NCBI GenBank assembly: GCA_052034935.1
Contig: JBPOIB010000005.1
Span: 16,357-80,356, forward strand
Direction of reading: 5' to 3'
Origin: Candidatus Moraniibacteriota bacterium
GTDB lineage: Bacteria > Patescibacteriota > Minisyncoccia > Moranbacterales > UBA1568
Length of the DNA stretch: 64,000 nucleotides
In this document: piece by piece, positions 1-64,000 of the stretch
Layout: the number at the start of each line of letters is the position of its first letter
Numbering within the stretch: position 1 is the stretch's first letter
The notes under the pieces: model-generated
The model's database searches: none
Told to the model about the DNA's origin: nothing
The model's input: the letters and a program-made list of their open reading frames with translations, nothing else
Translations under genes and position numbers: made by a program

Positions 1-191
1 CGCTCCAGAACCCGTATCTCCGAGACGGAGTGGTGCTTCCGCCGGAAGCGGGTTTTGACCCGTCGCTTCCCGGGACGTGCAGCCCCGAGTCCTTGCCAGT
101 TAGCCTTTTCAAGGCTTACGGCTTTATCTGGGGCGGAGAGTGGGCGAGCCTCAAGGACTATATGCATTTCGAGCTCCCGGGCTCAATTTGA
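1..191 (+). CDS. 3' fragment of a peptidase M15 / VanY-like D-Ala-D-Ala carboxypeptidase-family protein (starts before the window)
   Basis: Open frame from position 3 ends at TGA 189-191. The C-terminus ...FKAYGFIWGGEWASLKDYMHFELPGSI resembles the conserved C-terminal Zn-peptidase motif (G-x-W...D.MHFE) of the M15 family. Confidence 0.45.
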   Translation, partial: LQNPYLRDGVVLPPEAGFDPSLPGTCSPESLPVSLFKAYGFIWGGEWASLKDYMHFELPGSI

Positions 192-280
192 AGGCGATCC
201 GCCACGGCGGATTGCCTTTTTTCTTTTATTGCCTTACCATAGGCCTGTCGCCTCTCGCAGGCGATTTCCTAACCCCATAT

Positions 281-352
<72 letters not shown>

Positions 353-361
353 CAACCTATA

Positions 362-388
362 AAAGAGGCTTACTAAAGCCTCTTTTTA
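362..388 (+). terminator. Rho-independent terminator after tRNA-Asn
   Basis: aagaggctt-actaa-agcctctt hairpin followed by a T-run. Confidence 0.7.
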
Positions 389-488
389 GTATGGACAGAA
401 TGGTAGTTTTGTGCTATCATAATTGGTTCAAATGGACTGAATTTGTTCGGGGCGACATCGTCCTATTTCCAAACGAGAGGAGAACGGA

Positions 489-764
489 ATGAGCGAAGTT
501 ACTAGCCCTGAACTGAGGGCATTGAATCAACGGCTGGATGCTCTCACTCTGGTGAAGAATTTCCAGATGACTCAGGCGAACTATCACGTCCTGATGAGCA
601 TCAAGAATCGGCTGCGCGATCTGCCCGACCAAGAAGGCGTCGAGCTGGATGCTGAGGACGAGGATTACCGCCAATATCTCGTGCAGTGCGCGTACAGGTG
701 GCTGAACGAGATGGAAGCCTACTATGAACGGCACGGCAACAAGTGGGCAGAGCCGACGGCGTGA
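489..764 (+). CDS. hypothetical protein (91 aa)
   Basis: ORF with RBS-like gagaggag upstream of the ATG. No recognisable motif. Confidence 0.4.
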   Translation: MSEVTSPELRALNQRLDALTLVKNFQMTQANYHVLMSIKNRLRDLPDQEGVELDAEDEDYRQYLVQCAYRWLNEMEAYYERHGNKWAEPTA

Positions 765-926
765 AGTTTCATGTCGCAGGACAATGGGCTGGCTACGAGG
801 TGATTTATCACTAAGTGCCAGCCCCTTTTTTATACCAAGATTCCTTCTATATTCTTTCATCATTTTCCCAATACTTCTCCAATCCAAAGTCCTAAGTTCA
901 TCCACTAGAGGGAGCAATCACATAAA

Positions 927-956
927 AACAAGGCCCAAATAAGCCTTGTTTTTTAT
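927..956 (+). terminator. Rho-independent terminator
   Basis: aacaaggc-ccaaataa-gccttgtt hairpin followed by ttttatt. Confidence 0.5.
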
Positions 957-1090
957 TGTCATCGGCAGAATTCAAACTGGTATACTTAAAAAATCAACGT
1001 AGGAGCTTACGGGTACGGGATGCGCCAACTTGTGCTGCTCAGTCCGCGTTGTCCCAGGCAATCAGTCGGAAATAACCGCAATCAATAATC

Positions 1091-1786
1091 ATGTACTTCT
1101 CGCTCTTCTTTCTCCAGAAAATATACCGGGTTGGGTTTCTTCTTGTCCTAATTTTGACGGTCCTTGATCTCTTTGCCTTCTTTTATTTTCCGAAGACGCT
1201 GTTCAGTGAAATCTTTACGGCGACTCGGGAACAGACTCCACTAACCTGGCTCTCGGCCCTTGCCTTTCTCTTCCTCGGTCTCGGGTGCCTGAGTGTCTAT
1301 TATCGGTTAGCCGGCAAGATCTGGTATTTTCTCGCCGCGACCTTCCTTTTCTACAGCTTGGATGACGCGACCTATCTCCATGAGCGACTCTCCGGCGCTG
1401 TCCAAGGCAGCTCAGACTTTCTCTCGAGCTTCCCGACCTATATCTGGGGGGTTGTGTATATGCCACTCCTCGCCTTTTCCTTTTGTGCGCTCCTCTACCT
1501 CCTATGGAAAAAAGCCCTATCCCAATCGCGGAAGCCGATCATTCTTGGGCTACTCCTTCTCGTCGCTGCCTTTTCTCTCGACCTCATTGATGGCCTTACG
1601 CAAAAGAACTCGGCCATCGTCTTCTGTCTTGATCCGGCATGCCACAAGATAGTCCTTCACCTGCTCCGACTACTCGAAGAAGTCCTCGAGGTGCTCGCTG
1701 TCGGTGTGATCGGATATACGCTCATCCGGGAACATAACCTTGTACCAGGCTCTTTGACCAAGAAGCCAGGGGAGAGTACCCTATAA
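1091..1786 (+). CDS. hypothetical polytopic membrane protein
   Basis: 231 aa with about 6 predicted hydrophobic helices. No diagnostic motif. Confidence 0.55.
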   Translation: MYFSLFFLQKIYRVGFLLVLILTVLDLFAFFYFPKTLFSEIFTATREQTPLTWLSALAFLFLGLGCLSVYYRLAGKIWYFLAATFLFYSLDDATYLHERLSGAVQGSSDFLSSFPTYIWGVVYMPLLAFSFCALLYLLWKKALSQSRKPIILGLLLLVAAFSLDLIDGLTQKNSAIVFCLDPACHKIVLHLLRLLEEVLEVLAVGVIGYTLIREHNLVPGSLTKKPGESTL

Positions 1787-1809
1787 ATAGACTTCCTAAT
1801 ATAAAAACT

Positions 1810-2427
1810 ATGCCAGATACCAGTCAGAAAACAGAAAAGCTCTTATTCGGGACCCTGAGCGTGTTCTTGCTCGCACTCGCCTTCAACTTTTTCACCGGTG
1901 AGTTCCGGCCGACTCAGTCGGTTTCGGCCAAAGATGGCGAACAGTCGGGCGAGCCGTCCGAGCCGTCGAAACAATCCGAAGATGATCAATCCGAAGATAA
2001 GGATGATGCCGATGAAAAATCCGTCGATGACGAAGATTCTGTTGATGACGTTTCGGTAAAGCCGGCCGCCAAATCAACAGCGAAGACGACGACACAGATG
2101 AAGACCCAGGAGGACTCGATGGATGATTTGTCGGTAAAATCCACTGATGATGTTTCCGTCGAGACGGAGAATGAAATGTCCGTGAAGTCGTCCGATGGCG
2201 ATGGGGATTCTGAGGTTTCATCCGCGAACTACGAGACCGTCGTTCAGGAGGCCGTAGTCGTCGAGTCGAAGCCGGAAACAGAAACGGTTAAAGTGACACG
2301 AGATGAAAAGCTTTTCTTCATCCTCCCGGTCGAAGTCGAATCTGAAGTAGTACTCAATAAGGAGGGTGCTGTCGTGAGCGAGCGGAGGGATTTTATCAAC
2401 TGGCTCAAGTCAATTTTTAGTCTGTAG
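1810..2427 (+). CDS. hypothetical membrane-anchored acidic repeat protein
   Basis: N-terminal TM helix, then a D/E/S-rich low-complexity region with repeated ...DDVSVK / DDLSVKS / EMSVKSSD units. Confidence 0.5.
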   Translation: MPDTSQKTEKLLFGTLSVFLLALAFNFFTGEFRPTQSVSAKDGEQSGEPSEPSKQSEDDQSEDKDDADEKSVDDEDSVDDVSVKPAAKSTAKTTTQMKTQEDSMDDLSVKSTDDVSVETENEMSVKSSDGDGDSEVSSANYETVVQEAVVVESKPETETVKVTRDEKLFFILPVEVESEVVLNKEGAVVSERRDFINWLKSIFSL

Positions 2428-2559
2428 ATGGTAGAAATCTGTTGTTGAGGAGGATGCGGGGCGTCAAGGCTCCGTATTTTCTTACCAAAAACGAACGACA
2501 CCCCACAGGTAAGTGAAAATATCCTGTATGCTAAAAGAAGTAATATCTTACGTAACTGT

Positions 2560-2976
2560 ATGGAGAGCAAGGAACAATTGAGGGTGGGTTTATCGGTGAT
2601 AGCGATCATTGCGTCGGGCTTTTTCGGGTACCAGCTTGGGAGCGCGCCAAGATCAGCAACGGTGGCGAATACTACCGTCTCTGAACATTCGGGCATGACT
2701 ATGGATGAAATGACAACGGGACTGACCGGTCTTTCGGGTGACGCCTTCGACCGTGCCTTTATTGAAATGATGATCATTCACCATCAGGGAGCGGTCGATA
2801 TGGCCGCGCTCATCCCGGCGAACGCGAAGCATGAGGAATTGAAGAAACTTGGCCAGGAAATTACCACTGCTCAGATGGGAGAAATCATGATGATGCAGCA
2901 GTGGCTGACGGACTGGGGATATGTCGGCGCCAATCAGAAAGCGGATGATGGCAGAGTGTCGGGCATGCAGCACTAG
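2560..2976 (+). CDS. DUF305-family protein (single domain)
   Basis: N-terminal TM/signal; motif EMMIIHHQGAVDMA is typical of DUF305 (HH-x-GA) proteins found in copper-stress loci. Confidence 0.7.
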   Translation: MESKEQLRVGLSVIAIIASGFFGYQLGSAPRSATVANTTVSEHSGMTMDEMTTGLTGLSGDAFDRAFIEMMIIHHQGAVDMAALIPANAKHEELKKLGQEITTAQMGEIMMMQQWLTDWGYVGANQKADDGRVSGMQH

Positions 2977-3056
2977 GAGTGGGTGCTGAGAGGGTTGGAT
3001 AGAGTTATCTGTGCGCTTCAACAGAATGTGTTAGATTGGAGGGAATCGTTTTCTGC

Positions 3057-4211
3057 ATGAAGAGAGATACTGTCCTAAAAATCGTGGCCATATCCCTGTT
3101 CTTCCTCGGCCTTTTCGCCACGGGAGCAACCTTGCTTTTGAACGGAAGACAATCTGGCCCGCTGCAACCACTTACTTACACTGAGCATAAGACCGAACTG
3201 AACCCAGGCAGCCTTACCCCAGACCAGCCAGAATCAGAGGAAAAGAATGTGTCGGAACCGGTAGTTTTGCCCGAAGAACAGAACGAAAAATCCGAGGATA
3301 AGCCTTCGTCCGCCGAGAAGCCGATTCTCCCTCTCCCAAAGCTTCCAATTTTGGGAGCGCCGAAACAGCATTCCGACGATATCCTGCGCATCGGTTTTCT
3401 GACCGATCCTCATATCTGGTCGGAGGCGGTCGGCAATACGCCGAGTCAGAAAAAAATCGGCCCGGTGTATATCCAGAAGATCAACCATTTTCTGCGTCAG
3501 ATGAACGATGTATTCGGTCCGGACATCATCATCATCAATGGTGATGTGATCGAGGGGACCAAGATCTCTTCGGCCCAGGGGAGGGAGGAGCTGCATCAAG
3601 CAAAGATGTTATTCGACCAGACGGCGATACCGAAGTACTGGGTGATTGGGAATCACGATGTCCGCTCTGTCACTAAGCCGGAGTGGAAGGAGGCACTCAG
3701 TATCGATTACCTTCATGTGTCCTTCGTCAGTAAGGGACACCGCATCATTATGGTAGACAGCAATTTCGGACCAGACGGGGATGATGCGAAACCCGGAAAC
3801 AGTAAGCTCTACACGCGCGGCTTTGTCGCGAAGCAGGAGCTTGATTGGTTGAGGCAGGAGCTTGACACGCCGGAGCCGAAAATCGTTTTTCTCCATCATC
3901 CGCCAACGCGCAGCAATCCCGGGAAACCCGATAGCGGCATCCTCAGGAATGCTGATGAGCTCCGCGCGCTCTTTGTTGGGAAGAACGTGAAAGCGGTTTT
4001 TGGCGGGCATATCGAGAAACTCCAGGCAGAGACACAGGACGATACGAACTATTTTGTTTTCCCAGGGATGACCAAGAGTCCGGCATATGCTGGGAACTTC
4101 GTTTCAATCAGTATTGATGAGGGCGGTGTGAAGACAGAAATGAGCTATATCGGCCCGGGTGGGAAGTACCAGACCATGAAGGTTCAACCGATTCCGGTCG
4201 AGAAAGACTGA
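3057..4211 (+). CDS. calcineurin-like metallophosphoesterase, membrane-anchored
   Basis: Motifs GFLTDPHIW, IIINGDVIEG, VIGNHDV, VFLHHPP and FGGHIE match the phosphoesterase signature D-x-H...GD...GNH(D/E)...H...GH. The track ORF starts at TTG 3036; the ATG at 3057 has GGAGGG upstream. Confidence 0.75.
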   Translation: MKRDTVLKIVAISLFFLGLFATGATLLLNGRQSGPLQPLTYTEHKTELNPGSLTPDQPESEEKNVSEPVVLPEEQNEKSEDKPSSAEKPILPLPKLPILGAPKQHSDDILRIGFLTDPHIWSEAVGNTPSQKKIGPVYIQKINHFLRQMNDVFGPDIIIINGDVIEGTKISSAQGREELHQAKMLFDQTAIPKYWVIGNHDVRSVTKPEWKEALSIDYLHVSFVSKGHRIIMVDSNFGPDGDDAKPGNSKLYTRGFVAKQELDWLRQELDTPEPKIVFLHHPPTRSNPGKPDSGILRNADELRALFVGKNVKAVFGGHIEKLQAETQDDTNYFVFPGMTKSPAYAGNFVSISIDEGGVKTEMSYIGPGGKYQTMKVQPIPVEKD

Positions 4212-4224
4212 ACAGCCAATCAAG

Positions 4225-4254
4225 AAAAAACCACCCGATTGGGTGGTTTTTTCT
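4225..4254. terminator. bidirectional rho-independent terminator
   Basis: aaaaaa-ccaccc-gatt-gggtgg-tttttt sits between convergent genes. Confidence 0.8.
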
Positions 4255-4266
4255 TTACTATGTCGC

Positions 4267-5052
4267 CTAGCGCTGAAATGCTTTTTTCAGCTCGGCTTTG
4301 GCTGACTCGACAGAAGCTTTGAAGGCTTCGCTGGCGGTCTTGATTTTGGCGTTGCGGGCCGCTACGAGGTCCGGCCGCGGATCACGTGCCTTATCGAGGC
4401 TCTCATAACCAGCCTTCAACTCGTTTCGAGCGTTTTTCAAATCGGAGCGGAGCGTTTCACGGACAGTTTTGACAGCTGTTCCGTTATCGCAGCTTGAAAC
4501 CGCTTTTTTGAAAGCCGTTTCAACATCACTCTTGAACTCCACGAGCACCGAGTCTATCCCGCCTTGACGGCCGCTGATAGATGTGTCCATCGCTTTTCGA
4601 AACTCATTGACGGCGCTATCGGTAGACTTTTGGCGAGTTTCCGTAGCAGCCTCAACCGCGTCTTCGAAGGCCTTTACGGCTGCTTTTTCCTCTTCGGTGT
4701 TGGCACGCTCTGTGAGATTAGCGTAGCGTTTATTACGGTATGCTTCGCGCTCATCGCGATTGCTGGTCCGTTTTTCGTCCCAGGTGGCACGCTTTCCAGT
4801 GAGCGTCTCGAGCCGGTCGTCTTGTTTTCCGTCCTTCTGTCCGATCCTCTCGGTAATCCGCTTGAGAATCTCGGTCGACCGAGTGTCAAGACGGGAACAA
4901 AGTTGATCAGTCACGGCAGCTTTCCGATTCTCGAGCCGGTCTTCGAATGCAGCTGATGCAGTGATCGGCTGGAGGCCGGCGATACCGAGCACTGTGAGGA
5001 GTGAAAGCGCGCTTCGGCGGCGATTAGAGAGTATCTTCATCATAAGATTCAT
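4267..5052 (-). CDS. secreted coiled-coil protein, hypothetical
   Basis: Signal peptide (LLTVLGIAGLQPITASAAFE) followed by K/E/R/A-rich helical repeats. It overlaps the upstream anti-sigma gene by about 29 nt. Confidence 0.5.
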   Translation of the reverse strand: MNLMMKILSNRRRSALSLLTVLGIAGLQPITASAAFEDRLENRKAAVTDQLCSRLDTRSTEILKRITERIGQKDGKQDDRLETLTGKRATWDEKRTSNRDEREAYRNKRYANLTERANTEEEKAAVKAFEDAVEAATETRQKSTDSAVNEFRKAMDTSISGRQGGIDSVLVEFKSDVETAFKKAVSSCDNGTAVKTVRETLRSDLKNARNELKAGYESLDKARDPRPDLVAARNAKIKTASEAFKASVESAKAELKKAFQR

Positions 5053-5578
5053 AGAGACTGATTAAAAGGGCGTCTTCTTCAGCATCGCTTCCGGACTCAA
5101 ATCGGTCCTCTTCACCGAAGTCTTCGTCCGAAACAGTGGTCAGTTCCGCTAGCACCGTATCGATTGGGGTGCCGGCTGATACTGGGCCGTCCGAGTCGAT
5201 GACTGGTGTCCCGACTGACTGTGCCGGAGATGTTTCTTTGGGAGCGCTGCCGATGACCGGATTCGGAGCGGTGTTCGGATTCTGATTATTGAGTCCGAAC
5301 GTGATACCGACGACCGTAAGGACGGCGATTAAGGCGAAAGCATACCGGGGCCAGGTATTTTGGAGCATAGAGAGCCAAGTTATCGATTTACGTGCCTCCT
5401 GTTTGAAAAGACGAGGGGTTTCACTCTTTGTGACAGCCGGATCAGGGAGTGCTTCGAGGAGCCTGGTGAAGGCTTCTCGGCGTGGCTCGAGCGAAGAGTG
5501 TAGCTTTTCGGCAGAGCGGCGAAAAGTGATGAATTCCGGGTCTTCTTCGGGCGATGAAGATGAATAAGGCTGATTCAT
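5024..5578 (-). CDS. putative anti-sigma factor (single TM)
   Basis: The ATG lies 5 nt beyond the sigma-factor stop. Central TM helix YAFALIAVLTVVGITFGL and an acidic C-terminus. The position immediately downstream of an ECF sigma is typical. Confidence 0.5.
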   Translation of the reverse strand: MNQPYSSSSPEEDPEFITFRRSAEKLHSSLEPRREAFTRLLEALPDPAVTKSETPRLFKQEARKSITWLSMLQNTWPRYAFALIAVLTVVGITFGLNNQNPNTAPNPVIGSAPKETSPAQSVGTPVIDSDGPVSAGTPIDTVLAELTTVSDEDFGEEDRFESGSDAEEDALLISLYESYDEDTL

Positions 5579-5582
5579 AGAT

Positions 5583-6137
5583 TTAGATACTAAAGAGTTG
5601 AACGTGACTGCTCCGGAGTCTTTTGAGGGCACGGGACTGGATTTGGCGGACATTCGCTTCGGACAGACCGGTTATGCTGGCGATTTCGCGATGGGAGAGT
5701 TCGGAAAAGAAACGAAGCGTGATGATTTCCCGCTCTCGATCGTCGAGGGTGGCGAGGGCAACGGAGAGCTCTTCGAGTCGGTCGGCAACTTCGAGTGTGT
5801 CGTTTGGCGAGGGGTTTGCGCTTGGTCGATCACGAAACGCCTCTTCGACAGGGGTGTCCGGCAGAAGATCCTTTTTTTGCCGATAGTAGTCGATGATACT
5901 ATTCCGGGCCATCTGGTAGAGATAGGGGAGGAATTCTATCTCAGCTCCTTTCTCGGAAAGGGAGAGCGCCTTGATGAAGAGGTTCTGAGTGAGATCTTCG
6001 GCCGTCTCACGATGCCGGACCGAAAGGATGATGTAGCGATAAAGCGGCGTGAACAAGCCTGAATACAAGCTTTCAAAAGCCCCGGGCTCATTCGCTTTAG
6101 CGGCCTGGAAGTAGGCTTGCGCCTCTTGGACGGTCAT
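5583..6137 (-). CDS. ECF-type RNA polymerase sigma-70 family factor
   Basis: Region 2 (LTQNLFIKAL...YLYQMARNSIIDYYR) and region 4 HTH (ITLRFFSELSHREIASITGLSEANVRQIQSRALKRL). Start taken at MTVQEAQ, which is internal to the track ORF. Confidence 0.8.
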   Translation of the reverse strand: MTVQEAQAYFQAAKANEPGAFESLYSGLFTPLYRYIILSVRHRETAEDLTQNLFIKALSLSEKGAEIEFLPYLYQMARNSIIDYYRQKKDLLPDTPVEEAFRDRPSANPSPNDTLEVADRLEELSVALATLDDREREIITLRFFSELSHREIASITGLSEANVRQIQSRALKRLRSSHVQLFSI

Positions 6138-6220
6138 AGATAAAAGAAAAGACGAAACAGGACCGAAAACGTGACAGATATAAACACTATAGCAAATACC
6201 ATCGGATTTTTCTGCTCTTC

Positions 6221-6249
6221 TTGACATACCCTAGGGGGGGTATTAGAAT
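6221..6249 (+). promoter_or_regulatory. sigma-70-like promoter (TTGACA-17-TAGAAT) with a CsoR-type operator (ATACCC-N6-GGGTAT) in the spacer
   Basis: TTGACA 6221-6226; GC-rich inverted repeat ATACCCtaggggGGGTAT at about 6226-6243; TAGAAT 6244-6249. It sits directly upstream of csoR. Confidence 0.55.
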
Positions 6250-6278
6250 TCAGGAAGAAATTCGTAATGTAACAAGCT

Positions 6279-6545
6279 ATGGCTAGTCTCTCAAAGCAGA
6301 AGCTCATTCGTCGACTCAAGATTATCGAGGGTCAGGTCCGTGGCTTACAAGAAATGATTGAAAAGGATGTCTACTGTATTGACGTCATTACCCAGACCTC
6401 AGCGGTGAAGCAGGGGCTGACCGTAATTGAGGACACGATGATGGAAAGTCATCTGGGGAGCTGCGTCATCAAGCAGATCAAGAGCGGAAAAGAACAGAAG
6501 GCAACCGAGGAAATCCTGAAGGTCTATCGGTTGAAAAGAAAATAA
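6279..6545 (+). CDS. csoR: CsoR/RcnR-family metal-sensing transcriptional repressor
   Basis: 88 aa; YCIDVITQTSAV...ESHLGSC matches the C-H-C metal-ligand pattern of the CsoR (DUF156) family. Confidence 0.8.
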   Translation: MASLSKQKLIRRLKIIEGQVRGLQEMIEKDVYCIDVITQTSAVKQGLTVIEDTMMESHLGSCVIKQIKSGKEQKATEEILKVYRLKRK

Positions 6546-6579
6546 GATACCTCGTATATAATTTTGAAAAAATACGCAT

Positions 6580-7143
6580 ATGTCATCCTCTCTCTCGCTC
6601 CCACTCGCCGTCGCTCTCATGATTATTACGGGAATTCTCGGGCTCGGAATCGGTCATTCTCTGACTCCTGAGTATCGGCTTTCGATGTATGAAAAGAACG
6701 GGATGGATCTCGGTCGTGCCGATCGAACACTCGACCTCCGGTATGTGAATGCAATGATTGCTCATCACCGGGGAGCGATGCTGGTCGCAGAACAGGCGAC
6801 AAAAAGTGAACGGACTGAAGTGAAGAATCTCGCTGAGGCGATACTGAAAGATGAGCCGAAGGCGATTGCTGAGCTGTACGCCTGGAAAAAAGACTGGTAT
6901 CAAGATGAACGAAAAGTCGCGGATCCGATTGCCCCGAAACTGGGAAGCTACGATAAGACGTTCGACCTCAGATTCCTCAACGCCGTTATCGCTCACCATG
7001 AAAATGGTGTCGCGATGACTCAGGATGTCCGCCTGAAGTCGAATCGCTCCGAAGTCCTCGATAATGCCGACGCGGTTGAGGCTTTCCTCAAGGGTGGGAT
7101 TACGATGCTCAAGGAGTGGCGCAGCGCTTGGTATAGCCTGTAA
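6580..7143 (+). CDS. DUF305-family protein (tandem duplicated domain)
   Basis: Two repeats carrying NAMIAHHRGAMLVA and NAVIAHHENGVAMT, with an N-terminal TM. Confidence 0.7.
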   Translation: MSSSLSLPLAVALMIITGILGLGIGHSLTPEYRLSMYEKNGMDLGRADRTLDLRYVNAMIAHHRGAMLVAEQATKSERTEVKNLAEAILKDEPKAIAELYAWKKDWYQDERKVADPIAPKLGSYDKTFDLRFLNAVIAHHENGVAMTQDVRLKSNRSEVLDNADAVEAFLKGGITMLKEWRSAWYSL

Positions 7144-7152
7144 TCCATCGGT

Positions 7153-9438
7153 ATGAAAAAAACAACTTTCTCTGTTGCCGGAATGCACTGCGCGAGTTGC
7201 GCTGCAATCATCACAAAATCACTCCAGAAGGTCGAAGGCATTGGTGAAGTACAAGTGAATTACGCCACTGAAACCGCGAGCGTTTCATACGAACAGTCGG
7301 TCGCACCGGTAGCGGCCATGAATGAGGCGGTCACCAAGTATGGCTACACTCTCGCTCCACGAGAGGTTCTTCCCCAAGCGGTGCTCGCTCCTGACCAGAG
7401 AGAACCTGGGCCGAGAGCTGGGGGCGACCATACGAATTCACTCAAGGCAAGCGAATTAGCCAGTCAGCGGGCTAAAACACAGCTGGTATTTCCTCTCGCG
7501 CTCGCCGTCTTCATTATCATGATGTGGGACATTGCCGCTCGCTCGCTCTCGGGCATTCCGAATCTGCCGCTTCCGATGGAAGTCTTCGGCATTGTGGAAC
7601 TTGTTCTCGCGACGGTGGTCATGTTCTGGATTGGCCAGCCATTCATTGCTGGTGTTGCCCGGTTTATTCGCTACCGGGTTGCCAATATGGATACCTTGAT
7701 CGGTATCGGAACACTTTCAGCCTACCTCTACAGCGCCGTTATCACCTTACTTCCAGAATTCCAGGAACGGTTCCGGCTCCCGGACTATACGTACTTTGAT
7801 GTCGTTATCGTTGTCATTGGTTTTGTCACGCTCGGTAAGTATCTCGAAGCAAAATCAAAGGAGAAAACGGGCGAGGCTATCAAAAAACTGCTTAACCTCC
7901 AAGCAAAAACGGCACTCGTTTTACGTGATGGAACAGAGCAAGAAATCCCAGTGAGCGAAGTGCTTGTAGGAGACACGGTAATCGTGAAACCGGGGAGCAA
8001 GGTTCCGGTTGATGGGAAAATCATCGAAGGTGCAACTGCGGTCGACGAATCAATGATTACTGGCGAGTCGATGCCGGCAGATAAGCGAGTCGGCGATATG
8101 GTTATCGGCGCCACACTCAATAAGCAGGGAAGTATCCAGCTTCACGCGACGAAAGTGGGGTCTGACACGATGCTTTCCCAGATTATCCGCATGGTTGAGG
8201 AAGCGCAGGGCTCAAAAGCGCCTATTCAGGCCACAGCCGACAGAATATCGGGAATTTTTGTCCCCGTGGTACTCGGCATCGCCTTCGCCGCACTCCTCGC
8301 CTGGATTGTCATCGGTTCGTTTTTCATCGGTCAGGCACTCGCTATCTCTTATGGATTGCTTTCCTTTGTTGGGGTACTGGTGATCGCTTGTCCCTGTGCT
8401 CTTGGCCTCGCTACTCCTACGGCGATTATCGTCGGAGTTGGCAAAGGAGCGCAGTATGGCATCTTGGTGAAAGACGCGGAGAGCCTCGAACTCCTCAGTC
8501 AGGTCGATACAATCGTCTTCGACAAGACCGGCACTATTACCAAAGGTGAGCCTGCGGTGACGGACGTTGTCGTTTTGGACAGTCGTTACACCGAAGAACA
8601 GATTGTCGTATTGGCCGGGAGTGTCGAAAAGAAATCCGAACATCCGCTCTCAGCAGCTATCGTTGCCCGAGTGAAGGAAATGGGGCTCGATTTTGCGCCG
8701 GCCGAGAGCTTTCAGGCACTGGAAGGAGTGGGGGTCGAGGCACACGTTCAAGGTACACAAATATCTATCCATAAGCCCGAAAAGGACAATCAAGACTCGA
8801 AGCTGCGAGCTCTTCAGGTAGAGGGAAAGACGGTTGTCATCGTGGCGGCAGACGGTCGAGAGGTGGCGCTCATTGCTCTCGCTGACACCATAAAAGAGGA
8901 GGCGGTTTTGGCGGTTACTGAACTGCGAAAGAGGGGTATCCGAACTATCATGTTAAGCGGAGACAACAAAATCGTGGCTAATCAAATTGCGAAAGAGGCT
9001 GGGATTGATACGGTCATCGCCGAAGTTCTGCCCAACGAGAAAGCGGGGAAGATTCGTGAATTGCAGGCGGCGGGGAGTATCGTCGCCATGGTGGGTGATG
9101 GGATCAATGATGCCCCGGCTCTCGTTCAAGCGAATGTCGGAATCGCTATGGCAACCGGCACCGATATCGCGATCGAATCAGCCGGAGTGACGGTGCTCCA
9201 CGGAGATCTTCGTCGGGTTGTCCAGGCCATCGAGCTCTCGCGGGCGACGATTCGAACGGTAAAACAGAACCTTTTCTGGGCGTTCATCTATAATGTCATC
9301 GGTATTCCGGTCGCGGCGGGACTCCTCTATCCGCTGTGGGGTATCATTCTGAATCCAGTGTTCGCCGGTCTTGCGATGGCCTTCTCGAGTTTGTCAGTGG
9401 TCGGGAATTCACTCCGACTGAAAACGAAAAAATTATAG
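7153..9438 (+). CDS. copA: copper-translocating P1B-type ATPase
   Basis: N-terminal HMA (GMHCASCA), CPC (ACPCALGLATP), DKTGTIT, GDGINDAPAL, and a TGES-like motif. Confidence 0.9.
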   Translation: MKKTTFSVAGMHCASCAAIITKSLQKVEGIGEVQVNYATETASVSYEQSVAPVAAMNEAVTKYGYTLAPREVLPQAVLAPDQREPGPRAGGDHTNSLKASELASQRAKTQLVFPLALAVFIIMMWDIAARSLSGIPNLPLPMEVFGIVELVLATVVMFWIGQPFIAGVARFIRYRVANMDTLIGIGTLSAYLYSAVITLLPEFQERFRLPDYTYFDVVIVVIGFVTLGKYLEAKSKEKTGEAIKKLLNLQAKTALVLRDGTEQEIPVSEVLVGDTVIVKPGSKVPVDGKIIEGATAVDESMITGESMPADKRVGDMVIGATLNKQGSIQLHATKVGSDTMLSQIIRMVEEAQGSKAPIQATADRISGIFVPVVLGIAFAALLAWIVIGSFFIGQALAISYGLLSFVGVLVIACPCALGLATPTAIIVGVGKGAQYGILVKDAESLELLSQVDTIVFDKTGTITKGEPAVTDVVVLDSRYTEEQIVVLAGSVEKKSEHPLSAAIVARVKEMGLDFAPAESFQALEGVGVEAHVQGTQISIHKPEKDNQDSKLRALQVEGKTVVIVAADGREVALIALADTIKEEAVLAVTELRKRGIRTIMLSGDNKIVANQIAKEAGIDTVIAEVLPNEKAGKIRELQAAGSIVAMVGDGINDAPALVQANVGIAMATGTDIAIESAGVTVLHGDLRRVVQAIELSRATIRTVKQNLFWAFIYNVIGIPVAAGLLYPLWGIILNPVFAGLAMAFSSLSVVGNSLRLKTKKL

Positions 9439-9445
9439 CATCACT

Positions 9446-10465
9446 ATGCAAACCTATACCTTTCATGTTTCTGGGCTCCACTGTAATGCGTGTATTCTCC
9501 TCACTGAGTCTGAATTGACCGAACATCCGAAAATTTCTTCAGCCAAGACAAGTCTCAAAAATCATTCCATCGAAGTGGTGGGAGATTTTGGCGATACACC
9601 GCCTGAAGCAGTTGCGCGCGAGCTCAGTAGCCTCCTCGAAAAACATGGCTACCGACTCTCGGTTGAAAAAGAAGTTCAAGTACGTAACTGGTCCGACTTC
9701 CGCTTCGCCCTCCCCATCGCGCTTGCCTTTGCTCTTTTCTTCGTCCTTCTCCAAAAGGCCGGCATTGTGAACGTGGTGGATGCGGAATCGGTTTCGTATG
9801 GGACAGCCTTTCTCATTGGCGTGGTCGCTTCGCTCTCGACGTGTATGGCTGTCGTCGGCGGACTGGTACTCTCGATGTCGGCTACTTTTGCGAAGGAAGG
9901 GGATCGGATGAAGCCTCAGCTTCTCTTTCATGTCGGCCGGTTAATTGCCTTTTTTCTTCTCGGAGGATTGATCGGAGCCCTGGGGGCGAATTTCTCCTTG
10001 AGTACGGGGGCGACCTTTTTCCTGAGTCTCTTGGTTGGTCTGGTGATGCTTATCCTTGGCATCAATCTCCTCGACGTCTTTCCTTGGGCGAAAAAATTGC
10101 AGCCAGCGATGCCGAAATTTCTCTCAAAGCGAGCTTACAACGTCTCGAAGCTGAACCATACCTTCACTCCGTTTCTTATCGGTATCGCCACCTTTTTCCT
10201 GCCCTGTGGTTTCACACAGTCGATGCAGCTCTATACGCTTTCGACGGGAAGTTTTATAGATGGTGCCTTGACGATGCTTTCTTTCGCCCTCGGAACACTG
10301 CCGGTACTGGCACTCATCAGCTTCAGCTCGTTTTCCATGCAGCAAAGTACGAAAGCCGGAGTCTTCTTCAAGTCTGCTGGACTCATCGTTATCCTGTTCG
10401 CTCTGATGAATCTCATCAACAGTCTCGTTATCGCTGGGCTCATCTCACCAGTGTTCAATTTCTAG
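9446..10465 (+). CDS. HMA-domain protein fused to a TauE/SafE- or DsbD_2-like polytopic permease
   Basis: N-terminal ferredoxin-like metal-binding motif (GLHCNACI) followed by about 8 TM helices containing ...SLSTCMAVVGG. Confidence 0.6.
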   Translation: MQTYTFHVSGLHCNACILLTESELTEHPKISSAKTSLKNHSIEVVGDFGDTPPEAVARELSSLLEKHGYRLSVEKEVQVRNWSDFRFALPIALAFALFFVLLQKAGIVNVVDAESVSYGTAFLIGVVASLSTCMAVVGGLVLSMSATFAKEGDRMKPQLLFHVGRLIAFFLLGGLIGALGANFSLSTGATFFLSLLVGLVMLILGINLLDVFPWAKKLQPAMPKFLSKRAYNVSKLNHTFTPFLIGIATFFLPCGFTQSMQLYTLSTGSFIDGALTMLSFALGTLPVLALISFSSFSMQQSTKAGVFFKSAGLIVILFALMNLINSLVIAGLISPVFNF

Positions 10466-10517
10466 CGTGGTACAGTGTGGGTAATCCGAAAAATAACTTC
10501 CTGATAATCTAAAATAT

Positions 10518-10910
10518 ATGAAAATAACCTTTGGCATTATTCTTGCGGCAGCGATTGGTCTCGTTGGGTACCTGTTCATTCAGTCAGGGGGAGCAAGTTC
10601 AACGAGTGAGGCCCCATCGACGAGCAATGTCAGCATCGTTGATGGGCGGCAGATCGTTGTTCTCTCGGCCAAGGCTGGGTATACCCCAAGGGTGAGCGAG
10701 GTAAAGGCTGGAATTCCGACCATTCTTCGGGTTGAAACCAATGGGACTTTTGATTGTTCGTCCCAGATTCGTGTTCCGAGTCTGAATATTAGCCAGGCTT
10801 TGCCGGCTACGGGAGCGACCGATATTATGCTTGGAAGCCTGGCCGCTGGAAAACTTGATGGCACCTGCGGGATGGGTATGTATCCGTTCCAACTCAATGT
10901 TCAGAGTTAA
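10518..10910 (+). CDS. secreted cupredoxin-like small protein
   Basis: Signal peptide; beta-rich; the C-terminal ...DGTCGMGMYPFQLNV resembles the Cys/Met copper-site region of PF13473-type cupredoxin-like domains. Confidence 0.45.
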   Translation: MKITFGIILAAAIGLVGYLFIQSGGASSTSEAPSTSNVSIVDGRQIVVLSAKAGYTPRVSEVKAGIPTILRVETNGTFDCSSQIRVPSLNISQALPATGATDIMLGSLAAGKLDGTCGMGMYPFQLNVQS

Positions 10911-10913
10911 GGC

Positions 10914-11453
10914 ATGAGCAGGACTTCTTACCTTGTTATTGCCCTTGCTGCCCTCGCTCTCATGGAAGGCGTTGCTTGGACTGTCTGGAAGTCCTCAAAG
11001 GAGGCGCCCGCGCACCAGCCAAGGGCCGATGAGGAATCTGTTCGTAAGGAAACGTCGCAGGATCAGTCTTCTCCGGCGACCCATCTTTCCGAAGTTTCGA
11101 ATCCGAGCTCGTCAGGAACGGAGGATGCTGATTCTGAGAGTTTTCCTCCTCCCACCACTGAAGCAAAGAACGGCCGGACGGAACGGACCATTCATATGGG
11201 AGTTCGTCAGTATGCTTGGGACCCTCCCATCATAAAAGCGAAACAGGGCGAGCTGGTCCGCCTCATTGTCCATAATGCCGATGTTCAGCACGGATTGGTA
11301 ATCCCTGAACTTAACGTATTAAACATTGATATCCCTCCAGATGGGGCAGTGATAGAGTTCGTTCCCGATAAAGTTGGGACGTTTGTGTTTTTTTGCTCCT
11401 ACTACTGCGGCGATGGGCACAGCGAGATGCGTGGAAAAATTATCATTGAATAG
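10914..11453 (+). CDS. cupredoxin-domain protein
   Basis: WDPPIIKAKQGELVRLIVHNADVQHGLVIPELNV...GTFVFFCSYYCGDGHSEMRGKIIIE shows the H...C...H...M type-1 copper-site pattern. Confidence 0.6.
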   Translation: MSRTSYLVIALAALALMEGVAWTVWKSSKEAPAHQPRADEESVRKETSQDQSSPATHLSEVSNPSSSGTEDADSESFPPPTTEAKNGRTERTIHMGVRQYAWDPPIIKAKQGELVRLIVHNADVQHGLVIPELNVLNIDIPPDGAVIEFVPDKVGTFVFFCSYYCGDGHSEMRGKIIIE

Positions 11454-11493
11454 GCAGCCCTGTATCCGAAGCCCTAATGACGGAAAAGAAAAA

Positions 11494-11526
11494 CACCCCG
11501 GTTTCTCGGGGTGCTTCTTTTTTGGG
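11494..11526. terminator. bidirectional terminator between convergent genes
   Basis: caccccg-gtttct-cggggtg followed by cttctttttt. Confidence 0.7.
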
Positions 11527-11533
11527 CTATTGA

Positions 11534-11794
11534 CTACGAGAGGTGGGCGCCGATGAGTTTCGTCATCTCGAACATCCCGACCATGTCTTTTCCAAAGACC
11601 GCCTTGAGCGCTTCGTCGCAATTGATATTGCGCTTGTTCGCCGGGTCCTGGAGATTCTTGCTCTTGATATAGGCCCAGAGCTGCTTGGTTACTTCCGAAC
11701 GGGGCATTGGCCCGGCACCGACTACGACTGCGAGTTCTGGGCTGATTTTCATCGGCTTCATGAACGCGGAATTGCTCGTCGCCATAACTTTCAT
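11534..11794 (-). CDS. SWIB/MDM2-domain protein
   Basis: 86 aa; ...SEVTKQLWAYIKSKNLQDPANKRNINCDEALKAVFGKDMVGMFEMTKLIGAHL matches the SWIB fold consensus (WxYIKxxxLQDP...i.cD..L..lfg...v.mfem.kl...Hl). Confidence 0.7.
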   Translation of the reverse strand: MKVMATSNSAFMKPMKISPELAVVVGAGPMPRSEVTKQLWAYIKSKNLQDPANKRNINCDEALKAVFGKDMVGMFEMTKLIGAHLS

Positions 11795-11907
11795 GCTTTA
11801 AAGGGTTACGGCTCCCATTATACACCCTCTTCCGCTCCTGGGAAGTCGTTCCGGCCTCCAGGGTGAATATGGTAAAGTGAAAGAAAGATAAAACAGACAC
11901 AAAACTT

Positions 11908-13098
11908 ATGGGTGAAAAACTCGTCATCAACGATATGGCTGGCGACAGCCAGATGGACTTCATCATCCAGGAGGCGGCCAAACGAGGGGCATCTGACATC
12001 CATATCGATCCTTTGCCGGATGAGGTACTCGTCCGTTTCCGTATTGATGGTGTCTTGCGTGAGGCGAATCGATTTCATCGCGACTATCTCGACCATGTCG
12101 TCAATCAGTTGAAAGTTGCCTGTAATCTCGAGGTGGGAAATGTGCGCTTGCCGGAAGATGGACACTTCTCGATTGAGTTTGCGGATGAAACCACCGGTCT
12201 GAGTAAAATTATCGACCTCCGTATCTCGATGTTTCCGAGCGTGAACGGCACGGCGGCGGTCATGCGTATCCTGAACCGGGCAGAAATGCTCGTCTCGCTC
12301 GATCAGATTTTCACCGACCCAGAAACGCTCACTCAGGTCCGCTCGATGACACTGTCGAGCTATGGCATGGTGCTGACCGCCGGTCCGACCGGCTCGGGCA
12401 AGACAACGTCGCTCTATGCCATGCTCATGGAAACCAACCGCAAGGAACGTAATATCCTTACGCTGGAGGATCCAGTCGAGATGTACTTTGACGATATGCG
12501 CCAGAGCCAGATTCATCCGGAAATCGGCTACAGTTTCGCTAAGGGAATGAAGAGTATTCTTCGTCAGGATCCGGACGTGATCATGATTGGCGAGATCCGG
12601 GACGATGAAACAGCTGAGTATGCTGTTCAGGCCGCGCTGACCGGCCGGCTGGTCTATTCGACGGTTCATGCCAATACGACGATTGGCGCGATTGCTCGCT
12701 TCATCGATATGGATATCGAACGCGGGCTCATTGCCTATGCGATCCGCGGCGTCATTTCACAGCGTCTCGTTCGGAAAATCTGCCCTTCCTGCAACATCGC
12801 CGAAGAGAATCCGCGCCAGGAGTTCATTGACTTCCTCGGCCTGCAGGGGATGATTATCCCGTATCGAAAAGGTGCCGGTTGCAGCGAGTGTGACGGGACC
12901 GGATTCAAGGGCCGAGCCGGGATATTTGAGATCCTCCAATTCGATGACACGCTCCGGGCGATGATCGTCGACAAGGTTTCGATGACCGATTTGCAGGCCT
13001 ATGCGGTGAGTGCGGGCATGCGGACCCTGCGACAGAACGGCATCAATATGGTCGCGGCCGGAGAGACGACACTCGAAGAGATTATCCGCGTCGTCTAG
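11908..13098 (+). CDS. GspE/PilB-family secretion ATPase (short form lacking the N1 domain)
   Basis: Walker A GPTGSGKTT, Asp box, Walker B, His box, and the tetracysteine motif CPSC...CSEC. Confidence 0.85.
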   Translation: MGEKLVINDMAGDSQMDFIIQEAAKRGASDIHIDPLPDEVLVRFRIDGVLREANRFHRDYLDHVVNQLKVACNLEVGNVRLPEDGHFSIEFADETTGLSKIIDLRISMFPSVNGTAAVMRILNRAEMLVSLDQIFTDPETLTQVRSMTLSSYGMVLTAGPTGSGKTTSLYAMLMETNRKERNILTLEDPVEMYFDDMRQSQIHPEIGYSFAKGMKSILRQDPDVIMIGEIRDDETAEYAVQAALTGRLVYSTVHANTTIGAIARFIDMDIERGLIAYAIRGVISQRLVRKICPSCNIAEENPRQEFIDFLGLQGMIIPYRKGAGCSECDGTGFKGRAGIFEILQFDDTLRAMIVDKVSMTDLQAYAVSAGMRTLRQNGINMVAAGETTLEEIIRVV

Positions 13099-13154
13099 CT
13101 GCTTTTTCGTATCACTCAGCCGTTCGCTGCGTGTTAGACTGGGAAGATAAGATT

Positions 13155-14525
13155 ATGCTTTCCCTAAAAAGGTCTATGACGCTGAAGTGGCTTGCCCGGA
13201 TTCATCTCGGACTGCTCCTTTTTTCATTTTTCCTGTACCTCGGATTCGGATTTGTTTTCGGCCCGGAATTTCTCTACCAAGACATTCGGAAAAAACTTTT
13301 CGCGTTCGCCGCGGATGATATCGTCGTGACGGCTGTGGTCCCTGGCCCGCCTGCCGCCCCAATCATCACTGCCACTCCAACTTGTATTTCCGGCGCCCCA
13401 CGTATCGTGCTCGACTGGCCGGATGATAACGGAAGCACGAGTTTCGATGTGGACCGTGACTCGATGGCACTCACGAGCGGATTAGTCGTTTCTGGTTATA
13501 CCGATACCGCCGTTACCGCTGTCACCACGTACAGTTATGAAGTGACCGCCTTTGGACCAATGGATCCAGGTACAGCGGTTTCTGCGTCTTTCTCGGTCAC
13601 AACACTCGACTGCTCAAATATCGCACCGGTGACCGTGACTATCGAGACACTCGGAGGAAAGAGCGTTATAACGGACCGAACCAATGTTGATATCACAAAA
13701 TTTCGGCCGAAGATCTCGGGCACCAGCAATACTCCGGATGCCATCATCGATATCCTGGTTACCAATCCGACGCTTCGAGCCCGGATACTCGCCAATTCCA
13801 ATGGTTATTTCGAATGGCTTCCGCCGATCAAGCTCGATGCCGGCCGGCACTTGATCGAAATTACAGCGACCGATCCTACGGATCCCAGTCGGACCGCGAC
13901 GGATGCACTCATCTTCAAAGTGATAGGAAGTGGGGATAATGGGGGTGGTGGTGCTCGACCGAATGAATCAGGGGATCTGAGTCTTCCGGAAAGTGGAGGT
14001 GGTATCGACTTCTTTGTGACGGTGAATAACGAGCAGTCAATCGTTTCTCAGGAAGAGATACTTTCCGTTACTCTCGCCACCCGGAAAGGTGTTTTTCCTG
14101 AAGACACGACCGCGAGTATCTTCCTCAATAATCCGGATTATCAGGACTCGCTCCAATTTTCGAGGCTGCCGCTCCTCGCCGGACAGAAGAGCGTGACGCT
14201 GTTTGAGCGTCTTCCGCTCTATCTTGAACCCGGCCAGTACCGCGTCCGGGCCGATGTGGTGGTTCGCGGAGAGATGACGAGTCGGGAGGCTTCGTTCACC
14301 TTGAAACCGCTTCCGTTTTTCTCACTTGCCGGGCGGGAAATCAGCTACGCTGAGGCGGCGAATTACATCGGTTTCTTCTTTTTCTCGCTCCTTTTTCTTT
14401 TTCTCTTTCTCCTCCTCTTCTTCGTCCGTGAATACTGGCTGTCGCTGCATCGTCTTCGTTCAATTACCGAGCGCCATCTCGGCCGTCTCGGATTTCTCGG
14501 AACCGGAAAGGGGGTGATCCGATGA
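13155..14525 (+). CDS. bitopic membrane protein with extracellular Ig/FN3-like beta-rich region
   Basis: N-terminal TM (start taken at the ATG 13155 with GGAAG upstream; the track starts at GTG 13131), T/S/V-rich beta repeats, and a C-terminal hydrophobic FFFSLLFLFLFLLLFF segment. Confidence 0.5.
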   Translation: MLSLKRSMTLKWLARIHLGLLLFSFFLYLGFGFVFGPEFLYQDIRKKLFAFAADDIVVTAVVPGPPAAPIITATPTCISGAPRIVLDWPDDNGSTSFDVDRDSMALTSGLVVSGYTDTAVTAVTTYSYEVTAFGPMDPGTAVSASFSVTTLDCSNIAPVTVTIETLGGKSVITDRTNVDITKFRPKISGTSNTPDAIIDILVTNPTLRARILANSNGYFEWLPPIKLDAGRHLIEITATDPTDPSRTATDALIFKVIGSGDNGGGGARPNESGDLSLPESGGGIDFFVTVNNEQSIVSQEEILSVTLATRKGVFPEDTTASIFLNNPDYQDSLQFSRLPLLAGQKSVTLFERLPLYLEPGQYRVRADVVVRGEMTSREASFTLKPLPFFSLAGREISYAEAANYIGFFFFSLLFLFLFLLLFFVREYWLSLHRLRSITERHLGRLGFLGTGKGVIR

Positions 14526-14842
14526 GTACTGAAATATTCCTGCTCCTCCTGTCATTCCTGACGATTGTCTCCCTGCTCTCATCACTGGTTTTCGTCATCG
14601 GCATCGTCTGGCGGGTGGAGATGGAACTCGACATCTCGTTCAAATTCTTTGCTTTCGCTGTTCTCTTCCTGCTCATGATCGAGGGACTCAGTCTGCTCCC
14701 GGCCAGTCGCTTCGAGGCTTGGTGGCAGCTGGCACTCCCGATCGTGAAATTTCTGGCGGCAGTCAATCTTTTGCTCGGACTGTTCTTCATGCGCGACCTC
14801 ATCCGCCGGCTGGACGGTGAGAAAGCGCCAGTTCGGAAGTAA
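14522..14842 (+). CDS. small membrane protein (3 TM), hypothetical
   Basis: ATGA start/stop overlap with the upstream gene. Hydrophobic throughout. Confidence 0.45.
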   Translation: MSTEIFLLLLSFLTIVSLLSSLVFVIGIVWRVEMELDISFKFFAFAVLFLLMIEGLSLLPASRFEAWWQLALPIVKFLAAVNLLLGLFFMRDLIRRLDGEKAPVRK

Positions 14843-14947
14843 CTTTCGAGAGTGAGGAGAAATGAGCGGCTTCGGCTGCTTGTTTTTTTATCTGACCATG
14901 ATAAGGTTGTGGCATCGATTCAACGACCCAACGCGGAGGAATCAACC

Positions 14948-16342
14948 ATGAGAGTTCTTTCCATACTGATACTCGTTCTCGTTACGTCTCTTTCGGTACG
15001 GGCCAACACATTTCCGGAAGAAGCCTACTACGAGCGGGTGCTGGCCGAAGAAGCAAACGTGTTCGTCGATTGCGACGCGCTTGAAACGGGGCGTCTGACC
15101 TGTGAGCGGATCAAGACAGCCCGCCGTTTGGCCTACCAGGCCAAGCTGCAGACTTTCGACCAGCTCGAAGGGAAACGCCGCGTGCCGTATCGGGAATTCG
15201 CGCTCATCGTCTATGATCCGGAAACGAAAGGATTCCGCGATCTGCGTCTCGGCATGCCGGTCAATGTCGCCAAGGCACCTCATTTTCAGCCGATCGTCCT
15301 CTCTGGGGACGCGACTGATTGTCAGGTGACGCGGCTTCGTGGCCAGTCGCTCAACAAGATGGTCTTCGATATCGTCTGTGGCGGACGCACGCTTCACGCC
15401 TACGCGGCGAAACATCTGCTCTTTGCCGATGTGAAGCTGCACGCTCTTTGGGGTGGCCGGACGATTCCGCGGACCGAAGAGGTGGTGTACCTCGAGGTCT
15501 CGCCACACTTCGTTTCCGAGGAAACGGCCCGGGCTGGTCAGGCGGTGTTCATGCAGCTCATCGAGCAAGCATTCACCGATTTGCGTGAGCTCGGTGTCCC
15601 GTCACGGTCTTCGCCCGGACGTCTCCTGGCTGACGTCGTCACCGTCGATTCGGTGGCGAACCTCCTGGTCACTGAACAGGCAGATCCGTGCTTCCGGCAA
15701 GGTGAGCGGACGAAAGGCTGCAAGCGTCTCATTCCACAACGGCCCTATCGGGACAATGCAGAGGTGATGCAAGCAGTGAACACGGCCTTCTTCCTGAATG
15801 GCGGTCTCGCGTATCGCTACATGCGTTCGGGCGCTGCTGCGGGCGGGGCGCTCCAGTTCACGAATAACCGTACGAAGCGGTATATCGGGACCTATAATAG
15901 CGTTCTCAAGAACTGTCCCAGCGCCCGGATCGATCCTGACTTCCAGCGAGGGACGCGGAGTATCCGCAATCTGGCCAAGGCGGCAGCGTGTCTCATCGAC
16001 ATGGAGCGGGCGGCGCTTCCTGAATGGGCGCGCGAAGCCTATCACCGCGATCCAGAATTCGGTCTGCCGATTCTCGGCGCCGCCTACAATGGAGGTGCAG
16101 CACGAGCGAGGACAGTGGCCCGGCTCATCGAAACCTTTGCCAAGAAGCATGGAATCAATGAGGAGATGTTCCTCTTCCATCTTTTTCCTTGGGATGAGTT
16201 CCTCGCCTGGATCGATCGGGTCCAGCACGGGCTGCCACCGGAAACGCGCGTGTACATCGAGAAGATCATCGATACAACGCGGCATCTCTATCGGCATCGT
16301 CCGAAAATGCCAGAAGTGAACTTTGAAGGGGCTCTCGGCTGA
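14948..16342 (+). CDS. secreted hypothetical protein; the C-terminal region carries an SLT-like AYNGG motif
   Basis: GGAGGAA RBS before ATG 14948; signal peptide MRVLSILILVLVTSLSVRA. The motif ...ALQFTNN...AAYNGGAARARTV only weakly resembles lytic-transglycosylase motifs. Confidence 0.5.
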   Translation: MRVLSILILVLVTSLSVRANTFPEEAYYERVLAEEANVFVDCDALETGRLTCERIKTARRLAYQAKLQTFDQLEGKRRVPYREFALIVYDPETKGFRDLRLGMPVNVAKAPHFQPIVLSGDATDCQVTRLRGQSLNKMVFDIVCGGRTLHAYAAKHLLFADVKLHALWGGRTIPRTEEVVYLEVSPHFVSEETARAGQAVFMQLIEQAFTDLRELGVPSRSSPGRLLADVVTVDSVANLLVTEQADPCFRQGERTKGCKRLIPQRPYRDNAEVMQAVNTAFFLNGGLAYRYMRSGAAAGGALQFTNNRTKRYIGTYNSVLKNCPSARIDPDFQRGTRSIRNLAKAAACLIDMERAALPEWAREAYHRDPEFGLPILGAAYNGGAARARTVARLIETFAKKHGINEEMFLFHLFPWDEFLAWIDRVQHGLPPETRVYIEKIIDTTRHLYRHRPKMPEVNFEGALG

Positions 16343-16360
16343 GGCCCTTTTTTCTTTGGC

Positions 16361-16389
16361 TTGTCAGCGAAAAGGCGAGTTGGTACTAT
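16361..16389 (+). promoter_or_regulatory. sigma-70-like promoter TTGTCA-17-TACTAT
   Basis: Canonical spacing, upstream of the SET-domain gene. Confidence 0.5.
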
Positions 16390-16436
16390 GTTCAGGTGCC
16401 ACACCCATGTCCGTAGGGACTTTTTTATTACCCCTT

Positions 16437-16883
16437 ATGTCTACGACTAAGCATGTCCGTCCGACCAATGTCGCCGTGAAGCGCTCGAGTGCCGGCCTCG
16501 GGCTTTTTGCCGCCGCTCCCATCAAGAAACGCGAAACTATTATCGAGTACATTGGCCGTCGGATCGCCTCCAAAGACGGAGACGAGCTCGATCAGAACAG
16601 CTATATCTTCACCGTGAATAGCCGGCTTGATATCGATGGTAGCCCCCGCTACAATACGGCGCGCTATGCAAATCATTCTTGCCGGCCGAACGCTGAGTCG
16701 GTCATCCGCAAAGGCCGAGTCTTCATCGTGGCGCTCAAAAATATTCTTCCGGGCGAAGAGATCACCTATGATTATGGCGACGACTTTTTCAAGCATTACA
16801 TCAAACCCTTCGGCTGCAAGTGCGTAAAGTGCATGGCGAAGCGAGAGGAAGACAAGGCTGAGCCTCAAAAGGCGAAGGTGTAG
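16437..16883 (+). CDS. SET-domain protein (putative protein lysine methyltransferase) with post-SET Cys cluster
   Basis: GLGLFAAAPIKKRETIIEYIG, ...RYANHSCRPNAE, GEEITYDYG, and the post-SET CKCVKC. An alternative start is ATG 16407. Confidence 0.75.
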   Translation: MSTTKHVRPTNVAVKRSSAGLGLFAAAPIKKRETIIEYIGRRIASKDGDELDQNSYIFTVNSRLDIDGSPRYNTARYANHSCRPNAESVIRKGRVFIVALKNILPGEEITYDYGDDFFKHYIKPFGCKCVKCMAKREEDKAEPQKAKV

Positions 16884-16923
16884 CATTGACTCCTTCCGCT
16901 TTCTGTGGCATGCTCCGAGCACT

Positions 16924-17631
16924 ATGGAAGAACAGATCCCTTTTCCGGTGCGCATCAACCGCTATCTGGCGCTCCGCGGACTCACGACGCGCAAAGCGGC
17001 TGACGGGCTCATCGCGTCCGGACGTGTCCTCGTGAATGGTAAGCCGGCCGAACTTGGCATGAAGGTAGATGCCGGGGATGAGGTCGAAATCAAGGGCGAA
17101 GTCCGATCCAAACCCTATCGCTATTTCCTCTACTACAAGCCGCGCGGAATCATCACCCATTCACCCCAGCGTAAGGAGAAGAGTATCGCTGATATTTTCC
17201 CCGAAAAGGGAGTTTTTCCGATCGGCCGTCTCGATAAGGCTTCCGAGGGGCTCATTATCCTGACCGACGACGGACGGGTGACGGAGCGGTTGCTCCATCC
17301 GCGCTTCGTCCATGAGAAGGAATACGAAGTGATCGTCCGCGAAGATATCCCGAATAATGCCGAGGTACGGCTTTTGGCGGGCGTGATGAATGAGGGAGAA
17401 AAACTGGCAGCGAAGAAGGTGGTGAAGACGGGTCGGACCGCTCTCTCGATCGTTCTCGTCGAAGGAAAGAAACACCATATCCGTCGTATGCTCGATGCGC
17501 TTCACTTGACGGTGAAGGAACTGAAACGGGTGCGGATCATGGGTCTTCGAATCGGGACGCTTGCACCCGGCGAAGCGAAGAGGCTTGAACAGCCGGAAGA
17601 AAAAGCCTTCTTGTCATCGCTTGGCCTGTAG
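16924..17631 (+). CDS. RsuA/RluB-family rRNA pseudouridine synthase (S4 domain + catalytic domain)
   Basis: S4-like N-terminus (RINRYLALRGLTTRKAADGLIASGRVLVNG) and the catalytic Asp motif GRLDKASEGLIILTDDG. Confidence 0.8.
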   Translation: MEEQIPFPVRINRYLALRGLTTRKAADGLIASGRVLVNGKPAELGMKVDAGDEVEIKGEVRSKPYRYFLYYKPRGIITHSPQRKEKSIADIFPEKGVFPIGRLDKASEGLIILTDDGRVTERLLHPRFVHEKEYEVIVREDIPNNAEVRLLAGVMNEGEKLAAKKVVKTGRTALSIVLVEGKKHHIRRMLDALHLTVKELKRVRIMGLRIGTLAPGEAKRLEQPEEKAFLSSLGL

Positions 17632-17675
17632 CCAGGCGGCGCGATACGATCTAGCTTCGGTGCTAAAATAGAAAC

Positions 17676-18185
17676 ATGACGAAACGATTTTTTTCCTCTC
17701 CGGCATTTACCATAATTGAGCTCCTCATCGTCGTTGCGATTATCGGTATCCTAACGAGCACGGTGACCGTTTCGCTGAACGCCTTCCGGCTTAAAGCACA
17801 GGCTTCTCAGGCGGTTGTCGATCTCGTTCGGATCGCGTCATACCTGGAGTCGTACCGGGGGAACTACGGCGCCTACCCGCTTTCCTGCGGGGATGGTAGC
17901 GGCTGGGCGAGCCGTGACTTAAATCCTTGGGGGTGTGGCCTTGGTGCCTGTTGGATTGGGCAGTTTTCAACCGAAGGTTGGTGTCCGTTACCATCCAATC
18001 CGAATAATCCGCCAGCCTATAATCTGACTGCGGCCGAGAGCCAGTACATCTATTACTCCAATGGTGTCAACTACAAGCTCCTCTATCATAATGCGGTCAG
18101 CATCGATGTCCCTGGCGAGTTTTTAGATCCGATCCGGCCGACTTGGGCCTTCGGTATCTGGAGCCCGGGTGCTGCTGCCTGGTAA
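17676..18185 (+). CDS. type IV pilin-like / pseudopilin protein with N-terminal methylation motif
   Basis: ...SPAFTIIELLIVVAIIGIL is a class III signal. It has Ala rather than Gly at -1. The C-terminal domain is Cys-rich. Confidence 0.65.
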   Translation: MTKRFFSSPAFTIIELLIVVAIIGILTSTVTVSLNAFRLKAQASQAVVDLVRIASYLESYRGNYGAYPLSCGDGSGWASRDLNPWGCGLGACWIGQFSTEGWCPLPSNPNNPPAYNLTAAESQYIYYSNGVNYKLLYHNAVSIDVPGEFLDPIRPTWAFGIWSPGAAAW

Positions 18186-18202
18186 TCCCATCCTAAGATT
18201 GT

Positions 18203-18439
18203 ATGGTCAAAAGATTCATTTACTGGTTTGAGCTAAGAACGGGGATTTATCTTCATCCAAGATTTGTCGTTTCTATCGGGCTGCTTCTGATGGCGATTGT
18301 CATATTCCTGGTTGTGTCATTCTTTGCTCATAGCTATGCGGAAAGCGTGAAGACAATCGGTCCGACAACCGAAAAGGAACGGGCTGAATATGATGCCAAG
18401 ATGCGGGCAGGAATCCCTAATGGTTCGTTATCGCGCTAG
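18203..18439 (+). CDS. small membrane protein, hypothetical
   Basis: 78 aa with one long hydrophobic helix. Confidence 0.35.
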   Translation: MVKRFIYWFELRTGIYLHPRFVVSIGLLLMAIVIFLVVSFFAHSYAESVKTIGPTTEKERAEYDAKMRAGIPNGSLSR

Positions 18440-18518
18440 TGCTAGCGGGGGGGATACACGTAGCGAATACCCTTCCTTTGTCGAGCTCACCGCAAGTCTT
18501 GACAAAAAAATAAAAACC

Positions 18519-18568
18519 TGATTAGATAAGGTTTCTAATCAGTGGTGAGGGTTGTTTTTTTTATTCCG
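18519..18568 (+). terminator. Rho-independent terminator
   Basis: ctgattag-ataaggttt-ctaatcag stem, then a downstream run of Ts (ttttttttatt). Confidence 0.6.
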
Positions 18569-18614
18569 ACTACCCAAGTGCTGAAAATCAGTTTTCAGCG
18601 GAAATGCTAAAGAT

Positions 18615-19073
18615 ATGGATATATCCGCCCTGTTTAAGTTTCGCCAAGCTGTCCTCTATGGTATCATCGGCCTCTCGGCCGTGGTGGTCGACTATGCCCT
18701 CTTTTTCCTTCTCCACAATACCTTCCATTGGGAGGCTATCGCAGCAACAGCGGTGTCAGTTTTCATCGCGACCGTCTATGCCTTCCTGTTAAACGCCCGC
18801 CTCAATTTCCAGAAGTCAGACCAGCTCCTTCTTCGTTTCCTCTCTTATTTTGCAGTCAGCGGAATCGGCCTTGTTACCAGCATGGCCTGTCTTTTCCTTT
18901 TCAGCTATCAACTAGGTTTCGATTCCAACATCGTAAAAGCAATCTCGATTCCCTTCATTGTCGTGCTTCAATATGTGCTCAATGTTTTTATCTCTTTTTC
19001 TCAAACGGCATTTGAGGGAAAATCAACTGCTCACTCATCAGAAGTAAGCCACCAGCGAGAGCAATCCATATGA
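18615..19073 (+). CDS. GtrA-family membrane protein (polyprenol-linked sugar flippase-like)
   Basis: 152 aa, 4 TM. N-terminal ...FRQAVLYGIIGLSAVVVDYALFFLL is typical of GtrA/DUF2304-like proteins. Confidence 0.65.
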   Translation: MDISALFKFRQAVLYGIIGLSAVVVDYALFFLLHNTFHWEAIAATAVSVFIATVYAFLLNARLNFQKSDQLLLRFLSYFAVSGIGLVTSMACLFLFSYQLGFDSNIVKAISIPFIVVLQYVLNVFISFSQTAFEGKSTAHSSEVSHQREQSI

Positions 19074-20398
19074 ATCAGGACCAGAAAAAAAGTGTTGCCA
19101 TAATCGGTGGAGGATTCGCTGGCCTTTCGGCGGCGTATCACCTCAGCAAAGAGGGGATCCAAGTGACGCTCTATGAGCGCGAATCGACGCTCGGGGGTCT
19201 CGCTGGCGGGTTTTCTCTTCTTGGGATGCCGCTCGAGAAAGCGTATCATTTTTTCTACAAGACCGACCGTCATCTCCTCGGATTCGCCGAAGCACTCGGC
19301 ATCAAGGCAAAAGCGGCCTTCTACCAGAGCTCGGTTTCGACCTATTTCGATGGCAAACTTTATCCCTTCATGAGTGCTAAGGACCTGCTCTCGTTTTCCC
19401 CGCTGCCGTTCCTCGACCGGATCCGTTTCGGGGTAAGTGCGCTCTATCTCCAATTTCTGAAGGACTGGAAGCCGCTGTCGAAGATTACAGCGTACGAATG
19501 GCTCAAGAAATGGGCCGGTCCCAAGGTGACGGAAGTCATCTGGGAGCCGCTTCTCAAGGGGAAATTCAACAAGTACTACAAGGATATCGCCATGTCATGG
19601 CTTTGGCGCCGCATTCAGATCCGGGCAGTCTCCAAGGATAAGGGGGTTGAGATGCTCGGCTACTTCCACGGCGGATTCGTCGCCATCATCGACGCGGCCG
19701 CAGAAAAGATCAAATCTTTCGGCGGAACGATCATAACAAATCAGGGAATCGACCGGATTGAGTCAAGCGAAAAGGGTGCTGTGCTCGTCATAAACGGCGA
19801 GCGCCGAACGTATGATGCGGTGATTGCGACAGTCCCATCGCCTGCTTTCGCCCGCCTCATCGCGGGGAATACTGGAGCGAGCGAGGAGTATCTCGCAAAG
19901 CTCAAAAGTATCGATTATCTCGGCGCGGTCATTATGGTCTTCGCGACCGACCAGGAAATCAGCCCGTACTTCTGGCACAACATCAATGATTCGGAGATCC
20001 CTTTCCTCGTGCTTCTCTCGACCTCGGCGCTGACGGGGACCGAGGCGTTCAATGGCAAGCACATCTATTACATCGGAGCGTATGTTCCAGCTGAGCATCG
20101 CTATTTCTCCGAGTCTGAAACCGGTATCATGGCTGAATGGAAAGCGGGGCTGAAGAAGATGTTCGTCCATTTCGACGAGTCGAAGATTCTCGAGGAAAAA
20201 CTCTTCCGATTCAAGGATGCCCAGCATATCGTCGGAACCGACTATATCGACAAGATTCCGGCCTATGAATCACCGGTGAAAGATGTCTATCTTTCGAATT
20301 TCTCCCAGATTTTCCCGGATGACCGGGGAACGAACTATGCCATCGAGGAGGGAAAGAAAATCGCCTCGCTTGTCATGAAAAATATCCGCATTGAATAG
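19070..20398 (+). CDS. FAD/NAD(P)-binding oxidoreductase (amine-oxidase / PPO / phytoene-desaturase superfamily; UGM-like possible)
   Basis: N-terminal dinucleotide fold VAIIGGGFAGLSAAYHL...YERESTLGGLAGGF. Start overlaps the gtrA stop (ATGA). Confidence 0.7.
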   Translation: MNQDQKKSVAIIGGGFAGLSAAYHLSKEGIQVTLYERESTLGGLAGGFSLLGMPLEKAYHFFYKTDRHLLGFAEALGIKAKAAFYQSSVSTYFDGKLYPFMSAKDLLSFSPLPFLDRIRFGVSALYLQFLKDWKPLSKITAYEWLKKWAGPKVTEVIWEPLLKGKFNKYYKDIAMSWLWRRIQIRAVSKDKGVEMLGYFHGGFVAIIDAAAEKIKSFGGTIITNQGIDRIESSEKGAVLVINGERRTYDAVIATVPSPAFARLIAGNTGASEEYLAKLKSIDYLGAVIMVFATDQEISPYFWHNINDSEIPFLVLLSTSALTGTEAFNGKHIYYIGAYVPAEHRYFSESETGIMAEWKAGLKKMFVHFDESKILEEKLFRFKDAQHIVGTDYIDKIPAYESPVKDVYLSNFSQIFPDDRGTNYAIEEGKKIASLVMKNIRIE

Positions 20399-20402
20399 CG
20401 CT

Positions 20403-23261
20403 ATGCCTAAAGGAGTGATACTACTAAACAATATCGATCTTACGATACTTCTCCCCACTTACAATGAGGCGGCGAATGTCGCTCCTTTGCTGCGGGCAAT
20501 CGTGCAGGCGCTCAAAGAGGTTCCGGTTGCCTATGAAATTCTCTTCGTTGATGACAGCTCGGACATGACGCCGGATGTCATCCGGAGAATGCAGGAGCTG
20601 TATCCGAATCTGCGGTTGATTCACCGGTCTCCGGAAGAGAGAACTGGCCTCGCGACAGCACTCATCGAAGGATTTTCGGCGGCGCAAGGACAATATATTC
20701 TCTGCATGGACTCCGATCTTCAACATCCTCCCCAGGTCATCCCGAAGCTTTTGGAAAAGCTCAAGGAAAGTGATGCGGATATTGTGGTTGCGACCCGATA
20801 TGCGGGTGAGGGGAGCGCTGAGGGACTCGGAAGCCCCTACCGGCGTGCCGTGTCTCATCTCTGCCGATTCGCTTCATGGTGCCTTATTCCCCAGACTCGG
20901 AAGACAACGGATCCGGGGAGCGGCTTTTTCGTCTTTCGGAAGTCGATTGTCGGTCGGGTGAATTTCCGTGGTCTGCGCGGGTTCAAAATCCTTATTGATA
21001 TCCTCGCTCGTACCAAGAAGCTAGATGTTGCCGAAATCCCCTTCGTTTTCCTCAAACGGACGAATGATGAAAGCAAAGCGACCGTTGAGCAGGGATTCGC
21101 TTTCATTTTCCATCTCCTGACGCTCAAATACCTCGACTATTTCCCGACGAAGATTCCGAGACAGACAAAGAGTGTCGAGAGCGCGTCCCCTATCACACGA
21201 AAGCCTTTTGATTGGAAACACGCTTTGCCGGGCTGGATCGCCGATGGAATTATCGCCCTACTTGTCGGCTTTGTTGGCTGGTATCTCATCGGTTACTACG
21301 CCGCTTTCAACTATCTTTACACGGGCTACGAGGACTGGATCTATCACGCCTTCCGGGTGAAGTCGCTTCAGGATCACGGCATGGTGGCGTGGGACCATGT
21401 CTGGAGCAACGGCATCAGCTACTGGAAGCTTTACCAGTACGTGGCGCATTTCCTCATCCTCGGCGCGGTCAAATTGACCGGCTTGCCGATTACCAAAGTT
21501 CTCCTCTTGTCGCTGGTCGGCCTGTATATCGGTCTCCGGGTAGTCCTGTATTTTATCTTGCGTTCGCTCGGCGTGCAGCGCATTTTTGCTCTCTTGCCGG
21601 TCATCGCCTCGTATACCATCGTTCAAGAGTGGGGCTCGATGCAGGACTACTCGATCTACGTTGCGTTCATCGCGTTTCCGCTTTACCTTGTTCTCTGGAT
21701 CTTGACGTTCCGCGACCTCAAGTGGATCTATCTCTTAGCGGCGGTGACCGGCGCGGTCTGGACATTCCATCCGGTGCTTGGGTTTAATGCGACTATCCTC
21801 CTCGGTTTCCTTGCCCTGTTCTCGCGGCTGAAGACGGACTTTTCAAAGCTGGTACGCGTCGGTGCGGTCTACATATTTGCCTCTGCCCCGTTCTGGGTCT
21901 CCTACTTCACGGCGGGCTATTTCTTCACAAATCCGCTTTTCAAGTCCTACATCTATCTCTCGACATCGGTTCTGGCCCCGTACGCCGGGCTGAGCATGAT
22001 TTACTGGATTCTCCTCGGTATCTCATGGTTGCTTGTCATCTGGCGCTCCAATCTCGTCCCGACGTGGACTAAAGTACTCCTCGTCTACGCGTCATCCTAT
22101 CTCATTCTTATTTATCTCGGTCAGCAGAACTATCTTCCGAATTTCCTCGTCCAATTCCAGTTCTCTCGAGGACTGACCGCGGTTGCCTTTGCGCTTGTCT
22201 TTGTCTTCGGATCAGTATTGCAGCATACTCTCGGTCAAGCGCGGATGCAGGCGGTCCGTTTTATCGCAGTTGTGCTTATCGCGACAGCGACCGTTCATGC
22301 GGTCGACATCGCCTCGCGCTTCTATGTCTCACCGCCGGTGAACGAGATCCAGAACGCGGTCGCGACCTACTTCCAGGACCGCGAATTGCCGAAGGGGAGC
22401 GTCTTCACGGAGAATGTTTCTGAGGCGACGTATTTCGCTAAAGGTGGAATCCGGTACGTCACTTCATACAATGAGCACATGCAGCCGCATCCGTATTCGA
22501 CGCGTCTTCGTGTACTCATGCACAGCCGACTCGGGTATACGGGAATCTCGAAATCGCATATTACGAACGTGGAAAATTATGCGACCGTGCTCGGTATCGA
22601 GTACCTTTTTCTCCCGGCTAACTCGCCGCTGGTCAAAGGTCTGACTGAAAAAGAGAACGCCATGTTTGCTGTGATGGCGTACGTCGACAGCGAGCCTCTG
22701 ACGGATGCGATTGCTGTCCTTCGGAATACCAATCCGATAATTTCAGCGTTTGCTCTCGAGCGGTCGGATTTCCCGGACCGGCTCTGGAATGAGGAGCTCC
22801 CACTCCCCACGATCCATGTCGGATCGTACAAGCGTTGGGACGACCGGATTGCCGAGATGGCCGAGCTGATGCGCTCGGAGAAAATCGTTCCCCTCGAAAC
22901 CGAATTCATTCCGACGAATGAGTTGAGGCTTTCCGTGACCGATCCAGCCAAAGTCTTTCTGATCAAAGACCTGCTTGTTATTGTTAATCAGAGTTATGAT
23001 GCCCGATGGGCGGTTACCGATACGGAAGAGGGTGCTCCATCGATTACCCCGACGACCCTCCGTTTCATGGCCGTTGACCGAGGTGAAGGGCGGTTGTCGC
23101 TTCCGATCATGCTTCTCAACGAATGGCCATGGTGGTATTTTCCCGTCCAGGCATTTGGATTGGTGGCCATTCTCTTCACGCTGTTCTGGACCTTGAAGAC
23201 GAGCGGTTTCCCGAGACGATTCATGAAAATGCTCTCAGAGCGATACTATGCCAACAAATAA
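20403..23261 (+). CDS. fusion protein: N-terminal GT2 polyprenol-phosphate sugar synthase (DPM1/GtrB-like) + C-terminal ~13-TM GT-C-like domain
   Basis: LLPTYNEAANV...FVDDSSDMT...CMDSDLQHPP matches GT-A fold DxD motifs. Residues ~270-950 are polytopic with long loops. Confidence 0.7.
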   Translation: MPKGVILLNNIDLTILLPTYNEAANVAPLLRAIVQALKEVPVAYEILFVDDSSDMTPDVIRRMQELYPNLRLIHRSPEERTGLATALIEGFSAAQGQYILCMDSDLQHPPQVIPKLLEKLKESDADIVVATRYAGEGSAEGLGSPYRRAVSHLCRFASWCLIPQTRKTTDPGSGFFVFRKSIVGRVNFRGLRGFKILIDILARTKKLDVAEIPFVFLKRTNDESKATVEQGFAFIFHLLTLKYLDYFPTKIPRQTKSVESASPITRKPFDWKHALPGWIADGIIALLVGFVGWYLIGYYAAFNYLYTGYEDWIYHAFRVKSLQDHGMVAWDHVWSNGISYWKLYQYVAHFLILGAVKLTGLPITKVLLLSLVGLYIGLRVVLYFILRSLGVQRIFALLPVIASYTIVQEWGSMQDYSIYVAFIAFPLYLVLWILTFRDLKWIYLLAAVTGAVWTFHPVLGFNATILLGFLALFSRLKTDFSKLVRVGAVYIFASAPFWVSYFTAGYFFTNPLFKSYIYLSTSVLAPYAGLSMIYWILLGISWLLVIWRSNLVPTWTKVLLVYASSYLILIYLGQQNYLPNFLVQFQFSRGLTAVAFALVFVFGSVLQHTLGQARMQAVRFIAVVLIATATVHAVDIASRFYVSPPVNEIQNAVATYFQDRELPKGSVFTENVSEATYFAKGGIRYVTSYNEHMQPHPYSTRLRVLMHSRLGYTGISKSHITNVENYATVLGIEYLFLPANSPLVKGLTEKENAMFAVMAYVDSEPLTDAIAVLRNTNPIISAFALERSDFPDRLWNEELPLPTIHVGSYKRWDDRIAEMAELMRSEKIVPLETEFIPTNELRLSVTDPAKVFLIKDLLVIVNQSYDARWAVTDTEEGAPSITPTTLRFMAVDRGEGRLSLPIMLLNEWPWWYFPVQAFGLVAILFTLFWTLKTSGFPRRFMKMLSERYYANK

Positions 23262-24774
23262 CGCTTCCAAATCCGAACGCTACCTCGCTTCGACGCGGAT
23301 CGACAATCTGACGATTGTTTTCCTCCTGTCAGCGCCGTTTGTCGTGGTATTTTACGCCTCCTTCGTTTTCAATCCGGCGAACGCTGACCACCTCGTCCTC
23401 TATGCTTTCCAGGTGCTGGCTGATGCGATCAGTATCACGGTCTTGGCCGGACTCTGGGTGACCGTGCTTCTTGATGTGGTCGTGGAGTGGCATCATCGTC
23501 TCCGGAGAGTCTGGGATGCGGCTTTTCTCGAAACAGACAAACCGACCATCGACTGCATTGTGACCACTTTCAATGAGCCGATCGATGTCGTAGAGAAAAC
23601 CTTCAAAGCAGTACTCGCCATGGAGTATCCTCATTCGAGCTATGTCTTTGACGACGGCCAGTCAGCTGGGGTAGAAGCGCTCGCTAAGAAACTCGGCATC
23701 CAGTATGTGACCCGCAGTGACCGCAAGCATGCGAAAGCGGGGAATCTCAATAGCGGGCTCCAGAGCTGCACGGGCGATTTCTTTGCGGTCTTTGATGCTG
23801 ACCAGGTACCGAAATCGGATTTCATCACGACACTGCTTCCATATATGGCAAACAGCCGTGTCGCTATGGTGCAATCGCCTCAGCATTATGAGAATACTCA
23901 CCAATTCATTGCAGCCGGTGCAGCGCAGGCTCAAGAGGTCTTTTATCGCTACGTCTGTCCCTCCAAGAACATTTCGAACTCAGCCTTCTGCGTCGGGACA
24001 AACATGATTTTCCGGCGCTCGGCCATCAATCATATTGGTGGTATCGCCTTCAACAAGTCGGAAGACATTTGGACATCGCTTAAACTCCACGAGAGCGGTT
24101 GGCAGACGATTTTTGTGAACAAAGTTCTCGCGATCGGCCAGGCCCCGGCGACAGTCGTCTCCTACTTCAAACAGCAGCTCCGTTGGGCGAGAGGCGGTTT
24201 GGAGATGCTTTTCTTTCATAATCCGCTTCGTTCGAACAAGCTTCAGCTCGATCAGCGTATCCAGTACTTTATGTCGAACTCCTTTTTCCTCGTCGGGATT
24301 TCGATTACGGTCTATCTCCTTTTCCCGCTTCTCTATCTCCTTTTCTCCATCAAGCCACTCACGACCGAATCTCCCTTCACCTGGCTGATCCACTATGTCC
24401 CGTTCTTCCTGCTCTACTATTCGCTGACCTGGCTTCTGACGGGCCGCCTCTCGGTCTCAACACTTGCGACCGCACTGGCGACTTTCTTTCCGTACCTTCT
24501 CGCTCTGTTTTCGGTATTTTTCGACAAGGAACATGAATGGACGGCGACAACCTCAAAGAAAAGCTCTGAAGATTTCTTCATGAAATGGGCCTGGCCGCAT
24601 GTTTTCATCATCGTGCTTACTCCGCTCGCGCTCGTGGTCGGTTGGTATAATAACTACGACTTCTGGTCGGGGCTGTTCTACTCGATGTGGTCAGTGATCA
24701 ACATGCTTCTCCTCTACGTATTCATTACCGGAGAAAAACGTTCCGGTATTCGGGCAAAGACCACTGTTATCTAA
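23248..24774 (+). CDS. processive family-2 glycosyltransferase (cellulose/curdlan-synthase-like)
   Basis: TFNEP..., DDG, FDAD, TED-like, and QQLRWARG (QxxRW), with flanking TM helices. Confidence 0.75.
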   Translation: MPTNNASKSERYLASTRIDNLTIVFLLSAPFVVVFYASFVFNPANADHLVLYAFQVLADAISITVLAGLWVTVLLDVVVEWHHRLRRVWDAAFLETDKPTIDCIVTTFNEPIDVVEKTFKAVLAMEYPHSSYVFDDGQSAGVEALAKKLGIQYVTRSDRKHAKAGNLNSGLQSCTGDFFAVFDADQVPKSDFITTLLPYMANSRVAMVQSPQHYENTHQFIAAGAAQAQEVFYRYVCPSKNISNSAFCVGTNMIFRRSAINHIGGIAFNKSEDIWTSLKLHESGWQTIFVNKVLAIGQAPATVVSYFKQQLRWARGGLEMLFFHNPLRSNKLQLDQRIQYFMSNSFFLVGISITVYLLFPLLYLLFSIKPLTTESPFTWLIHYVPFFLLYYSLTWLLTGRLSVSTLATALATFFPYLLALFSVFFDKEHEWTATTSKKSSEDFFMKWAWPHVFIIVLTPLALVVGWYNNYDFWSGLFYSMWSVINMLLLYVFITGEKRSGIRAKTTVI

Positions 24775-24805
24775 GATCATCAACCAATCCCCTAATCATC
24801 CTCTT

Positions 24806-25705
24806 ATGGCCAAAGCAAACTCACAATCAATCAGAAGTTTTCTTGCGAATTCCGGCTATCTCATCCTCGTTTTTGTCTTTGCTTTTGCGATTGCGACTCA
24901 GGCGCTCATGCACAAGATTAATAATTATGAGCTGAATAAGAGTCTTATATTTCTGCTCGTGAAAAAGGAGCGAGTCGATGTATCGACGACAGTAAGCGGT
25001 CGTGTTGAAGAAATTCTTGTGCGCCCGGGAGTCCATGTGAACGAGGGAGATGTGCTGGTCCGTTTGAAAGACGACGGCCGTGAACTCAAGATTGCGGCGC
25101 TTCGCCCGGTGGCTCGCGAGAATCTTTCAGCTCGTACCGAACTAGAGCTGCTTTTATCTCAGGAAAATGAATACGAGCTCCGCGCCCCGCGGTCCGGTGT
25201 CGTAGAGTCGATCTTATCTACCAAGGGGACGACCGTCATCAACGGCGCAGTGGTGCTGATTGTGTATGCTGATGATGAGCTCGAGCTTGTCGGGACAATT
25301 CGACCAGAGCAGTATAATTTGATCGACAAACACCGAAGTATTAGTATCTTCAACCCGCGTCTCGGTCAAGCCTTCACGGCTTCATTCCAGGGGATTACTG
25401 GCGTACGGGATGATCTTCTGCCAGATGGTACGATTGCTCCAATACAGCAGCCGGGTGGTCAGTCGACAAACGACCAGCAGCCAGTGGAGATGTACGAGAT
25501 ACGCTTCGCTCTTAACGAAAAAGAAGAGGGCGCATCCTTTATTGAGGGCGAGCGGCTGGAGGTGATTTCTGAAAATGCCGACATCGAGCAGGAGAAGCCG
25601 ATTTATCGGCTCGCCAAGCTCTGGAACAGCCTCATCCTCGGAACGGACTTCGAATCGCTTCGGAAATATAATGAAGGAAAAAATGATTCTCAAGAATCGC
25701 AGTAA
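24806..25705 (+). CDS. HlyD/membrane-fusion-like protein (single N-terminal TM, lipoyl-like hairpins)
   Basis: VSGRVEEILVRPGVHVNEGDVLVRL and YELRAPRSGVVESI resemble the beta-barrel/lipoyl motifs of periplasmic adaptor proteins. Confidence 0.45.
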   Translation: MAKANSQSIRSFLANSGYLILVFVFAFAIATQALMHKINNYELNKSLIFLLVKKERVDVSTTVSGRVEEILVRPGVHVNEGDVLVRLKDDGRELKIAALRPVARENLSARTELELLLSQENEYELRAPRSGVVESILSTKGTTVINGAVVLIVYADDELELVGTIRPEQYNLIDKHRSISIFNPRLGQAFTASFQGITGVRDDLLPDGTIAPIQQPGGQSTNDQQPVEMYEIRFALNEKEEGASFIEGERLEVISENADIEQEKPIYRLAKLWNSLILGTDFESLRKYNEGKNDSQESQ

Positions 25706-27641
25706 GTGGATCGTGCTCGGAACCGCCGTCCTGGCGGTTCTTTTCTGGCAAGTATTTTCATCGCCAATGAAACCGGAGAGTGAGGTGATTCTCGAGGAAA
25801 AAAAGTTCGCTCCTGAGACGCGTGGCGTACCGCTCCGAACCAATACCTGGTTCTCGAGCCTTTTCTTCCAATTCCCAACCGCTCCGCTCTTTGTCTTCCC
25901 CGGATCATACCAGTTGAATGAGCGCGGCCTCTCGGTCAGCGATTCGAATGCTCTTGGTACGGAAAATACCATCTTCGGGAGCTTTGATCCACTCTGCGAT
26001 ATCGCTGGGCCGTTGCCTCTCACGGGCGTGAAAGTAGAACGGTACGGTGACTGGGATATCGTCGCCCGGGTGATATCGAAAGAGGGAGCAGCCTGGTCAG
26101 CACATTTCATCCAGGGATCGCCGGTCGTCAATATCGGCGACTTCTCAGAACCCCTTTCTTTTTCCTGCAAGCCAGGAATAGAGGTGTCAAACTACCGGAG
26201 CGACACCCTTCTGGCTCGCCAGGGTGACCAGCCGGTATTCCTGGTTCAAGCAGAGAGTCCGATTGCCGAGTCCGGAGGACTCCGTTCAGCTACTGGAAAG
26301 TACCGGATCATCCAGGTACCAAAAGAGACGGCCCAGCCTCTCGATTTTTTCCTCGATCTTCCCTGGGTGACCATACTCGATACGCAGTATGCGACATCGG
26401 ATCGGGATGGCTTCTTGCATACGCAGCTCGTGACCGTGACCGGAGATGACGAGCCTATTCTCATGACACTCTGGCCGCATCATCGTCTCGGCGGTGCCGA
26501 AATTCGGGGTGAACAGTTGGGGAGTTACTCCACGGTCTATGGTCGGCTGGATCTGCAACTCTCGAATCGGATTGATATTGAAACAGCCAAGCCAAAGCTT
26601 GTAACCGGCTTCTCGCCCGTCTCTGGCCAGAAGTCAGTCGAAGAAATACGCTCGGCGGTGAAAGAGGATACTGCTCGCTATCTGTCCGAGACGATACCGG
26701 GCGGAGTTTACTTCCGTGGTACCTGGCTCGGTGGTCTCGCGAGCGTCATCCAGTTGGCTGAAGCCTATGGAATGGACGAAGAGGAGCGAGTATTGCTTGA
26801 TCTTCTGGAGCGCCAGCTTCGGAGTTCACTCGTCGACTTTGCCTATAGCGAAGAAAAAAAGATGTTCATCGCTTCGAAAAATTCCGAATTCGGCAATGAG
26901 AAGGGGAACGACCATCACTTCCACTACGGTTACTACCTGCGCTCAGCCGCGGTTTTGTTCGATGCCCGTCCGGCTGCGGGCGATGACTTGAAAGCGATCC
27001 TCGATGAGATGGCACTCGATATCGCGAATAGCGACCGGTCATCGGAACGCTACCCTTTTCTCCGTCACTTCTCACCGTACGCCGGACACTCGTGGGCGGA
27101 CGGGGAAGCGCTTTTCCAAGATGGGAACAATCAGGAATCATCATCGGAAGCGATGAATGCCTGGTACGGGCTGTATCTCTGGGGGAAATCGACTGACAAT
27201 AGTCGTCTTACGAAGATCGCCACAGGCCTCTATACCAATGAACTCCTCGGCCTCCGGAGCTACTGGTTCGGCGAAGGGAATCCATTTCCGACAGGATTTG
27301 AGCATCCGCTCGTTTCGCTCGTGTGGGGCGGGAAACGCGATTATGCGACCTGGTTCAGTGGGGACCCGATGCATATCCAAGGGATTCAGTGGCTACCCAT
27401 CACGCCGGCATCCGAGTATCTCGGAACGTTGCCGAATCAGCCGGAACGGATGAGGGATCTCGGTCTGGATCCTTCCGCGGCCGCGGACCATGAGTGGGGC
27501 GACCTCTATATCGCGTACCTTTCCTCTTTTGACCCGGTCGAAGCGGCGAAGCATCTCGACACTGCCTCAAAACGCCAAGCAATCAAATCGAAAGCGTTGC
27601 TGTATCATGTCGTCCTGATGAATCTGGAAAACAGGCGGTAG
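25683..27641 (+). CDS. GH81-like endo-beta-1,3-glucanase, membrane-anchored/extracytoplasmic
   Basis: AAGGA RBS; N-terminal TM. ...NDHHFHYGYY... and ...NQESSSEAMNAWYGLYLWG match, from memory, the GH81 catalytic motifs (Asp in DHHxHYGY; ExxxE pair). Confidence 0.5.
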   Translation: MILKNRSKWIVLGTAVLAVLFWQVFSSPMKPESEVILEEKKFAPETRGVPLRTNTWFSSLFFQFPTAPLFVFPGSYQLNERGLSVSDSNALGTENTIFGSFDPLCDIAGPLPLTGVKVERYGDWDIVARVISKEGAAWSAHFIQGSPVVNIGDFSEPLSFSCKPGIEVSNYRSDTLLARQGDQPVFLVQAESPIAESGGLRSATGKYRIIQVPKETAQPLDFFLDLPWVTILDTQYATSDRDGFLHTQLVTVTGDDEPILMTLWPHHRLGGAEIRGEQLGSYSTVYGRLDLQLSNRIDIETAKPKLVTGFSPVSGQKSVEEIRSAVKEDTARYLSETIPGGVYFRGTWLGGLASVIQLAEAYGMDEEERVLLDLLERQLRSSLVDFAYSEEKKMFIASKNSEFGNEKGNDHHFHYGYYLRSAAVLFDARPAAGDDLKAILDEMALDIANSDRSSERYPFLRHFSPYAGHSWADGEALFQDGNNQESSSEAMNAWYGLYLWGKSTDNSRLTKIATGLYTNELLGLRSYWFGEGNPFPTGFEHPLVSLVWGGKRDYATWFSGDPMHIQGIQWLPITPASEYLGTLPNQPERMRDLGLDPSAAADHEWGDLYIAYLSSFDPVEAAKHLDTASKRQAIKSKALLYHVVLMNLENRR

Positions 27642-27664
27642 CGTATCAATCCAGAGTAAGAAAA

Positions 27665-27700
27665 AACGGGCTTCTCAAAAGAGAAGCCCGGCCTTTTTAT
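27665..27700. terminator. bidirectional terminator
   Basis: cgggcttctc-aaaa-gagaagcccg followed by gcctttttat. Confidence 0.8.
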
Positions 27701-28257
27701 CTGACAGAGTCCGCCCGCTCTTCTGGGAAGATCGCTTGAAAATAGTCCAGGATATTCTTCCGGGCTCCGGCTGCTTCGAGCTCAGATCGGGAATGAAAGG
27801 CGAGCAGTCCTTTATTAGCTTCGTATTCTTCCGGGTCGAGATGGGCTGCGGCGGTTTGAATTTCAGGAGCAGTCATCTCGAGGGCATAGACGAAGTTATA
27901 GTCATGCCGTCCATCAGTCTCCGCTGGCTCTTTTCGATATGACCAGACGAAATTGATGATGCCGAGGTATTCGAACCGCTCCGGGGCGACTGAAAGCGTC
28001 GTTTCCTTACTGACTCGTCGGACGAGTGTTTCGACCGGCTGTTCGCCAGCCTTGAGCGCCCCGCCGATAACCCAGATTCCTTCAGCGGGCCTACTTTTCC
28101 GGACGGGGAGATAGACGGCGTGTTCGGTGCGATTATAAAAGACGACATCGGCATTGAGAACGGGCCGCGCCGAAAGCATTTCGGAAAGTGCTTCGCCACT
28201 CATGAATTTTGGATCAATCCGGAAATCAGGATTGTCGCTGTATTGTCCGAAAAGCAT
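27697..28257 (-). CDS. NUDIX hydrolase
   Basis: Nudix box GGALKAGEQPVETLVRRVSKETTL (G-x5-E-x7-R-x-V-x-x-E-T). Confidence 0.7.
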   Translation of the reverse strand: MLFGQYSDNPDFRIDPKFMSGEALSEMLSARPVLNADVVFYNRTEHAVYLPVRKSRPAEGIWVIGGALKAGEQPVETLVRRVSKETTLSVAPERFEYLGIINFVWSYRKEPAETDGRHDYNFVYALEMTAPEIQTAAAHLDPEEYEANKGLLAFHSRSELEAAGARKNILDYFQAIFPEERADSVR

Positions 28258-28335
28258 ACAAGTTGGGATTAAGCGTTTCTAACTGTACTTATTCTATACC
28301 ATGCCCCAGCGGCACCGTCATTAATCTGGAGAATA

Positions 28336-28372
28336 AAAAAAGACCAGGGTCTTCGAGACGCCCTGGTCTTTG
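28336..28372 (-). terminator. Rho-independent terminator (minus strand)
   Basis: gaccaggg-tcttcgagacg-ccctggtc, with a T-run on the minus strand (aaaaaaa on plus at 28336-28342). Confidence 0.6.
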
Positions 28373-28391
28373 GCTGTAAGGGGAGGGACTC

Positions 28392-28568
28392 TTACAAGAG
28401 TCCGACCTGGCCGAAAAAAGTGAGGGTAAGGACTGGCACGAGGGCGAGGAGGAACGCCATAGACGTTTCTTCACTTTGTGACTTTTCAGTCGCGACCTTG
28501 GCACAGTTCTCACACGTTGGGCCGGTGCATGGAGCTTCCATCACGGGCTCGTTTCCCTTTGTCTCCAT
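28392..28568 (-). CDS. unannotated small protein (58 aa): N-terminal Cys cluster plus C-terminal TM helix
   Basis: Hand translation: METKGNEPVMEAPCTGPTCENCAKVATEKSQSEETSMAFLLALVPVLTLTFFGQVGLL. It is below the ORF-track length cutoff. A terminator follows directly downstream. No clear SD. Confidence 0.35.
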   Translation of the reverse strand: METKGNEPVMEAPCTGPTCENCAKVATEKSQSEETSMAFLLALVPVLTLTFFGQVGLL

Positions 28569-28699
28569 AGGAGTGTTTGTTTTTACTGATTATTTATTAA
28601 ACGACCGGTCGAAGAAAAAAGAAAGACGGATGACTCGCGTCACCCGCCTTTTTCGCTTCAACAATACCAGTATACTCTCATTTTTTCGAAAAGTCAACC

Positions 28700-28803
28700 C
28701 CGTTAGAGAGAAACTCGACCCATCTGATAGATGTCGCGAGTCAAAAAGGACGGTAAACCCCTCTCATATTTCTGTTGCGATGTCACGACACTCTCTCTAA
28801 CGG
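28700..28803. repeat. 12-bp perfect inverted repeat (ccgttagagaga ... tctctctaacgg) separated by 80 nt, upstream of ccdA
   Basis: Read directly from the sequence. No T-run follows. Confidence 0.4.
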
Positions 28804-28851
28804 GATCAAGAGCGGCTGCATGATACTATGGAGTAAGTTAACGATTCCTCC

Positions 28852-29598
28852 ATGCTGCTTCTCTTAGTTTTCTCATTTCTCTCGGGGGTGGCGATGATTT
28901 TCGCACCTTGTGTCTGGCCTATCCTGCCGATTATCTTTTCGGCGAGCGTTACTGGTGATCGCCGCCGTCCGTTAGCAGTAATCGCGGGACTCACTCTCGC
29001 CTTTCTCGTTTCGATACTGGGCTTCGTGTATCTTTTCCGTATCTTGCCGTTTAGTTATGACGGACTGCGACTGCTTTCGGTCGCGGTAATTACTTTTTTC
29101 GGCCTCCTCCTGGTCTTCCCGTCTTTGGGGATAAAGATGGAGGTCGTGCTTTCGCGATACGTCAGTCGGCAGGGCAGCGGGCAGACGGGCCGCGGCCGGA
29201 TTTCCGGTTTCGCTACGGGAGTATCACTCGGGTTTCTTTGGTCGCCGTGCATCGGTCCGATTCTGGCAACCGTCGCGAGTGCTGCGGCGACCCGGGCAAT
29301 ATCCTGGGAAATCACTCTGGTCGCTTTTGCTTTTACTTTCGGCCTTGCCTTGCCGCTTCTGCTCATCTCTTGGCTGGGCCAGCGCTTCCTCGGCACAAAT
29401 CGCTTTTTTCGTCCATTTCTACCGGTTCTCCGCCGTGGCTTTGGACTCCTCATGCTTCTCATGGCGCTCGCTATCTATTTTGACTATGACAAGGACCTTC
29501 AGGCAGCGTTCGTCGATGAATATCCGGTCTGCAGCATCAACGACTCTATCCAGGCCAGACCTGATGTGCTTGAGGCCCTGAGAATGATTGGCCGATAG
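28852..29598 (+). CDS. ccdA: CcdA/DsbD-family thiol-disulfide transmembrane electron transporter
   Basis: The two conserved Cys sit in ...FAPCVWPILP... and ...LWSPCIGPILA..., with 6-8 TM helices. Confidence 0.8.
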   Translation: MLLLLVFSFLSGVAMIFAPCVWPILPIIFSASVTGDRRRPLAVIAGLTLAFLVSILGFVYLFRILPFSYDGLRLLSVAVITFFGLLLVFPSLGIKMEVVLSRYVSRQGSGQTGRGRISGFATGVSLGFLWSPCIGPILATVASAAATRAISWEITLVAFAFTFGLALPLLLISWLGQRFLGTNRFFRPFLPVLRRGFGLLMLLMALAIYFDYDKDLQAAFVDEYPVCSINDSIQARPDVLEALRMIGR

Positions 29599-29643
29599 CG
29601 GTGTTGGAACCGGAATCATTTTTTGGTATACTGGTATACAAGT

Positions 29644-30387
29644 ATGTCAAAACAGAAAGCTCCACTCGCCATATCATTTCTCCTCCTCGGGTCAGCGATG
29701 CTCATCCTGGCGGGCTGCTCGTGGAAGAATGAACCGGCCGCGATGGGAGAGAAAACCGAAGAGCTTCCGCTCGACAAACTGAAGCGGGCTGAGACTGATC
29801 AGACCCTGGCCGAAGAATCAAAACAAAAAACCTCGACGAAACCAGTAACCCCCTCAAATACCTCGCCTATGACTGCCAAACAGTATCCTACCGCCCCAGC
29901 CCTTTCGATCGATGCAGCCAAGAAGTATGTCGCGACGCTCCGGACAGAGAAGGGCGACATCGAGATCGAACTTGCGGCGAGCGCGACACCGACAACGGTG
30001 AACAACTTCGTCTTTCTCGCCCGTGAGAAGTTCTATGACGGGGTCATTTTCCATCGGACGATTCCTGGCTTCATGATCCAGGGCGGAGATCCGACCGGAA
30101 CGGGGATGGGCGGCCCGGGCTACCAATTCGCTGATGAAGCTTTTTCCGGGTCTTATGACCGCGGTACGGTTGCGATGGCGAATGCTGGTCCCAATACCAA
30201 TGGCAGTCAGTTTTTCATCATGCACGCTGACTACGCACTACCGAAGAACTACGTGATTTTCGGCAAGGTAACCAAGGGTCTCGAAGCGGTGGATGCAATC
30301 GCGACGGCGCCGACCCAGGCTGGTGGCGAAGGTTCCAAACCGGTTACTCCGGTGAAAATTCTTTCAGTCGATATCCTAGAGCAGTAG
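29644..30387 (+). CDS. cyclophilin-type peptidyl-prolyl cis-trans isomerase, lipoprotein
   Basis: Lipobox LILAGCS; FHRTIPGFMIQGGDP, GTVAMANAGPNTNGSQFFI. Confidence 0.85.
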   Translation: MSKQKAPLAISFLLLGSAMLILAGCSWKNEPAAMGEKTEELPLDKLKRAETDQTLAEESKQKTSTKPVTPSNTSPMTAKQYPTAPALSIDAAKKYVATLRTEKGDIEIELAASATPTTVNNFVFLAREKFYDGVIFHRTIPGFMIQGGDPTGTGMGGPGYQFADEAFSGSYDRGTVAMANAGPNTNGSQFFIMHADYALPKNYVIFGKVTKGLEAVDAIATAPTQAGGEGSKPVTPVKILSVDILEQ

Positions 30388-30490
30388 TTCCAGCGGTTGA
30401 TCCCATTAGAAGCGAGTTTGTGATATTCATGAATCTACCCGGTTCTGTCTGAGAGTGGCAATCGCCCATTTCACACAGCTTCTAACGGGA

Positions 30491-30519
30491 TTGACGGAGG
30501 ACCCTTTTCGGGCTATACT
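30491..30519 (+). promoter_or_regulatory. sigma-70-like promoter TTGACG-17-TATACT upstream of typA
   Basis: Canonical hexamers and spacing. Confidence 0.5.
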
Positions 30520-30533
30520 GTGAATGCTTAAAT

Positions 30534-30555
30534 AAAGGCGGCAACGCCTTTTTTC
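30534..30555 (+). promoter_or_regulatory. terminator-like hairpin (aaaggcg-gcaa-cgccttttttc) in the typA 5' leader
   Basis: GC stem plus U-run, about 10 nt after the predicted TSS and about 30 nt before the ATG. Confidence 0.45.
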
Positions 30556-30583
30556 GATACTTTTAACGCTTTTGAATACCACT

Positions 30584-32371
30584 ATGGAGACACGTAACGT
30601 TGCCATTATCGCGCACGTCGACCACGGCAAGACGACTTTGACCGATGCCCTCATGCGTCAGACCGGCGTCGCGATGGCTGAAGGTGCTTCGATGGACTCG
30701 AACGCGCTTGAGCGTGAGCGGGGGATTACCATCTACGCCAAGAACTGCTCGCTTTTCTATAAAGAGACCAAGATCAATATCGTCGACACGCCCGGCCACG
30801 CTGACTTCGGTTCGGAAGTGGAGCGCGTACTGCGTTCCATCGATGATGTCATTCTTGTTGTGGACGCCCAAGAGGGACCGATGCCGCAGACGCGTTTCGT
30901 CCTGAAGAAGTCGCTCGAGCTCGGGCTGCGGCCGATCGTCGTCATCAACAAGATCGATAAGCCGGCAGCCCGACCGGACGAAGTGAAAGAAATGGTCTAT
31001 GAGCTCTTCCTCGACCTCGGAGCCGATGATCATCAGCTCGATTTCCCCGTCGTTTATGCGATTGCCCGCGAGGCGGTCGCTATGAAGGAGCTCACTGATC
31101 CGCGGACCGACCTCTCTCCGCTTCTCGATACCATTCTCGAGCGCGTCATTCCGGCCGAGCACGATGTCGACAAACCGCTGCGTGCCCAGCCGTTCAATCT
31201 CGGCTATGACAACTTCGTCGGCCGTTTGGCCATCGCCCGTGTCTACGATGGCCGGCTCGCGGTCAATGATCAGGTCATGCTCCGGAACGTGAACGGCAAG
31301 GAGTCGAGCGGCCGCATCGTGAAGCTTTTCACCTTCCGCGGTATGGAACGTGTCGAGAGCCAGTCTGTCGAAGCTGGTGACATTGTCATGATCGCCGGTC
31401 TTCCGGACGTAGAAATCGGCGATACGATCACGACCGATGCCAATGCTGTGCTCCTGCCGGCAATCGCGATCGATGAGCCGACCATCTCCCTCGACTTCAT
31501 GGTGAATGATAGTCCGTTCGCTGGACGGGAGGGAAAGTTCGTCACCAACAAGCAGATCCGTGAACGGCTGGAAAAAGAGCTCGAAATCAATGTCGGTCTC
31601 AAAATCGAATTCGCTGACGATCACTACAAGGTCTACGGCCGTGGTGAGCTCCATATCTCGATTCTCCTTGAGAACATGCGCCGTGAAGGCTATGAGGTCC
31701 AGGTCTCGCAGCCGCAGGTCATTATCAAGGATGTCGACGGTGTGAAGTCGGAACCGTTCGAGGAGGTGACTGTGGAGTGTCCGATGGAGGTGACTGGGCC
31801 GGTCATCGAGAAGATGGGCAAACGAAAAGGCATCATGATGGATATGCGCGAAGGTTCCGGCGGTTACCAGCGTCTCCTCTTCGAAATCCCGACCCGGGGG
31901 CTGCTCGGCTATCGCGGCGAGTTCATGGTGGACACCCGCGGCGAAGGGACACTCTATACTCGCGTCCTCGGCTTCCGTCCGTATGCCGGCGAGATCGATC
32001 ACAAGGATGTCGGCGCGATGATTTCGATGGAGACAGGCAAGGCAGCCGCTTTCTCTCTCGACAATCTTCAGACGCGCGGCACGCTCTATATTGGCCACGC
32101 AGCTGAGGTCTATGAGGGGATGGTTATCGGTAATGCCACCAAGGGCGAAGATATGACGGTGAACCCGACCAAGGGAAAAGCGATGAGTAACATGCGCTCG
32201 TCGGGGGCAGATGAAGCGATCAAACTGACGCCGCCATGGGAGCTCAATATCGAGCGTGGACTCGAAGTGATGAATGCGGATGAATATCTGGAGATCACCC
32301 CGCTTTCGGTCCGGCTCCGCAAACAGTTCCTGAAGGAAACGGATCGTATCCGTGCGACCCGCAAGAAGTAA
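30584..32371 (+). CDS. typA: translational GTPase TypA/BipA
   Basis: [26 protein letters not shown]; a full EF-G-like domain set without the EF-G insertion. Confidence 0.9.
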
Positions 32372-32387
32372 AGAACAAAATACGATT

Positions 32388-32424
32388 GAAAGGAGGGCCT
32401 CGTCTGGGGCCTTCTTTCTTTTTC
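32388..32424 (+). terminator. imperfect hairpin plus T-run after typA
   Basis: gaaaggagggcc...ggccttctttc followed by tttttcc. Confidence 0.4.
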
Positions 32425-32439
32425 CGCTACAATAGAATC

Positions 32440-33018
32440 ATGTTTATTGAGTGGTGTATTCAATTCGGGCCGATTACGGCTTTTTTCGCTGTCTTCGAGG
32501 CCTCAGGGCAGAACTTCTTCGCTGCGACAGCTGTCCTCATGGCAGCCGTTGCCTTGGCGACGGCCTACAGCTGGTTCCGTTCGCGTCAGATCGCCTGGTT
32601 TCCGCTCTGGAGCGCCGCCTTCATCCTCTCTTTCGGAGGAGCAACACTCTACTTCAGCGATCCAGCATGGCTCATCCTCAAAGACACGATTTATGACGGT
32701 CTCTTCGGCGTCGCAATTCTGATCGGTCTCGCTTTCCGGAAGAATCTGATGCGGAAATTCTTCATGCCACTTTTTGCAATCACTGATCGGGGCTGGCATA
32801 TCTTGGCAGTCCGTTGGGCTCTTTTCTTCATTCTCTCGGCCATCCTAAACGAAGCGGTGCGTCATGCGACGACTCCGGAAAACTGGGTGTACTACAAGAT
32901 TATCAGTACGGTCGTTCTCATTACCTTCGGTCTCTATCAGCTCCGGCTCACTGGCCGGGAACGCATTGATAAGGAGGCGAATCATCTCGGCCTTCGGCGT
33001 AACCACCTACAATCATAA
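32440..33018 (+). CDS. YciB/IspZ-like inner-membrane protein (septation-associated family)
   Basis: 5 TM; the N-terminus MFIEWCIQFGPITAFFAVFEASG resembles the YciB family. Confidence 0.5.
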   Translation: MFIEWCIQFGPITAFFAVFEASGQNFFAATAVLMAAVALATAYSWFRSRQIAWFPLWSAAFILSFGGATLYFSDPAWLILKDTIYDGLFGVAILIGLAFRKNLMRKFFMPLFAITDRGWHILAVRWALFFILSAILNEAVRHATTPENWVYYKIISTVVLITFGLYQLRLTGRERIDKEANHLGLRRNHLQS

Positions 33019-33035
33019 TCTTTAGCGCTCCGCCT

Positions 33036-33839
33036 ATGAATTTTGTTGATATCGCTTCGTTCGCGGCCATCGTCCTTGGTCTCTACCTCATTATTGTCAT
33101 GGTGATCGCTCTCCTGAAGGAGAACAATGGCATCATGGATATCGCCTACGGCGGCGGATTCGTACTGATTGTCTGGAGTGTCGCTCTCCTCTTTCCAGAG
33201 TGGACGGAGCGGAAAATCATTCTCACGGCATGCATTACACTGTGGGGGCTCCGTCTCATGACGCGGATTTTTCTGAAGAACTGGAAAAAACCAGAAGACT
33301 TCCGTTATCACACCTGGCGCGAGGAATGGGCGAAAAGAGGGATGCTTTACTTCTTTCTGCGATCGCTTGGTCAGATCTATGCGCTCCAAGGAATCATCGT
33401 CCTTATTGTTTCGCTGCCGGTGCTCATTACGTTTTCTTCCAGCGGTGGGCTAGCCCCCTTCGCTTGGTATAACTGGCTCGGTCTTTTACTCTGGTGTGTC
33501 GGATTTTTCTTCGAAGGAGTGGGTGACTGGCAACTGGACCGCTTCATCCGGAACCCAGAGAACAAGGGTCAGATTATGACAAGTGGACTCTGGAAATATA
33601 CACGCCATCCGAACTATTTTGGCGAAGCGACGATGTGGTGGGGACTCTTTTTCGTTGTTTTCGGACTGCCGTATGCGGCCCTCGCGGTAGCGAGCCCACT
33701 CCTCATCACATTCCTTTTGACAAAAGTCTCTGGTATTCCGATGCTCGAAAAGCATTGGGCGGGACGTCCGGACTGGGAGGCGTATAAAGCGAAAACGAGC
33801 GCGTTTATTCCTTGGCTGCCGAAGAAAGAGGTTGTCTAA
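33036..33839 (+). CDS. DUF1295 / steroid-5-alpha-reductase (ICMT/PEMT-superfamily) membrane protein
   Basis: GLWKYTRHPNYFGE is the hallmark motif. Confidence 0.7.
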   Translation: MNFVDIASFAAIVLGLYLIIVMVIALLKENNGIMDIAYGGGFVLIVWSVALLFPEWTERKIILTACITLWGLRLMTRIFLKNWKKPEDFRYHTWREEWAKRGMLYFFLRSLGQIYALQGIIVLIVSLPVLITFSSSGGLAPFAWYNWLGLLLWCVGFFFEGVGDWQLDRFIRNPENKGQIMTSGLWKYTRHPNYFGEATMWWGLFFVVFGLPYAALAVASPLLITFLLTKVSGIPMLEKHWAGRPDWEAYKAKTSAFIPWLPKKEVV

Positions 33840-33913
33840 ATTTGGTATAGAAATGAAGACCGCCGAGAGCTCGTTAAAGCTTTCGGCGGTTCGTTGTCTC
33901 TGCAGGGCTAGTG

Positions 33914-34432
33914 CTACCTGGTGCGGGAGCAGTGAAGCAGTGGTCCCCAGGGATGTCGCTTTGCCGCTGCCCAATCGACGGTCTTTATCCGTTCATCGAC
34001 CTCGGCGCGCATGGCGTTGTAGGTCGGGACGATGCTCGTCGCATCGGTGTACCACCAGAGGAGAGCCTCGAGGTTTTTCAGGTTGTAGTCGGCTGCAACG
34101 ATGCAACCATCATCGATCAGGCCGCGGATATTGGCCGCCTCCTTTCTGGCGGTGATCACGCTCAAATACTTGAGTTTGGCGCGATGGACCGGGCCGAGAT
34201 CATTCGGAGTGATGCTCGCGCGGCAGATGGTCCCATGGGCGAGATGAGCCGCCTGCTCATCGTCACGCTTTTCGAAAGCCCGATCGATGTACTCCTTCAG
34301 GGCGGGAATGCTCATGTCATGGGGTTCAGGCTTGGCGATGAGATCCCAGCGGCAGGTGTAAGCTCTTGCCTCTTGGTTGAGGCCAAAGAGTGCCAAAAAC
34401 ACCAGAATGAAGAAAAGAGAGCGTCGATACAT
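33914..34432 (-). CDS. secreted hypothetical protein
   Basis: Signal peptide MYRRSLFFILVFLALFGLNQEARA. No known motif. Confidence 0.45.
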   Translation of the reverse strand: MYRRSLFFILVFLALFGLNQEARAYTCRWDLIAKPEPHDMSIPALKEYIDRAFEKRDDEQAAHLAHGTICRASITPNDLGPVHRAKLKYLSVITARKEAANIRGLIDDGCIVAADYNLKNLEALLWWYTDATSIVPTYNAMRAEVDERIKTVDWAAAKRHPWGPLLHCSRTR

Positions 34433-34544
34433 GCTTTCTCCTACAGTAAGGGTAGTGCTAGTGATTTTAAAAAACTATCGATTGAATATTATAGCAAATT
34501 TCTATACTAAAGTCAATGATAGAAAAAGGGTAACCTAAAGCCAA

Positions 34545-34572
34545 AAAAAGCCTCATTTTGAGGCTTTTTTGA
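34545..34572. terminator. bidirectional terminator
   Basis: aaaaaagcctca-tttt-gaggctttttt. Confidence 0.8.
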
Positions 34573-34605
34573 TACTCTCGGACCTATGGAAAATCTTAGA
34601 TGAGC

Positions 34606-37600
34606 TTAGGCCTGAGTGCTGGCAGTTGCCGGTTTGGCCAAAACTCGGTCATTATCATCGAACCACATCTCGTAGATGACGGGGATGAAGAAGAGCTTGG
34701 CGATACCGGAGAAGGAGAGTCCGGCGATGATAGCGCCCCCGAGGCCCTGCCAGATCGGGTCAGCGAGCGTGATCGGGATGAGACCGATGATGGTCGTGAG
34801 CGCGGTGAGGAGAATCGGCTCGAGCCGACTCGTTGCACCCTCGACGACCGCTTCGCGGACGGGGAGTCCGAGGTTGAGATTCTTGTTGATCTTGTCCACC
34901 ATGATGATGGAATTGTTCACCACGATGCCGAAGAGTGCGAGTACGCCAATCAAGGCTGGGAAGGAGAGCGGGATACCGAAGAGAGCAAAGATGATGAAGA
35001 CGCCCGAGACCGCAATCGGAATGACGAGGAGTACGATGAGCGCTTTACGGAACGAATTGAACTGGATTACCATCGTCCCGAAGATGAGGATGGCCGAGAG
35101 CACCATTGCATAGAGGATAGATTGAACAGACTTATTGTTCTCTTCGTTTACGCCACCGGTCTTCCAAGTGTAGCCAGCGGAAAGGCCGAGTTCAGTATCG
35201 GCGAACTTCTCGAGCGCAGCATTCAGCTCGGTTACGGCGTAGCCTTCGTCGACGCCGGCTGAGACGGAGATGCTCCGCTTCTCGTCCTCGCGGGTGATGA
35301 GAGTAGGATTCTTTTCGAGGGTGATGGTACCGAGCGAGAGGAGGGGGACCTGCTTGCCATCTTTTGTTTCAAGCAAGAGGCGCCCGAGGTCTTCGGGTGT
35401 GCCGAACTCTTCGTCGGTGAGACGGATGATGATATCGCGCTTATCTTCGCCGAATCGCACATCTTCTTTGACCGTGTAGCCGCTCCCGAGGGTGCGGAGG
35501 AAGAGAGCAGTATCGGCCGGAGTGAGGCCAGCTGCCGCGATTGCAGCATCATTCGGCGTGAAGGTGAGCTTCTTTCCGGCACTTGAAAGCGAAAGCGTGA
35601 CATTGCTCGTCCCGGCAGTCGCCTGCAGATAGGTCTTGGTCTTTTCGGCGTACGCCTGCAAGACGGAAAGGTCTTCGCCAAGAAGTTTCAATTGAAGATC
35701 GCTGCCGGCTGGCGGACCGCCGGAGAGTTGCGAGGCCGTGACAATGCCCCCGTTCCAATCAGCGAAGGCGCGCTCCAGTTCAGTGACGATTTCGCCAGAG
35801 CTCTTTTCGCGCTCCTTCGCCTTGATGAGGTGGACAGTGAAGAGGATGAGATTGTAGTCCTTGCCGGTCGCGCTTACTGCGCTGTCGGTCGGGGCGCCAG
35901 CACCGATTTCCGCGAGTACGAAATCGAGCTCAGGGAGATCTTGGAAACGTGGTAAGAGCTCGTTGACAGCTGCCACTGCCTTCGTCTCACTTATTCCAAT
36001 CGGCATCTCGGCGCTGACGTAGACGATTGTCGTGTCATCACTCGGAAAGAACTCGTTCACGACATAGCCGAGAGGAACGAGAGCATACGATCCGACCATG
36101 AAGATGATGAGAAAGACCATGGTAAGACGCCGGGCACGCTTCGAAGAGAGAATGCGCTCAATCAAAGCGCCGTACCACACCGAGAGTGAGTCAAAAGAGA
36201 GGAATCCGTGGTCTTGGAAATTCCCCCAGATTCTCCCAATCTTCGTTTCATGCCAAGCGGTCACGCTCTGGAGGAATGAGCGGATGAGACGGAAAGCGAG
36301 AAAGAGCATGATGAGGCCGAGAAGATAGAAGACCCATTTCAGCGGTCCGGCTGGCATGAGTTGGAAAAGGACAAGCGCGGCAATGATGAAGAGTGCGCCT
36401 CGCAGGAAGACAACAACACGTCGCGGAAACTTTCCCTCGAGGAAAATCGCCATGTAGGGGATGACGAGGAAAACAGCCGTGATAGCCGAGAGAGCGAGCG
36501 CCGAAGAGACGACAATCGGAATCGGCCGAATGAATTCGCCGATGATGCCAGTCGCGAGGAGGAGGGGAACGAAGGCCCAGACCGTCGTAATGGTCGTTGT
36601 CATGATGACGCCGCTGAAATCGCGGAAGACGAGGAGAGCTGTCTCGAGCGGTGTGAACTTACCGGAGCGGTGATAGCTCGCGAGGGCCGAAATGACGACG
36701 ATAGCATTGTCGACGATGATGCCGAGCGCGATGAGGAGCGAGAAGAGGGTAATGAAGTTAATCGAAATCCCTGCTGCGCCCATCACAAGAAAGGTGACGA
36801 GGAAAGTGAAGGGGATGGCAAAAGCGGTGATGAGAGATTGGCGCACTCCGAAGAAGAGGAGGAGAACGATAAAGACGAGTCCGAATGTGATGAGGAAGTC
36901 CCGCTGGAGCTGGCTGAAACTCTTATCAATTTCCTCTGCACCATCGAAGTAGAAGAGTGTTTCGAAGGCAATTGGGGAAGCGGCTCGGTAGTCGCTAATT
37001 GCTTTCTGGATGCTATCGATTGCTTCGCGCGTATCAGCGCTCTCAGTCTGGTAGACAGAAAAGAAAATCGCCCGGCTACCGGCGTGCGATGGGGTGGCAG
37101 CAAAAGCGGCGAGACTGCCGGGTTTCTCACGCTCATTGATATCAGCGATGCTTCCGAGCGCTACCGTCTGGCCTTGGAGGGAAAAAGGCAGATTGCGCAG
37201 ATCTTCGATTGAGCGAATGCCTTTTTCTTGGTCGAGCGAGAATGCAGTCGCTCCCGAAGCGATGCTGCCGCCAGGGAAACTCGATAAAGATCCTTCAATT
37301 GTCCGGCCGATGCTGGCGATATCGAGACCGTAGGCATTCAGTTTCTCTGGCGAGAGGAGAATGGAGACTTCGGGCTCGCGCCGATAGGAGAGACTCGCTT
37401 TTTCGACGGCCGGGAGCTCTTTGATTTTCTCAAGGAGACGGTCAGCAAGTTCTGGGAGTGCGCTCTCATGGCCGGGAGCCGAGACGGCAAAAAGAAGCAC
37501 CGGCTGGTTGGTGAAGTCAATTACTTCGACAGAGGGGTCCTGAGCTGCTTCGGGAAGCGTATTCACGCGATCGATGGCATTCTGGACATCGATTTTAGCT

Positions 37601-37962
37601 TTGTCCGGATCAACGGAAGAGGCGAATTCGATCACAATCGAAGAGAAGCTCTCCTGTGAGTTCGAGGTGACACGCGTGACGTCGGAGAGCCCGGTAACGG
37701 CATCTTCGAGCGGAATCGTGACAAGGTCCTCGATGTCTTCGGGCCCAGCCCCCGGAAAAGCGGTTGCGACGATAACGGTCGGAATCTGGATATCTGGGTT
37801 GAGTTCCTTCTTCAGCGAAAAATACATGGTGATGCCAGCGACGATGAGCGTCGCGGTGATGAGCAGGATCGTGCGAACGCTCGCGAAGTAGCGGCCGATG
37901 AGACCGTCTTTGAGCTTCGGGTCGAAGTGGAGCCGGTCAAAGAAGCCTTTGGTATAGGACAT
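34606..37962 (-). CDS. RND-superfamily efflux transporter permease (AcrB/HAE-like, 12 TM, two large loops)
   Basis: 1118 aa with N- and C-terminal halves of 6 TM each and the typical conserved Gly/Asp TM4/TM10 regions. Confidence 0.85.
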   Translation of the reverse strand: MSYTKGFFDRLHFDPKLKDGLIGRYFASVRTILLITATLIVAGITMYFSLKKELNPDIQIPTVIVATAFPGAGPEDIEDLVTIPLEDAVTGLSDVTRVTSNSQESFSSIVIEFASSVDPDKAKIDVQNAIDRVNTLPEAAQDPSVEVIDFTNQPVLLFAVSAPGHESALPELADRLLEKIKELPAVEKASLSYRREPEVSILLSPEKLNAYGLDIASIGRTIEGSLSSFPGGSIASGATAFSLDQEKGIRSIEDLRNLPFSLQGQTVALGSIADINEREKPGSLAAFAATPSHAGSRAIFFSVYQTESADTREAIDSIQKAISDYRAASPIAFETLFYFDGAEEIDKSFSQLQRDFLITFGLVFIVLLLFFGVRQSLITAFAIPFTFLVTFLVMGAAGISINFITLFSLLIALGIIVDNAIVVISALASYHRSGKFTPLETALLVFRDFSGVIMTTTITTVWAFVPLLLATGIIGEFIRPIPIVVSSALALSAITAVFLVIPYMAIFLEGKFPRRVVVFLRGALFIIAALVLFQLMPAGPLKWVFYLLGLIMLFLAFRLIRSFLQSVTAWHETKIGRIWGNFQDHGFLSFDSLSVWYGALIERILSSKRARRLTMVFLIIFMVGSYALVPLGYVVNEFFPSDDTTIVYVSAEMPIGISETKAVAAVNELLPRFQDLPELDFVLAEIGAGAPTDSAVSATGKDYNLILFTVHLIKAKEREKSSGEIVTELERAFADWNGGIVTASQLSGGPPAGSDLQLKLLGEDLSVLQAYAEKTKTYLQATAGTSNVTLSLSSAGKKLTFTPNDAAIAAAGLTPADTALFLRTLGSGYTVKEDVRFGEDKRDIIIRLTDEEFGTPEDLGRLLLETKDGKQVPLLSLGTITLEKNPTLITREDEKRSISVSAGVDEGYAVTELNAALEKFADTELGLSAGYTWKTGGVNEENNKSVQSILYAMVLSAILIFGTMVIQFNSFRKALIVLLVIPIAVSGVFIIFALFGIPLSFPALIGVLALFGIVVNNSIIMVDKINKNLNLGLPVREAVVEGATSRLEPILLTALTTIIGLIPITLADPIWQGLGGAIIAGLSFSGIAKLFFIPVIYEMWFDDNDRVLAKPATASTQA

Positions 37963-37968
37963 AGGGAT

Positions 37969-39132
37969 TTACTGGATCGGTTCAATAGTTTCACCCGAGA
38001 GAACGCTCGCGTTCAGGACAAGACGGGCATCTTTTTCCAAACCATCGGTAACGATTACCGAAGAGCCAATCGTGGCGCCGAGCGTCACGGCAATTTCTTT
38101 CGTGAGGTGATTTTCATCCATCAAGATGACCGAGGTCTTGTCGGCGGCTGACCGGATCGCATCGACTGGGATGAGGAGGCCGGTTTCAGTTTCTCCGACG
38201 AGCGGGAGACGAAGCGTGACAAAGCTGTTGTGTGCGAGAGTGTCGGCGGTCGCTGCCGGTAGAGCATAGGTCGCCATGACGAGACCAAGCGTGTTTTCAC
38301 TCCGGGCGAGATAACCTTGAGAAAGTACTGTCTCGCCGGTGGCCTGCTCGAGGATGGCGATGCCGGAATCGACGAGTGCATCGGCGGTCGCTTTCGGAAG
38401 CGCGGCCTCGAGGATGGCGGTTGGAGCTGTACCACGAATCGTCATGAGGACAGTGCCAGTGGAAACGAGATCGCCCGGACGAACGCCAATGTACTCAACT
38501 GTGCCACTGGCAAGGCTTTTCGGCCGGAGCGCGGCATCGCTTCGTTCAGCAATAGCGAGGTCAAGAGCGGCGTTCGAGCGCCCAAGTCGGAGGCGTTCGA
38601 GCTCGAGCTTGAGTGCCTTCAGTGCCGCCTTCTCCTCATCTTTGCTTTTCGAGCTGTCATCCTTGGCAATCTCCTTTTGCAGCTCAATAATGTCTTTCTC
38701 CAACTCGAATGTGCGCTCGGTGTAGCTAGTGCTGAGTCGAGCCTTTTCTTTTGTCAGGTCAGCAACCCCACTACCATAATCATTCGTCAGTGTTGCAAGT
38801 GTTTGTCCGACGCCGACCATCTGGCCGGTTTTGACGTGGATACTCTTTACGACACCAGGGGCAAGAGCGACGATGTCTGTGACACCTGATTTCTTCACCC
38901 GAGCAGAAACAGTTGTTTCGGTTTGATCCGTTCCCACGGTAAAAATATCGGCTGTTTTGATAGCTTTTTCTGGAAGCTCAGATTCTTTATCTGCTGTCCG
39001 CAAAGTATGCGCAAGCACGACCGTACTGAAGAGGATGACAAGCACGATAATGAAACTGACCGTTGGTCTTTTTTCCAGCCGAACGAAGAGTGCTTTGAAC
39101 ATAGAGTGAGAAAAAATGGATAGGAGGTTCAA
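37969..39132 (-). CDS. RND efflux periplasmic adaptor (membrane fusion protein)
   Basis: N-terminal TM, lipoyl-like VTDIVALAPGVVKSIHVKTGQMVGVGQTLATL, coiled-coil hairpin, beta-barrel. Confidence 0.75.
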   Translation of the reverse strand: MNLLSIFSHSMFKALFVRLEKRPTVSFIIVLVILFSTVVLAHTLRTADKESELPEKAIKTADIFTVGTDQTETTVSARVKKSGVTDIVALAPGVVKSIHVKTGQMVGVGQTLATLTNDYGSGVADLTKEKARLSTSYTERTFELEKDIIELQKEIAKDDSSKSKDEEKAALKALKLELERLRLGRSNAALDLAIAERSDAALRPKSLASGTVEYIGVRPGDLVSTGTVLMTIRGTAPTAILEAALPKATADALVDSGIAILEQATGETVLSQGYLARSENTLGLVMATYALPAATADTLAHNSFVTLRLPLVGETETGLLIPVDAIRSAADKTSVILMDENHLTKEIAVTLGATIGSSVIVTDGLEKDARLVLNASVLSGETIEPIQ

Positions 39133-39262
39133 CAGATAATAGCAGGAATAAAGCCTTTAGTCAAGCCCTGTTATGAGCTTTTCTCAGGATAATTCCCAGC
39201 TCTTTTTCACGCTGGTTTTCTCAGAGTAAGGGGAAAATAGTTCCGTGATACCATGAGAATAT

Positions 39263-41014
39263 ATGCATCAATTTATCCGAGAAAATCCAGGCAGCATCGC
39301 TCTTCTTACACTCCTCATTATTGGGCTTTTATGGCACCAACCGTGGCCGTATATTCTAGCAATTCTCGCAGGACTAGTTATTCTCGGCATCCAGTCCTGG
39401 GAGCGGATCAGGATACGGAAGTGGGACCTCGACTATATCGCGCTTCTCGCATTGACCACGTCGCTCTTCCTTGGCGAATGGCTGGCTGGTGCGATTATTG
39501 CGCTCATGATTTCTCTTTCGCGGGCGCTCGAGAATTACGGTTCGCGCCGAGCCGAAGCATCGCTCGAGGAGCTTTTCCGTCTGCTCCCCAAAGCAGCGCT
39601 CGTGAAACGGGGAGAGGGATTTGTCGAGGTGCCACTTCAAGAAATCGGGGTCGGCGAGACGATTTCGGTCCGACATCGCGAAATGGTACCGCTCGATGGG
39701 ACGCTTTCTGCCTTTGGGGGGCTTTTCAGTGAAGCGAATCTGACGGGCGAGATGGAGCCAGTCGAGTATCGATCAGGCGCGCGGCTCAGGAGCGGTATCG
39801 TGAATATGGGCGAAGCAGTTGAGGTGATGGTTGTGGGGGACTTCAGTCACTCGACGTATCAAAGCATGCTCTCGATCGTGAGCGAAGGAAAGCGGGAACC
39901 ATCTTCGCTGGTCCGGCTGGCTGGTCGGCTCAATTGGCCGTTCACCATTGTCACCATCGTTCTTTCTGTGGGTGCCTACCTTATTACTGGGGATATGGAA
40001 CGTTTTCTTGCCGTCCTCGTCGTTGCGACGCCGTGCCCGCTTCTTATTGCTGCTCCGATTGCCTTTCTCGGTGGACTTTCCAAGGCGGCACGACGTCAGG
40101 TCATCATCAAGACACCAGAAACGCTTGAGCGTCTCGCCAAGGCAACGACGATTTTTTTTGATAAAACAGGTACTCTCACGCTCGGCATCCCGAAGCTTCA
40201 AAAAGTCGAGCTGCTTGATCAGCGGTTTTCAGAGAGGGATGCTCTCGCTCTTGCTTCGGCGCTTGAAGAACATTCACTGCATCCGATTGCTCGGGCCCTG
40301 GTATTCGCGAATCGCGAGAAGAGTGGGGACGACCTTGATGCGGCTGATGTCACGGAAAAGCTCGGTGAAGGTATCAAGGGGAGTATCGCTGGGAAGAAGT
40401 ATCGCATCGAGAAGAGCGTTTCTGATTCTGGGATGGCCGTAGTGCTCGCCCAAGACGAGGGACCAATTGCCCGTTTTGTTTTCGATGACGTACCGAAACC
40501 AGGCATCGAAGCGACGTTTGACTATCTGCGTAAGCGAGGACTGAAGCTTTCCGTACTCACCGGTGACAAAGAAGTGAATGCACATCGAGTTCTCGATCGG
40601 TATGGACTCGATATCATCGCTGATTGTGATCCAGAGCGGAAAATGGCAGTTGTTGAGGAGGCGAAGAAACGGGGCGAGATTGTGATTATGGTCGGTGATG
40701 GTGTGAACGATGCACCAGCACTCGCTCTTGCGGATGTCGGGGTCGTCTTTTCTGGTACGGAAAACAGCCTCTCTCTCGAAGCAGCCGATGCGGTCATCCT
40801 AAAGCGGGATATCGGCCTTTTCCAGGAAACCATCCATATCAGCCGTCGCTCGTACCGGATTGCCCGGCAAAGTATGGTTCTTGGTATCGGACTCTCATTT
40901 CTTGGCATGCTTGCCGGCGCATTCGGCTATCTGCCGCCGGTGCACGGAGCGATTCTCCAGGAGGTGATCGACGCGCTCGTTATCGTGAATGCCGTCCGCG
41001 CTGCGTATCGCTAG
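39263..41014 (+). CDS. short P1B-like P-type ATPase (no N-terminal metal-binding domain; PCP motif)
   Basis: TGE, ATPCPLLIAAP (TM6 CPx-like), DKTGTLT, GDGVNDAPAL; 583 aa. Confidence 0.8.
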   Translation: MHQFIRENPGSIALLTLLIIGLLWHQPWPYILAILAGLVILGIQSWERIRIRKWDLDYIALLALTTSLFLGEWLAGAIIALMISLSRALENYGSRRAEASLEELFRLLPKAALVKRGEGFVEVPLQEIGVGETISVRHREMVPLDGTLSAFGGLFSEANLTGEMEPVEYRSGARLRSGIVNMGEAVEVMVVGDFSHSTYQSMLSIVSEGKREPSSLVRLAGRLNWPFTIVTIVLSVGAYLITGDMERFLAVLVVATPCPLLIAAPIAFLGGLSKAARRQVIIKTPETLERLAKATTIFFDKTGTLTLGIPKLQKVELLDQRFSERDALALASALEEHSLHPIARALVFANREKSGDDLDAADVTEKLGEGIKGSIAGKKYRIEKSVSDSGMAVVLAQDEGPIARFVFDDVPKPGIEATFDYLRKRGLKLSVLTGDKEVNAHRVLDRYGLDIIADCDPERKMAVVEEAKKRGEIVIMVGDGVNDAPALALADVGVVFSGTENSLSLEAADAVILKRDIGLFQETIHISRRSYRIARQSMVLGIGLSFLGMLAGAFGYLPPVHGAILQEVIDALVIVNAVRAAYR

Positions 41015-41087
41015 CAGTGTGACTTATTGTCAGGAGAGGTAGTATAGAGTAGTATATGAAGCCATGTTTCATTTTTAAAAAATAGTA

Positions 41088-41474
41088 ATGCTCTCGTTTA
41101 TGTTGTACAAAGATATCTCTGAAACTACTCGCTCGAATGATTGGTTTCGAAAAGAAGTTGTGACTGGGGAGAAGTCTCAGGTTATGCTGATGTGCATCGA
41201 ACCAGGAGACGAGATTGGAGAAGAAATGCATAATGTTGATCAAACACTCGTATTTATTGAAGGATCAGGGGAGGCTATCCTTGGTAAAACCATAGAAAAA
41301 TTTTCAGCGGGGGATCTCTGTTTCGTTCCAGCTGGTATGAGGCATAATTTCCGGAACACTGGTTCAGGGTCACTCAGGCTCTTTACGGTCTATGCCCCAA
41401 GCGAACATGTGGCGGGCACGAATCACAAAACCAAAGAAGACGCTGAGAACGATCCTAATGAGCAGCATGACTAA
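41088..41474 (+). CDS. cupin-domain protein
   Basis: Two cupin motifs (G.E..H.H.....E...V..G, PAGMRHNFRN). Confidence 0.6.
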   Translation: MLSFMLYKDISETTRSNDWFRKEVVTGEKSQVMLMCIEPGDEIGEEMHNVDQTLVFIEGSGEAILGKTIEKFSAGDLCFVPAGMRHNFRNTGSGSLRLFTVYAPSEHVAGTNHKTKEDAENDPNEQHD

Positions 41475-41484
41475 GGACTAAACT

Positions 41485-41943
41485 ATGTCTTGGATTGCCT
41501 ACGCTTTTCTCGCCGCTATCTCAGCCGCTATTGTCGGAGTGCTTTCGAAAATCGGTATCGTTGGAATGGATGCGACGGTCGCGACAACGATACGCGGACT
41601 ATCAATCGCCGTTTTTATGGGGGGCGCAGCGCTTCTTCTTGGCCGTTTTGAAGGGATAGCAGCGACCTCACCGAAGACGCTCCTCTTTATTATTCTAACG
41701 GGAGTGTTCGGAGGACTCTCTTGGCTTTGGGGATTTCTCGCACTTAAAGCCGGTGGTGACGCTACGGCGGTGAACGCCATCGATAAACTTTCACTAGTTT
41801 TTCTCCTTGTTCTTGCAGTTCTTTTTCTTGGTGAAGAATTTACGTGGACGAAATGTGGTGGTGTAGTCCTCATTATTCTCGGGACGCTTATTGTCACTCT
41901 CAAGCCTGAACAGTGGGCAGTCATTGCGGGTTGGTGGAAGTAG
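41485..41943 (+). CDS. small EamA/DMT-superfamily membrane protein (single repeat)
   Basis: 152 aa, 4-5 TM, EamA-like helices. Confidence 0.55.
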   Translation: MSWIAYAFLAAISAAIVGVLSKIGIVGMDATVATTIRGLSIAVFMGGAALLLGRFEGIAATSPKTLLFIILTGVFGGLSWLWGFLALKAGGDATAVNAIDKLSLVFLLVLAVLFLGEEFTWTKCGGVVLIILGTLIVTLKPEQWAVIAGWWK

Positions 41944-42050
41944 AAAAGCCTCTTCTTCGTACCGTTTCATTCGTCTCTTGTTTCGGAGTAAATTCTGTGT
42001 CATACTGCTTACGCCGTAAAGCGGCATTTTTGTTTATTCAACTTTCTTCC

Positions 42051-43508
42051 ATGGCTAAAGACAGCGTCGTTCTGCGGTTCGACAAGGTATCATTCGAATA
42101 CGGGCACAAGAAACCGATCCTTGATGAGGTAAGTTTTTCGGTGCGTCGCGGAGCGAAACTGACCCTCATGGGCCAGAACGGTGCGGGCAAGAGCTCGCTT
42201 TTCAAACTCATTACGAGCGAATCTAAGCCGGCTGCCGGTCGGATTTCAATTGACCGTGATGAGACGGTCGCTATCGGCCGCCAGACGATTCCGCGCGACC
42301 AGCTTGATTTTACGGTTGAGGAATTTTTCCAGCAGTTTTTCCATGAGAAGCAGTGGGATTTGCCGAAGCATGTCCAAAATGTGCTCGAAATCGTTCATCT
42401 GCCGATGCCGCCTATGGACAAGAAAATCCGGGCGTTTAGCGGGGGACAGCAGGCGCGGCTTCTCCTCGCATCGGCCTTGATCCAAGAGCCGGATATCTTG
42501 CTTCTCGATGAGCCGACGAACAATCTTGATGCGGACGGCATCGCTCACCTCACGCAATTCCTCATCGATTACGACAAGACCTGTATCGTCATCTCCCATG
42601 ATGCAGACTTTTTGAATTCATTCACTCAAGGTGTGCTCTATCTTGATGTCTTTACGCACAAGCTTGAGCAGTATACGGGAGACTACTATGATGTGATCGA
42701 AGAAATCGCGAAGCGTATCGCCAAAGCGGAAAGCGAGAACGTCCGACTCGAGCGGACGATCAAGGAGAAGAAAGATCAGGCGAATGTCTTTGCGAACAAA
42801 GGAGGCAAGCTCCGGGCGGTCGCGAAGCGGATGCGGACGCTCGCCGAAGACCTGGAAGAGAACAAGATGGATGTCCGCCAAGAAGATAAGACGCTTCCTG
42901 CCTTCGAGATCCCGACCCGAGGCGTTATCGGCCCCATCGTCGATATCAAGACCGTTTCGCTCATCGGCGAACTCGGACCGATGGTAAAGCAGGTGAATCT
43001 CGTTTTAAAGAAAAACACCCATCTCGTCGTGACCGGACCAAATGGTATTGGCAAGAGTACTTTTTTGGAAGCGCTGGCGACGGGCGATACGGATCGTGCC
43101 ATCATCACGCCAGGCGTTCATGTCGGCTACTACCGTCAGGATTTCTCGACGCTTGATTTCAATGAAACAGTCGCCAATACCCTGCTTGCTGTGATGGATG
43201 AGAAGAATATCCAGCTTGCCTATGCGACGGCAGCCAAATTCCTCATCCCGGCCGAGCTCCTCCAGAACAAAGTCGAGAGTCTGTCCGAGGGGCAGAAGGG
43301 ACTGCTCATGTTCGCGCGGCTGTATGCTGAAAAGCCCGACCTCCTCATTCTCGACGAGCCGACGAACCATATCAACTTCCGTCACTTGCCGGTGATCGCT
43401 GAGGCGCTCGACAAGTATACCGGCGCGATGATTCTCGTCTCGCACGTGCCGGATTTCGTCGCGCAGATCCGCATCGATGAAGTCCTCGATCTCGAAAGCC
43501 TGCTCTAA
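42051..43508 (+). CDS. ABC-F family ATPase (two ABC cassettes, no TM domain)
   Basis: Two sets of Walker A (GQNGAGKSS; GPNGIGKST), signature (FSGGQQARLLLA; LSEGQKGLLMFA) and Walker B, joined by a linker. Confidence 0.85.
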   Translation: MAKDSVVLRFDKVSFEYGHKKPILDEVSFSVRRGAKLTLMGQNGAGKSSLFKLITSESKPAAGRISIDRDETVAIGRQTIPRDQLDFTVEEFFQQFFHEKQWDLPKHVQNVLEIVHLPMPPMDKKIRAFSGGQQARLLLASALIQEPDILLLDEPTNNLDADGIAHLTQFLIDYDKTCIVISHDADFLNSFTQGVLYLDVFTHKLEQYTGDYYDVIEEIAKRIAKAESENVRLERTIKEKKDQANVFANKGGKLRAVAKRMRTLAEDLEENKMDVRQEDKTLPAFEIPTRGVIGPIVDIKTVSLIGELGPMVKQVNLVLKKNTHLVVTGPNGIGKSTFLEALATGDTDRAIITPGVHVGYYRQDFSTLDFNETVANTLLAVMDEKNIQLAYATAAKFLIPAELLQNKVESLSEGQKGLLMFARLYAEKPDLLILDEPTNHINFRHLPVIAEALDKYTGAMILVSHVPDFVAQIRIDEVLDLESLL

Positions 43509-43523
43509 GCGAGCCGAAAGAAC

Positions 43524-43552
43524 AGCCACTAATCAGTGGTTGTTTTTCTATT
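43524..43552. terminator. bidirectional terminator
   Basis: ccact-aatc-agtgg within acagccactaatcagtggttgttttt. Confidence 0.6.
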
Positions 43553-43559
43553 GGGCAAC

Positions 43560-44186
43560 CTATTCATCTTTGCAAAAGGGGAAAGTTGATGATGCTTGAT
43601 ACATCCTTACCCTCTCGCAAGCATCGTAGCCGTAGCCGTCCCTGAGCCCGATGTTCGCTCCATGCTGTACCAGAAAGGATGCAGCCCGTTCATTTTTTTG
43701 AATAATGAAATCGGTGAGAATAGTAAGGTATCTTTTCTGATCGCCTTCCGCCCTGGCATTTGGATCGGCACCATAACTGATGAGTTTCTCAGCCAGGGAA
43801 AAATCATTGAGATTGAGGCTCTGCTCGAGCGGCGTCAACCCTTGTCCATTGGGAATATTCGGGTTTGCGCCCAGCACAAGGAGCGGCTCAACTAATGAGG
43901 TATTCCAATTGATGGCGTAGAGAAGCGGGCTGTTGCCGAATCGGTCGAGACTGTCGATATCTGCCCCGCTCGCCTTTAGAGAAGTGATTCTTTCAGCACT
44001 GCCTTCTTTGACGGCGCAGTGATACGGCATGATAGTGCAGTCGAGCTCGGCCTGTTTCCGGAGCTTGGCAAAGTTCCGATTTTCAGTCGCGTGATAGGAG
44101 TATCCGAAAGCGATGAAAAAAACTCCGGCGAGTATGGCGACTGTGGCCGCTATGACCAGCCCTCGGATGAGCAGATGCCTCCACAT
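43560..44186 (-). CDS. membrane-anchored ankyrin-repeat protein
   Basis: N-terminal TM; 3-4 ANK repeats (GADIDSLDRFGNSPLLYAI; GANPNIPNGQGLTPLEQSL; GADPNARAEGD...; GANIGLRDGYGYDA). Confidence 0.7.
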   Translation of the reverse strand: MWRHLLIRGLVIAATVAILAGVFFIAFGYSYHATENRNFAKLRKQAELDCTIMPYHCAVKEGSAERITSLKASGADIDSLDRFGNSPLLYAINWNTSLVEPLLVLGANPNIPNGQGLTPLEQSLNLNDFSLAEKLISYGADPNARAEGDQKRYLTILTDFIIQKNERAASFLVQHGANIGLRDGYGYDACERVRMYQASSTFPFCKDE

Positions 44187-44191
44187 AGAAT

Positions 44192-45382
44192 TTATTTGTA
44201 CCGCAGCGCATCGAGGGCATCGATGTGGCTCGCTTTGCGAGCGGGGAAGACACCGGTCATGAAGCCGACGAAAGCACCGAAGCCGATGACCGTCATGACG
44301 AACCAGAGCGGCGAGTAGAAGAGCGAAACAGCCTCGCCACCGAAGCGGGTTGCGACCGCATTAATGAGGACATTGATGATGAAACCGCCGACCCAGCCGA
44401 TACCGACTCCGCCGACGGCACCGAGGAAGCCCATGAGAGTGGATTCCATCACGAACATGAGCGAGATATCCGATTTGGAAGCACCGATCGCCTTCATGAT
44501 GCCGATTTCTTCGGTCCGTTCGAGCAAAGTGATAGTCATGGTGTTGAACATACCGATGGCGGAAACGATGAGGGCGATCATGCCGAAGACCATGAGGACG
44601 AGCTGGATGGCCCGGAAGACCTTGTTCGCCTGGTCGATGGTTTCGGAGATGGACGAAGCGGTGAGCCCGAGCGCAGCGACGGCCGTCCGGACCGGCTCGA
44701 CGACATCGGTTGAAACGCATTTCACCTTAAGCTTGGTGTATTGTTCGATCACAAAGGCAGTACCAATCGATTCGAGCGGAATATAGACGATGTTCTCGGC
44801 GCCATCGGCGATACCGACGATCGTGTAGGCCTCACCGAGGCCGACCGAGGTGCCGCGTCCGGCCGCGTCCGGATTCGTGAAAAGCGTCAGCGCCATCGAT
44901 CGGCCGAGCATTTCCTCCGGACTGACGCCGAAGACTTGGGAGACAGCCTTGGTGATGACGATTTCTCGGACATTTCCCTTGTCGAAAAGCCGGCCGTTCT
45001 CGATCTTCAGCCCCTCGCTTTTCAGGAAACTCTGGCCGGTCGAAACGGTGGAGACATCGAGTGTGATGTTGTCGTAGCGGCCCTGGCCCGCCAGTTCGAG
45101 CGCCGGGATGACATCGATGACATCGGGAATCTGGCCGAGCTTGTCTATCGTTTCCTGGTTGAGAAGCGCGTTCTTGTCTTCGCCGAGAGTGACATCGAGC
45201 GAGACGAGCGCGTCAGAGGTAGTGATCTTCTGGAGGAGGGTGCGCTGCAGTCCGTAGCCGAAGGAGACGAGGAACATGATCGCCGAGATGCCGACCGACA
45301 TGCCGAGAATAGTCAGCAGGGTCCGCATCGTGCGGGCCTTGAACATACGGAGCGACAGTTTGAGAACATCAAAAAAGCGCAT
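44192..45382 (-). CDS. FtsX/MacB-type ABC transporter permease
   Basis: N-terminal TM, large extracytoplasmic domain, C-terminal 3-TM FtsX fold. Confidence 0.8.
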   Translation of the reverse strand: MRFFDVLKLSLRMFKARTMRTLLTILGMSVGISAIMFLVSFGYGLQRTLLQKITTSDALVSLDVTLGEDKNALLNQETIDKLGQIPDVIDVIPALELAGQGRYDNITLDVSTVSTGQSFLKSEGLKIENGRLFDKGNVREIVITKAVSQVFGVSPEEMLGRSMALTLFTNPDAAGRGTSVGLGEAYTIVGIADGAENIVYIPLESIGTAFVIEQYTKLKVKCVSTDVVEPVRTAVAALGLTASSISETIDQANKVFRAIQLVLMVFGMIALIVSAIGMFNTMTITLLERTEEIGIMKAIGASKSDISLMFVMESTLMGFLGAVGGVGIGWVGGFIINVLINAVATRFGGEAVSLFYSPLWFVMTVIGFGAFVGFMTGVFPARKASHIDALDALRYK

Positions 45383-45384
45383 AC

Positions 45385-46731
45385 TTAGCTGTATTTGAGG
45401 AGCATGATGATTTCAATCTCGCGAGTCATCTTTTCAACTGTATCGCGGCGGAGTCCGACGCCCCCCTGGATGAACGACTTGTCGAGTTTGCGCGAGAGTT
45501 CGATCTGGCCGATCGCACTTTCGAGCCGGAGTTTCAAAGCGGCCTGGAGCCGGAGTCGGGCCTCGTCGTTTATCTTGAGCCGGAATTCACGCTCGAGATA
45601 GGCGCCGAGCTTGAGCGCACCCTCTTCGGTCGTTGTCCGAAGTGCCTGGGTGATAGCGAGGATATCCTCGACCCGTTTGGCGAATCTCATTGCGCGGAGC
45701 TTGTTCCAGCCAGCGCCGCCCTGGTCGAGTTCGAGGTCAAGTCGTTCGGTGAAGAGCGGCACGTCGATATTCTTGAAGAGGAGTTCTTTCAGGAAGGCTT
45801 CAGCCATCGAGACCTGCTCGTCGTTGAGTTCGGAGAGGAGGTGGGCGAGGAGTTGTTTCGCCTTAAACGGGATGAGGAGCATATCCACCTGCTGTGGCAG
45901 GAGGTTCTTGAAGGAATTCATGAGGATCTTCAGTTCGCTATTCTCTTCCTTTTCCTCCGTGAGGAAGTCCTCCATCTTCTTCTCCTTCAAGATCGGACGT
46001 TTCTCCTTGAAGACCTGCTCTTTGATGACGCGGCCGTCCTTCATGTGGATGACGCGGTCGGCATAGACGAGATGATCCGGGTTATGGGTCACCATGATGA
46101 TCGTCTTCTTGTCGATATCATTGAGCTCCTTCAGGATGTCGAGCACGTTCTGGGCCGATTCGGAGTCGAGGTTGCCAACCGGCTCGTCCGCGAGGATGAT
46201 GTCAGGATTGTTCATGAGAGAGCGAGCAATGGCGACACGCTGCTTCTGGCCGCCGGAAAGCTGGTTCGGCATCTTGTCGCCCTGTTCGGCGATGCCGAAA
46301 CGGCGCAGCAATGAAAAGCCGTCCTTTTTGCGAACCGCCGGCGTTTCGCCGCGGAACACGCGCGGGAGGCAGACATTGTCGAGAATATCGAGCGACGAGA
46401 TGAGGTAGAAAGCCTGGAAAACCATGCCGAGCGTGCTCTGGTGGAGGTCGAGTGTCTGGCGTTCATCCATCTTTGAGATCGACTGCCCTTTGATGTAGAC
46501 ATCGCCGTACGTGGCTGATTGGAGGCCGGAGATCGAGTAGAGGAGTGTGGACTTCCCGCAGCCGGAGGGACCGAAAATAATCACGTATTCATGGGGATAA
46601 ATCGTGAGATTTGTCTCTTCGAGCGCGCGCATCTCATTGGGTTTCCCCTGATTGTAGATGATGCGCAGTTTGTCGATGACGATGAGAGGTTCCGTGCCCG
46701 CTACTGGGACGGCCGGAGAAGTTTCAGGCAT
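45385..46731 (-). CDS. ABC transporter ATP-binding protein (MacB/FtsE-like) with a ~200-aa C-terminal helical extension
   Basis: GPSGCGKSTLL, LSGGQKQRVAIARSL, ILADEP. Residues ~235-448 are K/E/L-rich with no known motif. Confidence 0.8.
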   Translation of the reverse strand: MPETSPAVPVAGTEPLIVIDKLRIIYNQGKPNEMRALEETNLTIYPHEYVIIFGPSGCGKSTLLYSISGLQSATYGDVYIKGQSISKMDERQTLDLHQSTLGMVFQAFYLISSLDILDNVCLPRVFRGETPAVRKKDGFSLLRRFGIAEQGDKMPNQLSGGQKQRVAIARSLMNNPDIILADEPVGNLDSESAQNVLDILKELNDIDKKTIIMVTHNPDHLVYADRVIHMKDGRVIKEQVFKEKRPILKEKKMEDFLTEEKEENSELKILMNSFKNLLPQQVDMLLIPFKAKQLLAHLLSELNDEQVSMAEAFLKELLFKNIDVPLFTERLDLELDQGGAGWNKLRAMRFAKRVEDILAITQALRTTTEEGALKLGAYLEREFRLKINDEARLRLQAALKLRLESAIGQIELSRKLDKSFIQGGVGLRRDTVEKMTREIEIIMLLKYS

Positions 46732-46994
46732 GCGTATTTTTCTCTAGCATATCATATTTCAGGCTTGATTGGAGCGCTTTTCTGTACCTCGCGGTGCTCT
46801 TTCGGTATGATGGAGACATCATGATGAACATCTCAACGAAAACCATCATCGTGGTCGGCATTGTTCAGTCCATTGTCCTCACGCTTATGCTGATCCTCTT
46901 TTTCCAGTATCAGCGAATGCTCGAAGCAGAGAATGTACAGACTGAGACCGAGTTCCGGCCGGAAACAAGCCGATAATCTTCTTATACACGGTAT

Positions 46995-47762
46995 ATGGAA
47001 AACGTCATCCAGACTCTCGGTCCGATCCTCCGCCATGTTTATCGCCTGCACGATATGGCGAGCGATTTCCTTGCCAAGCACGTTTTTACAGTAAAGAAGG
47101 GAATCCTTGTCCTTGCCCACCTCTCGCTCTTCGGATTCTTTTTCCCTGAGTTACGTAAGGACTTCGGCGAACTGGCCGCTAATCTCCTCATCGCGCTCCT
47201 CTTTCTCAGTCCGCTATCAAAGATCTTCCGGATGCGACTCCTCCTCCAGGGGATGATGCTTCGCCGCGAGCTCGGCATCATAATGGGCTATCTGGCGACG
47301 GTCCATGGCGTCGGCTACCTCATCGATCCTGACTGGTTCGAATATATCGTGGTGCCAGTCCTAGCGGGGAATTTTTGGGGCGAAGACCCGCGTTACATCT
47401 TCGGACTTCTCGCTTATGCGCTGACTTTGCCGCTCCTCTTTACTTCGAATGCTCTTTCTCAGCGCCTGCTCGGTCCGAAGTGGAAACTTCTGCATCGAAC
47501 AGTCTACCTCATGTTCGTCTTCGCTATCCTCCATCGGTTCATCGTGAAGGAGATGACGCCGATCGCACTTGCCGAAGCGGGTATACTGATCGGTTCTTAC
47601 ATCGGGGCAAAAGCACTGGCCTGGAGGAACTTTCTGCCGCCCTTGGTCGAGGCAATCCGTCTCATAGCCGAAGACTATCGTCGCTCCAAGACGTTGGCGC
47701 CTGCCGAAGCATCTCCGGTTGAGAATTCTCCCCGCGGCCCGCAAGGACCGATTGTCTCCTAG
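46995..47762 (+). CDS. ferric-reductase-like transmembrane (YedZ/MsrQ-type) b-haem membrane protein
   Basis: 6 TM; His pair in WKLLHRTVYLMFVFAILH (H-x13-H) plus additional His in earlier helices. Confidence 0.55.
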   Translation: MENVIQTLGPILRHVYRLHDMASDFLAKHVFTVKKGILVLAHLSLFGFFFPELRKDFGELAANLLIALLFLSPLSKIFRMRLLLQGMMLRRELGIIMGYLATVHGVGYLIDPDWFEYIVVPVLAGNFWGEDPRYIFGLLAYALTLPLLFTSNALSQRLLGPKWKLLHRTVYLMFVFAILHRFIVKEMTPIALAEAGILIGSYIGAKALAWRNFLPPLVEAIRLIAEDYRRSKTLAPAEASPVENSPRGPQGPIVS

Positions 47763-47824
47763 AGTGCGGCCACTCTCAGAGTTTGGTATACTGGAAAGGC
47801 TAATTTTTCACTGCTCTATTTCGT

Positions 47825-48661
47825 ATGGATGAGATGAAGTCTCCAGTCGAAGCGGACATCCAGTCTGCTTCGGGAAGCTGTTGTTCAAACAAGGGCTCTT
47901 GCAATTGTGCAGGAACAAAGGAAGAGAAAGGTGCTTGGATCGTCGCCGGAGCCGTTCTCTTGGCCGGCCTCATGGTGACGGCAGGCATCCTGGTTTCGAT
48001 GAAGCCGGGCGTTTCTACGGGCACACCAGCGCCATCCGCCGCACCGACCGCAGCTAATCCGTCAGGCGAAAAGGCCGGTCCTCAGATGGCCAAGGTCTCG
48101 CTTGATGATGACGCGGTAATGGGGGATCGGAAGAAAGCGAAAGTCGCCATTATCGAATTCAGCGACTTCGAGTGCCCATTTTGCCAGAAGTTCCATAAGG
48201 ATACCTATGACACCCTGGTGAAGGACTATGTTGACACAGGCAAAGCGGTCATCTCCTTCCGGGACTATCCGCTCCCATTTCATGAGCCGAAAGCGAGTCT
48301 TGCGGCCAATCTCGCACAGTGCGTCAAGGAAGCGAAAGGGGATGTGGCCTACTTCAAGTTCTCCAAGCTGTATTTCGAGAATACCGTCTCGAACGGCAAG
48401 GGTGTAGCGGACGAGAAGATGAATGAGATTCTCCAGCAGGCTGGCGTGAATGCGACGAGCGTCAAAGACTGCGCGACCAAAGAGAAATTCAAGGATGAAA
48501 TCGCCAAGGACATGGCTGACGGCCAGGCGGTCGGAGTCAATGGCACCCCATCGTTTATCATCGGTAAGCTCTCTGCTGATGGTATGGTTGATGGCGAAGT
48601 TGTCGTTGGCGCCCTCCCGCTCGCTCAGTTTAAGTCGACGGTCGACAAATATCTCAAGTAA
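47825..48661 (+). CDS. DsbA-family thiol:disulfide oxidoreductase, membrane-anchored, with N-terminal Cys-rich segment
   Basis: CPFC active site in ...EFSDFECPFCQKFH; thioredoxin fold. N-terminal ...SGSCCSNKGSCNCAG followed by a TM. Confidence 0.75.
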   Translation: MDEMKSPVEADIQSASGSCCSNKGSCNCAGTKEEKGAWIVAGAVLLAGLMVTAGILVSMKPGVSTGTPAPSAAPTAANPSGEKAGPQMAKVSLDDDAVMGDRKKAKVAIIEFSDFECPFCQKFHKDTYDTLVKDYVDTGKAVISFRDYPLPFHEPKASLAANLAQCVKEAKGDVAYFKFSKLYFENTVSNGKGVADEKMNEILQQAGVNATSVKDCATKEKFKDEIAKDMADGQAVGVNGTPSFIIGKLSADGMVDGEVVVGALPLAQFKSTVDKYLK

Positions 48662-48682
48662 GACCGCTTACTTTTGGTGAGA

Positions 48683-48712
48683 ACCGCTCCGTCATACGAG
48701 CGGTTTTCTTTT
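48683..48712 (+). terminator. Rho-independent terminator after the dsbA-like gene
   Basis: aaccgctc-cgtcatac-gagcggtt followed by ttcttttg. Confidence 0.7.
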
Positions 48713-48726
48713 GCTTACAATGCGAA

Positions 48727-48757
48727 AAGAAAAAGCTCCCAACAAGGGAGCTTTTTA
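48727..48757. terminator. bidirectional terminator (serves rplT on the minus strand)
   Basis: An A-run, then agctccc-aacaa-gggagct, then ttttat. Confidence 0.7.
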
Positions 48758-48775
48758 TCGAAGATTGAGAAGTAC

Positions 48776-49168
48776 TTATTTGCTAGTGACGGCCTCTTTT
48801 TTCTCCTCTACCTTTCCAGATTTCCCGAGGACGTTCTTGACGAGAGCAGTGAAGACGGCTGGGTTCTCTACGGCCATTTCTGAGAGAACTTTGCGGTCGA
48901 GGGCGATGGATTTGGTCTTCAGAAAAGCAATGAATTTAGCATAGCTCGTGCCGTTCTCTCGGAGAGCATTGTTGAGGCGGACGATCCAGAGGGCGCGGAA
49001 GGTGCGCTTCTTGGCTCGGCGGTCACGGCGAGCGTACTTCCCAGCCTTGATGACGGCTTCCTTGGCTTTCGTGAAGAGCTTTTTGCGGCCCCAGCGGTAG
49101 CCTTTAGCCTTCTTCAGGATGTTGTTGTGGCGCTTTTTGGTCATTACGCCGCGCTTGACTCGGGACAT
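48776..49168 (-). CDS. rplT: 50S ribosomal protein L20
   Basis: [28 protein letters not shown] is the canonical L20 N-terminus. Confidence 0.9.
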
Positions 49169-49252
49169 ACGGTGAAAAAATCGAATTTAGGAATGCTCTA
49201 TTCTGTCTCAAAAAGGGAAAGAAGTCAAATCTCTCGCCTAGCAAATCCTCAT

Positions 49253-49450
49253 TTATGACTTGAGGAGGGCTCGCTTGACGTTCTTTACGTCGACCGCGAG
49301 GACGATATGGTCGCCGCGCTTTGCTCGGGTCGCTTTGCCGGTATCGCGGGTATTGTAGTGGTTCTGGCCCGTCGATCGGCGCTTCAGCTTACCGGTTCCG
49401 GTGACTTTGAACTTCTTCGATACGTTCTTCTTCGTCTTCATCTTGGGCAT
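49253..49450 (-). CDS. rpmI: 50S ribosomal protein L35
   Basis: MPKMKTKKNVSKKFKVTGTGKLKRR...; 65 aa. Confidence 0.85.
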   Translation of the reverse strand: MPKMKTKKNVSKKFKVTGTGKLKRRSTGQNHYNTRDTGKATRAKRGDHIVLAVDVKNVKRALLKS

Positions 49451-49489
49451 AAGGTTCTCTCGTTTAAATTCATTATAGATAATCGCTGT

Positions 49490-50038
49490 TTACTCGGGCA
49501 CGATGAGGATGCTGAATCCGCGCGGCCCCCGAGTTACGTTCTCCTCGATCTTGTGGGGGACGGTGATCGATTTTACGAAGGCAAGGAGATTCTCTTTCGC
49601 TTTGTCGCCCATCGCCTTCTCGCGGCCGCGGAGCATCAGGTCGATCTTCACCTTGTTGCCCTTGAGCATGAATTTCTCGGCCTGGGATTTTTTGAAAAAG
49701 AGATCGTGCTTTTCGGTTCGGTAGCCGAGACGGACACCCTTAGTCTCGACTTTCTTCTGTTTCGTCTTGGCGACCTGAGCCTGCTTTGCTTGCTGGTACT
49801 GGAGTTTGCCGTAGTCGGTGATACGACAGACAGGCGGTACGGCCTGCGGGGAAACCTCGACGACATCGAGGCCTTTTTCCTTGGCGATGACCATCGCCAC
49901 CGCCGGCGCCATGGTGCCGAGATTTTCGCCTTCTTCCGTGATGACGACAACCTCCGCGGCGAGGATCTGCTCGTTCACGCGGTAACGTTGTTTGACAACG
50001 ACTTTCGGTTTCGGGCGATGGTGCCTTCTTCGTCTCAC
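49490..50038 (-). CDS. infC: translation initiation factor IF-3
   Basis: ...RVNEQILAAEVVVITEEGENLG... and the C-terminal KGVRLGYRTEKHDL...KIDLMLRGRE. The start is probably non-AUG, as is common for infC. Confidence 0.85.
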   Translation of the reverse strand: MRRRRHHRPKPKVVVKQRYRVNEQILAAEVVVITEEGENLGTMAPAVAMVIAKEKGLDVVEVSPQAVPPVCRITDYGKLQYQQAKQAQVAKTKQKKVETKGVRLGYRTEKHDLFFKKSQAEKFMLKGNKVKIDLMLRGREKAMGDKAKENLLAFVKSITVPHKIEENVTRGPRGFSILIVPE

Positions 50039-50060
50039 GAGGGTAACGATAAAAACTTAG

Positions 50061-50461
50061 TGGAGTTGATGGGAATTGCACCCATGTCCAGTAACGGTAT
50101 TCCAAAATAGACTACAAGCGTAGTGTGCTTTGTTTACAGACAAAAGGTAGAAAGCGCACAAAATCCTTTCGTCAGCTTTTCTTTGGCAATACAACTTGAG
50201 GCGTAAAGAAAAAGAAATGTCCTCGCGTCGTCTCAATGGTTATGGCACCAGAGTTTCCCTATTGAGAATCGGGAGTCCGATGGCTTCGCGCAATATTAGG
50301 CGAGAGCAGGAGCGAAAGACGGAGCAAACGCTTGCGCGATTGCGTTCTTTGCTTTGGTGATGAAGTTTGCAGTTATCATCGTGAGAACGAGTTTTACGAT
50401 CATGTTCTCAAGATCGGCTTGCCTATTTTAAAAGTGCGTTCTGTCGAGTCTAGACAACCCC
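50061..50461 (-). ncRNA. ssrA: tmRNA (SsrA)
   Basis: Minus-strand reading gives a 5' GGGGUUGUCUAGACUCGACAG... that pairs with the 3' ...CAACUCCA (G3:U70 wobble, A discriminator). T-arm AUGGG-UGCAAUU-CCCAU. Internal tag ORF GCA AAC UUC ... GCU CUC GCC UAA = ANFITKAKNAIAQAFAPSFAPALA*. Located immediately downstream of smpB. Confidence 0.75.
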
Positions 50462-50503
50462 CGCCCACAACACTTCTTGCGAAGGGTTTCGGGCGGGGAG
50501 GGT

Positions 50504-50959
50504 TTAGTAATTCTTCATCTCGCGGCGGATGCGGCGATCGCTCTCGCGCTTGCCGATATCAGCGCGCTTATCGTGCTGCTTTTTTCCCTTGCCGACGGCA
50601 AATTCAAGCTTCACGAGTTGCCTCTTAATATACAGACGAATCGGGATCAAAGTCAAGCCTTCAGTCCGGGCTTTTCCGATGAGACTACGGATTTCCGAGC
50701 GCCGGAGGAGAAGGGTGCGCGGCCGGCGGTCATCATGGTGGATTTTCACGCTGGCTCGGGCATAGCGGGGGATGAGGGCGTTCGTCAGGACGAGTTCGGT
50801 GCCGTGAATCGTGACAAAGGCGCCTTTGAGGCTGGCATGGCCGGTTTTCACGCTCTTCACCTCGCCGCCGGTCAAGACCAAGCCCGCCTCATAGTGGTCC
50901 TGGAGGGCGTAATCAAAGGGAGCGCGGCGATTGTAGGCGATTTCTTTGCCTGGTTTCAT
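50504..50959 (-). CDS. smpB: SsrA-binding protein SmpB
   Basis: ...IAYNRRAPFDYALQDHYEAGLVLTGGEVKS...LIPIRLYIKRQLVKLEFAVGKGKKQHDKR. Start taken at MKPGKE. Confidence 0.85.
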   Translation of the reverse strand: MKPGKEIAYNRRAPFDYALQDHYEAGLVLTGGEVKSVKTGHASLKGAFVTIHGTELVLTNALIPRYARASVKIHHDDRRPRTLLLRRSEIRSLIGKARTEGLTLIPIRLYIKRQLVKLEFAVGKGKKQHDKRADIGKRESDRRIRREMKNY

Positions 50960-51095
50960 AGACTTATCTAGCTTCTGTATACCAGAAATGGCCGTGTAAA
51001 GCCATTCTTTGAATCTTCCGGTAGTTGACAATATACACCAAAAGTAGTAATATGTAAAGTCGACAAGTCGTCGATGCGTACCCTCGGAGTACTCC

Positions 51096-51218
51096 ATGAA
51101 TTTGCACCCCTTCGCCACCTCGATCGACCAGCGCTTCGCCGGTCCGGTCATGTCTGTGATCATCCTGAGTACCGTCTACGCGTACGTGAGCAGCCTCATC
51201 CAGGCCTTCGGCGGCTGA
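51096..51218 (+). CDS. putative 40-aa hydrophobic peptide
   Basis: GGAG 6 nt upstream of the ATG. MNLHPFATSIDQRFAGPVMSVIILSTVYAYVSSLIQAFGG has a single TM. A hairpin plus T-run follows directly (about 51243-51282). The competing 76-aa track ORF in another frame runs through that terminator. Confidence 0.3.
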   Translation: MNLHPFATSIDQRFAGPVMSVIILSTVYAYVSSLIQAFGG

Positions 51219-51292
51219 ACCAGCCGACCGACCTGCAACACCGCTGCCGTGTACCCCTCCAGGTGCCGGCAGCTTTCTTTTACTCAAAACTA

Positions 51293-51321
51293 TTGACATA
51301 TTGAATATTTTCTGCTACTAT
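51293..51321 (+). promoter_or_regulatory. sigma-70-like promoter TTGACA-17-TACTAT
   Basis: Canonical hexamers upstream of the lipoprotein gene. Confidence 0.5.
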
Positions 51322-51381
51322 TATACCGCAAGAATTTGTCCGGGCCACGAGCCCCTTTTTCAACTTCACCAGGAGAGCGCC

Positions 51382-51984
51382 ATGCGCAAGATCCCTCATA
51401 TCTTCATCATGGCGCTCATCGCCATTCTTTCCCTCACCGGCTGCGGTGGGGGAGACTGGGAGGATATCAATCCTCCGCCAGAAACGGCCAAGGCAGCCGA
51501 AAAGGCCTTTCATGAGGCCGCGACTGATGTTTTCCGTGACGGCTCGGGTACGGCGCCTGGCCTTGAATGGTCGCGCGATGCGAGCGTTCCGGTTGACCAC
51601 TTCATCGTCCGTTTCGGCGAACGGGTGATCTACGACGAGTACCACTGGTTCGTCTACGGCCATCGCGGTCAGATGATCGACGGGACGGATGTCGTTCTCG
51701 TGCATGAGTACGCGTATGCGGACGACTCGGGCCGCTCGACGCTCTTCGTCGGCGGCCGTCGGGCGCTGCTTCCCGACCTTCGCATCGAGCGAACCGGTGC
51801 GAACCTTCCGGCGACGCTCCGCAATGTCCGTGAATTCGGCGACGGTTGGCTCATCGGCTTCGCCTCGTATGACCCGATCTCGAGTACCGAGGTGCCGGTC
51901 AACTACGTGTGGATCCTGTACCACGTTCGAACCGGCCGAGTACTCAACCTCGGCGAATACTGCGGCGCCTGCACCCGGCGCTAG
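51382..51984 (+). CDS. lipoprotein, hypothetical
   Basis: GGAGAG RBS; lipobox LSLTGCGG. The locus is GC-rich. Confidence 0.6.
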   Translation: MRKIPHIFIMALIAILSLTGCGGGDWEDINPPPETAKAAEKAFHEAATDVFRDGSGTAPGLEWSRDASVPVDHFIVRFGERVIYDEYHWFVYGHRGQMIDGTDVVLVHEYAYADDSGRSTLFVGGRRALLPDLRIERTGANLPATLRNVREFGDGWLIGFASYDPISSTEVPVNYVWILYHVRTGRVLNLGEYCGACTRR

Positions 51985-52149
51985 CTCGCCAGCCGAACCT
52001 CGCTGCTACATCCCTTCGCTGCCGCATATCCCAACAGGATGTGCGGCAGTTTTCTTTTTGTTTGCTTCAGGCAAACAACCCTGAACTCGTCGAAGGGTAA
52101 TAACATTTGAGGCTTCACTTTTTGGCTTTTTTCCGCTACGGTAGGGAGT

Positions 52150-62974: not shown

Positions 62975-62995
62975 TACCAGAACGAGAGAAACGGA

Positions 62996-64000
62996 ATGCC
63001 AACGGAAAGAATGCGGAAATTAAAAACGAGAAACGGCGTTGTCGAGACGCCGGTTTTCATGTCGATTGCGACCCGGGGCGCAGTGAAACATCTGACCGCT
63101 GAAGAACTAAAAATGCTCGGTGCGGAAATCGTCCTTGGTAATACATACCATTTGTGGCTGCGGCCCGGCGATGACCTGATCGCACGCGCTGGCAATCTTC
63201 ACCGATTCATGCGCTGGGACGGACCGATTCTGACCGACTCAGGAGGATTTCAGGTTTTCTCGCTGGGAGCCCGTGCGGCGGAGCGATTCGGGAAAAACGG
63301 TGTGAAACTGACCGAGGAAGGTGTCGAGTTTCAGGATCCGACGAATGGTGATACGCATTTCCTTTCACCAGAGAAATCAGTCGATATCCAACTCAATCTT
63401 GGGTCGGACATCATCATGGTTCTCGACGAGTGTCCGCCGTATCCGTGTACCGAAGACTATGCGCTTTCCTCACTCGAGCGCACCACTCGTTGGGCAGCTC
63501 GGGCCAAGAGACATCTCGAAAAACGGATCGTCGAACTCGGTCTTATGGAAAACAGACCACTTCTTTTCGGTATCGTCCAAGGATCGACGTATCCGCTCCT
63601 CCGCGAGCAGTCAGCACAGGAACTGGTGACAATCGGTTTTGATGGCTATGCGATTGGTGGCGTCGCAGTCGGGGAGCCGCGCGAGACTTTACCAGATATT
63701 CTCGCTGCAACCCTGCCCCATCTCCCGGTCGATAAACCGCGCTATCTCATGGGACTCGGCCGTCCGGAGGAAATCGTCATGGCTGTCCGAGCCGGGGTGG
63801 ACATGTTCGATTGCGTCATCCCGACGCGTGAAGGCCGTCATGGCCGGCTCTTCTATTGGACCGGGGAGGTACTTGATACATCCGGAAGCTTTTATACGGC
63901 CAAGAACCTGACGAGCGAGGAATTCCGTGAAGACTTCTCACCAATTGATCCCGAGAGTCCGATTCCGATGCTCCGGGAATACTCGAAGGCATATCTGCGT
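62996..64000 (+). CDS. tgt: queuine tRNA-ribosyltransferase (3' end beyond the window)
   Basis: Hand-translated, because the ORF runs off the window. VETPVFM, LTDSGGFQVFSL, IIMVLDEC, MFDCVIPTR. Confidence 0.85.
   Translation, partial: MPTERMRKLKTRNGVVETPVFMSIATRGAVKHLTAEELKMLGAEIVLGNTYHLWLRPGDDLIARAGNLHRFMRWDGPILTDSGGFQVFSLGARAAERFGKNGVKLTEEGVEFQDPTNGDTHFLSPEKSVDIQLNLGSDIIMVLDECPPYPCTEDYALSSLERTTRWAARAKRHLEKRIVELGLMENRPLLFGIVQGSTYPLLREQSAQELVTIGFDGYAIGGVAVGEPRETLPDILAATLPHLPVDKPRYLMGLGRPEEIVMAVRAGVDMFDCVIPTREGRHGRLFYWTGEVLDTSGSFYTAKNLTSEEFREDFSPIDPESPIPMLREYSKAYLR

Follow-up and report, generated by a model that had tools for sequence, protein, structure and literature searches.

What does an ABC transporter do with a long helical tail on its ATPase, and does the ankyrin-repeat protein encoded beside it belong to the same machine? 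The questions are raised by a three-gene locus in the window, the 64,000-nt stretch of a Moraniibacteriota (Patescibacteria/CPR) genome analyzed here. Patescibacteria, which live in attachment to other cells, account for a large share of bacterial diversity, and the majority of their conserved proteins await characterisation; giant surface proteins are thought to mediate host contact. The locus proves to contain the two genes conserved as the core of a type VII (MacB/LolCDE-like) ABC system specific to Patescibacteria, to which the ankyrin gene looks like a recent addition.

Organization of the locus

The three genes lie on the minus strand, in the order ATPase (45385..46731, 448 aa), permease (44192..45382, 396 aa, with MacB_PCD and FtsX domains) and ankyrin protein (43560..44186, 208 aa, with one N-terminal hydrophobic helix). 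The coordinates previously assigned to the three ORFs by a sequence-only reading are reproduced exactly; the tight spacing it described is also found, but the spacers measure 2 and 5 nt, rather than 3 and 6 nt. All three are genuine genes, maintained by purifying selection (dN/dS 0.01–0.11, with dS saturated).

No terminator-like site is found on the minus strand between the three genes. A weak terminator-like hairpin, a 5-bp stem followed by a T-rich run, is located directly past the ankyrin stop codon (43526..43539, minus strand); in the region, terminator-like sites are no more numerous than in shuffled sequences. Upstream of the ATPase, a promoter-like site (46807..46836, minus strand) is a weak consensus match, with 9 of 12 hexamer positions: since the region holds five such sites where chance would give 2.2, with no significant excess, it is not significant alone.

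The ATPase: a conserved engine with a tethered repeat tail

Residues 1–240 of the ATPase (46012..46731, minus strand) form an ABC nucleotide-binding domain (NBD) of the MacB/LolD/FtsE clade, as indicated by Pfam, NCBIfam, invariant motifs and the AF2 model, where its pLDDT is above 90. Residues 37–185 match Pfam ABC_tran (E 2e-30). Walker A, Q-loop, signature, Walker B and H-loop are all intact, and invariant in a 30-sequence alignment; clade and motifs place the domain among the NBDs of the type VII ABC superfamily. The top NCBIfam matches are MacB (3e-57), LolD (3e-57) and FtsE (8e-50), each under its equivalog cut-off, and the nearest families also include the darobactin exporter DarD and bacteriocin exporters.

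The helical C-terminal extension noticed in the sequence-only reading (residues ~235–448) is real, strongly conserved and predicted to be all-helical. It is joined to the NBD by a charged, disordered linker of about 25 residues (aa ~244–266; 45934..46002, minus strand), whose length differs among aligned relatives. In the full-length AF2 model (pLDDT 89), NBD and tail both score above 88 and the linker below 50; the pTM is 0.58, despite the two confident domains. The model describes a monomer, and dimerisation or docking are outside its reach.

The tail is internally duplicated, as indicated by an hhalign self-match (93% probability, E 3.6e-7). Repeat 1 (aa ~287–360; 45652..45873, minus strand) and repeat 2 (aa ~376–447; 45391..45606, minus strand) are four-helix units, matched by the repeat HMM with E values of 7.5e-22 and 4.9e-19, respectively; in repeat 2 the pLDDT is 92–98. 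Repeat 1 ends with the 'LDLELDQGGAGWNK' loop and a long helix, repeat 2 with the 'LDKSFIQGGVGLRRDT' loop and the C-terminal helix 'REIEIIMLLKYS'. In each of them an invariant 'GG-G(L)---(T)A' loop forms the N-terminus of the last helix, and G339 in the first repeat, as well as G424 and G426 in the second, are invariant in 30 diverse members. Two copies of the repeat are detected by the HMM in 160 members and three to four in 3 members, while extra domains follow the tail in some. The dN/dS of the tail is 0.04, similar to that of the permease. The ATPase carries, in other words, an independently folded cytoplasmic tail, composed of two ~76-aa four-helix repeats, on a flexible tether of ~25 residues.

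This tail is not a common known domain: it is without a match in Pfam, NCBIfam, PDB sequence and PDB fold searches. Searched alone against Pfam and NCBIfam, it finds nothing better than E 0.07, and none of the known C-terminal NBD domains (TOBE, NIL, OB_MalK, ABC_tran_CTD, DUF4162, Wzt_C and others) matches it. The one match of a PDB profile search falls on the last NBD strand, and a PDB fold search gives none. The ~210-aa tail represents a new family of domains, built on a ~76-aa four-helix repeat with a 'GG-G' loop, which could enter domain databases; no description of a tailed type VII (MacB-type) NBD was found in the literature searched. Two apparent leads were discarded. A similarity to YqeY in one long member (P0070; 26.3 bits, under the cut-off of 27) falls in an extra C-terminal segment past the two repeats, and is therefore irrelevant to the tail in the window; proteins seemingly consisting of the tail alone (P0001, P0007 and others) derive from genes cut by contig ends or frameshifts.

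The invariant Gly-rich loop, opening the last helix of each repeat, together with a median pI of 8.1 for the tail against 6.5 for the NBD, could indicate that the tail, in an HhH-like manner, holds a phosphate backbone or else a nucleotide second messenger, and so couples the transporter to nucleic acid (DNA or RNA) or to a signal in the cytoplasm. To the eye the 'GG-GL---TA' loops resemble HhH, but neither the HhH models of Pfam nor any other family gives a match at E<=1, no fold match supports the idea, and the spacing of the Gly motif presumably departs from that of canonical HhH; moreover, the pI ranges from 5.6 to 9.3, so that the tail is not consistently basic. Lacking a model or fold match, the idea is retained as a very doubtful alternative.

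The permease and the type of transporter

The permease features TM1, a MacB-type extracytoplasmic domain of ~215 aa, and TM2–4, belonging to the FtsX domain. Residues 21–237 match PF12704 MacB_PCD (68.5 bits, cut-off 27; E 1e-18) and residues 264–388 match PF02687 FtsX (66.6 bits, cut-off 25.5; E 3e-18). A four-helix FtsX domain, with an outer domain between TM1 and TM2, is the arrangement of type VII permeases; the best NCBIfam models are MacB, ADOP and lolCE. Of the label "MacB/FtsEX-type", originally proposed for the module, the first half is borne out, while the second is too broad, the permease resembling MacB/LolCE rather than FtsX in the strict sense.

Neither MacAB-TolC nor LolCDE is recovered as such. 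The MacB equivalog model, with a cut-off of 966 bits, is matched at 194 and 91 bits; in addition, MacAB-TolC has its NBD fused to the N-terminus of the permease and an adjacent membrane-fusion protein (MacA), while in the window NBD and permease are separate ORFs and no such protein lies next to them. For LolCDE, LolD scores 193.6 (cut-off 307.75) and lolCE 68.5 (cut-off 362.45).

The system may still be thought of as the FtsEX cell-division apparatus of this lineage, with the tail replacing FtsE-divisome contacts: the module is present phylum-wide, in single copy at every locus examined, and the NBD reaches 169.4 bits with the FtsE model. This score is, however, below the cut-off of 264.85, and FtsX models yield 35–44 bits against cut-offs of 225–255, the outer domain being of the MacB_PCD and not of the FtsX type. 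The surroundings of the module include neither division genes nor a coiled-coil hydrolase activator, and separately annotated ftsE and ftsX are reported in other Patescibacteria (PMC13059738). A role as FtsEX is thus most improbable.

A more ordinary possibility is a MacB/YknYZ-like pump for efflux or antimicrobial-peptide resistance, where the tail is a mere NBD dimerisation clamp, without regulatory input. The nearest families, MacB, LolD, DarD and bacteriocin exporters, are in line with it, and dimerising C-terminal NBD domains exist in MalK, MetN and ModC. Genes of the macB type in Patescibacteria are, besides, routinely annotated as defence or efflux (PMC12455944). Several features of the module do not fit. 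The 25-residue disordered tether is unlike the rigid attachment of the dimerising domains of MalK and MetN; the variable number of repeats, from two to four, and the extra domains past the tail are more typical of an interaction scaffold. Furthermore, the membrane-fusion candidate nearest to the module, a HlyD-like gene (37969..39132), belongs with an RND pump some 5 kb away. Together with the linkage to giant surface proteins described below, which points elsewhere, these data make a simple pump unlikely.

Conservation of the two-gene core

Relatives of the module amount to 39 word-search matches, 143 species genomes and 299 clusters at 50% identity; for the metagenome scan a 4-sequence tail alignment was used, a diverse 15-sequence alignment being too variable. 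Every named member belongs to Patescibacteria, Moraniibacteriota or WWE3. The order NBD, tail, permease is kept in every locus not cut short, also in WWE3 and in three other lineages. The tailed two-gene architecture is, in short, maintained throughout the phylum and in other Patescibacteria, under strong purifying selection.

No conserved third gene follows the permease in relatives: the slot is occupied by different genes in different lineages. The neighbouring genes, mostly housekeeping and collinear (infC, rplT, xseA, htrA-like, typA), offer therefore no clue to function. For the same reason a divergent pair, DsbA-like and Ferric_reduct, was not counted as evidence of a functional tie: the pairing is conserved, but lies within the broadly collinear housekeeping region.

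The ankyrin gene

The third gene encodes, as the sequence-only reading had it, a TM-anchored ankyrin-repeat protein. About four repeats are present, and matches are above the Pfam gathering thresholds for Ank (50.8 bits, cut-off 21.1), Ank_4 (47.5, cut-off 22.7) and Ank_2 (45.1, cut-off 27.3), with E values from 1e-11 to 1e-13. The only strongly hydrophobic segment spans aa ~5–29 (44100..44174; Kyte-Doolittle up to 2.6); it is flanked by 2 K/R on its N-terminal side and 4 on its C-terminal side, with similar net charges. The juxtamembrane segment is the most conserved part of the protein: its C-x6-C is invariant in the orthologue alignment, and Cys50, His56 and Cys57 are unchanged even in a relative with 35% overall identity. 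Models of Legionella Dot/Icm effectors (AnkH, AnkY, AnkG, AnkD) score at best 43.7 bits against a cut-off of 600, a match confined to the repeats.

Is this protein a dedicated partner of the transporter? ATPase, permease and ankyrin protein might constitute a single signalling or mechanotransmission system, the ankyrin protein binding the outer domain if its repeats are outside, or the tail if they are inside. At each of the six orthologous loci the gene comes next after the permease, on the same strand and separated by 4–13 nt, it evolves under purifying selection (dN/dS about 0.1), and the conserved juxtamembrane residues would suit a membrane-proximal interface. That the gene downstream of the permease varies by lineage is also compatible with such a system. 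The distribution of the gene argues against it: five orthologues are known, and the gene is found only in L003, L084–L087 and L089, in all of which the permease shares 94–98% identity with that of the window. It is missing from 82 of the 83 related loci, including relatives with 85–93% tail identity. The conservation of tail and permease is the same whether the gene is present or not, which indicates that neither evolved for the ankyrin protein. Its GC3 (0.57) is unlike that of the ABC genes (0.74–0.77), its dN is about five times that of the permease, and the relative with 35% identity lies in an unrelated context, devoid of the module. Co-transcription alone, besides, does not amount to physical partnership. 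On balance a dedicated three-part system appears unlikely.

The notion of the ankyrin protein as a conserved partner has accordingly to be given up, since the gene is confined to a narrow clade and is not syntenic beyond the closest relatives. Synteny of the ankyrin gene and novelty of the tail had been indicated as the points on which the original proposal would stand or fall: it fails on the former and holds on the latter. Judging from sequence comparisons, the ankyrin gene seems to have been acquired once and recently, at the 3' end of the operon. For the window this makes it an accessory of recent origin, on which the system does not hinge. No description of an ABC-ankyrin operon in Patescibacteria was found in the literature searched.

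A giant surface protein gene in other lineages

A different candidate partner emerges from other Patescibacteria lineages, where the gene for a giant Kelch/fn3 surface protein, marked by a conserved C-terminal motif, lies upstream of the module in 10 of 12 informative loci. In nine of them the motif-bearing ORF ends within 34 nt of the ATPase start or overlaps it; in the tenth it is 694 nt upstream. The motif, 'EMIIxNFEExFGW', is a C-terminal helix. The window contains no homologue of the giant protein; among 83 loci, a homologue lies near the Moraniibacteriota module only at L083, and a limited homology search gave 22 fragments, of which none is assigned to Moraniibacteriota. For this association, too, no description of an ABC-giant-protein operon in Patescibacteria was found in the literature searched.

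Mechanotransmission with a novel extracytoplasmic partner, as suggested by the sequence-only reading, receives indirect support from this linkage to giant fn3 genes in other lineages, and not from the ankyrin gene.

A model for the module

For MacB, LolCDE and FtsEX, the mechanotransmission model is established (summarised in PMC11466899). By analogy with these and other type VII ABC systems, ATP hydrolysis probably moves the extracytoplasmic domain of the permease, and the complex would act on an external partner or substrate, instead of pumping from the cytoplasm. The two tethered tails expected in each transporter probably serve as a cytoplasmic docking or regulatory module; they may bind a conserved partner or a phosphate-bearing ligand, and in this way gate or localise the ATPase. 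The part of external partner probably falls, in other lineages, to the giant fn3 surface protein whose gene directly precedes the module, while in the clade of the window the fast-evolving, membrane-anchored ankyrin protein would be an accessory factor, using or modulating the module. Taken as a whole, a Patescibacteria-specific, tailed type VII core that works on an external partner, and to which the ankyrin protein is a recent accessory, is the explanation we prefer, and we consider it reasonably probable.

A bolder version may be envisaged, where the module is the motor of a cell-surface apparatus peculiar to Patescibacteria, anchoring, deploying or mechanically actuating giant Kelch/fn3 adhesins through the 'EMIIxNFEExFGW' helix, thereby controlling attachment to host cells. 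The repeat tail would provide the cytoplasmic control or clustering input; in the clade of the window the giant partner would have been lost from the locus, and the ankyrin protein recruited as a new client or modulator. In this extended form the proposal is quite speculative, and rather improbable. The preferred explanation has consequences of its own: it describes a lineage-wide type VII ABC module, with a strongly constrained and so far unmodelled cytoplasmic repeat domain on its ATPase, which together with its linkage to giant surface proteins in several lineages offers a testable candidate for how host-contact adhesins are handled or controlled.

Comparison with known systems

The closest known systems are type VII transporters with a separate NBD: LolCDE and the Gram-positive YknYZ, YtrEF, YvrON and YclHI, along with MacB. 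They share with the module an NBD of the MacB/LolD clade, adjacent genes, and a four-TM permease with a MacB_PCD domain between TM1 and TM2. Compared to them, only the NBD of the module bears a ~210-aa, tethered helical-repeat tail, for which no family model exists; the module also misses all equivalog cut-offs, has no adjacent membrane-fusion protein and resides in a Patescibacteria host. FtsEX, with its partners EnvC, PcsB, CwlO and RipC, offers the same concept of an ATP cycle acting on an external partner encoded nearby, and the giant surface protein encoded immediately upstream in other Patescibacteria strengthens the likeness. In contrast to FtsEX, the outer domain of the permease is MacB-type, FtsE and FtsX models are not satisfied, and the candidate partners are giant Kelch/fn3 proteins or, in the window, the ankyrin protein, not coiled-coil hydrolase activators.

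As for the tail, the RD of MalK, the NIL/C2 of MetN and the TOBE of ModC are likewise cytoplasmic domains that follow the NBD, occur twice per transporter and are plausibly regulatory; they dimerise. They are, however, beta-rich, rigid and found in importers, while the tail is all-helical, hangs on a disordered tether, is part of a type VII system and matches them neither in sequence nor in fold. It may also be likened to the FHA domains of Mycobacterium Rv1747 and to the C39-like domain of HlyB, flexibly linked cytoplasmic modules that bind partners or substrates. This is a likeness without any claim of homology: the folds are unrelated, those modules are N-terminal and not C-terminal, and they belong to type V and type IV transporters.

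Finally, the ankyrin protein shares its repeats with bacterial ankyrin proteins, such as the Legionella Ank effectors and the membrane or periplasmic AnkB-type proteins, the best NCBIfam similarity being to Legionella AnkH, far under its cut-off. It differs from all of these in being small (208 aa), in its N-terminal membrane helix and invariant C-x6-C, and in its location at the 3' end of an ABC operon.

Organization of the module

The three genes lie on the minus strand and encode an ATPase of 448 aa (45385..46731), a permease of 396 aa (44192..45382) and an ankyrin protein of 208 aa (43560..44186), exactly as described by the sequence-only reading. The gaps, there given as 3 and 6 nt, are in fact 2 nt between ATPase and permease (TAA-GT-ATG) and 5 nt between permease and ankyrin gene (TAA-ATTCT-ATG), when the junctions are read.

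In Pfam, the ATPase matches ABC_tran (E 2e-30), the permease contains MacB_PCD (residues 21–237) and FtsX (residues 264–388), and the ankyrin protein matches several ankyrin families (E 1e-11 to 1e-13). In NCBIfam, the nucleotide-binding domain (NBD) of the ATPase comes closest to MacB, LolD, DarD, DevA, YbbA and FtsE, and the permease to MacB, ADOP and LolCE, with every score under the equivalog cut-off. FtsX models score just 35–44 bits against the permease, and a divergent FtsEX is a rival reading. Judged from these family matches, the module belongs with the MacB/LolCE-like type VII ABC systems: the MacB part of the original "MacB/FtsEX-type" label stands, while FtsEX proper does not apply.

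Neither the permease nor the tail has paralogues elsewhere within the window. The ATPase and permease genes (44192..46731, minus strand) feature a GC3 of 0.74–0.77, against 0.57 for the ankyrin gene and 0.57–0.65 for all neighbouring genes; codon bias from high expression might account for it. Divergent from the operon are a Ferric_reduct-like membrane protein (46995..47762, plus strand) and a DsbA/Thioredoxin_4 protein (47825..48661, plus strand); the two recur in 62 and 50 surveyed loci, respectively. They could form a DsbB-independent disulfide-oxidation pair, or their pairing may be plain genome collinearity. The window also contains an AcrB-type RND pump of 1118 aa (34606..37962, minus strand; ACR_tran E 6e-160), adjoined by a HlyD-like membrane-fusion protein (37969..39132, minus strand), a pair that several related loci share (cluster C11). 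The lineage carrying it is generally regarded as devoid of an outer membrane.

The ATPase tail

The helical C-terminal extension proposed for the ATPase is borne out. For residues 235–448, no Pfam or NCBIfam model is found at E<=1 and PDB sequences give no match; a PDB profile search returned the last NBD strand and nothing else. The tail is thus not a common known domain. AF2 predicts the tail alone as all-helical (pLDDT 76); for the full-length ATPase, with a more diverse alignment, pLDDT is 89 and pTM just 0.58. In the latter model, both NBD (residues 10–240) and tail (280–448) reach pLDDT 88–98, and residues 244–266 fall below 50: the two are modelled as confident domains joined by a flexible tether. 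Foldseek searches of the tail on PDB and BFVD gave no match at E<=0.001 and no convincing fold.

Profile self-comparison reveals a duplication inside the tail, where residues ~68–124 of the tail align with ~153–209 (probability 93%, E 3.6e-7). The unit is ~76 aa long: three helices lead into a Gly-rich loop, and a long helix closes it. By an HMM of this unit, 160 family members have two copies each and another three have three or four; the window holds no further copy. Across 30 aligned sequences (33–64% identity), invariance within the tail is limited to three loop glycines, G339, G424 and G426, which lie in the signature 'LD-P---GG-GL---(T)A'. The position of these Gly loops, at the N-termini of helices, suggests a putative site that would bind a phosphate-bearing ligand or a conserved protein; a tail binding nucleic acids or nucleotides is a less likely rival.

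Long family members always consist of the NBD followed by 2–4 repeats, sometimes with further extensions. Past the two repeats, the related protein P0135 carries a ~330-aa low-complexity extension rich in Pro/Ser/Thr/Val (residues ~445–775), and P0070 a near-threshold YqeY/GatB-like match (residues ~450–603; 26.3 bits, cut-off 27).

Distribution of the tailed ATPase and of the ankyrin gene

The tail has relatives in 143 species-representative genomes; a word-indexed search retrieves 39 proteins, and an exhaustive HMM search yields 299 clusters at 50% identity. Members with an organism name are all assigned to Moraniibacteriota, 'Patescibacteria group' or candidate division WWE3, the closest being Moraniibacteriota MAGs (in L004, NBD and tail are 97% and 93% identical, respectively), which places the window in this phylum of Patescibacteria. 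In the 83 related loci compared, the tail is always in frame with a preceding NBD, and the permease comes next in all those not truncated at that point. The ATPases have a median length of 446 aa. Tailed NBDs are paired with MacB-type permeases in WWE3 and other lineages, too. Short "tail-only" database proteins, considered as possible standalone tails, are really genes cut by contig ends or frameshifts. Within the window's clade, pairwise dN/dS is 0.01–0.03 for the NBD, 0.04 for the tail and 0.03–0.05 for the permease, rough ratios since dS is saturated. Carried by a type VII NBD, the tail is an ancient domain that is spread across the Patescibacteria and has no family model.

Labels are probably wrong for L005, L007, L008, L011 and about 40 other loci, titled 'uncultured Bdellovibrionales', and for L003 ('Undibacterium sp.', one MAG). 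All are collinear with Moraniibacteriota loci and 50–95% identical to them. In one Patescibacteria lineage (L092), a PD-(D/E)XK gene (PDDEXK_3; 6569–6991) lies between tailed ATPase and permease, with a second copy ~3 kb upstream.

The ankyrin gene behaves differently from this core. By tblastn it is present in only one of the 83 loci (L003), and is missing also from relatives with 85–93% tail identity. A database search found five true orthologues (63–100% identity) and one 35% relative in an unrelated context, below which only generic ankyrin-repeat matches remain. In every orthologous locus the gene is directly 3' of the permease on the same strand, a slot occupied by unrelated genes in other lineages. 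It is present where the permease is 94–98% identical to that of the window and absent from all loci at 91% or less; this exact tracking of permease relatedness fits a single recent gain. Within its clade the protein is just 63–70% identical, with a dN ~5 times that of the permease and a dN/dS of ~0.1 (again rough, dS being saturated), values indicative of a functional, fast-evolving gene. The ankyrin gene is a recent, clade-specific accessory. The combination of tail and ankyrin protein, real in the window, joins two unrelated things, and among the rival readings the dedicated ABC-ankyrin system first proposed is the one most weakened by synteny.

The membrane helix ascribed to the ankyrin protein is confirmed as a single strongly hydrophobic segment (residues ~5–29). 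The most conserved part is the juxtamembrane 'TENRNF-LR-KAELDC--MPYHCA-KE' (residues 31–61), invariant even in the 35% relative. Its invariant Cys50, His56 and Cys57, in a C-x5-H-C arrangement, could bind a metal or form a disulfide; all five orthologues also retain Cys190 and Cys205. Lys/Arg counts flanking the helix (two N-terminal, four C-terminal) lean towards cytoplasmic repeats, although net charges are similar, and repeats on the outside would also be compatible with the conserved cysteine pairs. The orthologue P0191 (361 aa; L086 5001–6086, L087 1443–2528) has an extra C-terminal domain of ~150 aa, missing from the window's copy.

Giant surface proteins upstream of the module

The tailed ATPase of WWE3 and other Patescibacteria is directly preceded, on the same strand, by a giant ORF. 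Ten such loci, all from non-Moraniibacteriota Patescibacteria, were collected: L090 (1–4999), L091 (1538–4996), L094 (11–6574), L095 (1325–7201), L096 (68–6805), L097 (28–7251), L098 (30–7238), L099 (15–2453), L100 (up to 151) and L102 (184–3360); as called, the giant ORFs of L097 and L102 run into the start of the ATPase gene. Sizes range from 1,650 to >2,400 aa, most ORFs extending past the fetched flank. They are headed by a Kelch beta-propeller or discoidin domain, followed by long fn3 and Pur_ac_phosph_N-type arrays, and are homologous to one another (26–85% identity across >1,000 aa); the sole complete copy has N-terminal hydrophobic segments. All end with the motif '...LTP...S(V/I)(L/F)E(M/L)I(I/F)xNFE(E/K)xFGW(T/L)xRL' (in short, '...EMIIxNFEExFGWxxRL'). 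The motif-bearing ORF is present in 10 of the 12 loci having any upstream sequence. In nine of them it either ends at most 34 nt short of the ATPase start or runs past it; in the tenth it lies 694 nt upstream.

The window contains no homologue of these proteins, and none attributed to Moraniibacteriota turned up in a limited search. Among the Moraniibacteriota-type loci, the end of a giant gene precedes the ATPase only in L083, the most divergent of the 83. A metagenomic protein of 273 aa, P0247, matches the giant C-terminal region over 99% of the query and has a precomputed MacB_PCD match. One lineage may therefore have the giant gene next to the permease, or fused with it, with no ATPase between.

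Giant fn3-bearing surface proteins of Patescibacteria have been discussed as candidate host-adhesion factors (PMC13059738); no mention of an ABC module linked to them was found in the literature. The most promising lead, although it falls outside the window, is that sister lineages link the module to giant adhesin-like genes.

Possible mode of action

Each transporter would carry two tails. They might be passive, clamping together the dimer of an ordinary efflux pump; the likeliest reading is that each is a tethered docking or regulatory module. For the transporter as a whole, a mode of action may be drawn from mechanotransmission, the established model for type VII ABC systems (PMC11466899). 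By analogy, ATP binding and hydrolysis would move the extracytoplasmic domain of the permease, which would in turn act on an external partner or substrate; where the giant surface protein is encoded upstream, it would be the obvious candidate partner.

Follow-up and report, generated by a model that had tools for sequence, protein, structure and literature searches.

An MsrQ/STEAP-type ferric-reductase-domain protein and a DsbA-like protein apparently form a conserved, co-transcribed unit in Candidatus Moranbacteria

Ferric-reductase-domain (FRD) proteins are modular reductases of metals and oxygen (PMC8238504). Those of the MsrQ (YedZ) type carry one b haem plus FMN, and STEAP likewise has an Arg at the inner-haem position; E. 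coli MsrQ, with potentials of ~-250 mV for the haem and ~-340 mV for the FMN, binds ubiquinone, a possible acceptor of its electrons (PMC12525009). On the thiol side, the closest described systems are the pairs MdbA-VKOR (Actinobacteria, many CPR bacteria) and BdbD-BdbC (Bacillus), and the DsbD/CcdA/ScsB pathways (CcdA-ResA, ScsB-ScsC, CcdA-Etrx-MsrAB), among which ScsC is a DsbA-fold protein kept reduced by its membrane partner. VKOR is common in CPR bacteria generally, and the MdbA-like family is enriched in them and thought to fold pilins (PMC6744442). How DsbA is regenerated in bacteria without DsbB or VKOR is a recognised, unsolved question: MauE, a third DsbA-oxidant enzyme, was proposed only in 2026, and ~20% of the surveyed species have none of DsbB, VKOR and MauE. 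Here we describe a locus in which an FRD gene is paired with a gene for a DsbA-like protein. We consider this FRD-DsbA module real and, as far as could be found, not described before; literature searches turned up nothing specific on an FRD-DsbA link, on VKOR or DsbA in Patescibacteria/CPR, or on AOX in Moranbacteria.

The window analysed is the whole 64,000-nt stretch of Candidatus Moraniibacteriota contig JBPOIB010000005.1 (assembly GCA_052034935.1, positions 16,357-80,356, forward strand), whose source lineage is Candidatus Moranbacteria (CPR), a lineage of tiny, uncultured bacteria. On the plus strand, the unit starts with a small single-TM protein (51 aa, 46821..46976, core motif GIVQSIVLTL...FF), followed by the FRD membrane protein (255 aa, ~6 TM segments, 46995..47762) and, after a 62-nt intergenic spacer (47763..47824), by a membrane-anchored DsbA/MdbA/BdbD-like thiol-disulfide oxidoreductase (278 aa, 47825..48661). 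Our analysis confirmed the two larger reading frames and the gap between them as given in the initial annotation. The spacer holds no terminator-like hairpin, and the sole such site within 46600-48900, an 11-bp stem with a T-run downstream (48679..48718, plus strand), lies 18 nt past the DsbA stop codon; FRD and DsbA form a conserved, apparently co-transcribed unit. Divergently transcribed on the minus strand is a MacB-type ABC transporter (44192..46731), comprising by family match an FtsX/MacB_PCD permease (44192-45382) and an ABC ATPase extended by ~200 aa at its C-terminus (45385-46731), a conserved neighbour that keeps its position in most related loci, FRD-less ones included.

The pairing recurs far beyond chance expectation: of the 47 informative species-level Moranbacteria genomes that carry FRD, 43 have a DsbA-like gene downstream of it in the same orientation, bearing out the association proposed from the window alone, and FRD stands without an adjacent DsbA in the other four. 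This order is kept across ~40-74% protein identity, with FRD identity reaching down to ~40%, and the flanks downstream of the pair vary (XseA versus rplT-infC). Sister genomes carry DsbA alone, or DsbA together with a middle protein (MID, described below), and in loci L057 and L068 DsbA orthologues occupy the same position without FRD; FRD is therefore an optional accessory, not an obligatory partner of DsbA. Moreover, since a backbone of ABC transporter, small TM gene and dsbA persists without FRD, inherited synteny may account for some of this conservation. What speaks for a coupling of FRD and DsbA is gene order in a single lineage, and it is possible, if doubtful, that no direct coupling exists and that FRD is a stand-alone outward reductase of ferric or cupric ions or of oxygen (STEAP or bacterial NOX/Fre-like) that merely shares locus and transcript with an envelope-maintenance DsbA. 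The occurrence of each gene without the other and the FRD-independent conservation of the transporter/dsbA backbone are consistent with such a role, as are the modular nature of FRD proteins as metal and oxygen reductases (PMC8238504) and a P1B heavy-metal ATPase that is a frequent neighbour (39263-41014 in the window, and in other loci). However, FRD and MID, distinct genes that are each optional, occupy the identical insertion point before dsbA, all three genes lie on one strand and either overlap or are closely spaced, their order is retained over the identity range given above, and the operon itself includes no metal transporter. We also correlated FRD with DsbA distances in a mirror-tree comparison, in which the ABC and FtsX genes served as controls. 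The values were low and erratic, a weak signal in keeping with a stand-alone FRD, and the approach was discarded because even two transporter subunits correlated at just r = 0.06.

The FRD protein matched the Pfam Ferric_reduct model (PF01794; 1.5e-11, above the cut-off) and has the six-TM haem-binding fold, with STEAP and NOX as the nearest folds. Alignment with E. coli MsrQ placed its predicted outer haem ligands H104 and H180 at MsrQ H91 and H164, and the FMN-site residues R90, R91, L147, S151, W163 and H167 at R77, R78, L131, S135, W147 and H151; all eight MsrQ cofactor residues have a counterpart, and these positions are retained in 46-48 of the 48 family members (the two haem ligands in 48/48). 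The RR motif, the TM3 His, L...S, W...H and the H-x12-H spacing are shared as well, and the protein belongs to the same FRD subgroup as MsrQ. The initial annotation had proposed a YedZ/MsrQ-type dihaem protein. The aligned cofactor residues uphold the MsrQ type and the dihaem assignment falls, as R90, invariant in the family, occupies the position of the NOX inner-haem His (13-14 residues before the outer ligand), and the alignment contains no second His pair for an inner haem, the Arg being found there as in MsrQ (R77) and STEAP. By sequence, the protein is of the MsrQ/STEAP type, with one predicted outer haem and a predicted inner FMN site. Like MsrQ, it is a membrane subunit on its own, not fused to a dehydrogenase, and it is encoded ahead of a candidate extracytoplasmic redox partner. 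Unlike MsrQ, it falls below the NCBIfam equivalog score (55.3 bits, cut-off 130) and so outside MsrQ proper, has an extra N-terminal region with the clade-specific residues H19, D20 and H42, and has no MsrP molybdoenzyme nearby, the downstream gene encoding a thioredoxin-fold DsbA-like protein instead.

Relatives give a hint at the direction of electron transfer. The nearest FRD proteins outside Moranbacteria occur with rubredoxin or ferredoxin and an FNR module (FAD_binding_6 plus NAD_binding_1), as fusions or as neighbours, which implies outward flow. In contrast to STEAP and to these NOX-like FRD-rubredoxin/ferredoxin-FNR fusions, the window protein lacks a cytoplasmic NAD(P)H-binding module, and no cytoplasmic reductase partner for it is encoded nearby. 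The low potentials of E. coli MsrQ likewise favour electron donation over acceptance from DsbA. Finally, the window protein contains no cysteine at all and the 48 homologues share no conserved Cys column, which makes a DsbB-like thiol relay by FRD impossible.

MID, a protein of ~410 aa, is encoded between FRD and DsbA in 17 of the 43 FRD-DsbA genomes (of 47 informative) and is absent from the window. It combines an external Grx-like CxHC thioredoxin-fold domain with a Cys-bearing, putative CcdA-like membrane domain and has seven invariant cysteines, the intramembrane ones lying in NPC and C-x4-P motifs; in loci L056 and L059 the FRD and MID genes overlap by 4 nt. JGI labels MID as CcdA/glutaredoxin, a protein type known to export reducing power. 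Its position directly before the DsbA-like gene, together with an external CxxC domain and intramembrane Cys (17/47 related genomes), recalls the DsbD/CcdA/ScsB pathways; unlike these, the window locus lacks such a protein, and MID itself has a CxHC active site and a membrane domain without a match among Pfam models. The CxHC motif is similar to CPHC, the oxidising motif of DsbA, which counts against a reductive role. An apparent FRD-MID fusion in locus L031, a would-be Rosetta stone, was rejected as an artefact of a masked N run.

The reading that we prefer, tentatively and at somewhat less than an even chance, is that of a Moranbacteria-specific envelope redox operon in which FRD would serve as an accessory reductive electron feed to DsbA-centred thiol machinery, not as a DsbB-like sink. 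The operon would run from the small TM protein via the MsrQ-type flavocytochrome b (and MID in many relatives) to the anchored DsbA-like protein. One b haem would lie near the outer face (H104/H180) and the FMN near the cytoplasmic face (R90, R91, S151, W163, H167). Electrons would enter FRD from a putative cytoplasmic NAD(P)H/flavin reductase, be carried outward as in MsrQ, STEAP and NOX, and leave the outer haem as reducing equivalents for the DsbA-centred thiol-disulfide machinery, either directly, through MID in those relatives that have it, or with O2 or a metal ion as a small acceptor at that site. FRD may in this way provide a thioredoxin-independent supply for extracytoplasmic cysteine reduction, isomerisation or repair, a counterpart of MsrQ-MsrP with a thioredoxin-fold protein in place of the molybdoenzyme. 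Potentials such as those of the E. coli MsrQ haem (~-250 mV) and FMN (-340 mV) are low enough for reducing a DsbA-type disulfide. On the other hand, haem is a one-electron centre, and we know of no precedent for the direct reduction of a CxxC disulfide by haem; the lack of a cysteine for exchange in FRD and a DsbA sequence nearer to oxidases also speak against a reductive feed. The initial annotation had left open whether a haem-based route would reoxidise or reduce the DsbA-like protein. Reduction is the better fit, and reoxidation is disfavoured by the missing cysteines, the low MsrQ potentials and the outward-flow relatives.

The DsbA-like protein matched the Pfam models Thioredoxin_4 (3e-28, 99 bits) and DSBA (2e-15, 57 bits), and a homologue search returned only close Moranbacteria relatives. 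Its CPFC active site occupies residues 117-120 (nt 48173-48184) and its cis-Pro loop, GTP, lies at residue 240, both motifs being spanned by alignments to 3f4r and 4pwo; C166 and C216 form a second Cys pair. Hydropathy indicated a single hydrophobic segment, the TM anchor at residues 37-59 (nt 47933-48001), with no other TM, and from this lone N-terminal anchor we infer that the DsbA domain is extracytoplasmic. An N-terminal cluster of C19, C20, C26 and C28 (residues 19-28, nt 47879-47908) precedes the anchor and would therefore be cytoplasmic. The CPFC site and the CC...C.C cluster are thus both present as annotated, and the cluster, variable among orthologues and probably cytoplasmic, drops out of the proposed periplasmic pairing. 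It was also rejected as a core feature, as it is confined to close relatives and missing from many orthologues, in loci with and without MID alike.

Among solved chains, those closest to the DsbA-like protein were 3f4r, 4pwo, 7unn and BdbD 3eu3, with 1e-12 to 1e-15 for 4pwo (which has the identical EFSDFECPFC motif) and 3eu3; ScsC-type proteins matched more weakly (1e-6 to 1e-7). These comparisons place the protein closer to 4pwo, BdbD and 3f4r, which are known oxidases, than to ScsC, a reductase/isomerase, and the earlier premise that DsbA needs a membrane oxidant holds insofar as its closest matches are oxidases that require one. Like MdbA-VKOR and BdbD-BdbC, the locus encodes a TM-anchored Thioredoxin_4/DSBA protein with a membrane redox neighbour in a monoderm-type cell; unlike VKOR and BdbC, FRD is not a four-helix Cys/quinone enzyme and has haem/FMN ligands in place of Cys. 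Kinship with partner-dependent oxidases, including the motif common to 4pwo, and the CPR-enriched MdbA-like family with its presumed role in pilin folding (PMC6744442) would fit FRD in the role of membrane oxidant for DsbA, standing in for DsbB, VKOR or MauE with little or no need of quinone. Electrons would then run from reduced DsbA (through a MID Cys relay in genomes that have one) to the outer haem, to FMN and on to an acceptor in the cytoplasm or membrane, such as a bound quinone, the nearby AOX-like oxidase or O2. We regard this as unlikely; a DsbB-like oxidant role of FRD is possible but not favoured. Where MID is present, its CxHC, the extra Cys pairs and the tight coupling to FRD would form a DsbB-like relay, and the eight-Cys secreted domain found in the same operon in some genomes also fits, as do the acknowledged gaps in DsbA reoxidation pathways and the ubiquinone bound by E. 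coli MsrQ as a possible electron acceptor (PMC12525009). However, the window version has neither MID nor a cysteine in FRD, outward flow is suggested both by the potentials of the FRD family and by its NOX-like relatives, DsbA orthologues occur without FRD, many CPR genomes carry VKOR (PMC6744442), and no precedent is known for the oxidation of a thiol by haem unless a flavin or quinone lies on that side of the membrane.

The search for canonical partners bears on the same role. Pfam scans of ~45 ORFs revealed no DsbB, VKOR, MauE or MsrP in the 64-kb window, where only two HMA-domain proteins among the multi-TM ORFs contain CxxC, and ~0.9 Mb of related loci likewise held no DsbB, VKOR or MauE, in line with a substitute oxidant. 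The absence of a visible DsbB or VKOR, noted initially, thus stands for the window, just ~6% of a ~1 Mb genome; that of an MsrP partner holds more widely, Oxidored_molyb being found neither among the scanned window ORFs nor among the called genes of any related locus examined. Most CPR bacteria are not known to make quinones or haem, and the initial annotation had stressed reduced or absent quinone biosynthesis. An AOX-like quinol-oxidase homologue 6 kb downstream of the unit weakens this premise and at the same time offers an oxidant FRD a possible outlet; as a member of the unit the AOX-like gene was rejected, being syntenic only in near relatives of the window. The wider form of the proposal, in which FRD (alone or with MID) would be the terminal acceptor that reoxidises an MdbA-like DsbA, providing a fourth disulfide route independent of DsbB, VKOR and MauE and suited to quinone-less cells, appears improbable.

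Outward flow and an oxidase-like DsbA would be reconciled if FRD were a NOX-like source of extracellular superoxide or peroxide that serves as the DsbA oxidant, so that outward flow drives oxidative folding. STEAP1 and NOX do reduce O2, and peroxide-driven oxidation of PDI is known in the ER. However, this scheme is purely inferential, would be costly and damaging in a cell with few detoxification systems, and sits poorly with the anoxic habitats of many Moranbacteria; we consider it very improbable.

Returning to the reductive feed that we prefer, the FRD-DsbA operon may connect thiol chemistry at the cell surface with the electron supply of the cell in a way not described before, and it offers a concrete, clonable candidate for a new oxidative route or, more likely, for a surface route of reduction or repair that does not depend on thioredoxin. 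Either route, if true, would extend the partner range of MsrQ/STEAP proteins from molybdoenzymes and metals to thioredoxin-fold proteins, and would mean that minimal Moranbacteria cells obtain haem and flavin to serve a function in the envelope.

The small TM protein that opens the unit was called as a gene on an identical Logan contig. A motif HMM identified it as the single match in the entire window (7.5e-12) and recovered an equivalent small-TM ORF directly upstream of FRD in 38 of 54 Moranbacteria loci; the gene was also found in the FRD-less locus L068. In loci L002 and L030, the N-terminus of the small TM protein bears an eight-cysteine-cluster domain (TIGR04289).

The forward strand of the window carries an ORF of 255 aa (46995-47762; Pfam Ferric_reduct, 1.5e-11) encoding a ferric-reductase-domain membrane protein (FRD), followed after 62 nt by an ORF of 278 aa (47825-48661) encoding a membrane-anchored thiol-disulfide oxidoreductase that matches Thioredoxin_4 (3e-28) and DSBA (2e-15). 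ORF calls and Pfam matches thus confirmed the initial annotation of this pair as a Ferric_reduct-type gene and, 62 nt further on, a DsbA-type gene with a CPFC site. The spacer contains no terminator-like hairpin, the sole such structure in the region lying at 48679-48708, 18 nt past the stop codon of the DsbA-like ORF. All close homologues bearing a name belong to Candidatus Moranbacteria (CPR/Patescibacteria). Upstream of the pair, an unannotated protein of 51 aa with a single TM helix and the motif GIVQSIVLTL...FF is encoded at 46821-46976 (+). A profile HMM of this motif matched nowhere else in the whole window, and it retrieved an equivalent ORF directly 5' of FRD in 38 of 54 Moranbacteria loci as well as in L068, a relative's locus devoid of FRD. 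In two relatives (L002, 5611-5991; L030, 2119-2508), the N-terminus of the small protein is extended by the eight-cysteine-cluster domain TIGR04289, plausibly a substrate of a disulfide catalyst.

Surveying one genome per GTDB species yielded 50 loci encoding this FRD clade (39-74% identity), all from Moranbacteria-type MAGs. Duplicate contigs and one truncated contig were set aside, and stop-to-stop frames of the remaining loci were searched with profile HMMs. In this set, FRD is followed by DsbA in 26 loci, by a ~410-aa middle protein (MID) and then DsbA in 17 (17/47), and has no DsbA within 10 kb in four. Throughout, the FRD, MID and DsbA genes are co-oriented and either lie a short distance apart or overlap, as FRD and MID do by 4 nt in L056 and L059. 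The 3' flank differs, with XseA in many loci and rplT-rpmI-infC in the window's subclade, and the FRD-DsbA unit is kept. Look-ups starting from DsbA or MID homologues revealed two more arrangements of the same backbone: MID-DsbA lacking FRD in L057 (complete genome CP064989), and DsbA alone in L068. This backbone consists of a P1B ATPase gene and divergent FtsX and ABC genes, then the small TM gene and dsbA; FRD and MID are optional inserts 5' of dsbA. Judging by gene order, a functional link between FRD and a DsbA-centred thiol machinery is likely. Orthologous dsbA genes without FRD, and FRD without dsbA, argue against obligatory coupling and point to an alternative that we consider possible if rather unlikely, namely that FRD acts on its own as a reductase of metals or oxygen, at a locus shared with DsbA but without direct coupling to it.

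The P1B-type heavy-metal ATPase, a recurring neighbour of the ABC/FRD/DsbA block, is short (583-589 aa) and lacks an HMA domain (39263-41014 (+) in the window, 974-2743 in L003, and likewise at many other loci). The MacB/LolD-like ABC ATPase (45385-46731 (-)) is kept beside the dsbA locus in almost every relative and bears an uncharacterised helical C-terminal extension of ~200 aa. Many contigs (L007, L008, L012, L013, L016 and others) are titled 'uncultured Bdellovibrionales bacterium', their gene content is clearly Moranbacteria-type, and their FRDs are 55-72% identical to that of the window; one homologue is titled 'Undibacterium sp.'. Both titles are probably taxonomic mislabels of MAGs.

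MID, a highly conserved protein whose family exceeds 3000 homologues, is encoded either between FRD and DsbA or, where FRD is missing, 5' of DsbA (e.g., L002:6736-7959; L056:8001-9242; L059:1605-2816), and is not encoded in the 64-kb window. It comprises a signal/anchor helix, an external thioredoxin/glutaredoxin-fold domain whose active site is invariably C-x-H-C, a linker in which two cysteines are invariant, and a polytopic membrane domain matching no Pfam model. In this last domain, FNPC and C-x4-P motifs placed at predicted helix breaks contribute invariant cysteines, and a loop contributes one more, for a total of seven in MID. The window itself encodes a stand-alone CcdA/DsbD_TM protein of 248 aa (28852-29598 (+)), directly followed by a membrane-anchored cyclophilin-type prolyl isomerase of 254 aa; the two (28852-30387 (+)) are possibly an envelope folding pair. 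The cyclophilin occurs without CcdA in 13 related loci.

The DsbA-like protein displays CPFC at residues 117-120 and a GTP cis-Pro loop, along with one hydrophobic anchor (37-59) and a second Cys pair (166/216). Its nearest solved structures are 3f4r, 4pwo, 7unn and Bacillus BdbD (3eu3), at 1e-12 to 1e-15, versus 1e-6 to 1e-7 for ScsC-type proteins. Of these, 3f4r is Wolbachia alpha-DsbA1, and 4pwo, a Corynebacterium diphtheriae protein deposited as DsbA, has an identical EFSDFECPFC motif. Given the nearest structures and Méheust et al., an oxidase-like DsbA in need of a partner is a reasonable premise. The N-terminal CC...C.C cluster noted in the initial annotation is present (cysteines 19, 20, 26 and 28); it precedes the anchor and would therefore be cytoplasmic, occurs only in near relatives of the window and a few others, independently of MID, and is not a core feature.

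The best NCBIfam match of FRD was MsrQ, at 55 bits versus an equivalog cut-off of 130, and E. coli MsrQ aligned with it at a probability of 95.5% in a profile comparison. The numbering of the E. coli sequence used fits every residue cited in PMC12525009. FRD residues R90/R91, H104, L147/S151, W163, H167 and H180 align with R77/R78, H91, L131/S135, W147, H151 and H164, respectively. In E. coli MsrQ, H91/H164 ligate a single outer b haem (about -250 mV), the remaining aligned residues forming the cytoplasmic pocket for FMN (about -340 mV; PMC12525009). These positions are kept in 46-48 of 48 Moranbacteria-clade FRDs, and alignment and conservation together identify FRD as a predicted MsrQ/STEAP-type flavocytochrome, neither a dihaem NOX-type protein nor an MsrQ equivalog. 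The dihaem assignment made initially was thus not borne out, the residues matching the one-haem-plus-FMN MsrQ type. H19, D20 and H42 (nt 47049-47054, 47118-47120), located in the N-terminal helix/extension and TM1, are nearly invariant within the clade and missing from MsrQ and out-group FRDs; these residues may make up an additional site for a metal or haem.

An exhaustive profile search returned only 34 clusters (50% identity) at E <= 1e-30, so the FRD clade is small. The next relatives, at 30-40% identity and none with a DsbA neighbour, are stand-alone FRDs or FRDs joined to, or encoded beside, rubredoxin or ferredoxin together with FAD_binding_6 and NAD_binding_1 (P0418, P0443, L061, L067); the latter group are putative NAD(P)H-driven outward electron carriers. 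Out-group FRD genes in L061 (2811-3932), L067 (5983-7446) and L062-L066 adjoin rubredoxin and FNR-like genes. Under table 11, ORFs in several L061-L067 contigs are badly fragmented, suggesting that these CPR-like organisms use an alternative genetic code (e.g., UGA as sense).

As to the direction of electron flow, we tentatively favour FRD as an accessory feed that would carry electrons outward, i.e., reductively, toward the DsbA-centred thiol machinery. Among characterised FRD proteins, electron flow is known only in the outward direction; MsrQ has low potentials, NAD(P)H modules occur in the nearest FRD relatives, and the other optional insert, MID, resembles a DsbD/CcdA-type exporter of reducing power. 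Moreover, FRD lacks cysteines for taking electrons from a dithiol, none being conserved among the 48 clade members and the window's copy having zero. That FRD instead serves as a DsbB-like electron sink would fit the oxidase-like character of the DsbA-like protein, the oxidising-type CxHC motif of MID, ubiquinone binding by E. coli MsrQ (PMC12525009), an AOX-like gene close by, and the fact that DsbB, VKOR and MauE were not seen in the sampled DNA (the 64-kb window and relatives' loci of up to 20 kb); however, CPR bacteria in general use VKOR (Méheust et al.), and we deem this role unlikely. A role as a NOX-like oxidant generator appears highly improbable. The AOX-like di-iron protein (54625-55308 (+), 227 aa; Pfam AOX, 33 bits vs cut-off 22.7) keeps its syntenic position in near relatives of the window (L006, L010, L013 and L056); one would not expect a quinol-type terminal oxidase in a CPR lineage believed to have neither quinones nor respiration.

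Our literature search found no paper connecting an FRD/MsrQ-like protein with a DsbA. In an eLife 2021 survey (PMC8238504), the partners reported for MsrQ-like modules are flavinylated proteins and iron transporters, not thioredoxin-fold proteins, and a 2026 MauE preprint holds that more oxidative-folding pathways are still to be found. The present case is best filed as a putative carrier of the MsrQ type whose partner belongs to another class, in one CPR lineage only and with a partnership inferred from synteny only.

Elsewhere, the window harbours a metal-handling cluster (2560-2976 and 6279-11453 (+)) that includes a DUF305 protein, a CsoR-like repressor and a CopA-like P-type ATPase with an HMA CxxC motif (both by sequence reading only), an HMA-DsbD_2 fusion protein (9446-10465) and two cupredoxin/COX2-like membrane-anchored proteins (10518-10910, 10914-11453). 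Eukaryote-like domains in this CPR genome are represented by a SET-domain protein (16323-16883), a GH81 (beta-1,3-glucanase family) protein (25575-27641) and a membrane-anchored ankyrin-repeat protein (43560-44186).

Follow-up and report, generated by a model that had tools for sequence, protein, structure and literature searches.

The segment at positions 50061-50461 on the minus strand of the window (the whole stretch of 64,000 nucleotides analysed here) is almost certainly ssrA from a Candidatus Moranbacteria/Moraniibacteriota bacterium, coding for a standard one-piece tmRNA with four pseudoknots. The Rfam tmRNA model RF00023 matches the minus strand at 50058-50461 from end to end (model positions 1-374 of 374) with 109.1 bits and an E-value of 1e-41, and since the gathering score of this model is 47 bits the gene is readily found by a standard covariance model. 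The sequence-only reading of this DNA had placed a tmRNA here, as the match bears out. Its further remark that such a gene is easy to miss by standard covariance models does not hold, the score being more than twice the gathering threshold and only ARAGORN at default settings missing the gene. The features by which the standard tmRNA family is defined are found at the locus as far as sequence can show them, with partial support for pseudoknot 3, and the gene is, as judged from its sequence, genuine and functional-looking. It is also an ordinary gene of a known kind, because the long tag and the T-loop G are common to its relatives and to other bacteria; the two deviations belong to the lineage, and databases already contain them. 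The gene and its neighbours are arranged as follows:

50061-50461, minus strand: ssrA, coding for a one-piece tmRNA; 401 nt, G1 to discriminator A; called by RF00023 and ARAGORN -ps
50504-50959, minus strand: smpB, the tmRNA protein partner, 151 aa; PF01668, E-value 5.6e-49, 166 bits, profile positions 1-143 of 143
50459-50498, minus strand: leader hairpin between the smpB stop and ssrA, -31.4 kcal/mol
48776-50038, minus strand: infC-rpmI-rplT operon, directly downstream of ssrA, gene order kept in relatives
49490-50038, minus strand: infC, Pfam IF3_N/IF3_C
49253-49450, minus strand: rpmI, Pfam Ribosomal_L35p
48776-49168, minus strand: rplT, Pfam Ribosomal_L20

On the minus strand the gene extends from the 5' G at 50461 to its discriminator A at 50061, and the Rfam match runs 3 nt further (CUA) to 50058. 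As the discriminator A is followed by CUA, the CCA end is not encoded in the window gene, unlike in the E. coli type. The E. coli tmRNA has 363 nt, compared with 401 nt for the window gene. The 29-nt string of T-arm and acceptor strand occurs as a single copy in the window and in 0 of 100 shuffles, and no second copy of the ssrA 3' end was found within the window. The integration of a genomic island with duplication of the ssrA 3' end was rejected on the grounds that this end is single-copy in the window. An open reading frame of 267 aa on the plus strand (49307-50110) overlaps the 3' end of ssrA; it is antisense to infC and was taken as spurious.

The gene order given by the sequence-only reading, with smpB upstream of ssrA and infC-rpmI-rplT downstream, is confirmed by the Pfam matches listed above, and smpB is intact and lies immediately upstream of the tmRNA gene. 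The best SmpB homologues, with 70-95% identity, bear the names Candidatus Moranbacteria or Moraniibacteriota, which by taxonomy look-up is a phylum in the Parcubacteria/Patescibacteria group (candidate phyla radiation, CPR). The relatives' loci were drawn from the contigs encoding eight SmpB homologues and from six close loci (60-74% identity) of an SmpB metagenome scan; the other 74 loci of that scan belong to generic bacteria, with around 45% identity, and were used solely as a small set of controls, for the canonical T-loop and for tag length. In the relatives smpB is followed by a gap of approximately 400-700 nt and by infC-rpmI-rplT, with argS nearby in most of them, and Rfam finds a tmRNA in each gap with 91-127 bits, or 62 bits in the locus L001, which is truncated at its 3' side by the contig end. 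The tmRNAs of other Patescibacteria/Moranbacteria carry the same or nearly the same tag, they match the window gene in T-arm, gene order and pseudoknots and differ from it only by point substitutions. For Patescibacteria, a tmRNA database records 5,275 tmRNA genes among 6,765 genomes (PMC11915505 Table S2). Biologically, the locus would only confirm that trans-translation is intact in a CPR bacterium with a reduced genome.

In the leader hairpin, CCCCGCCC (50498-50491) pairs with GGGCGGGG (50466-50459), the last 3 nt of which are G1-G3 of the tmRNA. An equivalent hairpin of different sequence is present in six relatives' loci (L081, L083, L084, L085, L087 and L089).

The tRNA-like domain is formed by the following elements:

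50455-50461, minus strand: acceptor stem 5' strand GGGGUUG, 7 of 7 pairs with 50062-50068; G3 is 50459
50062-50068, minus strand: acceptor stem 3' strand CAACUCC; the U70 equivalent is 50064 and the discriminator A is 50061
50444-50454, minus strand: D-loop analogue UCUAGACUCGA, with A11 and G12 (50451 and 50450) where most tmRNAs have GG
50069-50085, minus strand: T-arm AUGGG-UGCAAUU-CCCAU, with the loop at 50074-50080 and G55 at 50079

All seven pairs of the acceptor stem are formed and include the alanine identity pair G3:U70 (50459:50064) to which the sequence-only reading had pointed, a G:U third pair being found in 14 of 14 relatives. The T-arm consists of a 5-bp stem, which is 100% paired in the relatives, and a loop of 7 nt in which U54, C56 and A58 are retained. 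The loop sequence UGCAAUU was correctly read from the DNA; of the relatives, 13 have a readable T-arm and 12 of these show the form UGCRAUU, position 57 being A in the window and G in some relatives, and the most distant relative, L006, has CUCAAUA. Both the tag and the T-loop had been described as deviant. The features themselves are present, but they are normal for the lineage, with the T-loop G in at least 120 species and long tags already known. A scan for the 3' context with one genome per species located G55 in tmRNAs from many phyla, with at least 120 species, and the matches listed include Caulobacter, Brevundimonas, Phenylobacterium, Asticcacaulis and Elusimicrobia, and further Isosphaeraceae (including Singulisphaera acidiphila), Acidobacteria, Clostridia, Omnitrophus, Berkelbacteria and Saccharibacteria. 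In the same scan Caulobacter, Brevundimonas, Phenylobacterium and Asticcacaulis display UGCGAUU together with AG in the D-loop. The G of the C. crescentus tmRNA at the position of E. coli U342 was recorded by Burks et al. 2005 (PMC1168896). The T-loop G is thus a real and widespread variant that is documented already.

The elbow of the domain shows a coupling between the two loops. The D-loop analogue and the T-loop were parsed from 138 tmRNA loci, and G55 was accompanied by AG in the D-loop in 120 of 121 loci, which comprise 63 distinct sequences from many phyla with two-piece forms included, while U55 was accompanied by GG in 16 of 16. The G55 loci had been selected with a search pattern that allowed only GGG/CCC in the T-stem and the U55 control is small, with only these 16 loci. 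In the tRNA elbow G18 contacts U55 and G19 pairs with C56 (PMC7912444). With A11 and G12 placed at tRNA positions 18 and 19 by analogy, and not from a structure, A11 (50451) and G55 (50079) of the window would form a swapped elbow contact, which would support a working tRNA-like domain. G55 may accordingly be regarded as one half of a coupled change by which the elbow was rebuilt, not damaged. A literature search that covered largely papers outside subscription journals found nothing on the coupling of D-loop AG with T-loop G beyond a single remark on Caulobacter. If the A:G elbow holds, the tmRNA of these lineages would have no need for TruB modification at position 55.

The same residue could be taken as a sign of decay, with the T-loop G breaking the tRNA elbow and the gene surviving as a non-functional relic. 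Such a reading would draw on the mismatch with the UUCRANY consensus at what is pseudouridine 55 in tRNA and on the lack of an ssrA call by ARAGORN default. Its probability is nevertheless negligible, as the T-loop G is fixed across the lineage, is coupled with the G-to-A change of the D-loop in 120 of 121 loci from many phyla and is found in the tmRNA of Caulobacter crescentus (PMC1168896). The covarying helices, the coding selection on the tag frame and the intact adjoining smpB, with its full-length Pfam match, also stand against a relic, and this explanation is effectively refuted. The recurrence of G55, its coupling to the D-loop and its presence in C. crescentus (PMC1168896) indicate that U55 is a consensus feature of tmRNAs and not a defining one.

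ARAGORN, a heuristic tool, at default settings reports for the window only a tRNA-Asn at 281-353 and no tmRNA. The run of ARAGORN and Infernal that the sequence-only reading had recommended was therefore positive in part: the Rfam model finds the gene, and so does ARAGORN -ps, with its lower threshold, which recovers the wild-type gene and reports the 24-aa tag, but the ARAGORN default does not. The change G55U alone or A57G alone restores default detection, with the same 24-aa tag. Similarly, the relatives with UGCGAUU are found by ARAGORN default and those with UGCAAUU are missed. Only 3 of 13 Moranbacteria relatives are reported at default, and default calls are obtained in 54 of the 80 G55 loci examined. 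The gene falls short of the default threshold because its T-loop deviates from the consensus at two positions, and in comparison with relatives that have G at T-loop position 57 it is the A there that brings the window gene below it. Pipelines that use ARAGORN only will thus under-report ssrA in the Moranbacteria lineage, where Infernal with Rfam finds it easily.

The body of the RNA is organized by helix 2 and four pseudoknots:

50417-50443, minus strand: helix 2 5' strand, in place of the anticodon arm, RNA positions 19-45; pairs with 50089-50119
50089-50119, minus strand: helix 2 3' strand, RNA positions 343-373
50382-50416, minus strand: pseudoknot 1, RNA positions 46-80, with stem 1 at 46-50/61-65 and stem 2 at 52-58/74-80
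50231-50282, minus strand: pseudoknot 2, RNA positions 180-231, helices 87-100% paired, stem 2 compensatory in 5 of 7 pairs
50176-50229, minus strand: pseudoknot 3, RNA positions 233-286, all pairs standard in the window
50124-50173, minus strand: pseudoknot 4, RNA positions 289-338

The structure was examined with 15 aligned tmRNAs, the full structure (acceptor stem, helix 2 in three sections, four two-stem pseudoknots and T-arm) being drawn from the window sequence. All 98 of its 98 pairs are standard in the window. Over the 15 sequences 85.8% of cells are paired, compared with 44-51% after a shift of the 3' partners by 1-3 columns, and 54 of the 98 pairs have changed on both sides; the observed percentage paired and covariation score were reached by 0 of 500 shuffles. 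The minimum free energy fold (404 nt) has a z-score of -2.57, and in it the acceptor stem, T-arm and helix 2 form unaided, as do several stems of the pseudoknots. The outcome that the sequence-only reading had named as counting against its proposal, no model match together with no tRNA-like fold and pseudoknots, did not occur, and no observation of the analysis speaks against the identification.

Helix 2 contributes 24 pairs and closes the whole mRNA-like and pseudoknot region; its three sections are 84-100% paired and 9 pairs have changed on both sides. In pseudoknot 1 pairing reaches 93% of cells for stem 1 and 89% for stem 2, both partners having changed in 3 of 5 and 5 of 7 pairs, respectively, and the resume codon GCA follows 11 nt after the end of this pseudoknot. 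In pseudoknot 4, stem 1 is 82% paired with changes on both sides in 9 of 9 pairs and stem 2 is 72% paired with 6 of 8 (15 of 17 in total). Pseudoknots 1, 2 and 4 are thus well supported by the alignment, and pseudoknot 3 is partly supported, with 60-68% of cells paired across the relatives in a raw, unrefined MAFFT alignment. The alignment to related tmRNAs, which had been suggested for verifying the resume codon and the pseudoknots, hence favours the resume codon and three of the pseudoknots in full and pseudoknot 3 in part. As the number of pseudoknots varies among accepted tmRNAs, the degree of support for pseudoknot 3 has no bearing on membership in the family.

The mRNA-like part of the gene comprises two elements:

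50371-50381, minus strand: single-stranded stretch CGAUGAUAACU upstream of the resume codon, with the U-A at -5/-4 invariant in 15 relatives
50296-50370, minus strand: tag frame, resume codon GCA at 50370-50368, 24 codons, stop UAA at 50298-50296

The encoded peptide of the window is ANFITKAKNAIAQAFAPSFAPALA, with 24 aa and a PALA end, so that the earlier claim of a 24-aa tag ending in FAPALA before UAA is upheld. The frame has 24 codons in the same phase in 14 of the 15 aligned sequences and 20 codons in the remaining one. The consensus of the relatives' tags is ANFITKAKNA[I/F/V]A[Q/S]AFAP[S/T]FA[P/L/F]A[L/R]A, in which both ends are conserved, ANFITKAK (in 13 of 15 relatives) at the start and FAPSFAxAxA at the finish. 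The variable columns at codon positions 1, 2 and 3 number 7, 5 and 19 over the whole tag in the 12 closest sequences. They number 5, 3 and 10 over codons 1-11 and 6, 5 and 12 over codons 12-24. The control segments give 8, 7 and 10 for the 33 nt upstream of the tag and 11, 8 and 8 for the 36 nt downstream. The third-position bias is therefore displayed by both halves of the tag frame and is absent in the flanks, a pattern that shows the frame of 24 codons to be under coding selection.

A shorter tag of about 13 aa (AQAFAPSFAPALA) would be obtained if the ribosome resumed at an internal alanine codon and the 11 codons upstream were left untranslated, and with lowered thresholds ARAGORN does give 13-aa tags (AQAFATNFASALA and AQAFAPSFAFARA) for two relatives, L004 and L086. 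Both of these calls have a local cause, the former locus having ACA for GCA at the resume position with the frame unchanged and the latter an insertion of about 40 nt past the stop with GCA and the 24-codon frame kept, while the tag that ARAGORN reports for the window itself has 24 aa. The third-position bias of codons 1-11, which resembles that of codons 12-24 and has no counterpart in the flanks, and the invariant U-A at -5/-4, after which the GCA is positioned 11 nt past pseudoknot 1, argue against the 13-aa tags of the two relatives. The conservation of ANFITKAK in 13 of 15 relatives and of exactly 24 codons in phase in 14 of 15 is also at odds with an untranslated upstream part, and the shorter tag is very improbable. 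The full frame of 24 codons is the tag followed below.

This tag is shared beyond the window. A peptide identical to ANFITKAKNAIAQAFAPSFAPALA is encoded in the GenBank Moraniibacteriota MAG_644 (locus L164), and long tags of 22, 21 and 28 aa are found in other Patescibacteria/Saccharibacteria loci. The control loci have a median tag of 10 aa, with an LAA ending in 11 of 17, and two of them (L008 and L040) have tags of 25 and 22 aa that resemble those of Moranbacteria; the Omnitrophus tag has 26 aa. Patescibacteria-like loci repeatedly carry tags of 19-28 aa whose FAP/APA ends are alike, and the long tag is a trait of the Patescibacteria lineage. In a tmRNA database of 97,179 sequences, tags of 10 aa are encoded most often (PMC11915505).

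Compared with the standard tmRNA (RF00023, E. coli SsrA), the window gene likewise displays a tRNA-Ala-like domain with G3:U70, helix 2 and an SmpB partner, and likewise has pseudoknot 1 before the GCA, a hydrophobic and alanine-containing tag end followed by UAA and, with partial support for pseudoknot 3, three downstream pseudoknots. The differences concern the tag length, 24 codons where 10 are most usual (PMC11915505), the tag end, ALA against LAA, the T-loop, UGCAAUU against UUCRANY, and the D-loop, AG against GG. The tmRNA of Caulobacter crescentus has, like that of the window, a G in the T-loop where E. coli has U342 (PMC1168896). In contrast, the Caulobacter gene is circularly permuted with a two-piece RNA where the window gene is one-piece, its tag has about 13 codons instead of 24 and its tmRNA, unlike that of the window, is without pseudoknot 4 (PMC1168896). 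The Mycoplasma tmRNA resembles the window gene in its unusually long tag, its reduced genome and a hydrophobic C-terminus that is not LAA (PMC8403727). This likeness concerns tag length, tag end and genome reduction, and a functional parallel would be a hypothesis.

By analogy with established trans-translation, the RNA would be processed at its 5' end and CCA would be added, because it is not encoded. Alanyl-tRNA synthetase would charge the tmRNA with alanine through the G3:U70 pair, and the tmRNA together with SmpB and EF-Tu would enter the empty A site of a stalled ribosome and accept the nascent chain. The ribosome would then switch to the resume codon, add ANFITKAKNAIAQAFAPSFAPALA and terminate at UAA, and the hydrophobic, alanine-terminated tag would send the product to an AAA+ protease.

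The reader of this tag may possibly be Lon or FtsH rather than ClpXP-SspB, a suggestion to which we give an appreciable chance that falls short of even. The tag would then differ from an E. coli-type ClpXP degron and would act either as a bipartite signal for Lon or FtsH or through an adaptor on the N-terminal ANFITKAK, comparable to the 27-aa Mycoplasma tag that switched to Lon; this tentative proposal has a greater chance of being wrong than right. The conservation of both tag ends, ANFITKAK and FAPSFAxAxA, and the recurrence of 19-28 aa tags with FAP/APA endings in other Patescibacteria-like loci are consistent with it, as is the case of M. pneumoniae, a cell lacking ClpXP in which proteins bearing the 27-aa tag are broken down chiefly by Lon (PMC8403727). 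The points against it are that the 24 window ORFs compared with Pfam gave no match to the Clp, Lon or FtsH families, that a literature search on CPR and ClpX or Lon returned nothing relevant and that a hydrophobic-Ala tag end could be tolerated by ClpX-type recognition.

A joint reading of the two departures would hold that G55 with AG forms a distinct and repeatedly evolved tmRNA elbow, with A:G replacing G18:pseudouridine-55, and that the long bipartite tag of Patescibacteria marks a Mycoplasma-like switch of degradation away from ClpXP-SspB. We consider this combination doubtful, and neither the alternative elbow nor the protease switch would be specific to this window. The coupling of AG with G55 and the conserved long tag may be mildly useful to researchers of tmRNA structure and of degrons, as features general to tmRNAs and not special to this locus.

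The D-loop dinucleotide of tmRNA is tightly coupled to T-loop position 55, at positions 50450–50451 and 50079 of the window and across the L004–L211 loci, the tmRNA genes taken from other genomes and metagenome contigs. A G at position 55 is accompanied by D-loop AG at 120 of 121 loci (63 distinct sequences from many phyla, picked by a pattern fixing the T-stem as GGG/CCC), the two-piece tmRNAs of Caulobacterales being among those that carry both. In the small comparison set with U55, the D-loop dinucleotide is GG at 16 of 16 loci. By analogy, the AG/G55 state looks like a swapped form of the G18:U55 elbow contact of the tRNA type, and no description of AG–G55 coupling in tmRNA was found in the literature searched. 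A third type, outside both the AG/G55 and the GG/U55 class, is represented by L006 (1023–1429), a more distant relative with 62% SmpB identity, where the T-loop reads CUCAAUA, with C at position 54 and U at 55, and the D-loop dinucleotide is AG. A tRNA of the window provides a comparison for the elbow:

281–353, plus strand: tRNA-Asn (GUU)

This tRNA has a canonical T-arm, GGUUCGAAUCC, and a GG D-loop. Thus, at least for this one tRNA, the G55/AG elbow is a property of the tmRNA specifically, not one shared by tRNAs across the genome.

Two relatives deviate elsewhere in the molecule. In L004 (834–1236) the resume codon GCA is replaced by ACA (Thr), which leads ARAGORN to choose a later tag start; the 24-codon frame is unchanged and encodes the tag TNFITKGKSTFAQAFATNFASALA. 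The tmRNA of L086 (3240–3682) reaches 443 nt; in the region of helix 5, past the stop codon of the tag, it carries an insertion of about 40 nt. The gene adjoining it encodes a 1,712-residue alpha-2-macroglobulin-like protein with Hint/intein domain matches.

Several features lie around ssrA and smpB:

49307–50110, plus strand: 267-aa ORF, antisense to infC and overlapping the ssrA 3′ end
50459–50498, minus strand: strong hairpin (−31 kcal/mol) in the gap from the smpB stop codon to ssrA
50627–50656, minus strand: promoter-like site TTGACT-18-TATATT (10/12 matches)
51030–51058: second promoter-like site, upstream of smpB

The 3′ arm of the hairpin takes in mature tmRNA bases 1–3, and the structure could be an smpB terminator or a precursor-processing element. 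Hairpins of the same shape and different sequence adjoin the ssrA 5′ end in L081, L083, L084, L085, L087 and L089; an equivalent is absent at this position from the more distant L004–L006. The first promoter-like site falls within the smpB coding region and precedes the 5′ end of ssrA by approximately 165 nt. ssrA may be transcribed from its own promoter or together with smpB. The antisense ORF is almost certainly spurious, and a gene caller could annotate it and thereby hide the RNA gene.

The window also encodes two P-type ATPases and a MacB-type ABC system, together with:

25575–27641, plus strand: glycosyl hydrolase family 81 protein, 688 aa
34606–39132, minus strand: AcrB-type RND pump (1,118 aa) and a weakly HlyD-like partner

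Gene content such as this glycosyl hydrolase and RND pump is somewhat unexpected in a reduced CPR genome.
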